Assembly (NCBI RefSeq): GCF_011745625.1 | Contig: NW_027191453.1 | Coordinates: 1,116,001 to 1,180,000 of the forward strand | DNA length: 64,000 bases | Reading direction: 5' to 3' | Source of the DNA: Cladosporium halotolerans | Taxonomy: Eukaryota | Shown: one piece after another, positions 1 to 64,000 of the stretch | Layout: each line of letters starts with the position of its first letter | Position numbering within the stretch: position 1 is the stretch's first letter | Made by a program: the position numbers and the translations under genes | The notes under the pieces: generated by a model | What the model was told of the DNA's origin: nothing | The model's input: the letters and a program-made list of their open reading frames with translations, nothing else | Databases searched by the model: none

Positions 1-400
1 CGCAGATCCAGGCGAGCACGCGGCGGTACTTGGGGGGAGATACCATGAAGGTCTGGTAGTAGACACCACCTGCGGTAGGGTAGACCGAAGTGATCTCACC
101 AAGAGAAGCTGCGACAGCAATCATGATGGCACACACGGCGACCCAACCCCAGATGATGTTGGTGGGACCACCGCCATACAGAGGGTATACCAGGGTGGTA
201 GCCAGACCGTAGGGGACCGAGGCGAGCACGCAGGACATGAAGGCAACCTGCCATGTCGAACGGGAACGCGCGAGCTCCGACTCGTAACCGAGATCGGCAA
301 GGTGGTCCTCGGCGGAGTTGGGCCTGGGCGAGGACGAGGCGGTCAGGTCCTCGCCGAAGCCGACCTCCTTCTTGGACATACGTCTATGGTCGACAGACAT
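1..400 (-). CDS. APC-superfamily amino acid/choline/GABA permease (ACT family), 5' part only; runs off the window
   Basis: Hand translation from ATG at 400: MSVDHRRMSKK...LADLGYESELARSRSTWQVAFMSCVLASVPYGLATTLVYPLYGGGPTNIIWGWVAVC...ASLGEITSVYPTAGGVYYQT. The LGY..EL.R, GGP...IWGW and SLGE..S..PTAGG.Y motifs are typical of Hnm1/Uga4-type permeases. Not in the ORF track because there is no stop in the window. Confidence 0.9.
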   Translation of the reverse strand, partial: MSVDHRRMSKKEVGFGEDLTASSSPRPNSAEDHLADLGYESELARSRSTWQVAFMSCVLASVPYGLATTLVYPLYGGGPTNIIWGWVAVCAIMIAVAASLGEITSVYPTAGGVYYQTFMVSPPKYRRVLAWIC

Positions 401-1666
401 GATGCAGTGTGGTGCGGTCGCGAGCGTCGTCCGTGGTTCCGGGGAGGTGCAAGGGGAGTTGCGGTCCGGGAGGATGTCCGGGGCAGGCGCGAGGGCGGAT
501 CCGGGCAAGCTGCAAATGGAAGGCTGTCTACAACAATATTAATGCTGCAATGGCGAGTCCGGGCAAGTCGCTAGGGTGAGTCCGGTAGGGCGCGTTGGTG
601 GGGCGGCAGCTAAGGTCGGCGACGGCAGATAGGCGCTTGGGGAGGGGGGAGGTCGCGCGGGGAGGCAGTGGTGCTTTGGGAAGGTGCCCTCGTGTCGTGG
701 GGGTTGCGAGGCGCGAGGCGCGAGGCGCGAGGGAGGAGGGGTTGCTCTGGACGGGACAGCTGCTTCTGGGCCGCGAGAGCAGGCGTGATCTGCGGGCTGC
801 GCGGCGGAAGACAGTGAGGGTCACTAGCCACGAGGAGTGGAAGCGGGCGCAGAGGTTGGGGGAAAGAGAGCTTGTTTTGGCGATGCGAGTGAGGTGAGGA
901 GGAAACGAAGGATCTGCGAGCGCGAGGTAGGTCGAACTTATTATGGCGCGCAGCGGGCGAGGGTGGTGTGGGCGGCGGTGGCTCCAGGACTCGGGTGGGT
1001 TGAGCGCAGGCATTCAGCATTCAGAGCCCTCACGGCGGCAGACGCTAAGAAGCACGCTAGAAGCAGACGACGGGCGTCAGCGGGGCGAGGCACGGCCAGG
1101 CGCGTGAAGGCCACGGACGGCCAAAACTCTGCTCAGCGAATAACGGCGGCGACGGCGGGCGCGCGGTGGGTGCGAGGGTAAAGTCATCCCGAGCCCACGC
1201 TGAGCCGACGCTGGGCCAACGTCCTCGGGGCACGGCGTTTTTGTGGTCAGCAGCGCCAGCCAGCAGCGCCTAGCGTCGCGCATTACATCGCGTGCTCCGC
1301 CTAGAGATTATTGGAGGGCCACAGTCGACGCCGGGCTTGGGCTGATGGTGTCGCCACCGCCCTCACCCGGCCATGCGCACCGCGGCTGGCGCTGCTGGCG
1401 AGAGTTTGCGGCGCTGTGGTCCCACGAGGGACGGGAGCGCCCGCGCCAAGCATCCTTGGATATCTCGCAGGAGCAAGCGCAAGCGGCAGGGCGTGGCGTG
1501 GGCGAGGCGTCGCGGCGGAGATTAGGCGAAACCGGCGTCGTCCGCCAACTTCACACGGTGCGGCCACCGTCGACACTTATCGCGATCCTGTATCATGTGA
1601 CCCAGACAGGAAGGCCTTTCCCTCCCCTACACATAGCCTTGCTCGACTCCCGCCGGACACAGCAGC

Positions 1667-3160
1667 ATGTCCGACACCGAGGATTCGCGCGCTGCCTCCC
1701 TGGGGCGCAAGCGACGCCAGAACGCCGATGTCCTGCAGTCTGCACGTGACGCCGAGAAGCGGCGCAAGCTGGACCACGGCGCAAACTTCGTCGCCCTCGA
1801 CAGCGACGACAACAGCGAGACCGTCAGCGAGGACCGCGAGAGCGGCGAGGTGAGCAGCGCTGCACACAGCCCTCGCGCTGCAGCGGCCGGCGAAAAGCCT
1901 GCAGTGCCCGCCGCCCAGCGAAACACTTCACCCCCTGCCCTCGGACATGCTGAGCATCCTTCGCGCGACGCTGGCCCGAGCACAAGCCGCCTGGAGATCG
2001 ACGTCGACGCCGTTTACCCAGATTCATTCCAGAAGTTCGTCCGCGAGCAGTTGCAGCAGCGCAGCGATCTGGACTCGGTAGACGCCTTCCTCGCCGAGTT
2101 TTGCCAGAACTCGAAACCCTTCTGCAAGCAGGCGCGCGGCTTCCACAAGGACTGGGTCCAGGGCTACGACAAGTTCCTGCGCGACTATGGTTACCACGAT
2201 CTGCGGCGTCTTGTAGACGACGAAAAAGCCTTCCGTAAACCGCTCCAACTCCCAGGTGGGAAAAAGACCAACCACGCCACCCGTAGTTTTGGAGACATCC
2301 TGCGGACTGAATGTGAGAAGGCGCCTTGGAAGCCACGCGCGGCCGTGGCGTTTGACCTGTTGAGGTCGCCCAAGACTCATGTGCTTGCAGCTGAAGCCAT
2401 CAGGAAGTACCTCGACGAGGACCTCTTGCCCCAGCAACAGCCCCAGCAGACTAATAACACGACCGCCCAACCCATCGCACAAATGAACGGCCACGCCACC
2501 ACCTCGCCAGCCAGCACCCGCAACAACATCACCATCGCAGACCTCACCTCCGACAAAGACCGCCGCGACCAAGCCCTCTACGGCAACATCACCAACCCCA
2601 CCGAGCTCGTCTTCTGCATGTCCTGCGGCAAACGCGGCCACATGCAACCCTCCTGCCCCAGCAACACCTGCGCGCACTGCTCGGGCCCGCACTTCTCGCG
2701 CCTCTGCCCCTCGTACCAGAAGTGCCGCCGCTGCCGCCAGCGCGGCCACCGCGAAACGAAGTGCACGCGCCCTTCCAAACCCGCGGGCCTCGTCGGCGAC
2801 GAGTGCGACGTCTGCGGCCGCCCGGGCCACGCCGAGGAGGAGTGCGCCGGCATCTGGATGACGTCCCACCTGGCTCCGCTTGGAAAGAAGATCCCCGAGG
2901 ACCAGATGGTCGTCAGCTGCTACAATTGCGGCCGCGACACGCACTGGGGCGACGACTGTCCCGCCCTGCCGGATTTCGTCGCGGACTTTATCACGCACGA
3001 TACCTGGAGCGCCAAGAACGCGGCGCGGTATACGTTCAAGCGTGTTGAGCCGACCGGCAGCGATGAGGACGACGCCGCGAGCGTCGGGCAGGAGAAGAAC
3101 GGGGCCGCCCTGGCTGCCGTTCCCGCGCACCAGGTGGCGATGCTGGGCGACTGGGCCTGA
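1667..3160 (+). CDS. AIR1: Zinc-knuckle protein, Air1/Air2-like (TRAMP subunit)
   Basis: 497-aa ORF with five CCHC knuckles (CMSCGKRGHMQPSC, CAHCSGPHFSRLC, CRRCRQRGHRETKC, CDVCGRPGHAEEEC, CYNCGRDTHWGDDC). An IW dipeptide follows knuckle 4, as in the Air IWRxY linker. Confidence 0.8.
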   Translation: MSDTEDSRAASLGRKRRQNADVLQSARDAEKRRKLDHGANFVALDSDDNSETVSEDRESGEVSSAAHSPRAAAAGEKPAVPAAQRNTSPPALGHAEHPSRDAGPSTSRLEIDVDAVYPDSFQKFVREQLQQRSDLDSVDAFLAEFCQNSKPFCKQARGFHKDWVQGYDKFLRDYGYHDLRRLVDDEKAFRKPLQLPGGKKTNHATRSFGDILRTECEKAPWKPRAAVAFDLLRSPKTHVLAAEAIRKYLDEDLLPQQQPQQTNNTTAQPIAQMNGHATTSPASTRNNITIADLTSDKDRRDQALYGNITNPTELVFCMSCGKRGHMQPSCPSNTCAHCSGPHFSRLCPSYQKCRRCRQRGHRETKCTRPSKPAGLVGDECDVCGRPGHAEEECAGIWMTSHLAPLGKKIPEDQMVVSCYNCGRDTHWGDDCPALPDFVADFITHDTWSAKNAARYTFKRVEPTGSDEDDAASVGQEKNGAALAAVPAHQVAMLGDWA

Positions 3161-3172
3161 AGACGCGGATCG

Positions 3173-3196
3173 GAAGCGAAGCGAAACGAAACGAAA
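3173..3196 (+). repeat. Short GAAGC/CGAAA pentanucleotide repeat in the Air1 3' region
   Basis: gaagcgaagcgaaacgaaacgaaa read directly. Confidence 0.7.
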
Positions 3197-3377
3197 CGGA
3201 GGCGTTCAAAACACGCCCGGCACGATACCCCTGTAGCAGTAGCAGTAGTAGTTGAATTCCAAACAACCAAATCGAGGGACCATCCCCATCTAATCCAATC
3301 CAACCCCCCACATACCCTCTCTCATCCACCACCCCCTCCCCTCCCCCCAAAAACAAACCCCACCCACCCCCATCCCT

Positions 3378-4318
3378 CTAAACCCTCCCCCTCAACCCCC
3401 CCTCCAAAAGCAACCCCCCCAACTCCCCCAGCCCTCCCACAACAACATCCGTCCGCGCGTCCCCCTCCAGCGCCTCCTTCCCCGCGCTCCGCACCAGCAC
3501 CGTCAGCGCCCCCGCGCCCCGCCCCGCCGCCATGTCGTCCACGCTGTCCCCCACCATCACCACCTGCGCCGGCGCCGCGCCCCAGGTCTCCGCGATGTGC
3601 AGGATCCCCGCGGGCGAGGGCTTGGGCGGCTGGAAGGCGCGCGTGACGATGGGGGAGAACGGGGTCAGGTGCGAGGGGAGGTGCGTCGTGATGAGGTGGG
3701 TGACGGGCGTTCTGTGAATCGTGTCGATCAGCGAGCTGGCGCTAGGCTAGGGAGGGAGGAAGGGAGGGAGGGAGGGTGGAAGGGAGGAAAGACGCACTCG
3801 TAGTTGCGCGTGCAGATCGCTTTGCGCAGCCCGAAGCGGTCGAGCAGCTCCAGCAGGCTCACGAGGCCCGCTTGAGGCACTTGGGCGTGCATGGCGCGGC
3901 GCTCGATGGCTTGGATTTTGGCGTGGGCGGAGGCTTGTTCGGAGGCGGGGAGGGAGTAGATGTGGTCGAGGATGTCGACGGGGGAGTCCTGGATGGAGAG
4001 CGCGGTGCGCATTTCGGTGAACATGTGGTTTTGCGGTTCGCCTGGGAGATTGGAGTTGTTAGTGGTGGGGAAGGAGGGATTTGGTGGGGAGGGGGTTTGA
4101 GTACATAGTGTGCCGTCCATGTCGAAGACGATTCCCTTCAGTTCCTGCGCGCCGGTGCTGGGGTCTGCGGGTTGGCCGAGGGGGGCGAAGTGGTGTCTTG
4201 GTTTGGTGGAGGCCATTCTGACTGATGGGCTTGAAATAAATCTGTTTGATTTCTGTGTAGCGCCAGGTGTAATACAAGAGCGGCTTGGTGTCGTCCGCAA
4301 AGCAGTCCTGGATATCAT
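3378..4318 (-). CDS. HAD-superfamily hydrolase (YOR131C-like); exons 4318-4105, 4041-3798, 3711-3378
   Basis: Motif I FDMDGTL, motif II ICTRN, motif III PPKPSPAGI, motif IV GDSVDD. Introns 4042-4104 (GTACTC...CTAAC...CAG) and 3712-3797 (GTGCGT...GCTGAT...CAG) splice in frame. A second in-frame ATG lies at 4216. Confidence 0.9.
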
Positions 4319-4908
4319 GCACGCGATTATTCGTATGTGGTGGAGTCACGCATGAAGTCGGGACGATTGGGCGTTTTGGTGATCCACCCCCAACTTCATG
4401 TCGAACGAAAGCGGGAGTGGATACAGGGCGGATCATTGACTTTCCAACGGTTGAGCGTAGATTAAGAAGTTGTGCCAACGGACAGAAGACATGAGTAACG
4501 TGGATCATGAGTCGATTGTTCGACTGACCGTTCTAAATATTTACTCCAGGGAGTGGGATACGGTCCTACAGCCACTACTTCACCAATGCACAAACACCAT
4601 CGATTTCTTCTCCAACATCAGCATGAATTACGCTCCTATCTATTTCTCTCTCCTCAGACATCACTCTCATTCTCTCAGCCCCTCACTCTCCCTCCCGCTT
4701 CCAAATAGTATACACCCGGATAATATGTACATTTCCTGCATCCCCGCATCCCTTCCGAAAGACACTTCTTCGACCCATTCCAAACCCCAAAAACCCAAAC
4801 AGAGAAAAATAACCCCAAAACGAGCGAAAAAGGCTCCGTGAAAGCGTCAAGTGTTCTTGAAAGTGAGCAAGGAAACCCTTTCCAGCGCTGGAAGAGCCAG
4901 CGCGACGA

Positions 4909-4922
4909 TGTGTGTGTGTGTG
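4909..4922. repeat. (TG)7 microsatellite
   Basis: Read directly. Confidence 0.8.
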
Positions 4923-5137
4923 TTGTGAGTGTACAGCCGCTTTCGATCATGAAGCGGCCACAGTAATGGGCGGGAGACGACAGCTGCTGCCTCCTGTTCG
5001 GACGGAGCGTTTCCCCTGCACCGTGGGGTGGGATATCCAACTCGCAGCCGTTCCACGATCGTCCCGAATCCCACCATAAACAGAACTGAAAAAGACAAAA
5101 AGAAAAAAATCAAAAACGAATCAACTCACCCCACCCC

Positions 5138-8100
5138 TCAAACCTTCTCCCTCCTCCTAAACGCCCCGAAAAACCCTCCCTTCTTCTTCCCCTTCCCCAT
5201 CCCCACCGGCTCATCATCAGCCCGCACCTGCTGGCGTCCAACAACCGGCGCCGGCGCCCCTCCATTCCCCATCGCGCCCTGGGAACCTTCGTCCGGCCCA
5301 CTCGACCGCAAGAAATCCGCCAGATCGCCCGTGTTCGACGCCTCGTAGGCGCCCAGCCTCGCGCCCGCGTTGCCGCGCGGGATGCGCTGGCGCGGCGCGC
5401 CGGCGGGGCGGGCGGAGAGTTTGGGACCTGCGGGAGCTGGAGCCGGGGCTGGAGCAGCGACTGGCCCGCCGTTGGGCTGCGCTTGCGTCGTTCGGGGCCG
5501 GACGTTGGTGGCTGAGATGGGTTGCGGGGCGTTGGTCGAGGGCGGCTCGCTGTTGCGGAGGAAGTCGGCGAGGGATTCTTCGCGGGGGGGTTGCGGGTGG
5601 GGTTTGGTGCGGGGGAGGGCGGTGAGGTCGTCGTCTTCGTCGAAGTCTTCGTCTTCGGAGTCGGAGGGGATGGCGTAGGGGTCTTTGTTGCGGTAGCGTT
5701 TGCGGCCGTCAGAGGAGGGGGCGGGTTTGGATGCTGCTGGTGCTGCGTGGGGTTGGCTGATTTGGGAGGCGTGGGCGGTGGAGGGAGTGCTGTGGGCTGC
5801 TGGCTGCGAGGTGGTAGTGGTGTTCTTCGCGCCGTTGGCTTTGGCCGCGGCCGCCCCGCTGAAGTCGCCGCCGCCGAGCTCGTCGAAGCGGTCGGAGTCC
5901 ATGGTGTTCCTGAAGGGCGCGACGGTCCTGGAGATGCGGTGCGAGCCCTGCTCCTCCGGCCCGTCGCGGATGAAGTTGATGAGGTCTCGCGTTCCGCTTG
6001 CGGCGCCCGTGGCGCTCCTTGCTTGCAGTTGCGGCTTGGGCTTCTTTGATTCGCTCGCGGGCATCTTGGGGACGGGAGGGATGTTCTCGGCCTCCATGGT
6101 CGTCTGCGTGAGCGACTTCGTCCGTTCGCCGTTGAGACTGCCGCCTCCGACGGATTGTGAGCGGGAGGTTTTCTCGCGCGCTGATTGCAATGAGGTCACC
6201 GAGCGGCTTGTGTGAAGACGCTGGACGTCTTGCTCGCGGTCGGGCCCGGTGGAGCGAATGAAGTCTGCGAAGTCACGCGTTGAAGCAGTCATTACCTGCG
6301 GCTCACGCGCGACGAGACCGCTGCGACGGTGAGCACTCGTGTTCCTAGGCGGAGGCTTGCTAATCGACCGTCTGCGTTCGCGAGTGGATTCCCTGTCGGG
6401 CTGAGGCTGGGATGAAACAGAGGGAATATTCTTGATCGACTGGCCACGGCTGGACCGCGATCGAGCATGAGTGTTAACGGTCGGAGACGAGTCCCTCTTT
6501 TGAGTGCCGTCAGACCCTTTGCTTGAGAGTTTAGCCAGAGCATTCGCATCAGACACCACCTTCTTAGCCGAGACGGCAGTGACCGGGCGCGAGGTGTTAT
6601 TATCCCGCACGGTCTCCGGCGTCAGAGTGTACTTCACGGTATCCTCGCTTTGCAAGAAGTTATCAAAATCTTCCGGACCACGGATGCTGGCACTAGTAAC
6701 CGGCGGCGTGCTTGTCCCGCTTCCAGTAGCTGGGACTGCGACCTCCCTCTTAGGGGTGCCCATGCCTGGCATAGCTGGATGGTTCTGCACATCGGAGTCG
6801 CTCTTCTGATGCGCGCTATAAACGCTGCGAGACTTCGTCGAGTCGACACTCTTCTGGGTTCTGGGTGATTGAGATTGCTTCGACTCCCGGAGCTTGTCGT
6901 GCAGGTCAGAGGCAACCGAAAGCGTGCCAGCACTGCCGGGGCGAGGTGCATTCGCCCGTGTCTGCTCATTAGGAGACTGCCGAGTCTGAGGTTTGGTCAC
7001 TGGCGAGGGCTGGTCGGAGCCCACTGGCAGGTCACGGTTCGTGAGATACTCGCGGGGAGTCTTGGGTGATGATTTTGTCGCCTTCTCAACGGTTGTCACC
7101 TTCTCAACGGGAGTAGCGACAGTGGCCTCCCTGGCCTGCCTCACCGGCTCGTCGCCGGTGATGATGAGCCTGCTGGGCTTCTCGGACTCTCTGGGCGAGC
7201 CAATCATCGGCATATCTCTGGCTTTCTGCTCCTCAGCCTTAGCATCCAGAATCTCAGACGGGCTTGCAGGAGCCAACAGAGCCGCCATCGTGGTAGTGTC
7301 CTGGCGCTTGTGTCCGTTTTCTTTTGGCGTGTAGGGAATCTCCGCGGGCTGCGCCAGGGCTGCGGCCGGTGCAGGCGTCTCAATGGGCGCTGGACGCTCT
7401 CTGTGGCCGAGGGCGTACGACTCGTCTGTGTTGGCAGACGCAGAGCGGTCAAGGGCTGCATCAGGCTGCGAGACAACTGGCTCCTCAGCTCGGAGCTGAC
7501 GAGCCGGCGATGCTTCTCTCGAGCGCGGCGTGCTCTCCGCTGCCATGACAGACTTCAAGTCGACCAGGCTCTTTCGCTGATCGAGCTCTCTGATCTCCCT
7601 CGAAGACCTTTGTCTCGGCTGCGGCAATGGCGCGTCCTGGACTTCTCTCGTCTCCTTGAGTGGTGCAGAGAATTCCTCCGCCAGAGACTTGTCTTCTTGC
7701 TTGTCGGAGTAGTGGTTGTAGGCAGTGGCACCCACTGCCGCACCAGCGACCGCGGCAGCACCGGCAGCAATACCAGACAACAGCCCAGTCGATTGCTCCT
7801 CTTTCGGAGGTCCATCCTTTCCTTCAGCCGGTGCTGTAACAGGTTCCTCCGCCTTTCGAGAGAAACCAGCCGAATCGTCCAACAACACCTTCGACTCCTC
7901 CCGGTCTTGCTTGTGAGGCTGCATGTCGGCCGCGCTCGCTTTCGGCTCAACCTCCTCAGGAACGATCCCTTGCACTTCCTCCTGAGCTTGCACATTCTGC
8001 TCCTCTGGCATGAGAGGGAACGCACCAGGGATCTCCAGCTTGGGCGTGCGCGGCGGATTAGGGACGGACTTGGAGCGCTGCCGTGTCATCGTTGGCCTGG

Positions 8101-9652
8101 CGAATGGGAAGCCAGGCGTCTTCGACTTGGACGCTGTCTGCATCACCGAGCCATCTGCCGTCCTGTAGGGCAAGTCCGAAGTGAAGCTGTTGCGCCTCGC
8201 CTCTTTGATCGGGCGTTCGCTTTCCACGGCTTCGTCAGCGCTCCTGGCCAGACCGGGCACCTCGATCTCGTCGACATCGCGCTTCGCGTCGCGCATGGGC
8301 AACGGAATGTTGGCGGCGAGGACGTGCTCGGGGTACTGGCCTTCAGGGTCGTCGTCGCGAGAGAAATGCCTCGGCCGGCTCGCGAGCTCGCGGTACTGCT
8401 CTTCGGCGACCGTCGAATCGTCGCGATAGTGACCCATGCTGCCTCTTCGGAGGGCAGAGAGGGAAGCAGCGCGGTCACGCGTGAAGCTCGAGCGAGACAT
8501 CATGCCGTAGCGGGAGGGAGTCATGGGCCTCCGGTCGTTGCGCAGCGTCTTACGCCACGTGCGCCAAAGCCTGCCGAGTCTGACGTCCAGGGCGATCTTC
8601 TCGACGTCGAAATCCTCCACGGTGAACTGTCTGGGTGACGCAGGCTCAGCAGGCGCGGGCCGCTGCTGTGTTTTCGACTGTCGTCGAGCGCGGGCGTAGG
8701 CGGCCGAGCCGGCAGCTTGCAGCGACTGCTCGGCGACGAATTCCAGGACGGAGGTCAGGAAGATGGCTGCGGACCATGACACAAGGCCGGAGCTGGAGGA
8801 GAAGCGACGGCTGTCGGCTTCGCGGCCGTAGAACAGTTCCTGCTCTTTGACGTGGCGCTCCTCGTCCTCGTCTTCCATTTCGCCAAGGCGCATGTAGACC
8901 ATGACGCGCAGGCGAGTGCGCTTCCACACGAGCTCGAGGTCCCATTTTCGGTTGTCCTTGGAGTTCAACGCCGCGTTGCGCTCATCCTCCTCTTCGCCGC
9001 CGGCAAGCAGCTCTTGTAGCTCTTCGTCTGCGTTTGCGACAGCTTCTTTGGCGAGACGTTGTTTCAACACTTCGTTGACTGCGGGGCGCAGCGCGTGAAG
9101 GCTTGTCGACCGCGCGGTAGAGAGGAAGCTGTAAAGCAATTGATCGAGGAATGAGTTGATCAAAGCAAGAGCCTGTGGAGAGAACTGCGCATCGTCCTTG
9201 GCTGGCCCATTTTGTTCATCCTCCTCATCGCTGGAATAATCGGACCGTCTGCTGGCCGCACTGTGCTCGTTGACCACCTGGACGGCACCAAATGGCGCAA
9301 CGTAGGCGGCGGCAGGCTGGACGTTCTCAGGGTTCTGTGGCCAGTAGCCGGTCACACCAGAAATGGTGGAATAGCGGTCCGAGCCCGCGACGCTGGGTGT
9401 GCGCGACATGATGGGCGAAACGAGTGGGCTCCCACTGCCTAGGTCGTACGCATCGTTGGTGGAAGGTCCGGCGCGGTGGGAGGTCTGCGGCCTCCACGGA
9501 TTCTCACTGGGAAGGAGCGGCGACACCGGGGCGTTGGGGTATCGGTGAGTTTGAGCGGATGCGACAGAGCTGGAGGGGTAGTGAAAGGGACGGTAGTGCT
9601 GCTGGTGGTGGTGGTAGCTCGGGTTTTGGTGAGATTGGCCGTGCTGCGACAT
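5138..9652 (-). CDS. Large mostly disordered protein (~1500 aa) with an N-terminal tandem H2B-like/H2A-like histone fold and repeated [LF]A[DN]F[LI]RxxxP motifs
   Basis: Single 4.5-kb ORF. The start at ATG 9652 is uncertain because a CTAAC...CAG acceptor-like signal overlaps it. See findings for the histone-fold alignment. Confidence 0.85.
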   Translation of the reverse strand: MSQHGQSHQNPSYHHHQQHYRPFHYPSSSVASAQTHRYPNAPVSPLLPSENPWRPQTSHRAGPSTNDAYDLGSGSPLVSPIMSRTPSVAGSDRYSTISGVTGYWPQNPENVQPAAAYVAPFGAVQVVNEHSAASRRSDYSSDEEDEQNGPAKDDAQFSPQALALINSFLDQLLYSFLSTARSTSLHALRPAVNEVLKQRLAKEAVANADEELQELLAGGEEEDERNAALNSKDNRKWDLELVWKRTRLRVMVYMRLGEMEDEDEERHVKEQELFYGREADSRRFSSSSGLVSWSAAIFLTSVLEFVAEQSLQAAGSAAYARARRQSKTQQRPAPAEPASPRQFTVEDFDVEKIALDVRLGRLWRTWRKTLRNDRRPMTPSRYGMMSRSSFTRDRAASLSALRRGSMGHYRDDSTVAEEQYRELASRPRHFSRDDDPEGQYPEHVLAANIPLPMRDAKRDVDEIEVPGLARSADEAVESERPIKEARRNSFTSDLPYRTADGSVMQTASKSKTPGFPFARPTMTRQRSKSVPNPPRTPKLEIPGAFPLMPEEQNVQAQEEVQGIVPEEVEPKASAADMQPHKQDREESKVLLDDSAGFSRKAEEPVTAPAEGKDGPPKEEQSTGLLSGIAAGAAAVAGAAVGATAYNHYSDKQEDKSLAEEFSAPLKETREVQDAPLPQPRQRSSREIRELDQRKSLVDLKSVMAAESTPRSREASPARQLRAEEPVVSQPDAALDRSASANTDESYALGHRERPAPIETPAPAAALAQPAEIPYTPKENGHKRQDTTTMAALLAPASPSEILDAKAEEQKARDMPMIGSPRESEKPSRLIITGDEPVRQAREATVATPVEKVTTVEKATKSSPKTPREYLTNRDLPVGSDQPSPVTKPQTRQSPNEQTRANAPRPGSAGTLSVASDLHDKLRESKQSQSPRTQKSVDSTKSRSVYSAHQKSDSDVQNHPAMPGMGTPKREVAVPATGSGTSTPPVTSASIRGPEDFDNFLQSEDTVKYTLTPETVRDNNTSRPVTAVSAKKVVSDANALAKLSSKGSDGTQKRDSSPTVNTHARSRSSRGQSIKNIPSVSSQPQPDRESTRERRRSISKPPPRNTSAHRRSGLVAREPQVMTASTRDFADFIRSTGPDREQDVQRLHTSRSVTSLQSAREKTSRSQSVGGGSLNGERTKSLTQTTMEAENIPPVPKMPASESKKPKPQLQARSATGAASGTRDLINFIRDGPEEQGSHRISRTVAPFRNTMDSDRFDELGGGDFSGAAAAKANGAKNTTTTSQPAAHSTPSTAHASQISQPHAAPAASKPAPSSDGRKRYRNKDPYAIPSDSEDEDFDEDDDLTALPRTKPHPQPPREESLADFLRNSEPPSTNAPQPISATNVRPRTTQAQPNGGPVAAPAPAPAPAGPKLSARPAGAPRQRIPRGNAGARLGAYEASNTGDLADFLRSSGPDEGSQGAMGNGGAPAPVVGRQQVRADDEPVGMGKGKKKGGFFGAFRRREKV

Positions 9653-10917
9653 GATGCAGCAGGGGTTAGCGCGTTGCTGCACCTGGGCCAGGATGTGGGT
9701 TATAGCGACTCAAGCAGCGCCGACAGAACCCTAAAATGGGCGGACGTCTTAGCAGATGGCGAGTATGAATACCGCGCTCGGCGTCGCGCGAGGGCCGCTG
9801 CACCCAATGGAGGAGGAGCAGAAGAGGTGTGAGGCGCCGGGCGGGCAGGCTGGTGCGAAGGCAGAGACTCTCGCCCGTCTCAGGTGCCGCGATGGTGGAG
9901 GGCGAGCGGTCGCGGAGGGGAAAGTCGCAGGCAGCGCGAGCGCGGAGCAAAGCCTATTGGCGTTAGGGGAGACCCTCGAGTCGTGGGCCCTCGCGCGAAC
10001 GTTTGACGGGGCAGCCAACAGCGAAGAAAAGATAGGGGATGGGGAACGAACGTTATAACGAGCGGCAGGCGGCGCAACAGCAGTCCAGGCGGTGAGGCGC
10101 ACGCTCAGCTGCGCGCGTGTGCCTGGGAGTCGCCGTCGCGAGGAGGCAGCGTTATAGCGCGGCAGCACTATATGGCGAGGACAATAGCACAGTAGGCATC
10201 TCGCTTACCCGTATAACGTTAGAGGGCGTCAGAAGCGTCGCCCGCCGGCTCTCCTCAGCTAGCGCCAGGGCCGGGCGAGGCTCAAGGGGAGAACTTTCGG
10301 CGCGAGCAGTGCCGGCTCCTGCACGTGGACGCCACAAGGTTTGCGAGACAGCGTCTAGAAGACGGGCGTGACGGGTGGCATTCGTCCCGCCGTTGCCGGC
10401 TCGTGTTGCAGCAGACCGCGGCCGGGATGGGCAGGACTATTGTATGAGAGTCCTCCGTCGCGCAAACGAGGCCAATGGTGCAGACATCTCGTCCCGATCG
10501 AGCGCAGCCCTGCAGATGTGAAGCTCGAGTAGCACGCCAAACGCGTCTCGGCGGAGCGGGGCCCAGTCTGTCGGGTGGAATGGCATTCGCGCTGCCACCG
10601 TTGACTCGCGTGTCTCGTGGCCAACGTGACGCTGCGCAAATGTGACATATTGCGAAGTATGTCTGATGTGTGGTACTGTAACGAAGGTTTGGCGTATTCA
10701 AGACTGTGAAGAAGATCTGCAAACGAAGTTGTGACTGCGAGCAGTCGCATGCCTGCCATGTGATCCAGCTTCGGCGATCGTCGGCAGGGATCCTCATCCC
10801 GCGTTTGGCAACCACTTTACGCGTTCGTGCCCTATCACTGCCTATCACGTCGCCGCGGCGAGGCCAAAACGACGTGTATGCATTCTCGACTGCAACGCGC
10901 TATACGCTCTCGAAGAC

Positions 10918-12579
10918 ATGGGGATACCCGACATACCCAGCAGCGCGCCTAGGTCCTCGCAGGTCGAGCCCGCAAAACCACTGCCATCGTACCGCGATGT
11001 TAAACAACTGCCGGCCCAACTCCTCGACCACTGCACTGTCTGCCTCGAGGAGCAGCTCTTTTCGCAAGCGATTCCTCTGCTCTCAAGCGCAGTAACCGCC
11101 GGAAAGGGCACGATACGACCGGCTTATGTGCCTCCAGTACAGCACCTCAGCCTCCTCGCTACTCTCATCGTCCACCCGTCCATGACCACCCGCACTACGT
11201 CTGAAGAGAAACACCAGGCTGCCGACGATGCCCTGCAATATCTGCGCCATCTCAACACCATCACATCAGCCGACCAATCGGGACTCAACAAAGCGTTACA
11301 ATTCCGAGACTCTGCATCCTCACGCTCCAAGCGAGCACGCACCCGCCACTCCGACATCAGTAGTGATGATGAGAGTGAAGATCCGGGTCGTATCCGCTCG
11401 ACGTATGCGGATCAGGAATCCTTGTTCGCGAATGCGGAAGACTTTTGGGCCGTTGTGGGCTGGGCGTTCAATTGCTCAGTAGCTCACAGCCATCGCTGGA
11501 GCAGATGGCAGCTCTGGCTGCGTCTGACGCTGGACGTGCTGGAAGATGATCTGGAGTCCCGATATTACACAATTAGGGACAGTGGCTCTACGGACAATCA
11601 ACTGCTGAAAGACTCTCTCCTCGCTCAGTACCTAGCATCTTTCGTCGACTCAGGCCGCAACACCAAACGCCGCATCATGCGCGCCATCCTCGCCGACGGC
11701 AAACAAACCTCCCTCAACCAATTCCCCGAGATCTGGCGCAACGAAACGCGCCCACCCAAAGCCAAACCCGAGCCCAAAACCGGTAGCAAGCGCACCCTCG
11801 ACCTCGACCAAGGCGACTTCGGCGACTACTTCGACTCCGACTCCGACGCCGAAGCCACAACACCCACAGCGACAACCCCCCGCCCCTCCCGCCGCGCCAG
11901 CACCCGGCCACCAAGCAACAAACCCAGCCGCCAACCCTCCCCCTCAACCCCCCAAACCCCACCAACCACCAACCAAACCCACGGCCCCCCCACCTCCCTC
12001 ACCCTCCGCCTCCGCCTCCTAACCCTCCTAACCCGCCTCTCGACCCTCGCCCCAACCCTCTTCCTCGACCCCGAAGACCTCTTCGACCTCTACACCGAGT
12101 TCCTGCGCCACCTGCCGCTGCCCGTCTTCTCCTCCTTCCTCCTCACGCCCACCTCCACCACCAACCCGGGCTCCGCAAACCCAGCCTTCGACGCCCCCTC
12201 CCTCGCCTCCCTGACGCAAATGCTCCTGCGCCCGCTCCTCTCCTCCGCCGCGCCCGTCTACAACGCCAACGCCCTGACGCCCGCCGATTTCGCCGCGCAC
12301 TTTGCGCCTTTCGCCGCGGGCTCGGGCAGCGTGGGCGAGAATGCGCGCGTGGGCGTTTGCGTCGAGGTGCTGCTGAGGTTGCTTTGGGGGCAGGGGGCGT
12401 TTGAGGGGTTGGAGGGGGAGGAGAAAGAGGAGGTGAGGAGGGCGGTTGGGGAGGGGGTTAGGGCTAGGGAGGAGAAGGTGGGGGGTGGGGAGGGGAGGAG
12501 GAGGAAGGGGGAGGAGGGGGCTTGGGAGGTTTTGAGGGCGGGTGGGGAGAGGATGCGGTGGGTTTTGGGGGAGGTTTGA
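10918..12579 (+). CDS. Conserved-looking helical hypothetical protein (tentatively Nse5-like)
   Basis: 553-aa ATG ORF with globular blocks (LEEQLFSQAIPLL, YVPPVQHLSLLATLIVHP, AEDFWAVVGWAFNCS, SLLAQYL) separated by low-complexity linkers. Confidence 0.8.
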   Translation: MGIPDIPSSAPRSSQVEPAKPLPSYRDVKQLPAQLLDHCTVCLEEQLFSQAIPLLSSAVTAGKGTIRPAYVPPVQHLSLLATLIVHPSMTTRTTSEEKHQAADDALQYLRHLNTITSADQSGLNKALQFRDSASSRSKRARTRHSDISSDDESEDPGRIRSTYADQESLFANAEDFWAVVGWAFNCSVAHSHRWSRWQLWLRLTLDVLEDDLESRYYTIRDSGSTDNQLLKDSLLAQYLASFVDSGRNTKRRIMRAILADGKQTSLNQFPEIWRNETRPPKAKPEPKTGSKRTLDLDQGDFGDYFDSDSDAEATTPTATTPRPSRRASTRPPSNKPSRQPSPSTPQTPPTTNQTHGPPTSLTLRLRLLTLLTRLSTLAPTLFLDPEDLFDLYTEFLRHLPLPVFSSFLLTPTSTTNPGSANPAFDAPSLASLTQMLLRPLLSSAAPVYNANALTPADFAAHFAPFAAGSGSVGENARVGVCVEVLLRLLWGQGAFEGLEGEEKEEVRRAVGEGVRAREEKVGGGEGRRRKGEEGAWEVLRAGGERMRWVLGEV

Positions 12580-12829
12580 TTTGGTTGGTTTGAGGAATAT
12601 GGGTGAGTGACGGGGTTGAGAGGTAGAAGGCGAGGAAGTGAGGTCGGGAGGAGAAAGGTGGCAGGTGGAGATGTGAGTGAGTGGTTTCAGAAGGAAATTG
12701 ATGCTATTGGTTGTAGTTTTACAGAAGCTGGTCCGCACAAGCAGCAGCTCTAGATACCCCGTATTTTTGTACACAAAAGGTCAACGCCAACAGACCGTTC
12801 GTCTCTTATTCCACCGTCAAACGATCCAT

Positions 12830-13952
12830 CTACCACGAGTAGTACTGCCCCCGAACGCCCTGCACGGGCCTGTCAGGAAGAGGCGTCCACACCTTGTCCT
12901 GCCTCTGCTTCAGCCTCTTCGCCTCCCTCTCCTTCCACTGCCTCACGCGCGTTGCCTCCTCCTTCAACACAACGCTCAGGCTCGTCCAGGGCGTGCGCAT
13001 GATGAAAACTCTGCCGCGGGCTCTAAAATCGGGCAGTTTTCCGTACTGGCCACGGCCAACCCACGCCTGCTCAATAAAGATGTTCGACGTATCAGTGACG
13101 GTGTGCCTCTTGCCATCCTTGAGCTGAATATCCAGCGGCGACGAAGGCGACACCACATCCGCCTTAGGCTGCACGCCCGTAACGTCCGTCGACGACGCAT
13201 TCAGATTCGGCGCCTCGCTCTCTGCCTCCTGCACACCGACCAGCCCCAGCCCCATCCCCCTCATCACAACCGCCTCGTCGCGCGCCGCCTCCAAGTGCGC
13301 CAACACCTGCTGCGCGACGCCCTTCTTGGAGAACCGCATCTGCACGATCGCCTCGTCGACCGTCTTGCCCTGGATCTGCCGCGCCAGCATCCCCAGCTTC
13401 TTGACGGACGTCTTCATCATCTCGCTCTTGGCCGTGTGCTCGCGCTCCGTCTGCAGCAGGAACTCCGCCTTGCTCAGCCGCCCGCCCTTGCGGATGCCCT
13501 GGATCACCTTCTTGCGCTCCCAGCGCTCGCGCGCGTTCGGGTCCGGGTCCAGCACGCGCGCCATGGACGCCGGGTTGCGCTTGCGCCCGCCCGTCTGCGT
13601 GTCTTCGTCCGCGCCGGCTTGGACTTGCGAGCGTCGGTCGTCCTCGAAGATCGAGGACGAGGCGATGTCGCCGGCGCGCGAGCTGGGGGAGCCGAATTGC
13701 TGGGCGGCGGCGGCGGCTCCGTCGGGGTTGTTGCGGTTGTATTCGTCGAGGATAGGATTTGAGGGGGCGTTTTTAGAGTCGGAGGAGGCGTGGCGGATTG
13801 GGAGGAGGGCGGTGCGCGATTGCACGCGGGAGGTGAGGGGGGCTTGGTTGGAGTAGAGGCCTGGAGGGGTTGTCAGTGGTGTTTGTGAGATCGGCGTGAT
13901 TTGGAGACGTACATCGTGGCGCGAGCCGCCTTATGGGCAATGATACACTCAT
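12830..13952 (-). CDS. MRPL22: Mitochondrial ribosomal protein uL22m; exons 13952-13913, 13860-12830
   Basis: L22 motifs SVKKLGMLARQIQGKTVDEAIVQMRFSKK, IEQAWVGRG and RARGRVFIMRTPWTSLSVVLKE. An Arg-rich presequence (MSVSLPIRRLAPRC) is joined via intron 13861-13912 (GTACGT...ACTGAC...CAG). Confidence 0.93.
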
Positions 13953-14791
13953 GGCGGGCGTATGGGGCACGACGAGGGTGCTCGAGGCCTCGCCCTGCTG
14001 CTCTGCTGGTATGGGACGAAGTCTGTGGAAAGTGTACGAGGCAGGTGCGGCGAGCGCGGAGGTTGGCCTGAGGTTTGAGGCTGCTCGGGGGATTGCTCCT
14101 ACTGACCCGGCGCCGCGGAACAGCTTGGCCGATGATCGCGCTCGGCTACGGCGATGCGCGAGAAGGATGGCAAAGACGGCTGCTGGTGATTGCGGTCTAT
14201 CGTCATGCTGGCCATAGCAGGAGGGGAGAGGCAGCGCGAACACAGCAGCTCTCAGCAGACCGGGCGAATCACGTGCACCTGATTATTCTCCGAGCGGTCC
14301 CTCCGCGCCAGGCACAGGCACATCGCGATGCCCGTGTCTCGCATGGCCGGCGATGACGCGTGGTCTGGAAGTTGAAACTGGGGCTCGTGTCGCACAAGAG
14401 CCCACGGAGCCGCGCCGAGCACGGCCAGCCTTCTTCCTCGCCTGCGAAGGGCAACCTTGGCCTCGATGTGCTGCGTCTCTGCGCTGTCCTAGCAAACTCA
14501 GTCCATCCCCGTAACGTTAGTGCCGAGAGAGCGGGCCGTCCTCGTGTTAGCTGTCACTCACTTCACAATCCGCTACACCCCATCCGACCTCTCTCCCTGC
14601 GCGCGCGCGTGCTCGCCCTCTCCCGTACCGCCCTCTTCCCATTGCCGGACTTCGCGCCGCGACTCGGGCGCTGAAAGCCGGATTGCGCGACCTCAGGCCG
14701 CTACCTTGGGTGTTATGCGCTAGATTGCCCGCCATCCGCCGGAGGACCTTTAAACTTGCCGCAGGTTAATCAGCTCTGCCTTAGCCAAAAC

Positions 14792-17700
14792 ATGGACATC
14801 AACAGGCTGTTGTCGCCAGACGAGGGCGGCGCCCGCGCTGCGCAGCCGCCACCTCCCACATCCTCCAACAGCATGCCCTCACCGCGAAAGCCTCGCCGGC
14901 CAGCCGGTGGCAAACGCAACATGTCTGGCCTCAGCCAAGAGGTCAGGCGGTCTCCTGAGCGCATGGACACGACTGGTCAGCCTTCACCGGTGCCTGGCTA
15001 CGCGATGCAGCAGCCTCAGCAGGGCCAAGTGTACCAGTCTGGACCTCAGGTTGCTGCCCCCAACTTCAGGCCTTTGCAGCCTTCCGCGCGGGGAGCAGAT
15101 GCGCAGGCGCAGGCGCAGGGTGCGTTCTACGTGCAAGCGCCGCCACAGCGCCCGGTGATGGCGCACCGCCATTCTTCACAGAGCTCGACGCGCTCCACCC
15201 CCCAGATGGATACATTGGCTGGTGAGTGCCACTCCGCGCAAACGGATAGCAAACAGCCCACGGCTAATCCCGCTTCGCGCCTTCCAGACTTAGCTTCCAT
15301 GCAGCGCCAACCTCATCCGCGCAACGACTCTTCTAACAACGCTCCCACACGCCACTCGCCTTCAATGACCTCCCAGTCGTCTACCTCCGCTCCTTCAATA
15401 GGCCGCAACATCTCTTCGCAGTCCGTAGCCGACATCACCATGGCTGAGGCGCCAGCTCAAACACCGCCACCACGCGTCTTCACGTCGAATGCGCTGACCG
15501 AGACTGAATCTCAAACCGTCACCGACCTGCTGAACCACCTCGGTGAAAGCTCATACGCCTACGACTCCCATCTCCAGCTCATCAACCTCTTGCACAAAGG
15601 CTTCGTCACCCACGTCTCGCCTCCGGAAGGTAGCGGCGAAAGTGGCCAGGAACCACGCACCTTTGGGTTGCTTGCCGAACTCCGCCAAGCACGCGAATCG
15701 ATGGACTCGCGTTATGCCGTTGGGGAGGACGTCTGGCTGGACTGGCTCGCAGATGAAGTCGTGATAGCTAAGACGGGTGACGAGCGTATCTCTCTGATGG
15801 AGCTCTTCCAGAGAGCGGTACAGGACGAGCCTTCTTCGGTCGCGCTGTGGCAGGCGTACGTGGATTGGATTGAGGCAAATTATACTTCGTGCCACAATCT
15901 TCCCGGCTCAGACCAATCGAGCTGGACTGAGGAAGATAAAGAGATCTGCAAGGAACTATTCAACAAAGACATGCTTGTCAGTGTACTGGAGCAAGCGACT
16001 CAGGCTACGCAGTGGCGGATTGACCAAAGTCATCTTTTGTGGAACCGTTTCATCACAGTCATCCAACCGGAGAATATGAACGAGTCCAATCGCCAGGATC
16101 TGGAGCGCATTCAAAATCACTACATTGAGCGACTGCGTATCCCAAGCTCTGGATGGAATGAGACACGCCAGCTTTTCTGGCCTCTGATGACAACACTCCA
16201 TGGCGACAACTGGGAGGCAGCCATGGCTCAAGTAAACGAAATCGGTGAGCCCGCTAAGATTCAAATGGGACTTCGCGATGAGCATGAGCTCAAACTCGAT
16301 CGTGTACTTCGTTCTGGTGACAAGAATGAGCTATTCAACGAGTTCACGCGATATCTCAAGTGGGAGAAATCCCCCAGGTCGAAGAAGAAGCGCGGCGGGC
16401 CCTATGAGAAGGAATTGCGTGCTGCTTTGTTTGAGCGAGCGTTGCTGAAATTTCCCACATACACGGAGTGGTGGCTTGATTACGTCGACTTTGTGATCAG
16501 CCAGAAACCCTCTTCGCATGATCCGTCTTCCTCGGTACTACCTCTCTTGGAGCGTGCAACTAAGCATTGCCCGTGGTCTGGAGAGCTCTGGGCGAAACGG
16601 ATCCTGCGCTCTGACGTTGAGCGCAAACCTTACCACGAAATCGAAGCGATCAAACACAGAGCGACAAACTCTGGATTGCTGGACGTCGGCGGAATGGAGG
16701 AGCTGGTGAAAGTGCTCATGGAGTGGTGCAGCTATCTCCGTCGCAACGCCTTCACATCAACAAGTTCCGAAGACGACCTCGACACAGCAGAGGTCGGCAT
16801 CATGATGGCCTTGGAAGATGTGCAACAAGCTGGGCGCAAGGTGTACGGCGAGGACTTCCAGGGTGATCCCCTTTACCGTCTGGAGAGAATTCAAATGAAG
16901 TTCTTGGCCGAAGCTCGCCGCATTGAGGATGCTCGCAACATCTGGAAGGCCCTCGCTCCCAAACAGGGCAAGTCTTTTGACTTCTGGGCGAGATACTACA
17001 GCTGGGAGCTTTTGTTCTGGGGCCACGACCGTTTGAGTGACAGCCATCGCGTTGAAACGACCGAGACCGCCCCTCACCTGGCTACTGCCGTTGTGGACGA
17101 AATGCTCTCGCAAGTACATCTCGATCAGCCTGAGAGCGCTGTCGAGCTTTACATGTCGCATTTCCAACAACACGAAAGCGTGGAGAAGTTGCAGGCCGCT
17201 GGCATTGAGGCCAGGGAGTTCTCAAAGAGGACTGCTATCCGTCGGGCTCACGAAGCTGAGCAAGCAGCAGCAGAGGCGGCTCAACAGCAACAGGAAGTCC
17301 AAGAGGCAGCAGCCGCACAGGCAGCCGAGGTGGCGAACCTCTCCACGGGCGACAAGAGGAAGCGCGATGACGATGTTAACGACGACACACACAAGAAGAC
17401 CAAGACCGACGGTACACATGAGCATGATGCCGATTCTGCGGAGCCATCTGCATCAACGAGCGCTCAAGCAAAGCGAGACAGGGAGCACTCGACTATTACT
17501 CTCACAAACCTCAGCCTGGATACTGCGGAGCTGGACATAAGGAAGTTCTTCCAAGACTGCGGACCAGTGAGGGCCGTCAATATCCTCCCTCACCAGAACA
17601 ACGACACAGCTGTAGCTACTGTCGAGTTTGAGACGCCTGAGGATGTCAAGACCGCCAAGGTGCGTAACGGAAAACCACTCAATGGCCGCGAGGTACACAT

Positions 17701-18895
17701 CCAGAGTGGCAGCCGCAGCACCCTCTATGTGACAAATTACCCTGCGGAGTTTGACGAAGCCGCCATCCGCAAGTTGTTCGTTGACTACGGCGACGTGGTT
17801 ACTGTCCGGTTCCCTAGCTTGAAGTACAACAGCCGGCGGCGTTTCTGCTACGTCCAATTCCTCACCAGCGAGCAAGCGCAAGCCGCAGAGAACGCGATGG
17901 ACGACAAAATCCTCGACGGCTCTCACAGGCTGGTGGCCAAGATCTCGGACCCGGAAGCGGCGAAAAACCGCACTGGCGCATCAGCGGAGGGGCGAGAGCT
18001 GTTCGTCAAGAACCTCGACAACAACGTGCCCCAGCAAGACATCAAAGACCACTTCAGCAAATTCGGCACCGTCGTCTCCATGAACCTCCTCAAGCGCGCC
18101 GACGGCAAACGCGTTGGCAACGGCTTCATCGTCATGTCGTCCGCCGACGAAGCCACCAAAGCCGTCGAAGAAGGCAACAACCGCCCCTTCAGCGACCGCA
18201 TCCTCAGCATCGTCCTCGCCACCCCGAAAGGCGGCGCCGCCCCGATGGACAAAGCCCGCAGAACAAACATCAACATCAAGCAATCCGCCTCCCCCGAGCC
18301 CAGCTCCCTGCCGACAAACGGCCGCCGCGCCTCCGACGTTTCCATGGCTTCCTCGGGCCACGCTGGCGGCGAGGACATGGCCAAGACGGTCCGCGAGCGC
18401 AAAGTCGCCATTTTCAACCTCCCGGACACAGTCAACGACGCCCGCATCCGCTCCGAGATGGAAAAGCACGGGCCCATCCTCAAAATTCAACTGCGCCGCG
18501 AGCAGAACGCCGCCATCGTCGAGTTCGCCGACCTCAAAGTCGCCTTCGGCGTCCGCGCCGGCGTCGAGTGTCCTGCGCTCGGCGAGGGCGTGAGCACGGG
18601 CGATACGGAGGCGCTTTTTGTCAAGGGGAAGAAGAAGGCGGAGAGTGCTGGGTTTGGCGGGATGAGGCCTGCTGCTGTTGCGAGGCCAGGGCAGGGGCGG
18701 GGTGGGAGGAGAGGGGGGCTGGGGTTTAAGAGGGGTGGGTTTGGGGGTGGTGCTGCGGCGTCGACTGGGCCGCAGAGCAATGGTTCCGGTCCCGCGGCGC
18801 CCGCGAGGAGCAATGCGGATTTCAAGGCGATGTTCGAGAAGAGCCGCGAGGCGCCTGAGGCGCCGGAGCCTGATGGGAAGGCTGACGGCGAGTGA
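14792..18895 (+). CDS. PRP24: Prp24/SART3 U4/U6 snRNP recycling factor (HAT repeats, 4 RRMs, Lsm-interaction motif); intron 15222-15287
   Basis: HAT-type segments (LFERALLKFPTYTEWWLDY, LERATKHCPWSGELW), RRM RNP motifs (LYVTNY, RRFCYVQF, LFVKNL) and C-terminal SNADFKAMF. A 66-nt GTGAGT...GCTAAT...CAG intron splices in frame. Confidence 0.95.
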   Translation: MDINRLLSPDEGGARAAQPPPPTSSNSMPSPRKPRRPAGGKRNMSGLSQEVRRSPERMDTTGQPSPVPGYAMQQPQQGQVYQSGPQVAAPNFRPLQPSARGADAQAQAQGAFYVQAPPQRPVMAHRHSSQSSTRSTPQMDTLAGECHSAQTDSKQPTANPASRLPDLASMQRQPHPRNDSSNNAPTRHSPSMTSQSSTSAPSIGRNISSQSVADITMAEAPAQTPPPRVFTSNALTETESQTVTDLLNHLGESSYAYDSHLQLINLLHKGFVTHVSPPEGSGESGQEPRTFGLLAELRQARESMDSRYAVGEDVWLDWLADEVVIAKTGDERISLMELFQRAVQDEPSSVALWQAYVDWIEANYTSCHNLPGSDQSSWTEEDKEICKELFNKDMLVSVLEQATQATQWRIDQSHLLWNRFITVIQPENMNESNRQDLERIQNHYIERLRIPSSGWNETRQLFWPLMTTLHGDNWEAAMAQVNEIGEPAKIQMGLRDEHELKLDRVLRSGDKNELFNEFTRYLKWEKSPRSKKKRGGPYEKELRAALFERALLKFPTYTEWWLDYVDFVISQKPSSHDPSSSVLPLLERATKHCPWSGELWAKRILRSDVERKPYHEIEAIKHRATNSGLLDVGGMEELVKVLMEWCSYLRRNAFTSTSSEDDLDTAEVGIMMALEDVQQAGRKVYGEDFQGDPLYRLERIQMKFLAEARRIEDARNIWKALAPKQGKSFDFWARYYSWELLFWGHDRLSDSHRVETTETAPHLATAVVDEMLSQVHLDQPESAVELYMSHFQQHESVEKLQAAGIEAREFSKRTAIRRAHEAEQAAAEAAQQQQEVQEAAAAQAAEVANLSTGDKRKRDDDVNDDTHKKTKTDGTHEHDADSAEPSASTSAQAKRDREHSTITLTNLSLDTAELDIRKFFQDCGPVRAVNILPHQNNDTAVATVEFETPEDVKTAKVRNGKPLNGREVHIQSGSRSTLYVTNYPAEFDEAAIRKLFVDYGDVVTVRFPSLKYNSRRRFCYVQFLTSEQAQAAENAMDDKILDGSHRLVAKISDPEAAKNRTGASAEGRELFVKNLDNNVPQQDIKDHFSKFGTVVSMNLLKRADGKRVGNGFIVMSSADEATKAVEEGNNRPFSDRILSIVLATPKGGAAPMDKARRTNINIKQSASPEPSSLPTNGRRASDVSMASSGHAGGEDMAKTVRERKVAIFNLPDTVNDARIRSEMEKHGPILKIQLRREQNAAIVEFADLKVAFGVRAGVECPALGEGVSTGDTEALFVKGKKKAESAGFGGMRPAAVARPGQGRGGRRGGLGFKRGGFGGGAAASTGPQSNGSGPAAPARSNADFKAMFEKSREAPEAPEPDGKADGE

Positions 18896-19134
18896 ACGTC
18901 AGGCTGTTAATGGAGCGGCGTTTTTGGCTCGATGATGGATGGGCTTAATGGTATGAGGTTTTATAGTGATGTACGATGGGTATGGCTCAGGATCGGGATC
19001 GGGGTCGGTGTCGGCTTTGCCTCTGGACGCGACGTGTGTAAGAACATCGATTAATAGCTGCATGATAGGCATGGCGAAGGGGAACGGTGGAGATAACCGA
19101 TCGAAAGAAAGATGGCATTTCACGCTCACCTTGT

Positions 19135-19159
19135 GTTTCGTTTCGTTTCGTCTCGTTTC
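19135..19159 (+). repeat. Imperfect (GTTTC)5 repeat downstream of PRP24
   Basis: gtttcgtttcgtttcgtctcgtttc read directly. Confidence 0.7.
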
Positions 19160-19706
19160 GCGGTGAAGAGTCCATATTTGATCGTCGGCTTGCGCACCTC
19201 TTCCACTCCTCGCAAAGCTTCTTGGAACTGTACCATCACCCATAAAGAACAAACGAAAAGATCCCAGACCCGTTCGGGCTTCCTCGAGCTGCTACCCGAA
19301 CCACTAGTCAGCGATACACCGCCAATCTTTCCCTCGAGCGGCGTCTGTCGCACCTTGATCACTAATTCTCCCACGCACGGAATCTGATCCCGCCTTCAGT
19401 TTGTAAGCCGCATGATTCGAGGAGGGCTTGAGAGCGACGTGACACCTGATCAGTCCAATGCCGCGAGACTTCGGCAACGCATGATGATGTTTTTCGACGA
19501 TACAGGTACTCTCCTTGATTACATTGCGTGCTGCAAGCGTTCAGATTTGAAGCTTGGAGGTGGTTTTTGTAAGCTGGGGGGTTTGTAAGCAGGCATGCTC
19601 GAGAGGGGAGCATATTCGATATTGGGGGGATGACTGCGTTTTGAATAGCTGCGTGAGAATGCCGATGCATGTACAAAGAGGGGTATGCTCGTGACGTGTA
19701 AGCAAG

Positions 19707-19715
19707 TATATAAAA
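19707..19715 (+). promoter_or_regulatory. TATA box of the epoxide hydrolase gene
   Basis: TATATAAAA about 80 nt upstream of ATG 19790, followed by a C-rich leader. Confidence 0.7.
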
Positions 19716-19789
19716 CCAGGGCCTCGCAAGCATTGGGCAGACCACCCAACTCCGACCTCGTCTTCTCCCAGACGACCCAATCGCCCAGC

Positions 19790-21085
19790 ATGCTCCTCTC
19801 ACCCTTGCTCCTCTGGGCCACCACGGCCTCCGCCTCCATATCCCTCCTCCCAAACACCGACGCCACCTTCCCCTCCTCCCCCCAACCCTTCACCATCTCC
19901 GTCTCCCCAGCCTTCATCAACGAAACTCTCTCACGAGTCGCCAACTCCCGCCCCCCAATCCCCATAACCGGCCTCTCACCCCCTAACTCCGACGGCCCAA
20001 CCCTAGCAAAGTACGCCGCGCTCCGCAAATACTGGCTAAACGAGTACTCCTGGCCCGCGACCGAAGAAGCCATAAACCGCGTCCTGCACCAATTCACAAC
20101 AACCGTCCACTCCCCCGACTCATCCTACCCGCACCCCGTCCCCCTGCACTTCGTGCACCACCGCTCCCCGCGCGCAGACGCCATTCCCCTCCTCTTCATC
20201 CACGGCTGGCCGGGCTCCTTCCTCGAAGTCTCCAAAATCATCACCCTCCTGACAAACCCGCCCAACGCCTCCGTGCCCGCTTTCCACGTCGTCGCGCCCT
20301 CGATCCCAGGCTACGGTTTCTCGCCCGCGCCGGTGCACGCAGGCTACGGCCCGCTCGAAGCAGGCCGCAGCTTCCACGCGCTGATGCTGCAGCTCGGCTA
20401 CGGGAAGTACGTGGTCCAAGGCGGCGACATCGGCGGGTTTATTCTGCGGCACCAGGCGGCGGCGTACCCGGCGAGCGTGGTGAGCGCGCTGTCGAATTTC
20501 TGGCTCGTGAGGCCGAACGCGACTGATCTGGCGGGGTGGGCTGCGGGCGAGACGAGTGAGGGGGAGGCGGCGTATATGCAGGGGTTGGAGAGGTATATCG
20601 TCGAGCGCTCGGGGTACCGGTTCGTTCAGCAGACGGTGCCGCTGGCGCTGGCGTATCTGGCGAATGATTCGCCGCTGGGTTTTGCGCTTTGGGTGTGGAA
20701 TTTGATGAGTGAGATTGTGGACCCGAGGCACGGGGGGTTTGGGTTGGGGGAGGTTGTGACGTGGTCGTTGATGTATAGTATTCAGGGGCCGTATGGCGGG
20801 TTTAGGATGTATAAGGAGATGGTGGCGGAGGGGGATTTTGCGGATGTTGGAATTGGGAGGCCGCCGTTTGTGGTGCAGCCGGTGGGCGTGACACAGCGGC
20901 CGTATGATTTGGGGTTTGGGATGCCGGTAGAGTGGGCGCGGAGGGATGGGAATGTAAAGGCGGTGTATGTGCATGAGGTTGGTGGGCATTTTGCGGCGTA
21001 TAAGGATACGGAGTCGTTGGCGGATGACGTTTATCGGTGGTTTGGAGATAGGGAGTTGTCTGGGACTGCGGTGTTCCATCAGTAG
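19790..21085 (+). CDS. Microsomal-type (EHN) alpha/beta epoxide hydrolase with an N-terminal signal peptide, intronless
   Basis: YWLNEYSWPATEEAIN (EHN region), LHFVH, PLLFIHGWPGSFLE, VVAPSIPGYGFS, nucleophile QGGDIG and C-terminal GGHFAA. The N-terminus MLLSPLLLWATTASA looks like a signal peptide. Confidence 0.9.
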   Translation: MLLSPLLLWATTASASISLLPNTDATFPSSPQPFTISVSPAFINETLSRVANSRPPIPITGLSPPNSDGPTLAKYAALRKYWLNEYSWPATEEAINRVLHQFTTTVHSPDSSYPHPVPLHFVHHRSPRADAIPLLFIHGWPGSFLEVSKIITLLTNPPNASVPAFHVVAPSIPGYGFSPAPVHAGYGPLEAGRSFHALMLQLGYGKYVVQGGDIGGFILRHQAAAYPASVVSALSNFWLVRPNATDLAGWAAGETSEGEAAYMQGLERYIVERSGYRFVQQTVPLALAYLANDSPLGFALWVWNLMSEIVDPRHGGFGLGEVVTWSLMYSIQGPYGGFRMYKEMVAEGDFADVGIGRPPFVVQPVGVTQRPYDLGFGMPVEWARRDGNVKAVYVHEVGGHFAAYKDTESLADDVYRWFGDRELSGTAVFHQ

Positions 21086-22528
21086 TTTGGAAAATTGGAG
21101 ACCTTGAGGGTATTGATAGACTGTCCCTGGAAGCATGGAAGCCTTGCAGAGCCTGTACCATGACGTCCGCGAAGGGTGAACGCCTTGTCAGGCTGTCAGG
21201 TCTCTTCACCTGGGGGCTTGCTTCTGTCTAGGAACGGGCTTGCATCTATGTTCATAGCCTCTCTGTGAACGACGTGGATTATCACGCGGTCTTGAGCTGA
21301 TAACCTACGATGCTTTTTGGAAATATTTTAAGCGGTTGGCTGGAAACCCTTGAACTTTCCATATTGATCGTGCGGGTGCCAGTTGGAGTACAGCTGCCTG
21401 GAAAACCTACCACGACAAGAATTCCCGACCTCTCGGGAGTTAAGGGCTGATCGTGGGCTAATTACTGTGCTTTGAGCTGTAGCTTCTCCGGACGAGATAT
21501 GCTAATCAAGCCAGTGGAAAGGTAAGGATGTGGCGTCTTCCCGCATAAAATCACCTGAGCTTCGATTAAAGAGGTTGTCGCAGAATATCTGGCTTGGAGA
21601 AGCGGCGTTTTCGTGCCCGTCGAGCTCATAAGGTCTGGCATACGATTAATGAAACGCGTGAAGCCAATGAGATGGTCTTCGTTTCTACGACTTGATGCTG
21701 ACGCGTTGGTCAAATGCATAGATTTGTGTGGCGAAGGGTGTGGTGCAGAACTCGCGATCTAGCGAAGCTGATCTACATTCAGCGCGATCGAGGTAGGTAC
21801 GTTCGCCAATCGCCTATTTTGACTTAACGGAATTGCAGATTTCTGGGCGTTGGGCAAGCAAACAGAGAAAGGGAAGCTAAGAATAATGAAACGATCAGCA
21901 TGCGACGACGTCTGTACTCTCCCGCCAGTAAGGCTGCGCTTTCAAAGCATGCTCGCAGATCACAGACAGAATCTCGCCTACCGACGTGCATCAGGCGACG
22001 GCGGGGATGACAGTAGTCTAGCGTGCAGGAGCGAGATCCTGGGAAGCGGTGGGCCGAGGCAGGTGGGTGAAATGCAAGGTTGGGGGTCCTCGAAGGTGAA
22101 AAGTCTCTCGGAGCTGGTTGGTGGGCATGTCCAATTCGGTGGCAAGGCCAGCCTTCCAATGATCTGAGGCACTCCGGCCAGTATGGTCAGATCTTGCTGA
22201 TCGCGAAGTGCTGATCGCGAAGCTTTTCGTTGCTTTTCTTTCAGTTTTGCTTGCGTGTGGCCCTGCCGTTAGAGCGGTCCGCTTCGGAGCGATGCAACAG
22301 CGGATTGATTTGTGAAAAATCTTCATGCAGACATTATGTCACTCACAAGTCCCCAGTGGTCGTGTGCCACTGATCCGGAAATTGCCAGTAATGGAAGTCG
22401 GCCGTTGTAAAAGGATCGCATGCGGCCGCAGCAGGAACACCAGAGTCGAGCGATGGAACCTACCGCAGAGAACGGACATGAGTGGGGCCCCAAGCTTCTA
22501 GAGTTTGCTTCCCTGAAAGCCAGACAAA

Positions 22529-23170
22529 CACGTGCTCCACCACGCCCAGGCCCACGGGGTTTTACGGGTCTGGTTGGAGATCTCGGGTAGACACAACGAG
22601 TCCAGATCTTCTCGAGCGTTGAGAGGGAAGGGTCTACCGTTTCTCATACACAGAGACGTGTGAGGCCACGTGGGTCTTTGGCCCTGAGGATGTCTTGGAA
22701 GGGCTCAAGCCTGCCCAGTGGTGTTGGCAAAGTCATGGCGCGCTGGTTGGCAATTGCTTATGCAGCAACGCGCAGGGCGTTCTCGGTAGGTGCTCGCGTG
22801 AGACGACAGGCCCCAACCGCACTGACAGCTTTATCACCCTTGCAGGATCGTATCTCACTCCCTGTGTTGCAGCGCATGAGTATTCCACACCATTTCCCAG
22901 GACGGGGCTGTCGTCGACTGGCGGGAACGGGGTGACATTCGCATTCGGCGACTTTCCTATTTGGATCGCGCGTATGGTGCGCCACTGCGCATTATTGCAG
23001 GCAGGGTCTGGCCCCAAGGGGAGGTGTATAGGCGGACGGCGTGGGCGAGGGCGAGGTGAAGTCGCACACGGCTGCAAACACGTGGGACGTCCACACGCTT
23101 GATGATTGGCCTTCTCCGTCGTGCATGAAAGGCAAAAGAAAATTGATATGCGCTGCCAAGGACTGCCAAG
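22529..23170 (+). promoter_or_regulatory. PHO89 upstream element cluster: three CACGTG (Pho4/NUC-1/PalcA type) and two tandem GCCAAG (PacC type)
   Basis: CACGTG at 22529, 22667 and 23079; GCCAAG at 23155 and 23165; TATAAT at 23535. Confidence 0.7.
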
Positions 23171-23639
23171 TCGCCGGGGCGCCTTCGCAACATTGGCAAC
23201 GCAGTCCAAGACGACTAGCGACGAGCTTGTGCCGTCTTCTCGCCAGACAAGCGTCGCTCGACGTCTGCAAGCCGAAGCCTCTGCAATCGAGACCGAAAGT
23301 TAGACGACACGGAGCGCTGATGGCAGACCTCACTTCCCGCCAGCACGCCCTCTACGCGCCAATCAGCGACCGTGGATCGAGGGCGTGTCGTCCATCCGTC
23401 CATCATCCTCACTTCACGCGTGTTCAGCTGGCTTTGGTATGCCCGCAGGTAGGTGCGCAGGTAGGTGAAGCGCAGGCGAGAAGCAAAGCAGGCAAACCAC
23501 TCATTCGGCGCCACTGATCCTCGCATGCAACACATATAATCCCTCGTGTAGCCCGAGTCTCGCAACCTCCTGCTTCGGGCCATCACCGAGATCTCTCACA
23601 TCCTCCCTCACTCCCAAGTGACCACCGGTCGTCGCCAAC

Positions 23640-25510
23640 ATGCCGCAGCTCGACCAGTACACCTATGTCTTCGCCATCGGCACCTTCTTCGCCATGTTGG
23701 ATGCCTACAACAACGGCGCCAACGATGTCGCGAACTCTTGGGCCACCAGCGTTTCCTCCAGGTCCGTCTCCTACAGGCAGGCTATGGTATTCGGTACTAT
23801 CTTCGAGCTCCTGGGTGCGATTACAGTGGGTGCCCGCACAGCGGATACTATCAAGAACGGCATCATCCCTAACGCTGCATTCAACGGCAACGCGGGCGTT
23901 CAGATGCTCGCCTTCACCTGCGCCCTCGCAGCGGCATCCTCGTGGGTCATGTGGTGTACTCGTCACTCTGCCCACGTCTCTTCCACCTACTCCCTCATCT
24001 CGGCCGTTGCTGGTGTTGGCGTTGCCGTTGCCGGTGCTGATAAGGTCCAGTGGGGCTGGAACAACGGAAAAGGTCTGGGAGCTATCTTCGCAGGCCTGGG
24101 TATGGCTCCTGCCATCTCTGCCGGCTTCGGTGCTACCATCTTCATGCTCATCAAGTTGGTCGTCCACATGCGCAAGAACCCTGTCCCGTGGGCAGTCTGG
24201 ACCTCTCCGTTCTTCTTCCTGATCGCGGGCACGATTTGCACGCTCTCGATCGTATACAAGGGCTCACCCAACCTTGGTCTTGGCAAGAAGCCTTCCTGGT
24301 ACATCGCCGCCGTCACTATGGGTACTGGTGGAGGCGTCTGCCTTCTGGCCGCTCTGTTCTTCGTACCATTCGTTCACGCCCGTATCATCAAGCGTGATGC
24401 TTCCGTCAAGTGGTGGATGTTCATCCAGGGCCCCCTGCTCTTCCGCCGCCCCGCCCCTGAGCACAACGAGCAGGCTGTCGTTCCCAATTACGCCGTGGTC
24501 CAGCACGACGACGAGACCCTCGTTGAGACCACCGGATCCGAGACCGACGTCCCCATCAGCAAGCAAGTGGTCGAGAACGAGAAGGCCTTCGACGAGGTCG
24601 AGCGCGAGATCTCTGGCAAGACCCTGACCTACAAGGAGCTCAACGAGCTCTCCGAGAAGCGCCTGAACGAGAAGCTCATGAAGGGCAAGGGCCCGCTCGC
24701 CTGGGCCCTGCGCACCCTCCGTGACAACCCCCTCGGCGCCGGCCAGGTCTACGAACTCCACAACATGAAGATCATCCTCAAGCGCATCCCCGCCTACATC
24801 GTCTGCGGCGCCCTCTACGGCCTGCACTACGACATCCACGCCGCCCAAACTGGCACCGCGGGTACTCCCGAGGGCACCCGCATGAAGCGCGTCTACGCGC
24901 ACGCCGAGAAGTACTCCAACGAGGTCGAGCACTCCTACTCTTTCGTGCAGGTCCTGACCGCTTGCACGGCCTCTTTCGCGCACGGCGCCAACGACATCGG
25001 CAACTCCGTCGGCCCCTGGGCCGTCATCTACTCCGCCTGGAGCACCGGCAACGCCGCCGCGGCCAAGGCCCCCGTGCCCGTCTGGCAGCTCGCCGTCCTC
25101 GCCCTGACCATCTCTCTCGGCCTCGTCACCTACGGCTACAACATTATGAAGGGTAGGGCCGCACCTCACATCCCCATTTTACCACTGAGAAACCCCAATT
25201 TACTAACATATCGACTTCCACAGTCATGGGCAACAAAATCACCTACCACTCCCCCTCGCGCGGCTGCAGCATGGAGATGGGCGCCGCCATCACGGTGTTG
25301 GTTTTCAGCCAGTTCTCCCTCCCCGTCTCGACGTCTATGTGCATCACCGGTGCTACTGTGGGCGTTGGGCTTTGCAACGGTACTTACAAGGCGGTCAACT
25401 GGCAGCGGATTGGCTTGCTGCTGACGGCGTGGATCATGACGATCCCGATTGCGGGCACGATTGGTGGTGTGCTTATGGGGTTGTTTTTGAATGCGCCGCA
25501 CTTTTCTTAA
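23640..25510 (+). CDS. PHO89: Na+/phosphate symporter, PiT family; exons 23640-25152, 25224-25510
   Basis: Both PiT signatures are present (GANDVANSWATSVSS; HGANDIGNSVGP), plus PVSTSMCITGATVGVG. Intron 25153-25223 (GTAGGG...ACTAAC...CAG) restores IMKVMGNK. Confidence 0.96.
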
Positions 25511-27107
25511 GTGGAGAGTTCCTAATAGGGGTTGTACAAAAGTTCGAGGTCTGCCTTTTGAGGGGATAAGGATGCATGGACGATTATAATGTTGGGCGAC
25601 GATCGAGAGTGGTTTTCTTTTCTTACTGTATACCCACACTTTACACTTACACGACTGGTCGTTGCTACTACTACTGTTGAAAATCAATACGTTAATTTGC
25701 ATCAGATACATGAATCATCTCAGAATCTCATTCTCGCCTCTGTGTCCCTCCGCTCCTCTCAACGACCATGACGTGGCAGCTTCTCTACCTCTCTGTAGTC
25801 TGCATCGTGTGTGGATACTCTGCAGACGATGATAGCACCTCAAATCCATATGTGCCTGCGGAGAAGCCCTTGAAGCACCTAATCAGGATAGCATTGCGGA
25901 TCCATCGGTGAAGTTGCCGAGCTTCACTGTTCCCTGGGCTCTCCAGAGAGGTGCCTCTGTCAGAGAAGCTATTCCAACGGATTTGCAGATAGATGGTATA
26001 CGACGATGATCCAACAGCTCGCGACGAAGATGCGAATGAATTATAACGATATCTGTTTGAGGTCTCTTCCCGGCCATGGTGGAGAGTGAGGTTTTCCATT
26101 GTCTTTGCTGATTGTACTACACGGCCGGCGGCCGTTGTCCCTGTACTACAGATGCAGACGATCATTCCCATCTTCTCAATTGTCTAGGGAGTAACTAAGC
26201 TGCTTCTCCGTCCGCCGAAATGTGAGCCTTTCGCAATGAATCTCCCTCAATGGATAGTGTAGAGTCGAGGATAGCACTTTACATATTTGACGTGCCTTGA
26301 AGTACGAAGGGGTCTTATAGAACATTGATATAAGTCAAGGGGTCAGTTGTCGATTACCCTGACTGTCAACTAGGATCTCATGCGTGAAGGATGGAATGTT
26401 TGGACATCGGCCTTGTCCCTGAATAAAGAGGTTTGTCCGTGCATTGTGGGCTGGATGTTTGGGATCGATGCTGAGGACGGCGGGGCTACGATGAGAGCAT
26501 TGAGGGAATCTCTCAATATTCGAAGTCAGATTCTGACGTCCAAGCAATTACGGGTGTTGCTGCAAGCTGGTCGAGTGGACACTCGTGTCAAGTTGATCGA
26601 TTCCGACCTTGTAGTATAGAAGCCACAACCGGCTTTGTCTGGTCCGATATCCGACCTGGAGTTTGATTTGAGGTGTTCGTCGGTCTCTCTTTGTGGACAC
26701 TACTGGAGGGACAAAGAATGGACTGGCGCGGACTCGACGTCGATGGCCTCTCCGCTGAGATGGGGGATTTGGAGGGTTGATGCAGGTCGGCGTCACGTGC
26801 TGGATCAGTCGAGACACCGGAGGGCTGTCACATGCCAGTGCCAGAATAACCTCGGGGAGCACCACTTCTCACTTCTTGATCCTCAAAGTTCAGGAGTGAA
26901 AGCTGCTCTTGCGACAAGGTTAGCCAACAAAGAACTCCTGTCGACCCGACAACCACGCGGCTATACCTTTACCAAGGGCTTTCACCACAATGCCTTTGAA
27001 GATGTAAGTGAATACCAGCAAACATTGGTAAAGATACGACTGCGCTTCCTCCGAGGGTCACCAACCACTTCATATGCTCCTGCTCTCCGACTGACGCCAT
27101 CAACACA

Positions 27108-27830
27108 ATGGCTTCCTCACCTGAGATTTCACCGAGCACGCCTCTAAAGATACCAAAAACACGATCAAGCATGCCCCGCCACACGACCCCAAGCGGCGGC
27201 TCTGCCACAACCTCCAACCCGCCGCTCTCGCCCATCAGCGAAAACGCCACCACCACCAGCAGCCCGAGCCCAAGCAGTAACCCCTCGGAAACCTCCAGCT
27301 CCAACCGCTCCGCTTCCAACACCTACAACACCTCCGCACCGCAGTCCTACACCCGCTCCGACCTCAAAGCAATCCTCAACACCATCTCCGCCTTCACCCA
27401 ACACTACGCGGCCATGTACCGCGCCCTCGGCCGCACCTACCACTCCCTCCCATTCTCCTCTCGAACCAGCACTCACATCCTCCCAGCCTTGCAATCCATC
27501 GCCGCCTCAGCGTTCACCGCCCCGCCCTCCCAGCAGCTCCCAGACCTGGTCCTCATTTTCGGCGAGATCGGCTGGCGGCTTAACGACGCGCAGTGGGTTC
27601 TTTGCGCGAGCGGGGCACGCTGGAGCAACGTGGAGAGAGGGTTGTGGAGGTGCGAGGAGTTGGTCGAGGAGGCGGAGTGTCGGCTGTGGTTTTTGCAGGG
27701 GGTTGTGGGGGAGATGTGGGTTGTTAGCGAGCAGGCGGAGGGGGAGGAAACGAGGGGGGAGGGGGAGGAGAGGGAGAGGTTGGAGATGGAGTGGGAGGGA
27801 GTGTTGCCGGGGATGTGTCTTAGATCGTGA
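27108..27830 (+). CDS. Hypothetical protein (S/T/P-rich N-terminus, helical C-terminus)
   Basis: 240-aa ATG ORF with gene-like composition and no recognisable domain. A possible upstream mini-exon (ATG 26990, GTAAGT 27004) could not be resolved. Confidence 0.5.
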   Translation: MASSPEISPSTPLKIPKTRSSMPRHTTPSGGSATTSNPPLSPISENATTTSSPSPSSNPSETSSSNRSASNTYNTSAPQSYTRSDLKAILNTISAFTQHYAAMYRALGRTYHSLPFSSRTSTHILPALQSIAASAFTAPPSQQLPDLVLIFGEIGWRLNDAQWVLCASGARWSNVERGLWRCEELVEEAECRLWFLQGVVGEMWVVSEQAEGEETRGEGEERERLEMEWEGVLPGMCLRS

Positions 27831-28735
27831 GGGAGATTTCGATGGGGATTGTCTCTTGTTCGTGGGCGGCTGTGAGGGATTTGCTGGTGAAAACTGGCGG
27901 GTTGGGCGGGTTTTATGGGATGTTATTGACCGAAGATGGTTCCCAAATGTCCGTGGAGGCCTCTAGGAGGTTATCGCTACTCACGGCTGATCGTTTGAGC
28001 CAATTTGATTAGAGGTGGTTGCGTTTGACCGCAGATAGCAAGTATGAATTCATGCCGTACTTTGAATTATTGAATCTTGATAATTTTCCAAATATCTAGC
28101 TGTTGGGCGGGTTGTGGACTCTGAACTTGGTGGGAAGAAAAGTCGAGGACAAAGAAACCACTAAGGCTTGGTTGGGCATCGGTGGATTGTGCGTTTGGTA
28201 GCGAGATGCTATGACCTGCAGCTGCTGGGAAGAAATGGCAATACTAAAACGGTGATGTCACGGTAGCGAGGGCTGAAGTGAGTATACGGCCAGTAACAAT
28301 TCAGTGCAAGACTGCAAATAATAATTAAAAGTTGGTCCGTTATGTAGGTCACAGTCCAGAAAGAAAGGAGCTGAGACGAGATGAAGTCAGCTGTGAAGAC
28401 CAATCAAAGTTTGCGGACACACCCGCTCACGCTGCGGGACCGGTAATTCATCGAGTCGTGTCTTCACCACCTTCTGAGTCGAGCACACTTCCCTGCTACA
28501 TCTCCCGTATTTCACCGGGAGCCCTAGCGACTGTGAGTTCACACTCAGCTTGATGTTGACCTTCACTCACGAGAGCTCCATCAGCACAAACCAACTGTGA
28601 CCCGACAATTAACGCTTTCAGCAGTGCGATTTGTTCCACCGAGCCGTATCGGGACACCTTCTGAAGGAATCGTAACCTCGAGGAGTCAAAGAGTTGGATA
28701 GTGCGAAACATACTTATCCTGGAGGGGGAGCAGAG

Positions 28736-30809
28736 ATGGCGACAGCTACGGGTACGTTGGCCTTGAGAGATGCAGAGCGCGAGCTTGGATGCATACCGGT
28801 CTCGGCCACCTCGGTGGCCATACTTGCAAGGAGTCATCCTCGGCATCAGGGCTTCCACTGACACTTGTCTTGCGCTGCAACAGAAGGCTATGCCTACTCT
28901 CGCTCTTCGTCCTTTTCCGCTGCCCGGTCACCCGACACGGCGTCGCCAATCTTTCCAGAGCGTGCGATTCGCCCTCTGCCTAATCGACGCCTGAAGTCTC
29001 GACTCTCTCCTGAGCAACAGAGCTCGATAATCTACCCACCCGACCCACCGCCCATGAGCCCGACTTTGAACTTCCATGTGCAGGAAAATGGAGCAAGGGG
29101 CGGGACGACTAATGGAGGATTGGAACACGAGTACGAGCACGACCATGACCATGACCACGATCACGACCACCATCATCACCACCATCACCACGATGCGATA
29201 CCGGTACACGACCACTGCATGTGCAAGCACGATGAGGGCGACAGCGGCGACGAAGAGGTGGAGTTTGACCATCCCGACTACCGCTACGCTACAACAGGGC
29301 CTCTGGCTGTGAATGGGAAGGCGCCACTTGACTCGGTACAGCGGCGTTTGATGGAGGCTTCGCGAGGCGGGAAGCAGGTTGGACCAGGGTCAGTGGCATC
29401 GAGTGCGGACGGATACGAGAGTTTCGAGAACACAAGCAACAAGAAGAAACGGAAGATACCGCTCTCCAGCGCCTCTTCTATGCATCAGAGCAGTCTGAGC
29501 GCGGAGATGGCCAGCATGGGGATCAACAATTTTGATGGCACTCCGGACGAATATCCTCATGCGCAAAGACCGCACCACGCCGGCCCTGGCTCTTCTCCCT
29601 CGGGTACCGGCATAAGTGGCGCTGGCCGAGGCAGGTACGGTCGCCAGACAATTAGGGACGTCCGACGACCGCTTGCAAATGGTACGATGAACACGATCAA
29701 CGGCTACGGACCGAAGGCGCCTGCGCGCTCTGTCAGCGGCAGTGAAGTCAGGAGCGTGGGTGAGTCAAGTCAAGCGGCTTTTCCGAACTTCGAGAAAGCC
29801 GGCGCATTCCATCACAATTTAGGCAAGGCACTGACAACAGCTTGTTTCATTCACAGACATCTCGTCCGAAAACACCGGTGGCATCATATCGCAAGCGATC
29901 AAGACCGCAGCAGAGCAAGGACCGCTCACCCCGCAGAAGGGCAAAGAGAACGTCAGTCTTCTGCAACAATCTGCCTCTCACTCCGTCACTCCCAAGACTC
30001 AATTCACCTTCACTTGCGAATCGGACAGTGCCAGCAAGATGGTTGATCAGCAACAGGCAATGGCGGACGCCGCATACCGCGCAGGTTACGGAACACCAAC
30101 TCCGGGTCATCACCGCGGAGCCAGTGGACAAGGCATGACTCCCGGTAGTCGCATGCATGCCCAGGGCACGCAGACAACACCTTCGCGCAACGGTACCGCA
30201 CCGCGCGCGCCAGTTCAACCCAACACAGTCCCCGCAGCACAACCGCCTCCTCCAAACCAGCAACAGCCAGCTCCTGCGCCCAAGCCCAAGCCGCGTCGTC
30301 GCCCTAGTAAGGAATACGCTCTCGCGGCGCGCCAGCGCAAGCTTCAGCAAGAATACACAAACTACCACCACCGCCCGACCGGCGATAACCTGTGGATCTG
30401 CGAGTTCTGCGAATACGAAGACATCTTCGGCGTGCCTCCTTACGCTTTGATTCGCTCATACGAGATCAAGGATCGCCAGGAACGCAAGAAGGCCGCCGAA
30501 AAGCGCAGACTGCTCGAAAAGGCCAAGATGAAGAACCGCAAGGGCAAGAAGGGCGGCAAGGGTGGCAAGAACAACAACTCCGCAGCTGCACCCCCTGCTC
30601 CCGCCGGAGGCCCTGGCGCGTACGATCCGAACCTCCCTCCGCCGGAAGGGGATGACTACTACGATGACGACGAGTACGGAGACGAGTACGAACCCGTGGG
30701 CCCGGACGATCAATATCCAGCCGACTACTATCCACCGCCGCCAGCTCCAGCTAGTACGCCAGCTGTACGTCCGCCGGCGACAGGCGGTGGCGGTGAAGCG
30801 GTAGGATAG
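28736..30809 (+). CDS. Fungal protein with a His-rich tract and C-terminal CxFCEY..IFG.PP motif (Ibd2-like, tentative); exons 28736-28751, 28884-29759, 29857-30809
   Basis: Two GT-AG introns with ACTGAC branch points join ORFs 28865 and 30039 in frame: MATATEGYAYS...SPIFPERAIRPLP...GGIISQAIKTAA...WICEFCEYEDIFGVPPYALIRSYEIKD. Confidence 0.8.
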
Positions 30810-31791
30810 TAGAGCGTGGCACCTCGCGGTGCCGGTTCTGCGAGCCTCCAAAAAACCACGCGGTGACTCTCCTTACTCGTCTATCTGAGCGTTCTTGGCT
30901 TTACTTGCGATGCTGCTACTGCGGTTTGGATTTTCTGTTGGCGTTGGCAGAGGGATGGAGTTCTGCGGCGCCTGCGGTCTGCTTTAGGCATTTGCTTATG
31001 TTGATTGTTTTGGTTACTTGCTTTTCGCGCGCATCCTGTGCATACGGAGCTACCCTTTTTGTGTCGCATTTCACTGGCGCGCTATTACCCCCCGTTTGGT
31101 TTGGCTTTGGTGTGCTTTTGTTCGTTTAGAAGCATGCTTTACTCCCCCCTCTCAGCTCTTTTGCATCACGAAAATCATACTCTGGACGGATGGGGATTGG
31201 GACGGTTTGGTTACGATGGAGGGTTGAAGCTCCGGCTTTCACGCAGGGATGCAGTGTTGGGTACCAGTGAAGGTGGAAGTGGAGAGATGAGAGATGCTCG
31301 TTGTATCAGTGGATGGAGAGTTGTCAGATATCCGATGAATGAAAGGCAGTCTCGCCTGTGAAAATCACTTGAAGTGAATCGTCACACGTGATGTGCCTCC
31401 CAAGTACTTATTGACAGGAAGTGATTTGAGATGTGAGAGCGTGAGGTCAACAACTCGGTGGGCTGATGAGGATCGGAGCAGCGGAATCAGGTGCGCTCAT
31501 GAAACGTGTGGTCGCCGATTGGGTGGTGTTGTCCCAAGCCCATGAATCCTGGCATTCGGCCTCGGCCGGCAGTGGTCGAGAGCCCAGATCCCTGGCTTTG
31601 ACGACATGCGGGGTCGATCCATAAATGACACCCTGATGAGGGGCAATCAGAACTAAGGGCATCTAATGATTTACCTAGGTAAAAAAACTTCCCAGTCCCC
31701 GTTTCCAGTCTTCTCTCAACACCTGTCCACTTCCCGACAACGTTTCTAGAATTACCCAAACCATACCGTCTTCTCGTCCACAGCAGCAACA

Positions 31792-32440
31792 ATGGCAGTC
31801 CAATCCTTCCGCCAAATCGTCGGCGCCGGCCCCTCCACCGCTTCGCCCTCCAACAGCACCCTAGTCATCATCGACGCGCAGAACGAGTACGCAGAGGGCA
31901 AGCTGAAGGTCTCCAACGCGCCCTCGTCCCGCAAGGCTATCGCCGCGCTGCTCAAGAAGTACCGCGACGCCGGCGGCAAGATCGTGCACATCGTCCACAA
32001 GACTCCCAACGGCGCACCTGTTTTTACACCCGACACCAAGCTCGCGGAAGAGTATGAGGAGCTCAAGCCCAAGGACGGCGAGAAGGTGATTGGCAAGATC
32101 CACCCGAGTGCGTTTGCGGACACGGAGCTGCAGCAGTATTTGGGCGGGCAGGCGGGTGCGAAGCTTGTGTTGACTGGATACATGGTGAGTTTTTCTTGAG
32201 AATCCACCGTTGAATAGGCGCATGGGCCTGGAGCTGACTTTCTCCTTTTCAAAGGCACACGTCTGCGTCTCGACGACCGCCCGCGACGCCGCGCGCCTGG
32301 GCTACGACGTGCTCGTCGCGGAGGACTGTGTCGGCGACCGCGACATCCCCGGCGTCTCTGGCGACGACCTGACCAAGATCGTCATGCACGAGCTCGCCGA
32401 TGCGTTCGCGACTGTCGTCCAGAGCAGCGATATTAAGTAG
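31792..32440 (+). CDS. Isochorismatase-like cysteine hydrolase; exons 31792-32184, 32255-32440
   Basis: Catalytic D-K-C triad in [16 protein letters not shown] and [13 protein letters not shown]. Intron GTGAGT...GCTGAC...AAG. Confidence 0.92.
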
Positions 32441-32467
32441 ATCTTTTAAATGATATCCCTTGGTAGC

Positions 32468-33241
32468 TCAATCGTCGTCCTCCTGCGGCAGCGGCGCTAG
32501 CACATCCATGCCTTCGAAAACGTTCGGGTCTTCCTCGAAGTATGGGAAGCGTAACGAGCGATAGAATTTGTCCATTGCGTCAAGCAATCCCGTCAGCTCT
32601 CCTTCTTTGAATTGCCCACCGGGATAGTAGCCCCTCGTACACATCCTCCTGCAAGTGCTCATGAGCAGAGGAATCCCACTCTGCGTCAGATGCCTGAGAG
32701 TCCCCTCGCTGTGCTCGATGTAAAGCTCACAGACGAACGTGTGTGAACCAAAATACTCCGTCGCAGGCCCACAATCGTCCTTGGGATACCGGCCCTGCGG
32801 CATTTCCGAAACCTGCATGCCCAAAGATCGCAGGAACTCTTTGTCCAGCTCGTTGTACCAGCCTTCTTGTGCGTAGACCTCAATCTTACTACCATCGCTC
32901 CGCTGCTCTTGCAAGTATGCCACCGTATCCGCAAACATGGCAAACTGCTCCATCGTGCGCTTGCGACAGTCGAAGTTGTCGCGGCTGAAGCTGCCAGTGC
33001 CTAAGCATACGGCCTTGTTGATCTGCCAGCCGCTATCGGGGCGGAAGTGGGCGAGAGTGCGGTGCAATTGCTGGCGCGCGGAGCTTCGCTTCCAGATTTT
33101 GGTCTTTGCTTCGAAGTCTTTGGTGATGTCGGATAGTGTTGCATCTTTCATCGAGCGGGGGTTTTGGTGGACGGTGGGCTTGGGAGCTTTCGAGTTCTTC
33201 TTGCGAGGGACTGTGCTCCATCCGTCGTCGGGATTGGCCAT
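32468..33241 (-). CDS. SRR1-domain protein
   Basis: GWSTVPRKK N-terminus, KAVCLGTGSFS, EQFAMF and YAQEGWYNELDKEFLRSLG match the SRR1/Ber1 pattern (CLGxGS...Q...xDPxF...D..FL..LG). Confidence 0.75.
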   Translation of the reverse strand: MANPDDGWSTVPRKKNSKAPKPTVHQNPRSMKDATLSDITKDFEAKTKIWKRSSARQQLHRTLAHFRPDSGWQINKAVCLGTGSFSRDNFDCRKRTMEQFAMFADTVAYLQEQRSDGSKIEVYAQEGWYNELDKEFLRSLGMQVSEMPQGRYPKDDCGPATEYFGSHTFVCELYIEHSEGTLRHLTQSGIPLLMSTCRRMCTRGYYPGGQFKEGELTGLLDAMDKFYRSLRFPYFEEDPNVFEGMDVLAPLPQEDDD

Positions 33242-34319
33242 GATGGTAGATAGCTCGTTCGGTATGGAAAGGTGGGAAGAGGTCGAGCTGGGCGGGAAAG
33301 CTTTTGGATCTCGGTTCCTGCAGTTTGGAAAGTTCGCTACGGATTTGAGTCCATATACGGGTGAGTTTAGCGATTCCTGCTGTCTCACGTCCGTCGCAAC
33401 TTCTTGTGATCGTATGCGTCTCGTCGCGCACCGCGGACGTGCATGCACACAAAGCTCGTGAGGACCTGAATGGCGCGCTGATCGACATGTGAAACTGCAT
33501 TTCCAGGGTCTCTGCGAACATTCTGAGCACGGACCAAGCCGGGGCTTTGTTTGCGAGTTCTCTCACTTGTTGCAGACAGAGTAGGTCAGGTACCTTACGT
33601 TTAAATGCTATAGGCAGTATCTAGAGACAATCCTGGAAGGGTCGCCAATCTGCTCGCTTCAACGGCCTGCAACCCCTTCATAATCTCCCGTCGATTTGTT
33701 TAGGTTTGGATTTGAACCCATTGCGACCTGATCGTCCTCCATAATTATTGTAGGCAGGCAGTGGTTCGCATGTCCTGTTAGGCACTGTATCGGTTTAGAC
33801 GTGACTGGAGAAACCTAACGGTCGTACTTTAACTGGGCCCATGACGGCAAAAGACCCTTTGTTGTGGCACACATCTAATGAATAAGAGATAAGGTATGCT
33901 TCGACTCGCCGGACTTCGGCTCCTTGCTCGACGAAGTCTTCGTCACGCGGAACGACAGCTTCCCTGTCGGGGGCGAGGTCGATGGGGACTTAGTGGCGAT
34001 TATTAGTGCTCTGGGAGATGGTGAGGCAATTATGATCATGGGAAGCAATAGTGAGCTTGGCGAAGGTCAGATCGGATTGGTGACCATAGCATTAGTGGTA
34101 GTAGTGGCGTCATTCACGATGGTTCATGAGAGGAAGATATCAGGTGAAATGCTTAGAAAGATAAGAAAATCAAATTGCAACTCAAAGAGATTGTAAGGTA
34201 AATACCAAAGACAGATCAAGGAAAATCCGGAAGACAAAGGAAAACCGCGCAGACTTGCCGTGCCGATCGGGGAGTCTTCCCCTGAACTCACCACTGTTCC
34301 ATTCTCCTCGTCTAGGGAC

Positions 34320-35504
34320 TTAGTCGAAACGATGAGCGTACTCCTCGTTGACCTTCTCCATGCTTACCGTGAGAGTGTTCTTCGCCATCTTGCGAGAAGC
34401 CACGCGCTCCGGCCTCAGAGCCCTGATGTCCGGGTTAGAGGCGGGAGTCTCGGAATTGCTGTAGCCAATAGTGATGGTGCCGAACTCCTTGCCGGTAGTA
34501 GAAACAGTGACGGGGGATTCGGACTTGACTTCGAGGATGAACTCGCAGTCGTCCTCGTCCTCGTCCTCGTCCTCGGTCTCCTCCGTGGAGTTAGAACTCG
34601 GGGCGGGAGCCTCGGGCTTGTACCCGATGGTGATGTTGCCAAATTGGGAAATGGCGCTGCTCATGCTGCTGGCCTCGGCCAGCCGCTGCTCCGAAGAACA
34701 AGATTCGGCGGAAGCGTACAGAGCCTCGGCCCCGGGGTAATCGGCGAGGAAGGCGGCGCGCTCACGGGCGAAGAAAGCCTCCAGTTCCTGCTGCGTGGTG
34801 CGGATGAGCTGCTTCGCAGCAAGGATGTTAGCCCTGGTCATGGGCTGCTCGAGGATCTCGCGGCCCTTGGCGGAGTCGCGGAGGACGGCGAGCTCTTCCT
34901 TACCCCATCCCTTCTCGAAGGATTTGATGCCTTCGACCATGTTGAAGCGGGCGCCCGGGGCGCGGTAACTGTTGTGAGTGAGTTTGAAAGTAGTCTGCTG
35001 CAGAGCGATCAGCTTGCGCTGGATCGCGGCGTTCCGGGCGGTGGCCTCGTTACCAAGAGTCGCAGCCTGCCAGTGCGTCGCGCCCATAGCTGGGCAATCC
35101 TTGAGCTGATTGAGCATTGCAAGAACACCACGTTGACCGAGGTAGCGACTCGCGGCGTTGTGACGAGAGTTGCTATCGCTGTTAAGCAGAGCCTCAGTGA
35201 TGTCCTTGGAGCAACCAGTAGCCTCAATGTCCTGAGGGAGCATGGGCTCAGCCATGCTAAACTCCCGCAGAGCGCCGTCGGCATTCATACCGGCAAGCTG
35301 AAGCTGCATCTTCATGTCCTTCATGATTTTGTGCTCGCGCTCACCATAGACCGCCTTAATACCGGTGTCACCGTTTGAAGCCGCAGCACGGCATTCAGCA
35401 TTGCTGCAAGGACCGATGGTAATCTCGAAGGGGGATCTGTCGAGGTCAAAGATCTCATTCTTGGTCTCAGTATGACCACAAGAGAACAAGACACTCACCG
35501 TCAT
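34320..35504 (-). CDS. Orphan protein with an N-terminal CGH...CxxxxC motif, helical core and duplicated FGxITIGY motif
   Basis: Open frame 34320-35654. The likely ATG is 35504 (MTVSVLFSCGH), with 35555 as an alternative. The 3' end may be spliced (GTAAGC at 34367). Confidence 0.6.
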   Translation of the reverse strand: MTVSVLFSCGHTETKNEIFDLDRSPFEITIGPCSNAECRAAASNGDTGIKAVYGEREHKIMKDMKMQLQLAGMNADGALREFSMAEPMLPQDIEATGCSKDITEALLNSDSNSRHNAASRYLGQRGVLAMLNQLKDCPAMGATHWQAATLGNEATARNAAIQRKLIALQQTTFKLTHNSYRAPGARFNMVEGIKSFEKGWGKEELAVLRDSAKGREILEQPMTRANILAAKQLIRTTQQELEAFFARERAAFLADYPGAEALYASAESCSSEQRLAEASSMSSAISQFGNITIGYKPEAPAPSSNSTEETEDEDEDEDDCEFILEVKSESPVTVSTTGKEFGTITIGYSNSETPASNPDIRALRPERVASRKMAKNTLTVSMEKVNEEYAHRFD

Positions 35505-37215
35505 GCTGCTCTGACCGCCACTAGGGGCCGCAAAGAAAGGATGGAAGCTCCCCATTCCAAAGTGGACCTGCCTACTTTGATTGGGGAGGAAGAGGTGTTG
35601 GTTAGTTTGAGAGCAGTGAACACTCGATTGCAGAAGCAGAAGTTGTAGTTCCAACCTTTGCTAGGCAGTAGAGAATGTTTCGCTGGCTGACCTGGTCACC
35701 GTGCCGCTCCAAACATGCCATCTTATACCATCCCTCGTCGATTGCCAATGCGGACTTCGCAGTATCACAATGCATTGATCGTGCTCGACCTGCATGGAGC
35801 TAGATAGCAGCGCGATCTTCTTTGTTTCCTACAATGTGTTGCTGTGCTCGAGTCAAAGAGACGGGTGTATGATTAAAAGAAGGTTCTTTGTCCATTGTGT
35901 TCAACATATCGTCCGTGGTAGCCAGACACGGTCACGTGACATCGAGGTTGTCAGTATATCGTCGGTCACCGGCATACAGACTGCACGACCAGCTTGGCTT
36001 GCTTCACATTGCCCGAGATCACCTGGAAGAACAATGTGCCGCTGTATCTGCAAGCACTGTCCTGTGTGAGTCTCGATAGTTGCGAACTCAGGCGTCCTAG
36101 CTTCGGCGCGCTAGTGTCGAACCCTCAACGGGTGAGATCGTCGGTGTTTTATTTTTCTTGGAAATATATTTGATGTACTGTTGTGATTGTACCAGACCAT
36201 TGCAGCACAGTATGAGAAAGTACGTACAGTGTGGCGCGCGATGAGGGACCCTCCGTGATATGCGTGGGCGCGTGCTAGTGGTAGCAGCCCCTAGAGGAAC
36301 TCCCGCGGCGGGCAGACAAATTGTTGGATATGCTTTTGCCGGTGGGTGTCAGAGTTGCAGACGTCTCGAATCGTTGCCCTGTAGTGGTCTCGACTCGCGA
36401 GCGCGCTCGGGCTCTGACGACACAGCCATCCAGGGAAAAGGAGCGCGGGCCCCGCGAGCCGCTTGCGACTAACGGCGCCTCGCATGTCATGCCCGGCCGT
36501 GCGGGAGCGGGTGAGGCGCGCGCGCCTGCCGCGGGAGTCGTTGCAAGGTAAAAAACAGGGATTCCGCACGCAATGCACGTGACGTCGGTCGATGTAAGTG
36601 AGGCGGGCGGAGTGCGGTGACGAGGGCGAGTGCAAGTGCAGAGTCCAGGCGCGGGCAGGCGAACGGCAGGCGCGGCCAGGGTCGAGGAGATGCGGGAGAC
36701 ACACCAGGCTCATCACCAGCCGGACGGTCGCCAGCACTGACGCGGATCTGCGCGCGCTAGTGTGTGCACGCCCGGCGCGATCGTCTGCGGCGAGACGAGA
36801 CACGCCAGACGCCTGAACGACGACAACCGCTGCCACGTCGCACCCAAACATCGCACACACCCACGCTCCGCCGCCCACCACCCCGTCGTGCGCCCGCCAT
36901 TCTTCTCCCGCCCGCCTGCATTCCTCCTCCACCCTCCGCCCACCGCCCCGTCACCGCCCTCCCACCCGCGCCGCCGCACGCCGTACCGCCGTCTGCGCGA
37001 GCGTGTGTGAAGCTCTCCACGGCTCAATCCCACTTTAGCTTTGCGATGATGGCACCCACCGCCGCTCGCTGATCGCCGCCCCGTCGCCCGCCGCATACTT
37101 TCGTCCATCCCTTTCGGGCCGTCGTCGACGTATTTCGCATACACTCCATCACCACCGCTGTTCTCCAGCGCCCCAGGCTCTCTGCGCCTGATCGCATCTC
37201 GTCGCGATGCCTAAC

Positions 37216-40200
37216 ATGTTCTCGCGACGGCGAGGCAGCTCGGCCAACCCGGTACGTCATCCACCACAATTCGAGCAGCCTGCCAATGCGGCCTCCCATC
37301 CTCTGCGCCTCTGCATACCGCACCTAGCAAGGACTAACAAAGGAACAGCCAGTTGACCGAAACACCACCGCTGCCGCTGCCACAGCTGCCAGCTCTGCCT
37401 TTCTCGGCCGCGCACAGTCTCAGACCGGACTGTCCTCCGCCGCAGCTGCGGCAGCCTTGCGATCACACACCACCACGCCGGAGAACGTAGGAAATGTGCA
37501 GACCAAACGCATGGTTCGCAGAGGCTCGCAGACCTCGATTGGTAGCGGGAGTGTCATCGGGAGCGGCGTAAGAGGCGGCGTTGGACGAGGTGGCCTGCAG
37601 AGAAACAACAGCAGTGGCTCCATGACCGAGCGCACATTCAGGTCACCTTCTCCTGGCCGTCCTCAAAGCGCAATGTCCGCCGCTCCCGAGGCTCCGCCTG
37701 TGCCTAAACTCCCTGCCAGCATGCGCGGCCACCAGCGCTCCGCAAGCACAGAACCGCCTCAGCGCATGATGTCGCCAACACCTCGAGGAAGCGCCCGCGG
37801 CGTGAGCGTAGATCGCGCCAACAGTACCATGGCTAAATCTGGGCGCAAATACAACACTTTACCCGATGTTTTGGAGGTGGAGCGACAAAACAGCGTCAGC
37901 TCCGTCAACTTCTCACGCCCCATGTCCGCCCAAGGTCACTCACCCGTGTCGGCCACGTCGCCCGGAAAATCTCAGGGGTCGTGGTTCGCCGGGCCGACGG
38001 GCACCCTCAGCGACAAACCTACGCCTAAAGCCAATGGCGTAAACGGCACGCGCACACAGGACACGAGTAGCATACAGAACAAGGTCGCTTCCGCCGCCAG
38101 CAAGCCTACGAAGAAGAAGCAGATGGCAAACAACGCTCAAGGCAGTCATCTGGCACAATCAAATGAACAGACCGCACAAGAGGAAATAGTAGACCCCGTC
38201 ATGGTGTACGATCCGGCCAGTCGTACATTCATCACCAAGCCTCGTTCGCTTGAAAAGAAGCCTGAGCCACCCGCGCCGACTCTTGCAACTCCCTCGGTGC
38301 CAAAACCAGGTGAATATGATCCGAACACAAGGACTATCGTACCTGCACTACCGCCACAGCAACCCAGTATTGTCGTCACTGGCGGCGACAATCCGGCGAG
38401 ACGGGGCAAACCAACCCTGCCCGCTGTTAACACACAATTTCAGCCGCCACCTCGTAACCCTGCCCGTACGGAACAAGCTCCCGCATCCCCTCGCGCGGCT
38501 GGTATTCTTCAGAAGCAACCATCAGTCGTTCGGGAAGACCCAGAGGGTGAAGAGGAGGCTGAGGGTGGAGCGCGGGCCAAGACTTACACCAGACCGACGA
38601 ACGGGTATTCAAAGTCGCCGATCCGACCGACAAGCATCGCTGTGACACCTACTGGATCTCGCATTCGATCGGAAAGCTTGGACGTACCTCGGTCCGGTTC
38701 TGTGAGCAGTGGTCGTGGAAGAAACAACTCGAATAGCCCTGTCCGATCGGCTCACTTCTCCGCCACGCCTGTGATGGAAGCGACGCGACACGATCCACCC
38801 GAGCGAGGAACATCCCCTGCCAAGTCTGCCATGAAGCATTCGCCAGCGTCTTCGATTCGCACCGGATCACCCATGGCTGTGGCTACGTCACCTCACAGGA
38901 AGGCCATGAGTGATACTTCGGACACGCCCTCTCTCGATGGTGTTCCCAAGAAAAAGAAGAGTGTCCGTGTTAGCTTCACGGACCAGCCCGAGAAGATCGA
39001 ACTACCAGAAACGCCTGCCTCTCGCGGACAGGTGCCTCGGGAGGTATCGCCTATCGTCGACGACGATATGGAAGAGATCATGAAGCCTCGACCTGCCTTG
39101 CCATCTTTCGGCAGTGTTCGCCAGAACAGAATGCAGCAAGAGGTGGCTGAGAAGGTTACAGAACGACCGCCCGACCGCGGCAACGACTCTAGCAGCGACC
39201 ACGCCATCGGAGGCATTTTGGCTCAGAACTCAGCAAAATCTGGCTCGGACCCAGTGCCGCCCGAGGTCACTTCTAGAGATGGTCCGAACTACAGCAGTGA
39301 CGAAAGCGAGGACGAGGCCGCCCCGGCTACGGAGATGGACGCAGGTAAGGCGAGCGCCAAGGCGGTGTCCGAACAAGTTGTCGGACCCACGCCCGCATCG
39401 GCTGCGGAGAACGAGGAGGAACACGTTCCTGAAATCAGCCTGCAACCTCCGACACCCGGCGAGGAGGACAAGAAGTTGGAGCCTGCGCCTCCTCGTGCGG
39501 AATCACCGCCGTCTCAGCGCTCGTCTCTGGAGATGTATACGGTTCCCGGCGGCTGGAAAGCAGAGCCCAGCGATGACGTGCCCAAGGTCGCACCTGTGGC
39601 TGTTGACCCACCAAAGACTGAAAACCAGCAAGATGCCAGAAGCGTTGCGGACAGGGTTTTCAATGCGCCGGTGTCGCAGACAGAACCTCCTGTCTTGGCC
39701 GAGGCGTACGATCCCGCCACTGCCCTGAACCTCAGCGATATCGCCGAGTCCGACTCCGACGACAGCGCTGTCTTCAGTGACGCGGCGGAAGATCTCTCGG
39801 ATCTGGACGAGACTGGCTTCGCTTCCCTCGATGCGATTGTCGAGAGCCCGATCTCGAAGCCAAAGAAGGAGAAGCAGCCTGAGAGCCCTTCTGCACGCCA
39901 GGCAGAGAAACAGGCCTCCAAGGAGGAGACACGCGCTGCGGTCGCAGACTGGAGCGCCGCTACTTCTTACTGGAAGCAATTGAGCAAACAGCAGCGCGAC
40001 CAGATCGAGCGCAACCACCTCTCTTCGGACGATGAATACCGCCCGCTGCCTAATTCTCTTGCCAACAGGCCGAAGAAGAAAAAGTCGGCCCTGAAGCAAT
40101 CCACGTCCGTAGAGCAAGTGGACGCCGTGATGAACCCGCCAGCTGCCAAGCAGCCGCCCGCGCAGCCCGCTAAGACGACGATGAGGAAGAGCATGCGCGG

Positions 40201-41890
40201 TCCGCCCGAGCCGGCTCCGGCTCCGGCACCTACTACCGGCGGTGTGCAATTGCGATCATCCCTTCGCGAGGGCGGCGGAGGAGGCATGAGGACAAGCATG
40301 CGCAGCAGGCCTCAATCCGAAATCGTGGCTTCCAAGACTTCGCAGAGACAGAATGCCAGGCCTTTGTCGAGCGGTTCCTCGCTGCCTACTGCGGCTGCTG
40401 GCGGAGCTATGACGATGCGTCCGCAGAGTCCTGAGGAGATTTCTCAGGATGGTCCATTCCCCAGACTGGAGCCGTCAAAGCCACAACCGCAGCAGAAGCA
40501 GCAGCAGCAAACTGCGAGTGCGAAGCTCGCTCAGAAGATGCCACGGCCGCCCAAGCCTGCGGACGACTCGGATTCGGAGAGCAGCTTCAAGAAAAAGCGC
40601 AGGCCATCGCAGGCCAGTGCGGATGGCTCGGGCAAGTATGCCATGCGCCGCAGCATGCGTGCCATGTCGATCGATAACGAGCAGCGCCGTCCCACTTCGC
40701 CAAACCCTCCTCCGAAGGACCGACGGGCCTGGAGCGTGCGGTCGCTTTCGCCCACAGGCTCCTTCTTCGGCCGCAAGCAGTTGAAGGAGTCTATGCGTGC
40801 TCCGCCCGCGGAGCCCGCCGGCAAGACGCTGCGCGGTCCCAACTCCATGCGCAATGTGAAGAGCAAGGCTCCGGCCAAGGCTCCTCCGCCTGGGCCGAGA
40901 GCGAGAGCGTCCACGGGCGGCATGGCTTCCAAGTTCAAGTCTCGATTCGCGGATTCTGACGATGAGGACGACCGTGAAAGAGGACAGAAGTCCTCGTTCT
41001 TCCGCAGTCGTTTTGCTGACTCGGATGATGACGAGCCTAACAGTCCTACCGTTATACCTGCTGATTTGACGCCGGTTCGTGGCATCCCTAGGAGGCAAAA
41101 CCAGCAGGACGGCGACTCTACAGACCTCTCGGACGAGGACGACGAACGTCGCCCGTCCTCTCGCGCGCGCACCAAGCAATCCAAGCCCATGGTCCCCGAC
41201 TCCGCCGACGTCGAGAAAGCCATGGCCGCCGCCCGCCGCAACCTAGGCATGACAAACGGCAACACCACCGCTTCCACCGCTGCCGCCCAACAGCCCGCCC
41301 AAGGCAGCGCCCTCTCCAAAGGCAGCCTGCGCAAACCCGAGCCCGAACGCCCTCAAAGCCCAGCAAGCCTCTCCGCCCCGAAACGCCGCGGCTTCATGGG
41401 CAGCATCCTGCGCCGCAGCCGCACCTACAGCAACACGTCCCAGCAGCCCGCTCTGAACTCCCCCCCACCACCCCTCCCCACCGGCCCCGCAAGCCCCCGC
41501 CCAGGCAAACTCCAGCGCCGCACCTCGACCGCCACCCAGCAGGACCGCGACTACTTCTCCAACACCAACCCCAAGACCCCCGCCCCCGGCCCGGGCGACG
41601 CCAACTGGCCGCTCCCCGCCTCCGGCTCGCCCCGCCCCAACACCTCCGACGGCCTCGACCGCCACGAGCAGGCCGTGCGCCTCGCGCGCAGCATGCGCCC
41701 GGACATCGGCGGCAGGAGCTACAGCAATTCCGAGGGCGCGATCGCGGACGCGAGTGCCAACGGGGGCCACGCGCACGTGGGGTTTGCGGAGGGGGTCAAG
41801 GAGGCTGATGGCAAGGGGGTGTACAGTGCGAAGACGGGGAAGAAGAAGAAGTTTGGGATGTTGAGGAAGGCGTTTGGGTTGAATGATTGA
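37216..41890 (+). CDS. Large disordered S/P/R-rich protein with a basic amphipathic C-terminus (Seg1-like eisosome protein, tentative); exons 37216-37251, 37349-41890
   Basis: Intron GTACGT...GACTAAC...CAG gives MFSRRRGSSANPPVDRNTTAAAATAASSAF in frame with the 1477-aa ORF. Contains MRxS[ML]R repeats and ends in KKKKFGMLRKAFGLND. Confidence 0.85.
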
Positions 41891-42499
41891 GTTGATGGGG
41901 AGTCGTAATGTGTAATTTATGAGGTTGGGTTGGATCGAGGGAGAGAGAGAGAGGAGAGATGGGGAGAAGCGTTCCTTTGGTTTTGTGCTTTTTTCTTTTC
42001 TGGTTTTTTGTTCTTTTGCTTATTTCGCTTTGGTAAACGAGACGGCTGGGATGAGACGGCTTTGCGAAGAGGCGGGGGTTTTCTTTTCGGCTTGGATGAT
42101 GGTCTCTTTTTTTTCTGATTTTGGATATACCACTGGGGCTCGCGGCTCGGCTGGGTTGTCCAGGACGTTCGCCTCGACTGGCTGAGGAGGGATTGGGTTT
42201 TCTTTGTTGGGAGGGGAATGTATCAGAAACGAGGGTGGGAGCCTGAGGGTTGGTAGGATAGTTTGGATAGGTAGGAGGGCACAGAACGAGATGAAGCGCA
42301 TTTTTGCTCTTTGGTGAAGGAGTTACGCGCACTGATGTACCCTTGATTGTTGTTCCTTTCGTGGAGAGGTGGAATCATACATGATGTAGGAACATGGACG
42401 GGACAGGCAAGAGAAGACCGTGAGTATCATCAACGCTACAGGAGCAAGCCACTAGCCCAAAGCGTTCTTACAGGCATTCCAAGGCCGTGAACTAGGGAA

Positions 42500-45262
42500 T
42501 CAACGACGTCTCAGCAGGGAACTAATGAAACGTGAGATCCTACGCCGGTGGGTTGGCCGGACGTCACCGTCTCGCTGCCCTTCCTCGCTCATTCTGGTCT
42601 CAGCCCTCCATTCCTGCAATTGTCGAAGACGTCTAGTGGTATCCGGATGATCCGCTCCGAGCGTCTCAGTCGACTTCGCGACGCAGGCTGCCAAGAGATC
42701 CACGACAGCATCATTTTTGCGCTGAGCTCGAAAGACCTCAGCCAGATTGCCCATGGCAGCCAGCGTGATTCGGTGGCCTTCGCCGAGCACATGTTTGCTG
42801 GTTTCCAACGTTTCCTGTCCCAGACGCTCTGCTTCCTTCATATGGCCTGACCTCAGATTGAATAAGACCAAGTTGGCTTTACTCGAGAGCGTGTCTGGGT
42901 GCGTTTCTCCGAGTACGGTCTTTCTCATTTCCAAGATTCTTGAAATCAGCTCCTTCACCTCTTCTACCCGGCCCTGAGCCCAGTACGTCGAAGCTATCTC
43001 GTTCATGCTTGAAACGGTAGATGGGTGCGCTTCGCCAAGCAGCCTTCTCCGAATTGCTAGCGCTTCATTTGCCAGTCTTAAAGCATCTTCCCAATGCTTT
43101 TGAGCCCGGCGGATGGCTGCGAGGCACATCATGCTTTCCACTGTCTGTAAATTTTCACGACCGAACGTTTTCGTGTTTCTGTTCAGAAATTCAACGCCTA
43201 GTCTCTCTGCCTCTTCCAGCAACCCCTGCTTGTGGTAGATCCAAGCCATATTTCCAATAGTCCCAAGTGTCAGAGGATGATTTTCGCCCAACATTTCTCG
43301 GCTCTTGTGAAGTAACCGGCTGCTCAGTTCTTTCGCCTCATCCCATTTCTCTTGGTCGGCATAGATCAGAACTAGATCGTCTTCACTAAGTAACGTGTCT
43401 GGATCGCTTTCGCCGAGAATATTTCTTCGTGTCTTCAAAGTGCGGACACACAGCTCCTCCGCCTTCCCAAGCTGCCCTTGTTCCCGGTATATTGCAGCTA
43501 GATTGGCCATGCTTGTAAGCGTTTGTGTGTGCTTTTCGCCCAGCACGTTCATCCTACACTCCAAGGATCTTTCCATCATCCTCTGAGCGTTTGCGTACCT
43601 GCCTTTCAGTAAAGCGTACCAGCCGCTCTTATGAAGTAGAGTCCCTTGAAAGATAATTGCTTCTTCGTTGGCCACCTCCATGTCGATAGCTATCGAGGCG
43701 TGAGGGAACAGTCTCTCGCATTCCGTCCAATTGCCAGAATTAAGATCAGGACGAGGGAAAGCCTTTGCCATCTTCTTGATGAAAGCAGACTTCCACCGAT
43801 CGAGGGAAGCGTGCGTTTCAAGCCATTTGTGCAGGGAAAATCGCACCAGATCGTGCATCGTGAAGTTTGATCCGTTTTCTATTACTGAGATGAAGGAGAA
43901 GTCTCGAAGGGTCTGTATATCGCTGTCCCATTCTTGTGAGAGAGCATCGAAGCTCTCGTCTGTAGTGTCGCTGTCATCGGTAGCATCCGAGGTCCAATCC
44001 GTTGCGTCGTTGTCGTCCGAGCTATGCCAGTTTTCTTCCGCTGTATCGTCGTCGTACGAGACATCCTCCTCTTCATCTTGGTTCCCGTAGCGAAGAACAT
44101 CTTCCGGAATGGATTGTCGGTCGAAGAAACTCATCAAAGCCAGCAGGTCGGCCGCACTTTGCCGTTTCGATGCAATGTGCTCGAATGAAATCTGCCACGT
44201 GAGGATGATCGAGTTTTTTGCTTCCTGATCCCGTCGCAGATTACCGTCATTCAGGTTCAGAAGACTTTTCTTAGACTTGTCGCTTTTGTTAAGCATTCGG
44301 ACGTATTTCCGCACAGAGCATCGAGGTGCTTTTTGCTTGATGTACGCCGCTGCTTGAGCAAGCGCAAGTGGCACATAATCGAGAGAGTGTGCAAGTTCCT
44401 CCAATTGTTCGAGGTCGCCTTTTTGGTCGGTCAGTTTGTTCGCTAAGAGCGCCACCGCCTCCTCTTCTTTCATAGGCTGCACGCTCACGATATTTCTCTC
44501 CTCGACGATTTGCAAGGCTGACGCTTCGTTCCTTGACGTGACCAGTATGGCTCCATGGTCGCTCGACGGCAGGTAATCGAGATAACCCCTCCCAGACCGG
44601 CGTGTTGTATCTGAGCTGTCAGCTTTGTTGGTTTGCGAAGGTTTTCGAAGGAAGAAGTCCGCGTCGTCGGCATTGTCAAGCACCAGCAGCCACTTTCCCT
44701 TCTGTTCGTCCTGGAGCCACCCGCGGAACAGCTGGAAGATATCTGCCTGCGGGTCTTTCCTGCCGGGTACTTTGAGATCGTCGAGATTGTTCCTCACGCT
44801 CTGCTCGAAGCGCGCCGCATTGCTGGAGTGTATCCACAGAACCCACGTCGACTTTGAGGCATCTCTCACCCGATAGGTATGTTCTATTGCCAGCTGCGAC
44901 TTGCTATTGTCTCTCCGTCAGTGACCGACACTCTTGAAATACTTGTCAGAGCTGTTGCATTTACCCAACACCCCCCAGCCCAACAAGTGCGACCGCGGCC
45001 CCGGGCACCGAGAGCTTCCGATCAAGCTCTTCGGCGAGCGGCTCGCGTTGAACATAGTTTGGATCGCGCCGGAAGGGAACTGTCGACAATGGAGCCGGTG
45101 GTTCTTCTGCTGGACCTGAGATTCGTTCACCTTTAGCCTGCTACACGGTCAAATATGCATCGCCGACGTACCAGGCTGAGCATAGTGATTGTCCCCAAAA
45201 TGCACTTTAGCGTTGCCATCTATGTTCGCGCCTTGGAAGTTATGTCCCCCGTGAGCAGCCAT
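42500..45262 (-). CDS. Fungal NLR: N-terminal amyloid signalling motif, NB-ARC, TPR repeats (881 aa); exons 45262-45172, 45115-44965, 44903-42500
   Basis: Walker A GLGGVG/KSQLA is split by intron 44904-44964. Also present: Walker B WLLVLDNADD, ILVTSRN, LDYVPLALAQAAAYI (GxP region), MHD (FTMHDLV) and about 8 LG..HP.TL....NLA TPR units. Both introns are GT-AG and keep the frame. Confidence 0.92.
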
Positions 45263-46130
45263 CGGGGCGTGATGCTGGAAAAGGTAATTCGACTCCTCGA
45301 ATTGGGTATTGCGAAGACTCGTTGAAGCTGACTAGCAGTCCGTGGGCCTCGACTTGCGACAAGCACGCGGATGGAGCTCAGCCTGACTGGACGATATGCG
45401 GCTGAAGGGGGCACATGACGCTGGGCTTGCAGCATGAGGATAGCCGAGACGCTGAAACCAGTTTCTCGAGTCGTTCGCTTTTGCCGTTCGTTTGCTCATA
45501 TTATAGTTTCCAGAAAAGACTCATGGACATCGTAGGTCCTCTTAAGGGCTACAGCAGCCGATATAGGATATAGTAGTTTGGGAGTCTACCCTCCGTTTTT
45601 ACTCTTTCGACGATCCCAAAGTACATGGGTACACTAGGTAGTAGGTATGCGTCGTTGAGATCTCGAGCGACGCATCTTAGGGGAGTTTGTCTTCCGTATA
45701 GACTATAAGCTTTCGGGGAAACGGCGTGACATCTCTGTATTCCGAGTGTTCTGATCACTTGCACTGGCCCTTTCCAGTGATCGCGAAATACAGAATCTTG
45801 TGGATAGACTACAAGATGCTAGCTCACGGTGCTATGATGGACGCAGGTCACTTGTTGTCGTTCATTGGCCGACTGCCCTGAGAGAGATACCTAGGGCAAC
45901 GGTTGAGCGAAGGCGGGGTTGCGAGGACCTTGATGGATGATTGTGGGACGGGAATCAAGGTTTCTGGCCAGAGCGATTGAATTCGAAGGCATCGTATGAT
46001 TTCCCACGTGGAGCTGTGATCTTGGGGCTCCTCTATTATCTTTATTTTCCACGCTGTGAAATCCCATCAATTTGTGTGTCTTTCCTTGAACAGCCCACTT
46101 CCACGCCTCCTGAGCCCCCAACATTTCAGC

Positions 46131-47203
46131 ATGCCGGCAACCCCTCTCAAAGCGACTTGGAAGAAGATCTCAGAGCATGAATCGCTAAAGAGATCCTCCC
46201 ATGCTGTCGCAGCCATTGGCGAAGATGTTTATGTTTTTGGAGGCGAGCTGGTCGCTAGGCAGCCCAAGGATGGCGATGTTCATACATTTTCGTTGAGTCC
46301 CCAAGGTAATCCATCCCCACCCTGTGATCATCTCACAGACAGCCATTGACAAGCCGCTTGGTAGCAAACGGACCAAAGACTCTGAGCTCTTCCTCTGAAA
46401 GCCCAGTCCCAAGAGTCGGCGCCTCCATCGTCGCGCTGAACAACACCCTATACGTTTTCGGCGGCCGCGGTGGCACCTCCATGTCCGCGCTCTCTGAGTC
46501 CGGCGGTCTTTGGTCGTTCAAGCCTGAGACGTCCGCCTGGGAGCTCGTCGCACCAGCCGATCCCTCAGCTCCCCAACCAGAGCCTCGCAGCTATCACTGC
46601 GCGACGACAGACGGCCAGAACACCATCTTCATCCACGCTGGGTGTCCTGCTAGCGGCCGACTTCGGGACTTCTGGGCTTTTGATGTCAAGAGCAGAATGT
46701 GGAAGAAGTTGCCAGAAGCTCCTGGGTCAGAGAGAGGAGGCACGAGCGTGTGCTTTGCGGAGGGCAGGGTGTGGCGGATGGGTGGATTTGATGGAAAGGT
46801 TGAGATTGGAGGGTCGCTTGACTCTTTCGAGGTTCAGGGCGGAAAGTGGGAGACTTTTGAGTTTTCTCCTGATGGTGTCAATGGCCCGGGCTCGCGCAGT
46901 GTGGCTGCTTTGCTGCCGGTAAAGGTTGCTGGAAAATTGTTCTTGGTGACTGCTTTTGGAGAGGCTGATCCGAGCAGTCTGGGCCATGCGGGTGCTGGCA
47001 AGATGCTGAAGGATGTATGGGCTTTCGACGTGGAAGGCAAGGACTGGAGGAAGGTTGATGCTGACACAGGGAAAGATGGTGAGCCGCTGCCCAGAGGTTG
47101 GTTCGGCGCTGGTGTAGTGGGCGAGTCAAAGGTTGTAGTTGTTGGTGGACTAGGCGAAGACAACGATAGACTCGGTGATGCTTGGAGCTTGGAGTTCCAG
47201 TAG
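46131..47203 (+). CDS. Kelch-repeat beta-propeller, nitrile-specifier-protein-like; exons 46131-46305, 46365-47203
   Basis: Six kelch blades (RSSH...YVFGGE, PRVG...YVFGGR, PRSYH, RGG, RSV, PRGWF) and the GEADPSSLGHAGAGK loop typical of NSP-like kelch proteins. Confidence 0.88.
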
Positions 47204-47790
47204 AAGAGAACAGCGATTGACACAACTGGCGACCAGATTTCCAGAGTTATGAGCTCTTGTGTTTCCGTCATATGGCCACTTTGTTGTTCTTATTCTTTAG
47301 AGAGCTTTAACCACACGAGATCGATATTGAGGCCATATTCTCCAGACTTGAGAGCTCTCCTTAACTGGTATTCAAGATCGCTCCACTTCGTGATGTATCG
47401 ATGATTCGTGAAATGTTACTAATCTCGTGGATGTGGCAGGGAAGTAGATTTGTTAGGCCTCAGCAAACATTTGCATACGCCAGCATACCCGGATTTAGAC
47501 ATGTGCCGTGCCAGTGACCATCTTTTCCGGGTCATCGGGAAGGTTCGATTGCGGCTGTATGACAGTATTGACTCGTGGTACGTACGAGATGCGCCTGTTG
47601 GTCGGCTTTTGATCGCGTGCTTGCCATTAAGGTAGGCAAATGATAAAATGTCCCCTCGCCATCATGGTGTCGCACCCCTCCACATACACCGAAGCTATGG
47701 AACATATATTAGCAGAGCGTCAGTTGTATCTTTGCTTTCATTAAAGCAAACGATACCCATACGACCTCTCCGATCGATCTATCAATCGTC

Positions 47791-48791
47791 ATGTCCGCAT
47801 TCCAAGACCAGCGAGCATCGCTCACAATCCTACCTCCCGAGCTATTGCTGCAGATCATACCCAATATTCCTCATGACCCTCAGAACATCGAATCACTCAA
47901 ACTCACGAACCGACAATTCTACTCCCTCCTCACAGCACACGAGACAACTCTCGCGCCAGCAATACGAAAAACAAGCTACAAAACCTCGCCCCGACTCTTC
48001 CCCTCCCTCCCCCTCAACTCCTACACAAGCCTCACAACCCTCCACAACCGCCTCGCAACCCTCACAGCCCTGCACGACAACTGGCTGCACCTGACCTCCC
48101 ACGGCCCGGAGCTCAACTGGCTCCGCGACAGATGGGAGTCGATCCACAAAGCGGGCACCCTCCTTCTGTACCGCTTGCGCGACTGCTGCGAGAGCTTCGA
48201 CCACGGCGACAGCGACGCCGCGCACGCCGCAAAAATCGATCTACTGCACCTGCTGCCGGCTACAAGCCTTGCGTGTCTGGTTTTCAAGTGCTACTCTGCG
48301 ATCAAGATTCTGAGGGTGCATGGGCCGGAGCCGGTGCATGCTACTTTTGCGAAAGAGGATGTGGGTGTGAGGTGTGAGGTTGAGCTTGCGCTGGAGGAGA
48401 TGTTGTTGGAGCATGGACCGGAGTTCTTTGTGGCGTTGTTGGGGGCTGGGAGGCAAGGGAATGGGAAGGGCTCTTGGGCTGTGAAGTGAGTGTTGATGAC
48501 TGATCTCGATCGATTCGAGAGCTGAGCTGACCAATGGCCCTTTACAACAGTGCGTTGCAAGACGAGCTTGCAAACATGGAGTTCCGTCAATTACATTCCG
48601 CGGCCCCCACGCTGATATCGACGCTGCGCCGATCGTTCGCGCAGAAGACGAACGGGCATTTTGCGAATACTGCGACAAAGATGTGGGAGGTCCTGAGCTC
48701 GAGCGTGTTTGACGAGGTTGATGAAGATAAGATGGTGAAGATCGTTACTGGCGATACATTGGTCGGTGGCATGAGGAGAATGGGTTATTGA
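47791..48791 (+). CDS. F-box-like protein; exons 47791-48485, 48551-48791
   Basis: N-terminal LTILPPELLLQIIPNI...IESLKLTNRQFYSLL F-box pattern. Intron GTGAGT...GCTGAC...CAG joins the two ORFs in frame. Confidence 0.75.
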
Positions 48792-49198
48792 GGGCCAATG
48801 ATGCACGTCGGTGCGGCTTGGATATTCGTTTGATGCTGTGCTTGACTGCCCAGACTGCTGGCATTCGCTCCAAGTTGAAGATTCTTAGAGACACACACGT
48901 AGAATCTTTCGATACTAGAACTGCGGACTTTCTGTAACGATTATGCTCGAAGGTTAGGAGTATTACTGGCGTCTACTGCACTCGATTAGTCAGAGTATGC
49001 GGATGAACGTTTGTTAACGCTTGAGAAGCCGAGTCATGACGCTGGTTTGAAGCAAGTAGCACGTCTTCGCTAAGGATATGAATAGCCCACCAATCAGAAA
49101 AACCTCCGTCCGATGTAAATGACAGATTACCTGGGCAAGATAAAAGCAAAGCAATGAAACTCGCTGCAGATAGCAAAAGGGTATATCGCTTTGGGAAC

Positions 49199-49903
49199 TC
49201 AGTTTTCATCTGTCCAGTGCCGATCAGATATGCGCTCGAGCTGGCTTTCGTCGACCGGGTCTTTCTTGAACATCCCGCGAAACGCAGATGTAAATCTCTT
49301 GCTGATTGGTTTACGCTCGAAACCATCACTCCTTCCAGGTTCATGAGATGCCATCCTAGGCTTCGATGGCCTCGGCGGCTGTGCCCTACTCATGCGACTG
49401 GACATGGTTCCAGGGAGGGCTTGAGCCGGAGGCTCGGTGGATGCAGCGAAGTTAGACTTCGTGGAGGAGGATGAGAAGCTTTCCGGAGGCGATGGAGGCG
49501 GCAGAGCCAGTGCTGCATTTGTTCGTGTTTGGAACGCAGACTCTGGTGGGAGATCAATAGATGTTTCGTACGGGGCCAGCTGAGGCGTCGTCAAAGACTT
49601 GGTATGGTGATGGCTAGGCCATTGCGCCGAAGTACTGTCACGCGACACCGGAGAGCTGTACTCGGATCTGGATGGTGCACTGTTGGCGGTGATGAGTTTT
49701 GGTTTCGGGTGTGAGACACGGTCTTCACGAGCCGAAAACGGCCACGGACGTGTTTGTTGCTCCATTTGTGTTGTTGGCGGACTTCCTGACCTTCCAACAT
49801 ATGGAAATTGGGATACTGCTCGTACTTCCCAGGGCGGAATTGTTGAGGGTGAGGCTTTCCCGCTGCCCGTTCGTCTTGAAGATGGTGGTGTTGTGGTGTC
49901 CAT
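49199..49903 (-). CDS. Hypothetical disordered S/P-rich protein with a short structured C-terminal motif
   Basis: ATG 49903 ORF (234 aa) ending in KRFTSAFRGMFKKDPVDESQLERISDRHWTDEN. Confidence 0.6.
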   Translation of the reverse strand: MDTTTPPSSRRTGSGKASPSTIPPWEVRAVSQFPYVGRSGSPPTTQMEQQTRPWPFSAREDRVSHPKPKLITANSAPSRSEYSSPVSRDSTSAQWPSHHHTKSLTTPQLAPYETSIDLPPESAFQTRTNAALALPPPSPPESFSSSSTKSNFAASTEPPAQALPGTMSSRMSRAQPPRPSKPRMASHEPGRSDGFERKPISKRFTSAFRGMFKKDPVDESQLERISDRHWTDEN

Positions 49904-52275
49904 GCTGGATATAATGTTGCTCTCGGCCGTCTCAGCTATACTTTGAGAACCTCCGGTAGGGACCAAGGTGCAGACCGTAGATGAGACGCTTGCTACTTGT
50001 TACGGTCCAAGACAGGCGTCGGCCAGTAAGCCTGCTGAGCGAGGAGGCAGTAAGGGCCTCTCGCGCCGAAGCTTGAGTCAGTAGGTCGCACGCGAGTAGA
50101 AACGCAACTGGCACACGATGAGTATTAGTCTCGGTAGAAACTCGAGAACAAGACACTCTCCTCCACATGAACAAGACCGGGAGAAATGCTTAGCATTGCG
50201 GCGTTGTGGGCTAGGGCGCCACAGCACTATAAAGGATACAAGGCATGACCAATCTTCGGCTTGCAGTGGATCCGTGAAGGATGTAGCCCAGTACGCGTAT
50301 GCTGCGAAACAGTGGCAGGCGCTCAGATAGGCTGCTTGCTTGCTTGCTTTGAGCGTGGGAGGTGGTGTGAACTACCCTGGTCCGACAGACGCGGCTTGAC
50401 TGGTTGGAAGAGCCCTGCAAAGTTGAGGCGCTTTACACAAGGATTTGCTGGATCACCTGCCATAAGAAGATCTAGCCATCCAGTGCCTTTCCTCGAGTGT
50501 GCCGATAGTGCTGTTCGCTAGCCCGCGACTGCAGCTCAGGATGAGGTGGGCACAAGGCTATTGCGAGCGCTTCCAAGGTGGTAAATAGCACTCGAGCTGA
50601 CCTCGCCGCCCCTCTCTCTTCGGGGGAGTGCTCCGGCTCTACCATAGTCGGCTCCTGTACGCGCTGGTGCATAGGTAGCCAGGGTTCAGGACACTGTAGT
50701 GCAGGCGCCTAAGGCCCGGGACGTGGGCTTCCCCGTAAGCTGCAATGTGGGCGCTAAGCCTGGGTCCTTGTCGCAAGAGAGCAGTGACCGTCTGCATCAA
50801 CGTTTCATGTCCAGCGTGAATCTTTGAGAGAAGTTTCGAGGTACTTGCTTCCACATTGGAGCACTGAGAAATCATGCAAGGACTCAAAACAACAGCTGTT
50901 TGCCCAGTCGCATGCTGCGTCCAATGGCCGGCTGCCGGCCCGAAGCATCCTGGGCCGTCCACCTGTTCTTCATTGCGGCGTTACTGCCTCCCAGTACCGA
51001 TAACGACCATCAGGCGGGGTTGCATCTGGGCCCATACATAGGCCTTTTGGGGTGCCTGCGAGCAGACATCTGACTACAAGATCTACAATGGATTTGTTGT
51101 GTGGCGGATGCCTCGGCCTGTTCGCTTTTCGCTTCTGTACAACCCATGGCCAGGACAGTACCGAAGCAATTTGGGTAAAGTATCTGTCACGTCATTTTTG
51201 TCCGTTTAGAAGCGTGACGGCATCCTTTTTGAGTACGAACAGCCTGAAAGCTGGTCAGGATCGCGACGGTGATCGCACCTCGACGACATCGCTATGTGAA
51301 AATCTCCCAGAGAGCCAATTTCCATGCGATGAGCAAAGTGTGCGATCGAAAGGCGCTCTCACTCTCGCCGCATTGCCGCACTCCAGAGCTGTCAGAGTGT
51401 GTTCGGAGGTCCTACTCGCATCTCGTCCGACGTGTTTGCGGACCTAGTGAGCGAGCGCAAAACCTCGCCTCTTCCAAAAAGGCACGGAGCGAACTCGCGA
51501 CATGTGAGGAGGACGATTCTCTCCCTTATTCGACTGATCGACCAATATCCGCTGAAAGAAGGACCTACCGAAGCGATCCTGTAAGCTTCAGCAGCCGGCC
51601 ACAAGAAGTGTTCTCCATCCTGCGAGGTCCAATCCTGCACGTCTATCAGCCGCTCCTCAGCCCGAAGTCACACGCTGGCAGCGCTGATTCGCCAGCTGCA
51701 CCTCCAGCACATCCTAGGGTGCTCCACCCCGGCGCTTACATGCCTCGCGTGGCTTGTGTGTGCCTCGCTGGGCTTCATCCTGCCATACCGTCCATCCCTC
51801 TGCCTATGCGAGGGGTGGCCGAGGCCCGTGTTAGTGTTGGTCCACGCGAGCTCGCCACACCACTCACGGCGCGCATGCGCGCCAAGTCTCACGTCCTTTC
51901 AGTGCACTTTACGGCTGCACGAGAAGGATGTTGGCGCTTACTTGTGCTCAGCTTTGAAAGGCCGCTGACACCCGGTGCTCGTGGTAAGTCCGTTTCGTGT
52001 CGCCTGGTCCATCCTTCCTTCGCACATCCAGTTCTGCGTCACTCTTGTTGTAGAATTCCAGCGGCAGCACATGTAGGAGCCGCTTCGCCTTTCCCTTGCA
52101 TTGCGCCACATTGCTTGCGTCTTGCCGGCAGTCATACACCCACTTCGCCTCATCACACCCCTTCGCGCCGGCGTCCCTGATATCTCGCGCTTGAAGACAA
52201 GGCACTCGCCGTCTTGGGGTACTCTTCCTTTGCCCGCGCACGTCGCGCGAACAGCAGCAGCATCAGCAACACAAT

Positions 52276-53181
52276 ATGTTTTCCGTCGCCTGGCTGCTAG
52301 TCGTAGTGACTACAACATCACTAGCAAGCGCACACACTGTCATCACATACCCGGGATGGAGAGGGAACAACCTACATACGAATGGCACAGCTCCGGAGGA
52401 CAACCCTGGATCAATAGGCATCGACTTTGAGAACGGCACGGCGGCCTTCCCATGGGGCATGCAGTGGCTTTATCCATGTAGGCACCATTTCTTTCCCAGA
52501 AAGGCGACTTCGCCATGAGCTTACCTGTCGCAATGACTGACCTAGAGCTTCAGGCGGAGGGATGCCACAAACGACCAACCGAACGAAGTGGCCTGTCCAC
52601 GGTGGCGCCGTCTCTGTACAGCCTGGCTGGTTCCCGGGTCATTCCAACGCCTTGATATACATCAACATTGGCATCAATGAGCCTGGTCATGTCGCACCAA
52701 GGAACATGTCGCATCCTATACACCCAGTGTTCTCCATCCAAGGACCGAACAATCAAGAATATCCTGGCCAGTTCTGCATACCACAACTCGGAATGCCGCC
52801 AAATCTGGACTTGCAAGTGGGTGACAACATCACCATCCAGGTGGTCGAACTCGCGCAACACGGAGCCGCGCTATACAGCGTAAGTCCAAGCGTCAAGCCT
52901 TGCATCAGTGAGCAAAGAATGAGGACAAGACGGCAGGATATACACTCGAATCGGGACGCTGACTTAACAACCTCCAGTGCGTCGATGTCACTCTTGCCGA
53001 GCCTGAAGAAGTCGAAGAAGTCACGAAAGACAACTGCTACAACAGCACCAATCTCGGATTCAATCTGGTTTTCACGACGACTGCGCTCGAGAGCGCGGCG
53101 CCCGCTACTTCACCTCCTTACAGCGCGCTCGCTTTGCTCGTAACTTCACTTGTGTTTGTAATTGGGAGTGCATGGCTATAG
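52276..53181 (+). CDS. ham-7: GPI-anchored X325/BIM1-like copper protein, HAM-7/IDC2-like cell-fusion sensor; exons 52276-52477, 52554-52879, 52978-53181
   Basis: Signal peptide followed by His1 (ASA/HTVITYPGWRG), then WLYPCGG, GWFPGH, FCIPQ, NITIQVVE...ALYSCVDVT. The C-terminus has SAA plus a hydrophobic tail (GPI signal). Confidence 0.8.
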
Positions 53182-53504
53182 GGTTGGAAATATGCATGGA
53201 GGTTGGAAAAGGCGTTTTCGGTATACCAACAAAGACTGTGCCTTATGCGGTACTCGGGTAGTCTTGTCATTCTCTGTCACATAATGCAATCGTTACACTT
53301 TGATTAATCCGTCGAATCATTCCCATAGACTGCGATCAAGTCATACCGGCAGGGACATCAAAGCTCAGGGCTCTGGAGTCTTGACGCTGTAATAGACGGA
53401 GTATTCGACAGGGACTTTGTCCGTGACAATCCGTACATGCTCCTCTGTTTTCACGATCGCTGAGCAGCGACTTCGCTTGTTCAATGATTGTTGAAGCATG
53501 CAAG

Positions 53505-54282
53505 TCAGAAATCCTGCACGCCAGTCTCTCCCTTCGGGCTCCCGTCGCCATCATACTCCGATTCCTCCGCATCAAACCAAGCCTCCTGCTGCTGTCTCGC
53601 CTCCTCATCCAAATCGTCATAGCCCTCGCCACTATCCACAGCCGCGTAATCAAAATCCGCATCCTCGCCCCTGAGAAAGCGCCTCTCCATCACATCCCTC
53701 CAGCGGCGCAATCCCTCTTCTTTCCCCTCAACGCGCTCGCTCACGTCCTCTTCCAAACCAACGATCGCGCCGTCCTCGCCGCGCTCGTACACGAGCGGAT
53801 TCTCGACGTCCGGCGCGCGCAATTCCTCGACTTTTGCCTCGGACCGCATGAGCGTTGCCTCCAGCGCGTCGGCCGTGCCGCGCGCGCTGCGCTCCGCTAA
53901 ACGCTCCGCGGGCGACTGGAAGCGGCGCACAAGTCGGTCGTAGAGGAGGGGATCTGTGGTTGAGAAAGGAAAGCGTTGGTGCCTGTGCGGAGGCGAGGGG
54001 GAATATACTTATCCTCTGAGAAGGGATGGCAGAAAGGAGAGGGTGGGACTAGTAACCTTTTGGCTCGAGATTGGCGCCGTCGAAGTAGGACGGGTTCAGT
54101 GCTAGGTAGCGCCTGCGGCGGGTCTGCGTGCGCAGGCGCAGGGTGCGCTGGGGGTCATTTGGGGGTGGACGAGGGCGCGGAGAGGGTGGCTGCCTCCCTG
54201 CGGTCTCTTGCTCGTTCGTGGCAGGTAACGAGCGGCTCTCGAGGCTGGCGGCCTCTGGTGGAGCTTCTGGAAAATGCGGCAT
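53505..54282 (-). CDS. CCDC97/DUF2052 family protein; exons 54282-54057, 53953-53505
   Basis: RRRYLALNPSYF...DPLLYDRLVRRFQ and RFLRGEDADFDYAAVD...YDD...EAWFDAEE. Intron 53954-54056 has a weak GTTACT donor. Confidence 0.85.
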
Positions 54283-54906
54283 CGTGGATGTATTGTGGAA
54301 AAGGTGTGGATGGAGGGGCAGCGACGGCGGGACTTCATGTTTGTTGATGACGATGACGTCCCAGCGGAAGCGTTCCGACGACCGGGCTCTTGGTGTCCAC
54401 CGATGTCGACGAGACTTCATCTTATTCACCTCTGGAGTTTGCGATGGAATCCTCTGGAATATATGTATCAGTCCGATTTACTCTGGCAAAGGAAGTGGGG
54501 AATTCAGTCTTCCAATCGTGGCATCTATGAGCTACTTCATGGTCACCCCATTCTTAGACCTAATCGCTCGTTGATCTTTCGTATCGTTTGAGACTGAACG
54601 TTGCAAGACACAGCACAAGAGACAGACAAACCTAGGCGGAGAGAACACGAAAATCAATTCATCAAGCCAGGCGTACCTGACCAATTCGCTAGCCTTCCAA
54701 TACAGCAGAGAGAGCATCAAACCACGATCCAAAAGACAAACGGCTCCTGGTCGTCCGCCTCATGAACAGATTACATGCAAGCGTGCCTCATGACTTCAGA
54801 ACACAAATGCTCCAGGCCCTTGTCGACCAAACGACAGATTAAACCAAAAACGCCTTGCAATGCACCTTTTTCCCACCATGCCACGGTATTAATGCTGTTA
54901 GACATT

Positions 54907-57427
54907 TCAGTCGTCGTCGCTGTCCATGTCTTCGTCGTCGTCGAGGGTTTCCATCGCTTCTTTGATGAAGGGTGAGGCCTGTGGTAAAGCTAGTCAGTCA
55001 TGATGCTCAATCTTCGTGGAGTATTAATAGTAGTAGGCTTACCTTGACGTCCAGATTGAGCGCCGTAGTGAACGCACGCAAAGCCTCGCCCTTCTCACCC
55101 AGTCCCTTCAAGCACTTTCCAAGCAAGAACCAGACATTCGCCTCGTCGGGCGCGATGTCTCTGAGCACCAAAAGCTCTTGCAGAGCGCCCTCGAAGTCGC
55201 GCATATGCATGAGCACACGGGCCTTCTTGAACCGCGCGAGCGCACTCTGAGGCGCAAGCTCCAGAGCGCGAGAGTAGCAGTCCAGCGCATTAGGCTTCTT
55301 GCGCAGCTTTTCGAAGATGACACCAATGCATACCATGAGCGTGGCGTTCGAGGGGTTGATTTGTGCAGCGATGCGGTAATGGCGCTCGGCGTCTTCGAGC
55401 TTGCCCATGCGCTCGAGCGAGCGACCGAGTCCGTACCAGCCAGTGTAGCTGCGCTTGTCTGCTGTGACAGACTTTCGGAAAGAAGATAGAGCGGCGTCGT
55501 ACTCTTCGTTCGCGATGTACTCGTGGCCCATCAGAGTCCACGCGTAGGCGAAGGATTCGTCTAGTTGAGTTGCCCGCTTGAATGCTGCGATGGCTTGATC
55601 GTGTTCTCGTGCAAGAGAGAAAGAGTTACCGATAGCACACCATGTTTCGGGAGCATCGAAATCCTGATCGCGAAGCATGTGGCAAAGGAAGGCCAAAGGT
55701 GCTTCCTTCTTCAAGTGCCAAAGCACGGTAGAGTATACTTCCATATCTTCGATGCGTGAGGGTTGCAGTTTCATAAGCCGCAGGAAGCAAGTCTCGGCAG
55801 TCCGATAGTCTCCTGCTTCATAGTGTGCCTTTGCGAGCTGAGCCAGTACCCACGGCGTCTCACGTTGGGTACTTGACAACGAGTCGAATGTTTCAATCGC
55901 GGTTGGAAGATCGTAACGTGAAGCTGCATAGCATCCAATGGCCAAATGTCGGAAGCTTTTCAGCAGTCCGGAAATCGCCTCTTGCTCAGCGACTAAATCT
56001 TTGGGTGGCGCTGGGGGAGGCTTCTGTGTGGCAGCAGTGGTGACGGTACTCGACGTCGGGGGTTTTTCGCTGTTCCGGCTGGGTGCGCGCCGAATTCTCT
56101 CCCTCTCTTTTTCCTTCTCCTTCTCCTTCTCCGCAGGATCGGGTGGCAGCATCTTGCGGTTCCCACTTACTACTCTGCCAACGGTGCCGGTCGTCCTACC
56201 TCTCGCTCCGGTGGCCGTCCTAGCTGGCCTCGCTTCTCGATCACTTCTGGTCGTAACTGAAGGGACGGGTTCAGCAGTCGTACGGCTACTCCTAGTCGTC
56301 GCAGTCTGACCAAACAGCCGATTACTCCTGCGTGGTGCCGAAGAATCTGGTCCCGCGGCACTTGACTGCGAAGCATGACCGGAGATTGTGCGTTTGTGTC
56401 CCCCACTTGTCTTCCTCGGGGCCTGGTCATTCCCGTCGGATGGATCTGACGATGTTGTTGGTTGGCCACGCAATGCAGGATGCCGTGATCGTTCTGAGGG
56501 CTCGGTATGTTGTCGTAATCTACGTGAGGGTGCCGGAGGTGCCTGGTCCTGAGTTACTCCCTCGTGTGTCGCAAGTTCACCCATTGCGATATCGTCATCG
56601 AGAGCAGCACCGTTGCCGTTAGCGGTTGGCGTGTCCCATTCTGACAGAGGCGCTTTCGAGCCGTTCGTCAAACCAGTCCTACTCCTGACTTTCGGAACTC
56701 CAAAGAGACCTCCACCCTGCTCTCCAGCGGATCTTGTGTTGAACGGGTCGTTCGAGGGCGTCAAGACGTTCGCATGGTTGAAGTTGTTGTGTTGCGCGAG
56801 CGCATTCGAAGTTGTCCTTGGTTGATCTGTGTAGATCTCCGCAACACCCGAGCTCTTCGTTGCACCACTCATCTCTGTTGTTGGCCTGAACATCTTTTCA
56901 ACATCGACTTCCGCGCCAATCTTGCAAAGCCCCTCGAACGTATCCCAAATGAATGGATTCGCCTTATGTGCCTCCACGTAGTAGTCTCCCGCTTTCTTCA
57001 AATCGCCGTGTCCGCGCCATAGCCTCGCCAACAGCGTCTGCACAGCCGCCGCATCGGGCGTGTGCCGCCGTGAAGTCTCCGAGTGTTTGTTCCAATTGCT
57101 CTTGCCATACCACAAGCTCTTCGCCTTCTCCAGCGCCGTCGTGCCCTCCAGGTGCTTGCCTAGCTCCAAACAAGCTTGCGCAAAGATGTACGCGCAGCCC
57201 AAGTGCCTCCCGCTCGAGCCATACTTTTGCGCCGAGTCGTAAGCGGCCTTCGATCTTCGTTGTCGCAAGTAGGTCAACGCGAGCAGGTGCGAGCTGTCGG
57301 GGTTCCTGGGTTCGAGTGCGTAGAGGCGGCCGGCGAGGAAATTTGCGTTGTCGAGAAGCTCGTTGTCGATGTGGTAGAAGATCAACTGTCGCAACTGCGA
57401 GGCGGCGATTCCGGTTGTTGGCGACAT
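54907..57427 (-). CDS. CDC27: APC/C subunit Cdc27/Apc3 (BimA/Nuc2); exons 57427-55043, 54978-54907
   Basis: N-terminal TPR dimerisation region, disordered middle, C-terminal TPR block (MEVYSTVLWHLK, PETWCAIGNSFSLAREH, YAWTLMGHEY, WYGLG). Last intron GTAAGC...ACTGAC...CAG. Confidence 0.96.
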
Positions 57428-57962
57428 GCCTAGGTGAGCGGCCGGTGGTCGTCGCTAGGGTGTAGTCGTAGGGAAAAGTGCCAGTCGTGGCACAGGGAAG
57501 AAGTGAAGGTGAGAGACCGGAACAGCACGTGTTTCCGCGTCGGCCAACATTGGCTGCTGAACGGAGTATCACGAGCAAGGCGGCAAGAGCGAATCCAGGC
57601 TGGGTGTTGTCGCGGTGCAGGATGCTCAAATCCAGTTGTTCATCTCATTTCGAACACAGTCGTGCTTGAACAACGACTCCGGCTTGTTTTGATTGTCGCT
57701 ATTGTATGCTCGAAGCTCGTACAGTGAGAGCAAATGCTCAGTTGGTCACGTAATGGTCGTTGCCGTGCTGTGAGACTTGTGTTGTTGCAGCGCTTGTTTG
57801 TGGCCCGTGCTTTCGTTCGCGGGGGCTGCCCGATCGATTCTCAATAATCCGCAGCCAAGCATATAGCATCGTCAGAGGCCACTGTCTCACAGCCTAAGAT
57901 CGTCGGTCTTCCTGGGATCCCTACCTAATAGTTAGTGTAGCGGGACTTCAATTCACTTCACC

Positions 57963-58535
57963 ATGGCACAGGTATCGTGCATTGACTGTTCGCCTTCGAG
58001 TCTGCCAATGCTAACCAGCAATTAGAAAGCGCTCAAAACGCTGGCAGCCCGCAACACGGCCATCCTCAATCGCACCCACCTGATTTCCCTCGGTGTCAAC
58101 GCATTCTTCTTCTTGATCCACTTCCTGCTGTCTTCCCGCAACCTCACGGCTTGGTTCGTCCTGACGCTTCCCTCGCTCCTCATCGAATTCTGGTTCGAGC
58201 GCATCGGTCGCCCCACCCACGACAATGGCGATCTCAAGCGTGCCGGCGAGGACCTCGAGGCGAAGGGTCTGACCGAGTGGATGTGGGACATCACATACTG
58301 GTCCTGGGGCTGTATAGTGCTCGCCGCGCTGGTCGGAAACAAGGCGTGGTACGCTTGGGCCGTGGTGCCGCTGTACTCGGGATGGTTGGCTTTCACGACT
58401 TTCACCGGTGCGAGGAAGGGATTGGCGGGTATGGGAGGCGGCGCGGATGAGGGAGCTTCGAGCGGTGCTGCAGGTCAGAGTAAGAGACAAGCCAAGATGG
58501 AGAAGAGGGGCGGGCAGAAGATGCAGTACAGGTGA
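57963..58535 (+). CDS. SND2: Snd2/TMEM208 (DUF788) SRP-independent targeting protein; exons 57963-57971, 58026-58535
   Basis: MAQKALKTLAARN N-terminus, GEDLEAKGLTEWMWDITYW and SKRQAKMEKRG. Divergent from CDC27 across 535 bp. Confidence 0.92.
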
Positions 58536-60035
58536 TTGCATACGCAGACTACACTCTGGCTTTTACGCTAGGCTTTCCGCCATCACTTCGAGTTCACCGT
58601 ACTTTCCCGCGCCTCCGGGACAGCATGAGGTGGACTACGTGCCGATCCGGCACCGCGCTGCGGCAGAATGCGCGCTCGAGATGCTTCCCAATGGTCTCCT
58701 TGAGCAGGCGATGACAAAGCCTCGCAGACAATCAGCCAGTGGCTCTCAGGCGTGTGCCCTCTGCAGCTGGTTCGACCCATGCACTGCGTTGGCCCGCCAG
58801 GAAGCGCCCCAATGCCTACAGGTTGGAATCGCATTCACCACGAAACGCTACGCGTTTGCTGAAGCTGGTGTCACGCCTGAGGAGGCTTGTACTCACAACT
58901 ATAGGTCCTTAGAACATGTCTAATTGAAAGCAGACTGATCAGTGCCTACAAGAATGTGTGCAGTGCAGTGTCTCTATCTTCACCACGATGTACACAATTC
59001 TATGGCGAAGGGTTCCATACAGCGGTCTCACACTTGGTACGCGGTATGAGCAAGTCACATAGGCCTGCGGTGGCTTTCTATCTGCACGCCATGAAAAATT
59101 GTGGAGACGCTGGCATGGTAATGCCGATCAGTGTTGCCTTGATCGTTACTACTTCGTCTCTCAGCACCAGAAGAGTTTTTATCTCGTTCTCTCGAAGAAG
59201 AGCAGAAGGTTGAATCTCCAGCCGAAGTCTCACGGAAACCGAAGACGGTTGGGATGAGTTCATTCTCCACGACCTCGAGGTATGGTCGCTTACGACGCCG
59301 CCAAAATCGTTTAGCAATAGTGATGCACAAGGCAAAGCACAAACTTTCGGGCACTCGTGGATTTCCGTCATGCATGAACATCACTCGTTCGAGCTCAACA
59401 ACTGTTGTCGAAGGCGAGTAAGGCTGATACACCGCTCTTCGTACGACTCAGTTCCACAATATCAGAGGGAATCCATGGGTCTTGTGCAGGTGTAAGAGCG
59501 ATCATGGCTTTGTGCGAGGAGACAATGATCCTTCAAATCTGGATCGAACCAATTCATTTAGAACGGAATATGAGAAGTGACGTGTACGAATGGCTCTTGA
59601 ACACTGTGGTGTACACAGCAGGCGCATCCGTCTCGATCCCCGATCGTATAACATATCTCGATTGCCTGCTGTAAATCGCGAAGCTGGATTCTCCTTATCG
59701 CTAATTTATGATTCTGCGGAGATGCTCCGCATCTTCTCCACATTGGAGGCTCACCAGGGGGGTATACATTGTCACGTGACTTCACTTAACCTCACTTCAC
59801 ACCGCGTACCCTATACCATATCACAATCGTCTGCCGCAACGCGAGATACGACCAGTAACAGTAAATAGTCAGCCTGAATCATAATCACATGTATACACCT
59901 ACCCACCTATCTACCAACCACCCCCTTCCCTAACCTAACCTCACCTCACCTCCCCCACCCCCCACGCCCGCACCGCGCAACCCCCACGCCCACCCGTCAC
60001 CTATATCTTCACGCGCAACCCGGAATGACACAATC

Positions 60036-60292
60036 AGAACACGAGCAGGCGCTTTAGTCCCCCGTGGCGCAGTGGTAAGCCGCGGGGGACCGGGCCAGAG
60101 CGTGCAGCGCTTTGCTGCAGCACGCCCAGGCCCTTCGCCAGAGACCGAGGACTGTTCATGGGCCGCCCCACCGAAAGCAAAATCCGCCGTCAGAGACCGG
60201 GTTTTCTTGACACCCCCCGAGCGAGGCGGGGTGGTTCTTTTGCGCTGGTGGAGGTTCGAGTCTTGGATGTGTTTTTTGCCTTGGGTTTTTTT
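60036..60292 (+). ncRNA. Candidate RNA polymerase III structured ncRNA, family not recognised
   Basis: A box TGGCGCAGTGG 60065-60075, B box GGTTCGAGTC 60253-60262, T6 and T7 tracts at 60272 and 60286, four hairpins and a closing AGAAC/GTTCT stem. Confidence 0.55.
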
Positions 60293-61944
60293 GTCTTTTG
60301 GTTCAGTTGGACTTGCTTTGGAAGGCCAATGTGATTACGTCATCTGTGAATGCATGAGGGCATAGTAAATGACACCTGCCGCGTCGTTGACAGAGCAGTT
60401 TGAAGTTGAAATCGTTTCGCTTTTCTTGGAGAGTCTCGTTTTGTCTTGATCGTACCTGGTATCAGGCCTCCTCGACCGTGATGATCGTGGTTCTAGCTAG
60501 ACGGGCACATCTTGGTGGCGCCAGACTCCTACACCGGAGTCTAGAGCGTAAAGCCCTCTCGTACTTGAAATGATCTTGGGTAAAAAAACTTCTTCTTGCG
60601 CTGAGTAGACGACAGGGGTGACGCGACGAGCTGCTGGTGGGTGTTAAGCGCAGTAGCACTCTATGTCAGCACATCATGGGCTCAAGCATAGACTTTAGCA
60701 CGTGGGTGAAGCATTAGCGAACCTTGTGGAACGCGCAAATGACGCCACACTGTACCAATTGTTTTGTACTGTATTGTATCAAAGTCAAGAAGTGTACGTG
60801 GCAGGGTGGTCGATGGTACGAGGTCGGGCTGACGAACTCTAGCTGACGTTCGGCCGAGAGAGCTCGCCAAGATCCGTGCAAGCCGGAGGATTGGGGCAGC
60901 AGGCCGGCCGACAGAGCTGACTTCGCGTGCGACAACAGCGATAACGAGCGCTCTCAAGCCGCCGACGGCAAAATTGGGTGTACGATTCAGCGGACGGTCG
61001 GCTAGAGTGTCACTGACGCAAATGTGATTGCGAGCTCATCGAAGCGGAGCGGACACGGCGGCGCAGCTGAATGAGTCTGCCTGCTGCGGTCGAAGGATTC
61101 GGCGAGCGGAGCGATTCATTGGCCGGGCGCCGTTCCACTCGTGTGGCTTCCCGCCTTGCCGCACCGGTGAAGATGTGTGGCCTGAGGCATGTGGCTGACA
61201 AACATCGCGCGATACAGTATCTCGCTGGTGGTGAATCAAGATGGAGTGCACTCGAAGGGTTTCATTGTTGTTGAAATCACTGAATGCACAGCACGAGTCC
61301 CAAACAACGAGGACGAGAGAGAAACAGCGCCGGCCCTACGTTTGTATATATGAGCGGAGCCGGCAGGCTGCCGCAGCACCGGTCACCCTATCGGGCTGGC
61401 GCTAAGATAACCTTAGGCCGGGCTAGCGCGACGCCTCGCAGGCTGCTGCCTAGAATGCGACGCGGTGCCTGCGCAGGCCTGGTGACTTCGCCTCAAATGC
61501 GAAGTCACGCCCTTCCAACCTTGCCCGGGCCTTCGACTCATCGCTCTTCACTCCCGCCTCACCATCCTTTGCATCTCTCGCGCCCACCGCTGCTGCCTCG
61601 CACCATCACCGCTGGCCCTCCCCAGCCTGACCGTGCTGCCGGACCACCGCCCGCACCTGTTTCGCTGGCTCCATCGACCGTGTGGCGACTGGACTGAACA
61701 CCTCAAATCCTCCGGTCCATCTCGTCATTCAGAGCCGGCACTGCGACTGCTGCTGGTCTGCCGCGTCCGATCGAGGATTTCCGCAGTCACACGACTAGCC
61801 TCACCCGGCCGCCGCGTATCACCGTCCCTGGAACCGACGCCGCTCTGCCAACATCCGAAACCTATTGGCCTGCAGCGTGACTCACCTGCCCTCACGACAC
61901 CGATTTGACAATCCTTCCCTCACTTCCTGCGATCTGTCCGGACA

Positions 61945-64000
61945 ATGTCTTCCACCACCCTCCATCCCCGCCGCCGGCCCGCTAGCCCATCAATGACTCC
62001 CTCCCTTCTGGACTCCTTCCAGAACATGTCCATCCGCAAATGGGACACATTTCATGTTCCCCACAAGCACGATAAGGATCTCTGGGACCCGCTGGCTTCG
62101 TCTGCGAAGAAATCTACCACTCCTTCCATGCCGGCCCGCTCCACTACATGCCCCAAATCTCTCGAGGACTTGCTCATTGGTTCCGGCGAGCGTCGCGCTG
62201 CAGACCTCCTCCACAGAGTCGACCAAGCTATTGCGACGCAATCAAAACTCGCTTTGGGCCACGTCCTCAGTGAGCCGGAAGTGCTTCCCGTCCCGGAAGC
62301 CGACGACAGTACCTGCACGCAGATGCACGTCCGCCAATCAAGCCGCCACAGCCATTCTTCTGACAGTGGCATTGGATCTAGCGTCGCATCCGAATCTGGC
62401 AAGTGTCCCACGACCGGTGAGGCCGCCCTGCATACTCGACCCTCTGTCTATAAGTTCCCCGCTGATCTCGATCCAGATTCTCCAGACCTTTCCTCCGCTT
62501 CCAAATCGATGTCCGCCATCTCAGCGGCCACCGAGGAACGCGGTCTGAGCGAGTATGCCAAAGAGCAAATCCACCGCCATATCATTCAGCCGATTCTCCG
62601 CGAGCCCTCACTGAAGGAATTCCATCAACTCCTCAAAGACGTCCCACACCGCATCGGCAGCAGGGAGATTAAGAACCTGCGCGACCTCGAGAAGACTCTC
62701 ATCTTCTGTGCACCGGTAAGTACCTGCAACCGCTTCACGTCGGATTGCGCATTTACTCATGGTGTTTCTGGCGTAAAGGATTATTCGCGCACACCGAGGA
62801 AGTACCTGCACTTCTGCGAACGCACGATCCGAGTTCTGCACACGACGGTCACCACCCTCCACGAGAGCGACCAACGCGCACCGACCGATCGACCGTACAC
62901 GCAAGGCTACTTCTTCGACTTGGTTGAGCAGGTGTGTTTTGGCTGCATTGATCCGGCAATCAGCCTCGCCGTTATTGACATCATCGAACAGATCCGCAGA
63001 TACGCCACTATTCTGGCGGCCACCAGAGAAAGGCAGGCCAAGGGCGAAAAGGCTGAAGAGATGGATTACTCACCGTATGGATCGACCCTGAGTGTTGCGA
63101 TCGGTCGCATGGATCTTCCAAGCGCCCATCAATGCTCCTCATCATCTTCCGATGGTTCACACGCTAACCCACAATGCAGGGACGAGACTGTCTCGCTACA
63201 TGGTGGTCTGAGTCACAACGGAAAGCCCGCCGAGCTTGTCCGTCACAAGGATGGCAAGACTATTTCTCTTGCTACAGGTCGCGTTCTTTCCTCGGACGAG
63301 ACGGCTCATTCATCTTCGAAGCGCGCCATGTCGGACGCTGGCCTGGATGATGCCGACGACGACGACGTGCTTCGCTCCATGGCCAGGCGCAAGAAGAACG
63401 CCAAGCCAGAGATACACGAGTGCCCGCAGTGCGAGAAAGAGTTCAAGCGCCCATGCGACCTCACCAAGCACATCAAGACGCACGACAGACCATACAAGTG
63501 CCCTAACACAAAGTGCAAGTATCACGAATATGGCTGGCCGACGGAGAAAGAGTGTGAGCGCCACGTCAACGATAAGCACTCCGCAGCGCCCTCGTTGTAC
63601 CACTGCCTGTTCAAGCCTTGCCCGTATACATCGAAGCGTGAGAGCAACTGCAAGCAGCACATGGAGAAGGCACACGGCTGGGCCTATGTGCGTTCGAAGA
63701 ACAATGGCAAGGGCAAAGCGTCGGAGGTCTCTCGCTTGCCAAAGGGTCCTGTGCCGCCATCTCCCTCATCGATGATGTTGACGCCGCTTACCCCGATCGC
63801 GCCCTCTCCTTCCACTTCGGCACAGTCATGGGCAACTGGATCACGCCACAGCTCCATGGCGCCGCCGCCCGTCCCTAGCCACTACGGCACGCCAGCCTTC
63901 GTGCAGCCATCACCTGACTTCGCTGGACACTTCAACATGGATTTTGACTTCAACAACATGGAAGCATTCCCCATGACCCCAGCTCTCAGCGAGGACCGAC
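61945..64000 (+). CDS. ace1: C2H2 zinc-finger transcription factor Ace1/SltA, 3' end beyond the window; introns 62417-62476, 62716-62778, 62932-62991, 63075-63179
   Basis: HSSDSGIGSS, NLRDLEKTLIF, GYFFDLVEQIRRYA and three fingers: CPQCEKEFKRPCDLTKHIKTH, CKYHEYGWPTEKECERHVNDKH, CPYTSKRESNCKQHMEKAH. Missing from the ORF track because the frame has no stop in the window. Confidence 0.93.
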   Translation, partial: MSSTTLHPRRRPASPSMTPSLLDSFQNMSIRKWDTFHVPHKHDKDLWDPLASSAKKSTTPSMPARSTTCPKSLEDLLIGSGERRAADLLHRVDQAIATQSKLALGHVLSEPEVLPVPEADDSTCTQMHVRQSSRHSHSSDSGIGSSVASESGKCPTTGEAALHTRPSVYKFPADLDPDSPDLSSASKSMSAISAATEERGLSEYAKEQIHRHIIQPILREPSLKEFHQLLKDVPHRIGSREIKNLRDLEKTLIFCAPVSTCNRFTSDCAFTHGVSGVKDYSRTPRKYLHFCERTIRVLHTTVTTLHESDQRAPTDRPYTQGYFFDLVEQVCFGCIDPAISLAVIDIIEQIRRYATILAATRERQAKGEKAEEMDYSPYGSTLSVAIGRMDLPSAHQCSSSSSDGSHANPQCRDETVSLHGGLSHNGKPAELVRHKDGKTISLATGRVLSSDETAHSSSKRAMSDAGLDDADDDDVLRSMARRKKNAKPEIHECPQCEKEFKRPCDLTKHIKTHDRPYKCPNTKCKYHEYGWPTEKECERHVNDKHSAAPSLYHCLFKPCPYTSKRESNCKQHMEKAHGWAYVRSKNNGKGKASEVSRLPKGPVPPSPSSMMLTPLTPIAPSPSTSAQSWATGSRHSSMAPPPVPSHYGTPAFVQPSPDFAGHFNMDFDFNNMEAFPMTPALSEDR

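Follow-up and report, generated by a model that had tools for sequence, protein, structure and literature searches.

The closest described counterparts of the gene analysed here are two receptors of Podospora anserina. FNT1 is an NLR composed of NB-ARC and TPR domains, and its single N-terminal R0 motif shares homology with the pair of PFD repeats at the C-terminus of the cell-death effector HELLF (PMC7885112). PNT1, which has been described from Chaetomium globosum as well as from P. anserina, begins with an exon of 94 nt, followed by a 54-bp phase-1 intron (ORF nt 95-148); the exon-1-sized segment PNT1(1-31) forms prions and activates HELLP (same source). Among the motif classes defined in genome surveys, NLR12 is found mainly in Sordariomycetes and is tied to effectors of the single-repeat PNP_UDP type (PMC9815663).

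The Cladosporium halotolerans gene that is compared with these systems below lies on the minus strand of a 64-kb stretch of DNA, which was analysed as a whole and is referred to as the window. Feature coordinates are collected in Table 1. The 91-nt exon 1 reported in a preliminary description of this DNA was confirmed in coordinates and in sequence, and the gene model given there (91-nt exon 1, two introns, NB-ARC-TPR product) was upheld: the spliced CDS of 2646 nt encodes 881 aa with a single terminal stop, and this product is identical, letter for letter, to the NCBI protein P0004 ('hypothetical protein WHR41_00923 [Cladosporium halotolerans]'), the N-terminus of which is the exon 1 peptide. 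Because the spliced product equals a protein that is already annotated, exon 1 is not 'hidden', as it had been called. The public names of the gene are 'hypothetical protein' (NCBI) and 'kinesin light chain' (UniRef).

Only the joining of exons 2 and 3 restores the Walker A sequence GLGGVGKS, and the exon boundaries of the gene coincide with boundaries that are conserved in relatives; for 16 of the 79 related loci, tblastn matches begin at query residues 81-83 (count taken from the match table). No spliced read or contig was found for the joints 45172/45115 and 44965/44903 in the sequencing runs X1, X2, X5 and X19. The DNA of run X19 is identical to the window, of which it is probably the source. 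The contigs of run X1 pass unspliced through introns 1 and 2, and run X5, the sole declared RNA library among those examined, gave two 151-nt contigs, both within exon 3 only. A longer effector domain upstream of the motif, on the same protein, was rejected: an in-frame stop lies 24 codons 5' of the ATG, the upstream ORFs gave Pfam noise only and the start of the next gene, which encodes a kelch protein, is 868 nt away.

Table 1. Coordinates of the NLR gene and of its 5' neighbourhood, numbered from the first nucleotide of the window
Feature	Position	Strand	Description
Start codon (ATG) of the NLR gene	45262-45260	-	
Exon 1	45172..45262	-	91 nt (30 codons + 1 base); carries the entire N-terminal amyloid-motif module; ends at 45172, then GTACGT
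HRAM-type r0 core, 21 residues	45188..45250	-	GGHNFQGANIDGNAKVHFGDN; protein residues 5-25; from position rules, alignment and HMM
Intron 1	45116..45171	-	56 nt, GT-AG (GTACGT..TCTCAG), phase 1
Exon 2	44965..45115	-	151 nt; encodes the linker PAEEPPAPLSTVPFRRDPNYV and the beginning of the Walker A loop (GLGGVG)
Intron 2	44904..44964	-	61 nt, GT-AG (GTAAAT..CAATAG), phase 2; splits the Walker A codons
Exon 3	42500..44903	-	Rest of the NB-ARC, acidic low-complexity insert, TPR_10/TPR_12 array, stop
NB-ARC remainder in exon 3	about 44054-44902	-	Pfam
TPR_10/TPR_12 array	about 42596-43612	-	Pfam
Stop codon of the NLR gene	42500-42502	-	Translation
Intergenic region	45263..46130		868 nt, between the NLR gene and the divergent kelch gene; no effector ORF
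Kelch gene	ATG at 46131	+	Transcribed divergently from the NLR gene

The NB-ARC-TPR architecture that had been proposed was recovered with Pfam. On the full protein, NB-ARC scored 28.6 bits (cut-off 23.5), TPR_10 185 bits (E 6e-56), TPR_12 160 bits (E 2.3e-47) and DUF7779 24.3 bits, which is under its cut-off of 27. The Walker A loop (GLGGVGKS) is intact and the TPR array lies behind the NB-ARC, which is the layout of a fungal NB-ARC-TPR NLR. A tandem-repeat search over the gene returned no nucleotide-level TPR array and only a trivial 22-nt repeat, so there is no sign of recently homogenised hypervariable TPR repeats. Homologues of the NLR numbered 1822 at E<=1e-3. Among the 77 listed homologues with a short N-terminus, the linker encoded by exon 2 is conserved (it is also conserved in 63 of 80 DNA sources), a PP-like G-x-Q-x-G motif is present at the place of the Cladosporium motif in 49 (regex) and an HRAM-like motif in 3, all of them from Cladosporium.

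The exon 1 peptide is MAAHGGHNFQGANIDGNAKVHFGDNHYAQP. Rules have been published for the positions of HRAM motifs: Gly at 19, hydrophobic residues at 5, 8, 10, 16 and 18, a preference for R/K at 15, and positions 3 and 20 occupied by large polar residues (PMC4518210). All of them are obeyed by residues 5-25 of the NLR. The hydrophobic core (positions 5, 8, 10, 16 and 18) is formed by F9, A12, I14, V20 and F22; the Gly of the beta-arch (position 19) is G23, which is unvarying in the alignments A1, A2 and A5; K19 stands at position 15, and H7 and D24 stand at positions 3 and 20. The motif is present in one copy only (start residues 5-7), followed by the linker and the NB-ARC, and most HRAMs sit at positions 5-9 (PMC9815663). 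The r0 motif is His-rich with few charges, and NLR-side motifs have been described in these same terms (PMC4518210). His at position 3 is the hallmark of HRAM3, a subfamily reported from Dothideomycetes, among them Cochliobolus sativus and Westerdykella ornata (PMC4518210, Table 1). With H7 at this position, and with His invariant in repeat 1 in 9/9 rows of A2, the motif is here called HRAM3-like, an assignment that stands on this one criterion. The core of the PP (RHIM-like) motif, G-hydrophobic-Q-hydrophobic-G in the wording of PMC9815663, is absent: the peptide has N-F-Q-G-A, without G-x-Q-x-G.

A short disordered leader could fit such a loose hydrophobic/polar pattern by chance. The bare pattern is not rare: when the window was translated in six frames, a loose position regex matched at 7 places. 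The 30-aa exon 1 peptide matched no Pfam family at E<=10, including PF11558 (HET-s_218-289) and PF17108 (HET-S), and no family was found with exon 2 or with the 60-aa stop-to-stop ORF. A missing Pfam match is expected for a divergent single repeat, because PF11558 is matched by only 38 of 155 double-repeat proteins (PMC4518210); the paralogue P0031 matches PF17108 only at E 0.087. In the ESM Atlas, residues 1-32 gave no usable feature match, and the structural neighbours were meaningless (TM 0.24-0.34).

The resemblance was quantified with an effector-only HMM, built from 10 repeats of 5 double-repeat proteins (2 with confirmed HeLo domains) and with the exon 1 peptide left out. This HMM scored the peptide at 31.0 bits, against a maximum of 12.6 bits in 5000 shuffles, a score that is not fully independent because the profile members were chosen through the peptide: the profiles that tie it to HeLo repeats started from the peptide itself or from matches picked by similarity to it. 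The peptide also ranked first (E 5e-7) of the 21,809 ORFs that the window and the 79 related loci gave in six frames. Further arguments against a chance fit, which is barely credible, are the E-values of 1e-4 to 1e-8 that motif-bearing NLR and HeLo proteins reached across the whole library, a position that is the motif slot of 52 clade relatives, and the in-register tie to the solved HET-s structure (below).

Searched against 1.84 billion representatives, profile A1 (3 sequences: the N-terminus of the NLR and two Cladosporium paralogues) retrieved 44 proteins at E<=1e-3. Two of the 44 combine a HeLo domain with a double repeat at the C-terminus, namely P0136 (E 5.9e-5; Pfam HeLo E 2.5e-14) and P0163 (E 6.5e-4; Pfam HeLo E 4.5e-13; PF11558 E 9.2e-4, below cut-off). 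Another six are of the NACHT/NPHP3_N type and bear the motif close to the N-terminus. One more full-length HeLo protein with a double repeat, P0168 from Viridothelium virens, came from a follow-up search. In alignment A2, the exon 1 peptide and repeat 1 of the HeLo effectors align without gaps, with H, A and G invariant. The double-repeat profile A2, which includes the peptide, matched only chains of the HET-s prion domain in the PDB (2mus, 2kj3, 2lbu and 2rnm; E 1.1e-6 to 1.8e-6), in register; the r0-only profile A5 gave no PDB match at E<=10. The gap-free register with HET-s R1 that had been read from the sequence was thereby reproduced, and the position rules, the 31.0-bit score and this link together bear out a single N-terminal motif of HET-s-related type.

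At the 5' side of the gene, the divergent kelch neighbour is as first described. The 1520-aa neighbour, for which the name 'Seg1-like' had been proposed, has no Pfam family. In 45263-46130, five minus-strand ORFs of 62-92 aa gave no Pfam match above noise and the motif HMM gave no match, in line with the earlier claim that this interval holds no effector ORF. The rest of the window is likewise devoid of a recognisable effector or second motif (ORF Pfam, regex and HMM searches): the 20 ORFs of at least 150 aa between 23.6 and 64 kb contain no HeLo, HeLo-like, SesA, PNP_UDP or patatin domain (Pfam), and no second copy of the motif was found at E<=10 with the HMM, run with filters off on all stop-to-stop ORFs of at least 20 aa in six frames. 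These ORF, regex and HMM scans might have missed an effector gene close to the NLR that is small or rich in introns, since the Pfam scan of the window covered only ORFs of at least 150 aa and ORFs that belong to no family lie at 27012-27966, 28862-30809, 34197-35660, 47713-48489, 49199-49999 and 51248-52180. Such a partner is nevertheless very unlikely, because the unfiltered six-frame HMM search finds r0 alone and an intron that splits both copies of a 21-residue repeat is improbable.

Beyond the window, two word-indexed searches gave weak negative results: no candidate was found among short proteins sharing words with residues 1-40, and a search with A2 against longer proteins returned 5 at E<=10, none of them a C. 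halotolerans effector. In two metagenomic relatives that share the motif type, no motif-bearing neighbour was present either (L073, 10 kb upstream; L012, 2.3 kb upstream). All of these negatives are what would be seen at a true orphan or relic, in which r0 was kept and the cognate effector lost from the genome, or at a receptor whose motif only stabilises the NLR's own oligomer without templating. We regard this explanation as rather unlikely: the motif is fully intact, as are the reading frame, the Walker A loop and the TPR array, and the negative searches are weak ones that cover the window and word-indexed proteins. Moreover, pairs that are not linked are on record, and so is the case of several NLRs for one effector. 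In the HRAM class NLR13, 131 NLRs were reported with 16 neighbour matches, and in the HRAM3-like class NLR12, 110 NLRs with 4 (PMC9815663, Table 1); NLR12 has several NLRs per effector (mean ratio 5.7:1), and signalling between non-adjacent genes is explicitly discussed (PMC9815663). Viewed from the effector side, an adjacent NLR was present for 98 of 155 effectors (PMC4518210). Most motif-bearing NLRs are unlinked from an effector in published surveys and a missing neighbour is common, so that the 'orphan' state, which the preliminary description had presented as unusual, is not.

The reading we favour, and consider probable, is that this intact NB-ARC-TPR NLR of C. halotolerans uses the single HRAM3-like r0 in its first 30-31 residues as the template for an unlinked cell-death effector. 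By analogy with NWD2/HET-S, FNT1/HELLF and PNT1/HELLP, binding of a ligand to the TPR array would cause oligomerisation of the NB-ARC, and the N-terminal motifs, gathered in this way, would adopt an amyloid fold of the beta-solenoid type. The folded r0 would then template the C-terminal motif repeats of the effector and cell death would follow. We infer that this partner exists; it is probably a HeLo-type pore former, encoded outside the ~42 kb downstream and ~19 kb upstream that the window covers, and its C-terminal repeat or repeats are predicted to resemble GHNFQGANIDGNAKVHFGDN.

The layout of exon 1 was compared across relatives. A motif exon followed by a phase-1 intron is present in 25 of the 26 modelled relatives with a recognisable motif, and this intron is kept behind the motif exon in relatives with different motif families. 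The Cladosporium NLR has the same arrangement, a motif-encoding first exon of ~90-100 nt and a phase-1 intron before the linker. Its intron 1 acceptor lies 38 nt before the PF.RD motif of the linker, the distance seen in 17 relatives (29 nt in 6 others). The suggestion that this exon is a ready unit for exon shuffling was thus sustained in one part, the phase-1 intron being conserved across motif families and shared with PNT1; its other part, exchange through the intron, does not fit the one recent motif swap that was resolvable at DNA level. Between the two loci concerned, L012 (HRAM) and L062 (PP), identity is about 85% in the part that begins ~20 nt before the exon 1 donor; upstream of this point the two are unrelated, including the 5' flank, the whole of which was replaced. 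Since the breakpoint lies ~20 nt inside exon 1, intron 1 was not the exchange point in this pair, and intron-mediated shuffling does not fit the swap as read from these sequences.

In a quick NB-ARC tree, the starred branches force 2 motif-type changes; a single origin of the HRAM-type motif is not rejected, because the AU test for one origin of the five HRAM-type rows gave p 0.11 (lnL 32.9 worse). In a close relative of the Cladosporium locus, a same-length block of 123 nt over the motif core has diverged past alignment and both of its flanks align. The changes of motif on the NB-ARC tree (at least two), the break between L012 and L062 and this diverged block hint that the amyloid-motif 5' module of PNT1-like NB-ARC-TPR receptors, which comprises the promoter, the start codon and the core of the motif, may act as an exchangeable cassette that would rewire a receptor between effector pathways (PP <-> HRAM). 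Compared with the remainder of the gene, this module may also evolve or convert much faster. On this reading, the Cladosporium gene would have arisen by such rewiring, with a partner of the HeLo and not of the HELLP type. We put this forward tentatively, as a possibility with somewhat less than even support.

The analysis adds, by sequence, a clear receptor of the HET-s amyloid-signalling type for Cladosporium (Dothideomycetes). Its architecture, its motif family and its missing adjacent effector had each been described in fungal NLRs before. What the comparison yielded on the side may be of more use: across the clade, a motif exon of ~90-100 nt stands before a conserved phase-1 intron with different motif families in the slot, and at least one recent switch exchanged the entire 5' module. 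If this pattern generalises, it would give a tangible handle on the re-assignment of fungal immune receptors to other cell-death executioners.

Set beside the known systems, the Cladosporium NLR is a real and fairly ordinary fungal immune-receptor gene, like FNT1 or PNT1. With FNT1/HELLF, it has in common the receptor architecture and the HET-s-related motif superfamily; FNT1 adjoins hellf (PMC7885112), whereas the Cladosporium gene has no effector in the 64-kb window. PNT1/HELLP, by its described layout, is similar in its NB-ARC-TPR domains and in its exon-intron structure (in Cladosporium, a 91-nt exon 1, a 56-nt phase-1 intron and a motif within residues 1-30), and most of the database relatives of the Cladosporium NLR bear the PNT1-type G-x-Q-x-G motif. 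PNT1 itself differs in its PP (RHIM-like) motif and in its place beside hellp (PMC7885112); the Cladosporium NLR has an HRAM-type motif and no adjacent effector. In NWD2/HET-S, the NLR likewise bears one r0, and the HeLo effector bears two repeats (predicted for Cladosporium), but NWD2 is a WD-repeat NLR and not an NB-ARC-TPR one (PMC7885112). The beta-solenoid of HET-s(218-289) (PDB 2rnm, 2kj3, 2lbu and 2mus) has the identical register, with A at 14, V at 16 and G at 19, and differs at position 3, which is N in HET-s (HRAM1) and H in Cladosporium. HRAM3 resembles the Cladosporium motif in the His at position 3 (PMC4518210), and in the classes NLR12 and NLR13 the NLR-side motifs far outnumber the effector motifs of their neighbours (PMC9815663); in contrast to the effectors tied to NLR12, the look-alike effectors of the Cladosporium motif are HeLo proteins with double repeats.

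The gene is carried on the minus strand in three exons, whose coordinates are collected in the table below together with those of other features. The spliced coding sequence (2646 nt) is translated into 881 aa with one stop codon, which is terminal, and an in-frame stop lies 24 codons 5' of the ATG. By database protein comparison, the product is a 100% letter match to P0004, labelled 'hypothetical protein WHR41_00923 [Cladosporium halotolerans]' by NCBI and 'Kinesin light chain' by UniRef. Exon 1, which had been presented as hidden, is thus already part of the public annotation and is absent from the naive ORF track only. A check of the splice junctions with RNA data had also been proposed; no RNA evidence was obtained. 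Contigs of sequencing run X1 cross both introns unspliced, run X19 is DNA identical to the window and probably its source, and coverage from X5, the sole declared RNA library, was limited to part of exon 3.

Coordinates of the gene model, of neighbouring features and of compared regions (window positions, or locus positions where a locus is named)
Feature	Position	Strand	Length and remarks
Start codon ATG	45262	minus	
Exon 1	45262-45172	minus	91 nt; donor GTACGT directly after
Intron 1	45171-45116	minus	56 nt; ends TCTCAG
Exon 2	45115-44965	minus	151 nt
Intron 2	44964-44904	minus	61 nt; GTAAAT..CAATAG
Exon 3	44903-42500	minus	
Acidic insert	~43740-43860		P0004 residues ~350-390
Block diverged in X1 contig	45181-45303	minus	123 nt; 41 nt of 5' UTR and exon 1 up to 9 nt before its end
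Alignable flanks of block	45048-45180 and 45304-45678		
Divergent kelch gene	begins 46131		
S/P/A-rich ORF	37328-41890	plus	1520 aa
Cdc27/APC3-like ORF	55007-57454	minus	815 aa
L012 compared region	L012:2140-2700		
L062 compared region	L062:1460-2015		

When the full protein was scanned with Pfam, matches were obtained to NB-ARC (28.6 bits, cut-off 23.5), TPR_10 (E 6e-56), TPR_12 (E 2.3e-47) and, slightly under its cut-off of 27, DUF7779 (24.3 bits). The Walker A motif GLGGVGKS becomes complete only when intron 2 is removed. With the first 420 residues encoded by exon 3 as query, 1822 proteins were returned at E<=1e-3, and the 120 matches listed were all fungal NB-ARC-TPR proteins. The TPR region was searched for a tandem array at the nucleotide level and none was found. 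An acidic, D/E/S/T-rich low-complexity insert follows the NB-ARC/DUF7779 region and precedes the TPR array; the two closest database relatives (P0005, P0006) are without it and carry a short QVQRHTT stretch there instead.

The exon 1 peptide, MAAHGGHNFQGANIDGNAKVHFGDNHYAQP, was compared with the published position rules for the HET-s-related amyloid motif (HRAM): Gly is invariant at position 19, positions 5, 8, 10, 16 and 18 are hydrophobic, R/K is preferred at 15, and positions 3 and 20 take large polar residues (PMC4518210). With the numbering anchored by G23 as position 19, all the rules are satisfied (H7=3, F9=5, A12=8, I14=10, K19=15, V20=16, F22=18, G23=19, D24=20). Position 3 separates HRAM1 (N), HRAM2 (Q) and HRAM3 (H) (PMC4518210), and the His found here points to HRAM3. 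The peptide is rich in His with few charges, as are r0 motifs, the single motifs on the NLR side (PMC4518210), and the motif begins at residues 5-7 of the protein, the usual start region of HRAMs in NLRs (PMC9815663). Taken alone, the pattern is permissive, with 7 regex matches in the six-frame translation of the window, and the motif was therefore examined by profile searches.

Profile A1, built from this N-terminus and two Cladosporium paralogues, gave 44 matches at E<=1e-3 against 1.84 billion representative proteins; five (P0127, P0129, P0134, P0153, P0156) were taken as false, being low-complexity repeats. The Pfam scan covered 28 of the 44. P0136 and P0163 combine a HeLo domain (E 2.5e-14 and 4.5e-13, respectively) with a C-terminal pair of motif copies; P0163 in addition matches PF11558 under the cut-off (9.2e-4). 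In the NACHT/NPHP3_N proteins P0141, P0144, P0148, P0149, P0159 and P0166, a single copy lies close to the N-terminus. Across the 30 residues of the peptide, the fragments P0142, P0158, P0152 and P0128 show 43-50% identity to it. With a local HMM built solely from 10 repeats of 5 double-repeat proteins, the peptide scored 31.0 bits (best of 5000 shuffles, 12.6), and the exon 1 ORF ranked first (E 5e-7) of 21,809 six-frame ORFs from the window and 79 related loci.

In the double-repeat alignment that includes the peptide (A2), it aligns gap-free to repeat 1, with H, A and G invariant. Searched against the PDB, A2 matched only HET-s prion-domain chains (2mus, 2kj3, 2lbu, 2rnm; E 1.1e-6 and 1.8e-6), which reproduces the gap-free HET-s register of the preliminary description; the profiles linking the peptide to HeLo repeats and HET-s were seeded from the peptide or its matches and are not fully independent. 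Neither PF11558 nor PF17108 matched the peptide in Pfam, and the r0-only profile had no match in the PDB. The assignment to HRAM is sound, and the motif had been correctly observed on an NB-ARC-TPR NLR.

Similar stretches were seen in other proteins. P0145 (357 aa; ubiquitin-like domain PF22893, E 3.6e-8) has an HRAM-like motif at both termini, an unusual placement. P0126 (442 aa), with weak C2H2 zinc-finger matches and a clear ankyrin-repeat region, carries three internal HRAM-like stretches (residues ~275-330) with a sub-threshold PF11558 match, a setting other than the NLR and HeLo proteins in which the motif is usual. The annotated N-terminus of P0014 (Cladosporium fusiforme, 754 aa) opens HRAM-like (AGHSYQGNSVG) and then diverges (7.5 bits with the HMM), which reflects either decay of the motif or a splice site wrongly placed in the annotation.

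No second motif was found in the window by motif HMM at E<=10. The 868-nt intergenic stretch (45263-46130) separates the gene from the divergent kelch neighbour, which is present as reported, and is likewise free of an effector, its five ORFs giving Pfam noise only. Among the 20 ORFs of at least 150 aa between 23.6 and 64 kb, Pfam detected no HeLo, HeLo-like, SesA, PNP_UDP or patatin domain; these ORFs contain PHO4, SRR1, kelch, BIM1-like, an APC3/Cdc27-type TPR protein and a C2H2 zinc finger. The 815-aa ORF, with ANAPC3 and multiple TPR matches, resembles the APC/C subunit Cdc27/APC3 and is the window's second TPR protein, though not an NLR. The low-complexity-rich 1520-aa ORF, earlier named 'Seg1-like', matches no Pfam family at E<=0.01. 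Word-indexed protein searches returned no C. halotolerans effector; they did return P0168 of Viridothelium virens, a full-length HeLo protein with a double repeat (HeLo E 2e-52).

A partner is so far unseen within the window. The receptor had been singled out as an orphan, but unlinked receptors are the published norm: class NLR13 (HRAM) comprises 131 NLRs versus 16 neighbour matches and class NLR12 (HRAM3-like) 110 versus 4, the NLR-to-effector ratio of NLR12 averaging 5.7:1 (PMC9815663, Table 1); non-adjacent pairs have their own section in that paper, and an adjacent NLR was reported for 98 of 155 effectors (PMC4518210).

The P-loop lies within 140 residues of the start in 77 of the 120 listed homologues. 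At the same place as the motif, 49 of these 77 carry a PP-like G-x-Q-x-G (the RHIM-like motif found on PNT1), and three more have GLQGG, counted under 'other'. An HRAM-like motif is present in three, all from Cladosporium (P0004, P0008, P0031); the remaining N-termini are truncated or unclear. When 57 rows of the NB-ARC region were placed in a quick maximum-likelihood tree, P0004 clustered with P0008, P0031, the metagenomic locus L073 and three PP-type Cladosporium proteins (SH-aLRT 100). The HRAM-type metagenomic locus L012 clusters with PP-type P0017 and P0022 (SH-aLRT 99), apart from the Cladosporium HRAM rows, and two motif-type changes are therefore required on the tree; a single HRAM clade is not rejected (AU test, p 0.11).

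L012, a metagenome contig and possibly an assembly chimera, is 84.6% identical to its PP-type relative L062 (220/260 aligned positions). This similarity sets in ~20 nt ahead of the exon 1 donor and continues across intron 1 and exon 2 into intron 2; upstream (motif core, start codon and 5' flank) identity is only 38-42%. By this comparison, the whole 5' module appears to have been replaced recently. The exchange point falls within exon 1 and not within the intron. In an X1 contig from a relative with flanks 90-98% alike, the 123-nt block covering most of exon 1 is replaced by one of equal length that is too diverged to align. The core coding for the motif may change faster than the rest of the locus or may have been converted.

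The exon layout was modelled in a DNA set of 79 metagenomic loci and the window; the conserved linker was present in 63 of these 80 sources. Automatic exon 1/exon 2 models were obtained for 42 sources, 34 with a phase-1 intron. A recognisable motif was found in 26 of the models, and 25 of these have the phase-1 intron (22 PP-like and 3 HRAM-like: window, L012, L073). The acceptor lies 38 nt upstream of the PF.RD motif in 17 models and 29 nt in 6, and exon 1 of the modelled relatives is mostly 88-106 nt. PNT1 of P. anserina is a characterised NB-ARC-TPR receptor with a PP motif and a prion-forming, HELLP-activating segment, PNT1(1-31); its only intron, of 54 bp, occupies ORF nucleotides 95-148 (PMC7885112), and its exon-intron layout is the same as here. 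The phase-1 layout extends across relatives including PNT1, so that a separate exon for the motif characterises the whole clade, to which this exon structure is ancestral. The suggestion of an exon-shuffling unit holds for the separate exon and its phase-1 intron, but the breakpoint inside exon 1, with the whole 5' module different, argues against classical intron-mediated shuffling for L012/L062. No discussion of this intron or of an exchange of motif modules was found among the papers listed by a full-text search on fungal amyloid-signalling NLRs; the word 'intron' has 0 occurrences in PMC4518210 and PMC9815663, and is confined to methods in PMC12258605 and to an annotation note in PMC7885112.

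By analogy, the TPR array would sense, the NB-ARC would oligomerise, and r0 would nucleate an amyloid that could template a HeLo-type effector. The observation in the preliminary description is correct and its interpretation needs toning down. As judged from its sequence, the gene adds an unremarkable new member to the amyloid-signalling NLRs already described, among which FNT1 and PNT1 come nearest to it.

Follow-up and report, generated by a model that had tools for sequence, protein, structure and literature searches.

A short intergenic unit (60036-60292) located 5' of an ACE1-type C2H2 zinc-finger gene (ace1) is interpreted here, with a probability of about one half, as a tRNA-gene-derived unit of Pol III type which has lost its tRNA. 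All positions refer to the window, i.e., the whole 64-kb stretch of DNA that was analysed. According to this interpretation, the unit would have retained, in this order on the + strand, an A box that matches the consensus, a B box close to consensus and terminators in the form of T runs, while its cloverleaf would have been lost, as suggested by unpaired acceptor arms, a missing anticodon arm and a degenerate T stem. The boxes stand 177 nt apart, with GC-rich DNA including a palindrome in between. Judged from sequence likeness, the unit may descend by decay and insertion from a tRNA gene, possibly the tRNA-Trp gene retained by relatives in the same neighbourhood. If functional, it would presumably act via its boxes: by analogy with yeast loci, TFIIIC would be recruited to the B box, and a low level of Pol III transcription might yield a putative RNA of ~215-230 nt ending at the T6 run. 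The candidate is most likely not a conserved structured RNA.

The start of the ace1 ORF at 61945 is confirmed by an alignment of 20 homologs; among named homologs, that of Cladosporium fusiforme is the best (76 % identity). Both the ACE1-type identity of this gene and the placement of the candidate in the gap before it, as proposed in the initial annotation, are supported. The candidate lies on the ace1 strand (+), in tandem with ace1 and 1.65-1.9 kb 5' of the start codon. Its surroundings display a marked strand asymmetry, with a C-rich part (59850-60050; GC skew -0.7 to -0.8 across 59850-59999 on the + strand) followed by a G/T-rich one (60200-60350). Overall, two strongly C-rich + strand tracts were noted, 59890-60000 (GC skew down to -0.8) and 61500-61650 (-0.5), the latter directly preceding the 5' ends of the ace1 RNA contigs. 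Direct reading of the sequence recovered every element of the original motif list at its coordinates (Table 1).

Table 1. Sequence and structure elements of the candidate unit and its immediate 5' flank (window positions)
Element	Position	Strand	Description
TATA-like CTATAT	60001-60006	+	~50 nt 5' of hairpin 1, at the end of the C-rich tract 59890-60000
Stem AGAAC/GTTCT	60036-60040/60234-60238	+	direct reading
Hairpin 1	60057-60090	+	12-bp stem (60057-60068/60079-60090), 10-nt loop; holds the A box
tRNA-Trp 5'-like segment	60063-60089	+	acceptor-arm end, D arm, anticodon-stem start; local alignment
A box TGGCGCAGTGG	60065-60075	+	pattern match; inside hairpin 1
Hairpin 2	60092-60133		near-perfect DNA palindrome, GGGCC/GGCCC with nested GCGTGC/GCACGC
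GC-rich interior	60134-60245	+	three further stems of the initial annotation and repeat CAGAGACCG
Stem AAAATCCG/CGGGTTTT	60179-60186/60198-60205	+	direct reading
Stem CACCCC/GGGGTG	60211-60216/60228-60233	+	direct reading
B box GGTTCGAGTC	60253-60262	+	pattern match; within T-arm-like piece 60252-60266
T6 run	60272-60277	+	candidate Pol III terminator
T7 run	60286-60292	+	candidate Pol III terminator

The proposed Pol III signals are present, with A box, B box and T runs following one another on the + strand and the B box located 177 nt 3' of the A box (between 60075 and 60253). Each box alone is unremarkable against chance expectation: the A-box pattern has two matches in the 64-kb window (0.89 expected) and the B-box pattern a single one (0.55 expected). 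Runs of T6+ number only six on the + strand of the whole window, two of which are found within 35 nt 3' of the B box, and a T6+ run within 60 nt downstream is true for 0.44 % of strand positions. For the joint order of A box, B box and T run, a rough estimate assuming independence yields a chance occurrence of ~5e-6 per window. Due to the order of the boxes on one strand within 190 nt and the two rare T6+ runs, this Pol III type-2 layout is non-random, i.e., unlikely to be chance. Natural distances between A and B box in yeast tRNA genes range from 31 to 93 bp, as quoted in PMC11724288. The gap of 177 nt is about twice that range, and efficient Pol III transcription of the unit is therefore doubtful.

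An unlikely alternative is that the motifs are a chance assembly, devoid of tRNA ancestry and of any Pol III role, within a Pol II promoter or a region free of nucleosomes, in which tracts rich in C and in T, together with GC-rich palindromes, precede a transcribed stretch. The strand asymmetry described above is typical of fungal promoters, 60429-61002, immediately 3' of the candidate, is covered by RNA contigs of one run (from a relative with 4-7 % difference), the count of each single box is within expectation, and since very many windows were scanned, rare coincidences are to be expected somewhere. Such an assembly would, however, have to combine an A box and the sole B box with two of the six T6+ runs, correctly ordered and on a single strand. 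It would also have to account for the tRNA likeness of the candidate, which extends over 27 nt, i.e., beyond the A box (0/500 shuffles), and is confined to the + orientation.

This likeness was assessed against tRNA genes detected at the ace1 loci of two relatives (L003 and L005, see below). The tRNA-Trp 5'-like segment aligns with the first 36 nt of tRNA-Trp with scores of 34 (L005) and 32 (L003), a level that neither dinucleotide shuffling of the surrounding 1301 nt (0/200) nor shuffling of the candidate (0/500) attained. A tRNA-Leu included as control lacks such likeness in its 5' part (288/500 shuffles), tRNA-Leu being the only non-Trp control and the D-arm/A-box region being generic to many tRNAs. 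At the opposite end of the unit, the piece around the B box is identical in 14 of 15 nt to the T arm of the L005 tRNA-Leu, a score reached by 9 of 500 shuffles. Gapped alignments of the candidate to three tRNA genes including their trailers were matched by none of 300 block shuffles each in + orientation, as compared to 78, 265 and 88 of 300 in - orientation. Within the candidate, no segment resembles the tRNA-Trp 3' exon significantly (450/500 and 302/500 shuffles score as well), and the upstream flanks could not be aligned (41/300 and 99/300 shuffles). The T-rich 3' end bears a weak resemblance to the tRNA-Trp trailer (4/500 shuffles for L005, 198/500 for L003). A collinear alignment of the whole unit to tRNA-Trp made by eye (anticodon CCA, T stem ATCCG/CGGGT and acceptor) was rejected, as its 3' exon was not significant.

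A T-arm-like hairpin, GATCC / TTCAAATCT / GGATC, was observed further upstream at 59522-59546 (+). It represents the best + strand match of the region to the tRNA-Trp 3' exon (3/200 shuffles for L005, 14/200 for L003), sits upstream rather than downstream of the 5'-like piece, and may be a second tRNA scrap or due to chance.

That the candidate is not a tRNA, as had been stated, was corroborated by negative results. ARAGORN predicted no tRNA gene in the 64-kb window, also when introns of up to 3000 nt were allowed, and the Rfam tRNA model was without match in the candidate at E up to 10; the same ARAGORN settings and the Rfam tRNA model recovered the tRNA genes of L003 and L005 as positive control. 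At a threshold of 80 %, ARAGORN returned four overlapping junk calls in 1301 nt. The segment 60058-60064 (TCCCCCG, the 7 nt preceding the A box) does not pair with 60267-60273 (ATGTGTT) following the T-arm-like piece; its complement is found at 60082-60088, inside hairpin 1. Likewise, the T-arm-like stem GGAGG/CTTGG pairs at only three of five positions. Neither cloverleaf nor complementary acceptor strands nor the A-B distance of a tRNA gene is found in the candidate. It combines A box, B box and terminator with the lack of a functional tRNA, as is characteristic of tRNA relics and ETC-type sites.

Hallmarks of U1-U6, SRP, RNase P/MRP and U3 had not been detected in the initial annotation, which recommended a covariance search. 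The Rfam 15 covariance models produced no match at gathering score in 64 kb, and at E up to 10 only bacterial sRNA/miRNA models appeared, with 13-17.2 bits as compared to thresholds of 44-76. Strings resembling CR-I of RNase P/MRP and an Sm site, seen by eye, were rejected, being without Rfam support.

The stem of hairpin 1 comprises 11 Watson-Crick pairs and one G.T pair, which turns into an A.C mismatch on the opposite strand. Together, the two 5' hairpins (60050-60140) fold with z -3.91 on the + strand and z -4.33 on the reverse strand, none of 200 dinucleotide shuffles being as stable in either case. Because of this equal stability, they are regarded as DNA palindromes without strand preference; a two-hairpin covariance model likewise scores 22.3 bits for hairpin 2 when the minus strand is read. 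The 3' half (60134-60245), within which CAGAGACCG starts for the second time at 60191 after a first occurrence at 60139, folds at chance level (z +0.36; 127/200 shuffles fold at least as well), and the whole 265 nt attain z -1.55 on the + and -1.37 on the - strand. Excess structure is confined to the two palindromic 5' hairpins, and the other stems are at chance level. Folding beyond composition on one strand, as expected of a generic structured ncRNA, is not displayed by the candidate, and the ~200-nt structured RNA gene originally proposed is accordingly not supported. Extended pairing between the C-rich and the G/T-rich flank (59810-60350) was considered and rejected (z -0.46). An exact 20-nt pattern taken from hairpin 1 occurs once in 596 billion bases of genome contigs, in a cyanobacterium, which is irrelevant since about one chance match is expected for a 20-mer in that many bases; viral contigs contain no match.

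The same hairpins would form the 5' domain of the putative RNA if the unit were a lineage-specific Pol III gene for an ncRNA of ~215-230 nt built of tRNA-like pieces and extending from ~60045-60055 to the T6 run. Such a young gene would have been assembled from tRNA fragments, with an extended D-arm hairpin holding the A box, a palindromic hairpin and a B box inside a ~220-nt transcript. This possibility is regarded as distinctly unlikely. It draws on the full type-2 arrangement of consensus boxes and scarce T runs, on two very stable hairpins (z -3.91), on the G.T pair that is disrupted on the - strand and on boxes that are intact although the tRNA shape is gone. These points are opposed by the equal stability of the hairpins on the minus strand (z -4.33), by folding of the remainder at chance (whole z -1.55) and by an A-B gap of 177 nt outside the 31-93 bp quoted for yeast tRNA genes (PMC11724288). 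Moreover, no homolog was retrieved by sequence or covariance model (33 sources, 388,506 bases) or by blastn (80 loci). If true, it would reveal a tRNA gene in transition to a new RNA gene or to a boundary of ace1 that depends on TFIIIC; the new RNA gene would reside beside ace1, a stress/cellulase regulator, where relatives keep a tRNA-Trp.

For comparison with relatives, 80 metagenome loci encoding ACE1 relatives were gathered via the ACE1 homolog alignment. The conservation and covariation expected of an RNA gene, for which a check had been suggested, did not emerge: no related sequence or structure was found in these 80 ace1 loci. Blastn of 58500-61944 gave nothing matching the candidate, and the two-hairpin covariance model found only itself when applied to the window plus 32 loci, i.e., to 33 sources, among them all loci in which ace1 has a long upstream flank. 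L003, L005 and L027, the nearest loci providing at least 1.7 kb of upstream sequence, are distant, with 65-68 % ACE1 best-segment identity to the window, and most of their intergenic DNA could not be aligned, not even that of L003 with that of L005. Only two conserved blocks were recovered by blastn, 61066-61191 and 61797-61944, in L001-L005 and L027, both with 66-82 % identity. The former is common to L003, L005 and L027, lies ~750-880 nt 5' of the ace1 start codon and is outside the ace1 leader suggested by RNA contigs, the latter is common to L001-L005 and L027. A short-word search yielded only matches of 14-15 nt to the A-box region, in L003 and L005.

These two are also the only loci among the 80 with a tRNA upstream of ace1. 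The respective genes, L003 7708-7792 (-) with a 13-nt intron and L005 8538-8649 (-) with a 40-nt intron, score 49.4 and 43.6 bits with the Rfam tRNA model. Both are intact intron-containing tRNA-Trp(CCA) genes, the acceptor stems of which carry compensatory changes between them; the L003 copy is read as Trp, though ARAGORN says Gly, because it has the same anticodon loop as the L005 gene. Both genes are located 2.2 kb (L003) and 1.35 kb (L005) 5' of the ace1 start codon and are divergent to ace1. A 3' trailer of ~25 nt preceding the T run is partly conserved between both loci, and beyond the tRNA, away from ace1, the two have no DNA in common. The two window genes upstream of the candidate are absent from all 80 loci, and neither L003 nor L005 shares upstream genes with the window, nor do they with one another. 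As no synteny among the window, L003 and L005 extends past the tRNA, the position cannot be anchored from the far side. Direct orthology of the candidate with the relatives' tRNA-Trp would, moreover, need an inversion, given the tandem orientation here and the divergent one in L003 and L005.

Insertion of one copy of a tRNA-derived SINE or small mobile element 5' of ace1 appears improbable. Like fungal tRNA-derived SINEs, the unit has a tRNA-like 5' end, internal A and B boxes and a lineage-restricted presence; its tRNA-like ends are chimeric (Trp-like 5' part and Leu-type T arm), its 3' end is T-rich, it is missing at the same position in relatives, and it is flanked by an 8-nt direct repeat, AATGACAC, at 60024 and 60368. 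In SINE heads, both boxes are accommodated within a ~70-nt tRNA-like part. Unlike these, the boxes of the window unit are 177 nt apart, an A-rich, simple-repeat or otherwise typical tail is missing, and no second copy was found within the 64-kb window or in the 80 loci. The repeat, the only flanking one that could represent target-site duplications, is within chance, since exact 8-nt repeats at that spacing are expected ~3-4 times per 700 nt (estimate) and several others are present. The fallback offered initially, a SINE-like element or a TFIIIC boundary, is retained in part: the likeness of the 5' part to tRNA-Trp makes a TFIIIC site or tRNA-derived element a better fit than an RNA gene, whereas the box spacing of SINEs is not found.

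RNA contigs from four metatranscriptome runs were compared with 59000-62500 at 90 % likeness. None of the four runs provided contigs over 60036-60292, which is uninformative with respect to expression, as the contigs are assembled and of unknown library type. Three low-depth contigs of one run, derived from a relative 4-7 % different with indels of 1-2 nt, cover 60429-61002. They could stem from a non-coding transcript missing from the annotation or from residual DNA in the library, and the stretch just 3' of the T-rich tract may be transcribed. The same stretch contains a C-box-like GTGATGA at 60479-60485 and a CTGA ~120 nt downstream near 60602; a terminal stem and a match to Rfam snoRNA models were not found for this pair, which is probably due to chance. 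Within ace1, contig joints in all four RNA runs revealed a 60-nt GT..AG intron (62416-62475), which is in frame and stop-free, so that the raw ORF reads through it. Several metagenomic ACE1 homologs in the alignment appear to carry unspliced introns as insertions.

An ace1 mRNA with a long 5' leader that includes the candidate is considered highly improbable. The candidate lies on the ace1 strand directly 3' of a C-rich tract and a TATA-like site, and conserved non-coding blocks follow further downstream. A second C-rich tract is, however, present at 61500-61650, and RNA contigs of three runs start at 61571, 61600 and 61624, which is only a weak hint since contigs do not map transcript starts. 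Furthermore, ATG is absent from 61571-61944 and occurs 21 times in 60040-61944, which argues against inclusion of the candidate in the ace1 leader.

Reading the unit as a tRNA-gene relic is itself confronted with opposing evidence. Decay alone does not explain the 177-nt gap, which also argues against efficient use as promoter. Formation of a 12-bp stem from former acceptor and anticodon-stem strands would need several coordinated changes and could therefore point to selection for the hairpin. Consensus boxes in the face of a fully lost cloverleaf could also fit a functional non-tRNA gene. If bound by TFIIIC or transcribed, the relic would represent a filamentous-fungus counterpart of yeast tRNA relics and ETC sites, and tDNA-type insulation of ace1, a well-studied regulator, would become testable. 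If inert, it would be an ordinary decayed tRNA gene and a caution against taking consensus A and B boxes accompanied by some GC-rich palindromes for an RNA gene. A literature search on Pol III and tRNA in Cladosporium and on tRNA pseudogenes of filamentous fungi returned nothing relevant, and no claim is made that such a locus is unpublished.

Among known systems, a parallel to yeast SNR6 (U6) had been drawn before. It holds with respect to the B box, which is far from the A box and near the 3' end of the unit, and fails in two other respects: the window unit is without match to U6 or other snRNAs at E up to 10, and its B box is upstream of the first T6 run and would therefore be inside the transcript, unlike the downstream B box of SNR6. 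Closer at hand are the tRNA-Trp genes of L003 and L005, which occupy the same neighbourhood 5' of ace1 (1.35-2.2 kb in the relatives, 1.65-1.9 kb in the window) and with which the unit shares a 14-15-nt exact match across the A box and the significant 27-nt alignment. These genes are intact and divergent to ace1, whereas the window unit is in tandem with ace1 and possesses neither cloverleaf nor a match to the 3' exon.

Most knowledge of such tRNA relics and ETC sites stems from budding yeast and mammals. The window unit belongs to a fungus of a different class (Cladosporium-like) than the hosts of the yeast loci ZOD1 and YGR033C. The latter are defined by occupancy of TFIIIC and Pol III; in contrast to them, the window unit has a 177-nt A-B gap harbouring two strong palindromic hairpins, and its tRNA ancestry is supported only for the 5' 27 nt and 15 nt round the B box. 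PMC5356446 describes ZOD1 as an ancient tRNA-Ile gene with weak Pol III transcription and the YGR033C locus as descended from a tDNA-Arg ancestor. Like these two and ETC sites, the window unit is located between Pol II genes and displays tRNA ancestry only in fragments. As in ZOD1 and YGR033C, boxes would have been kept and the tRNA lost, and by analogy with the yeast loci (PMC5356446), at most weak Pol III transcription would be expected from the unit upstream of ace1.
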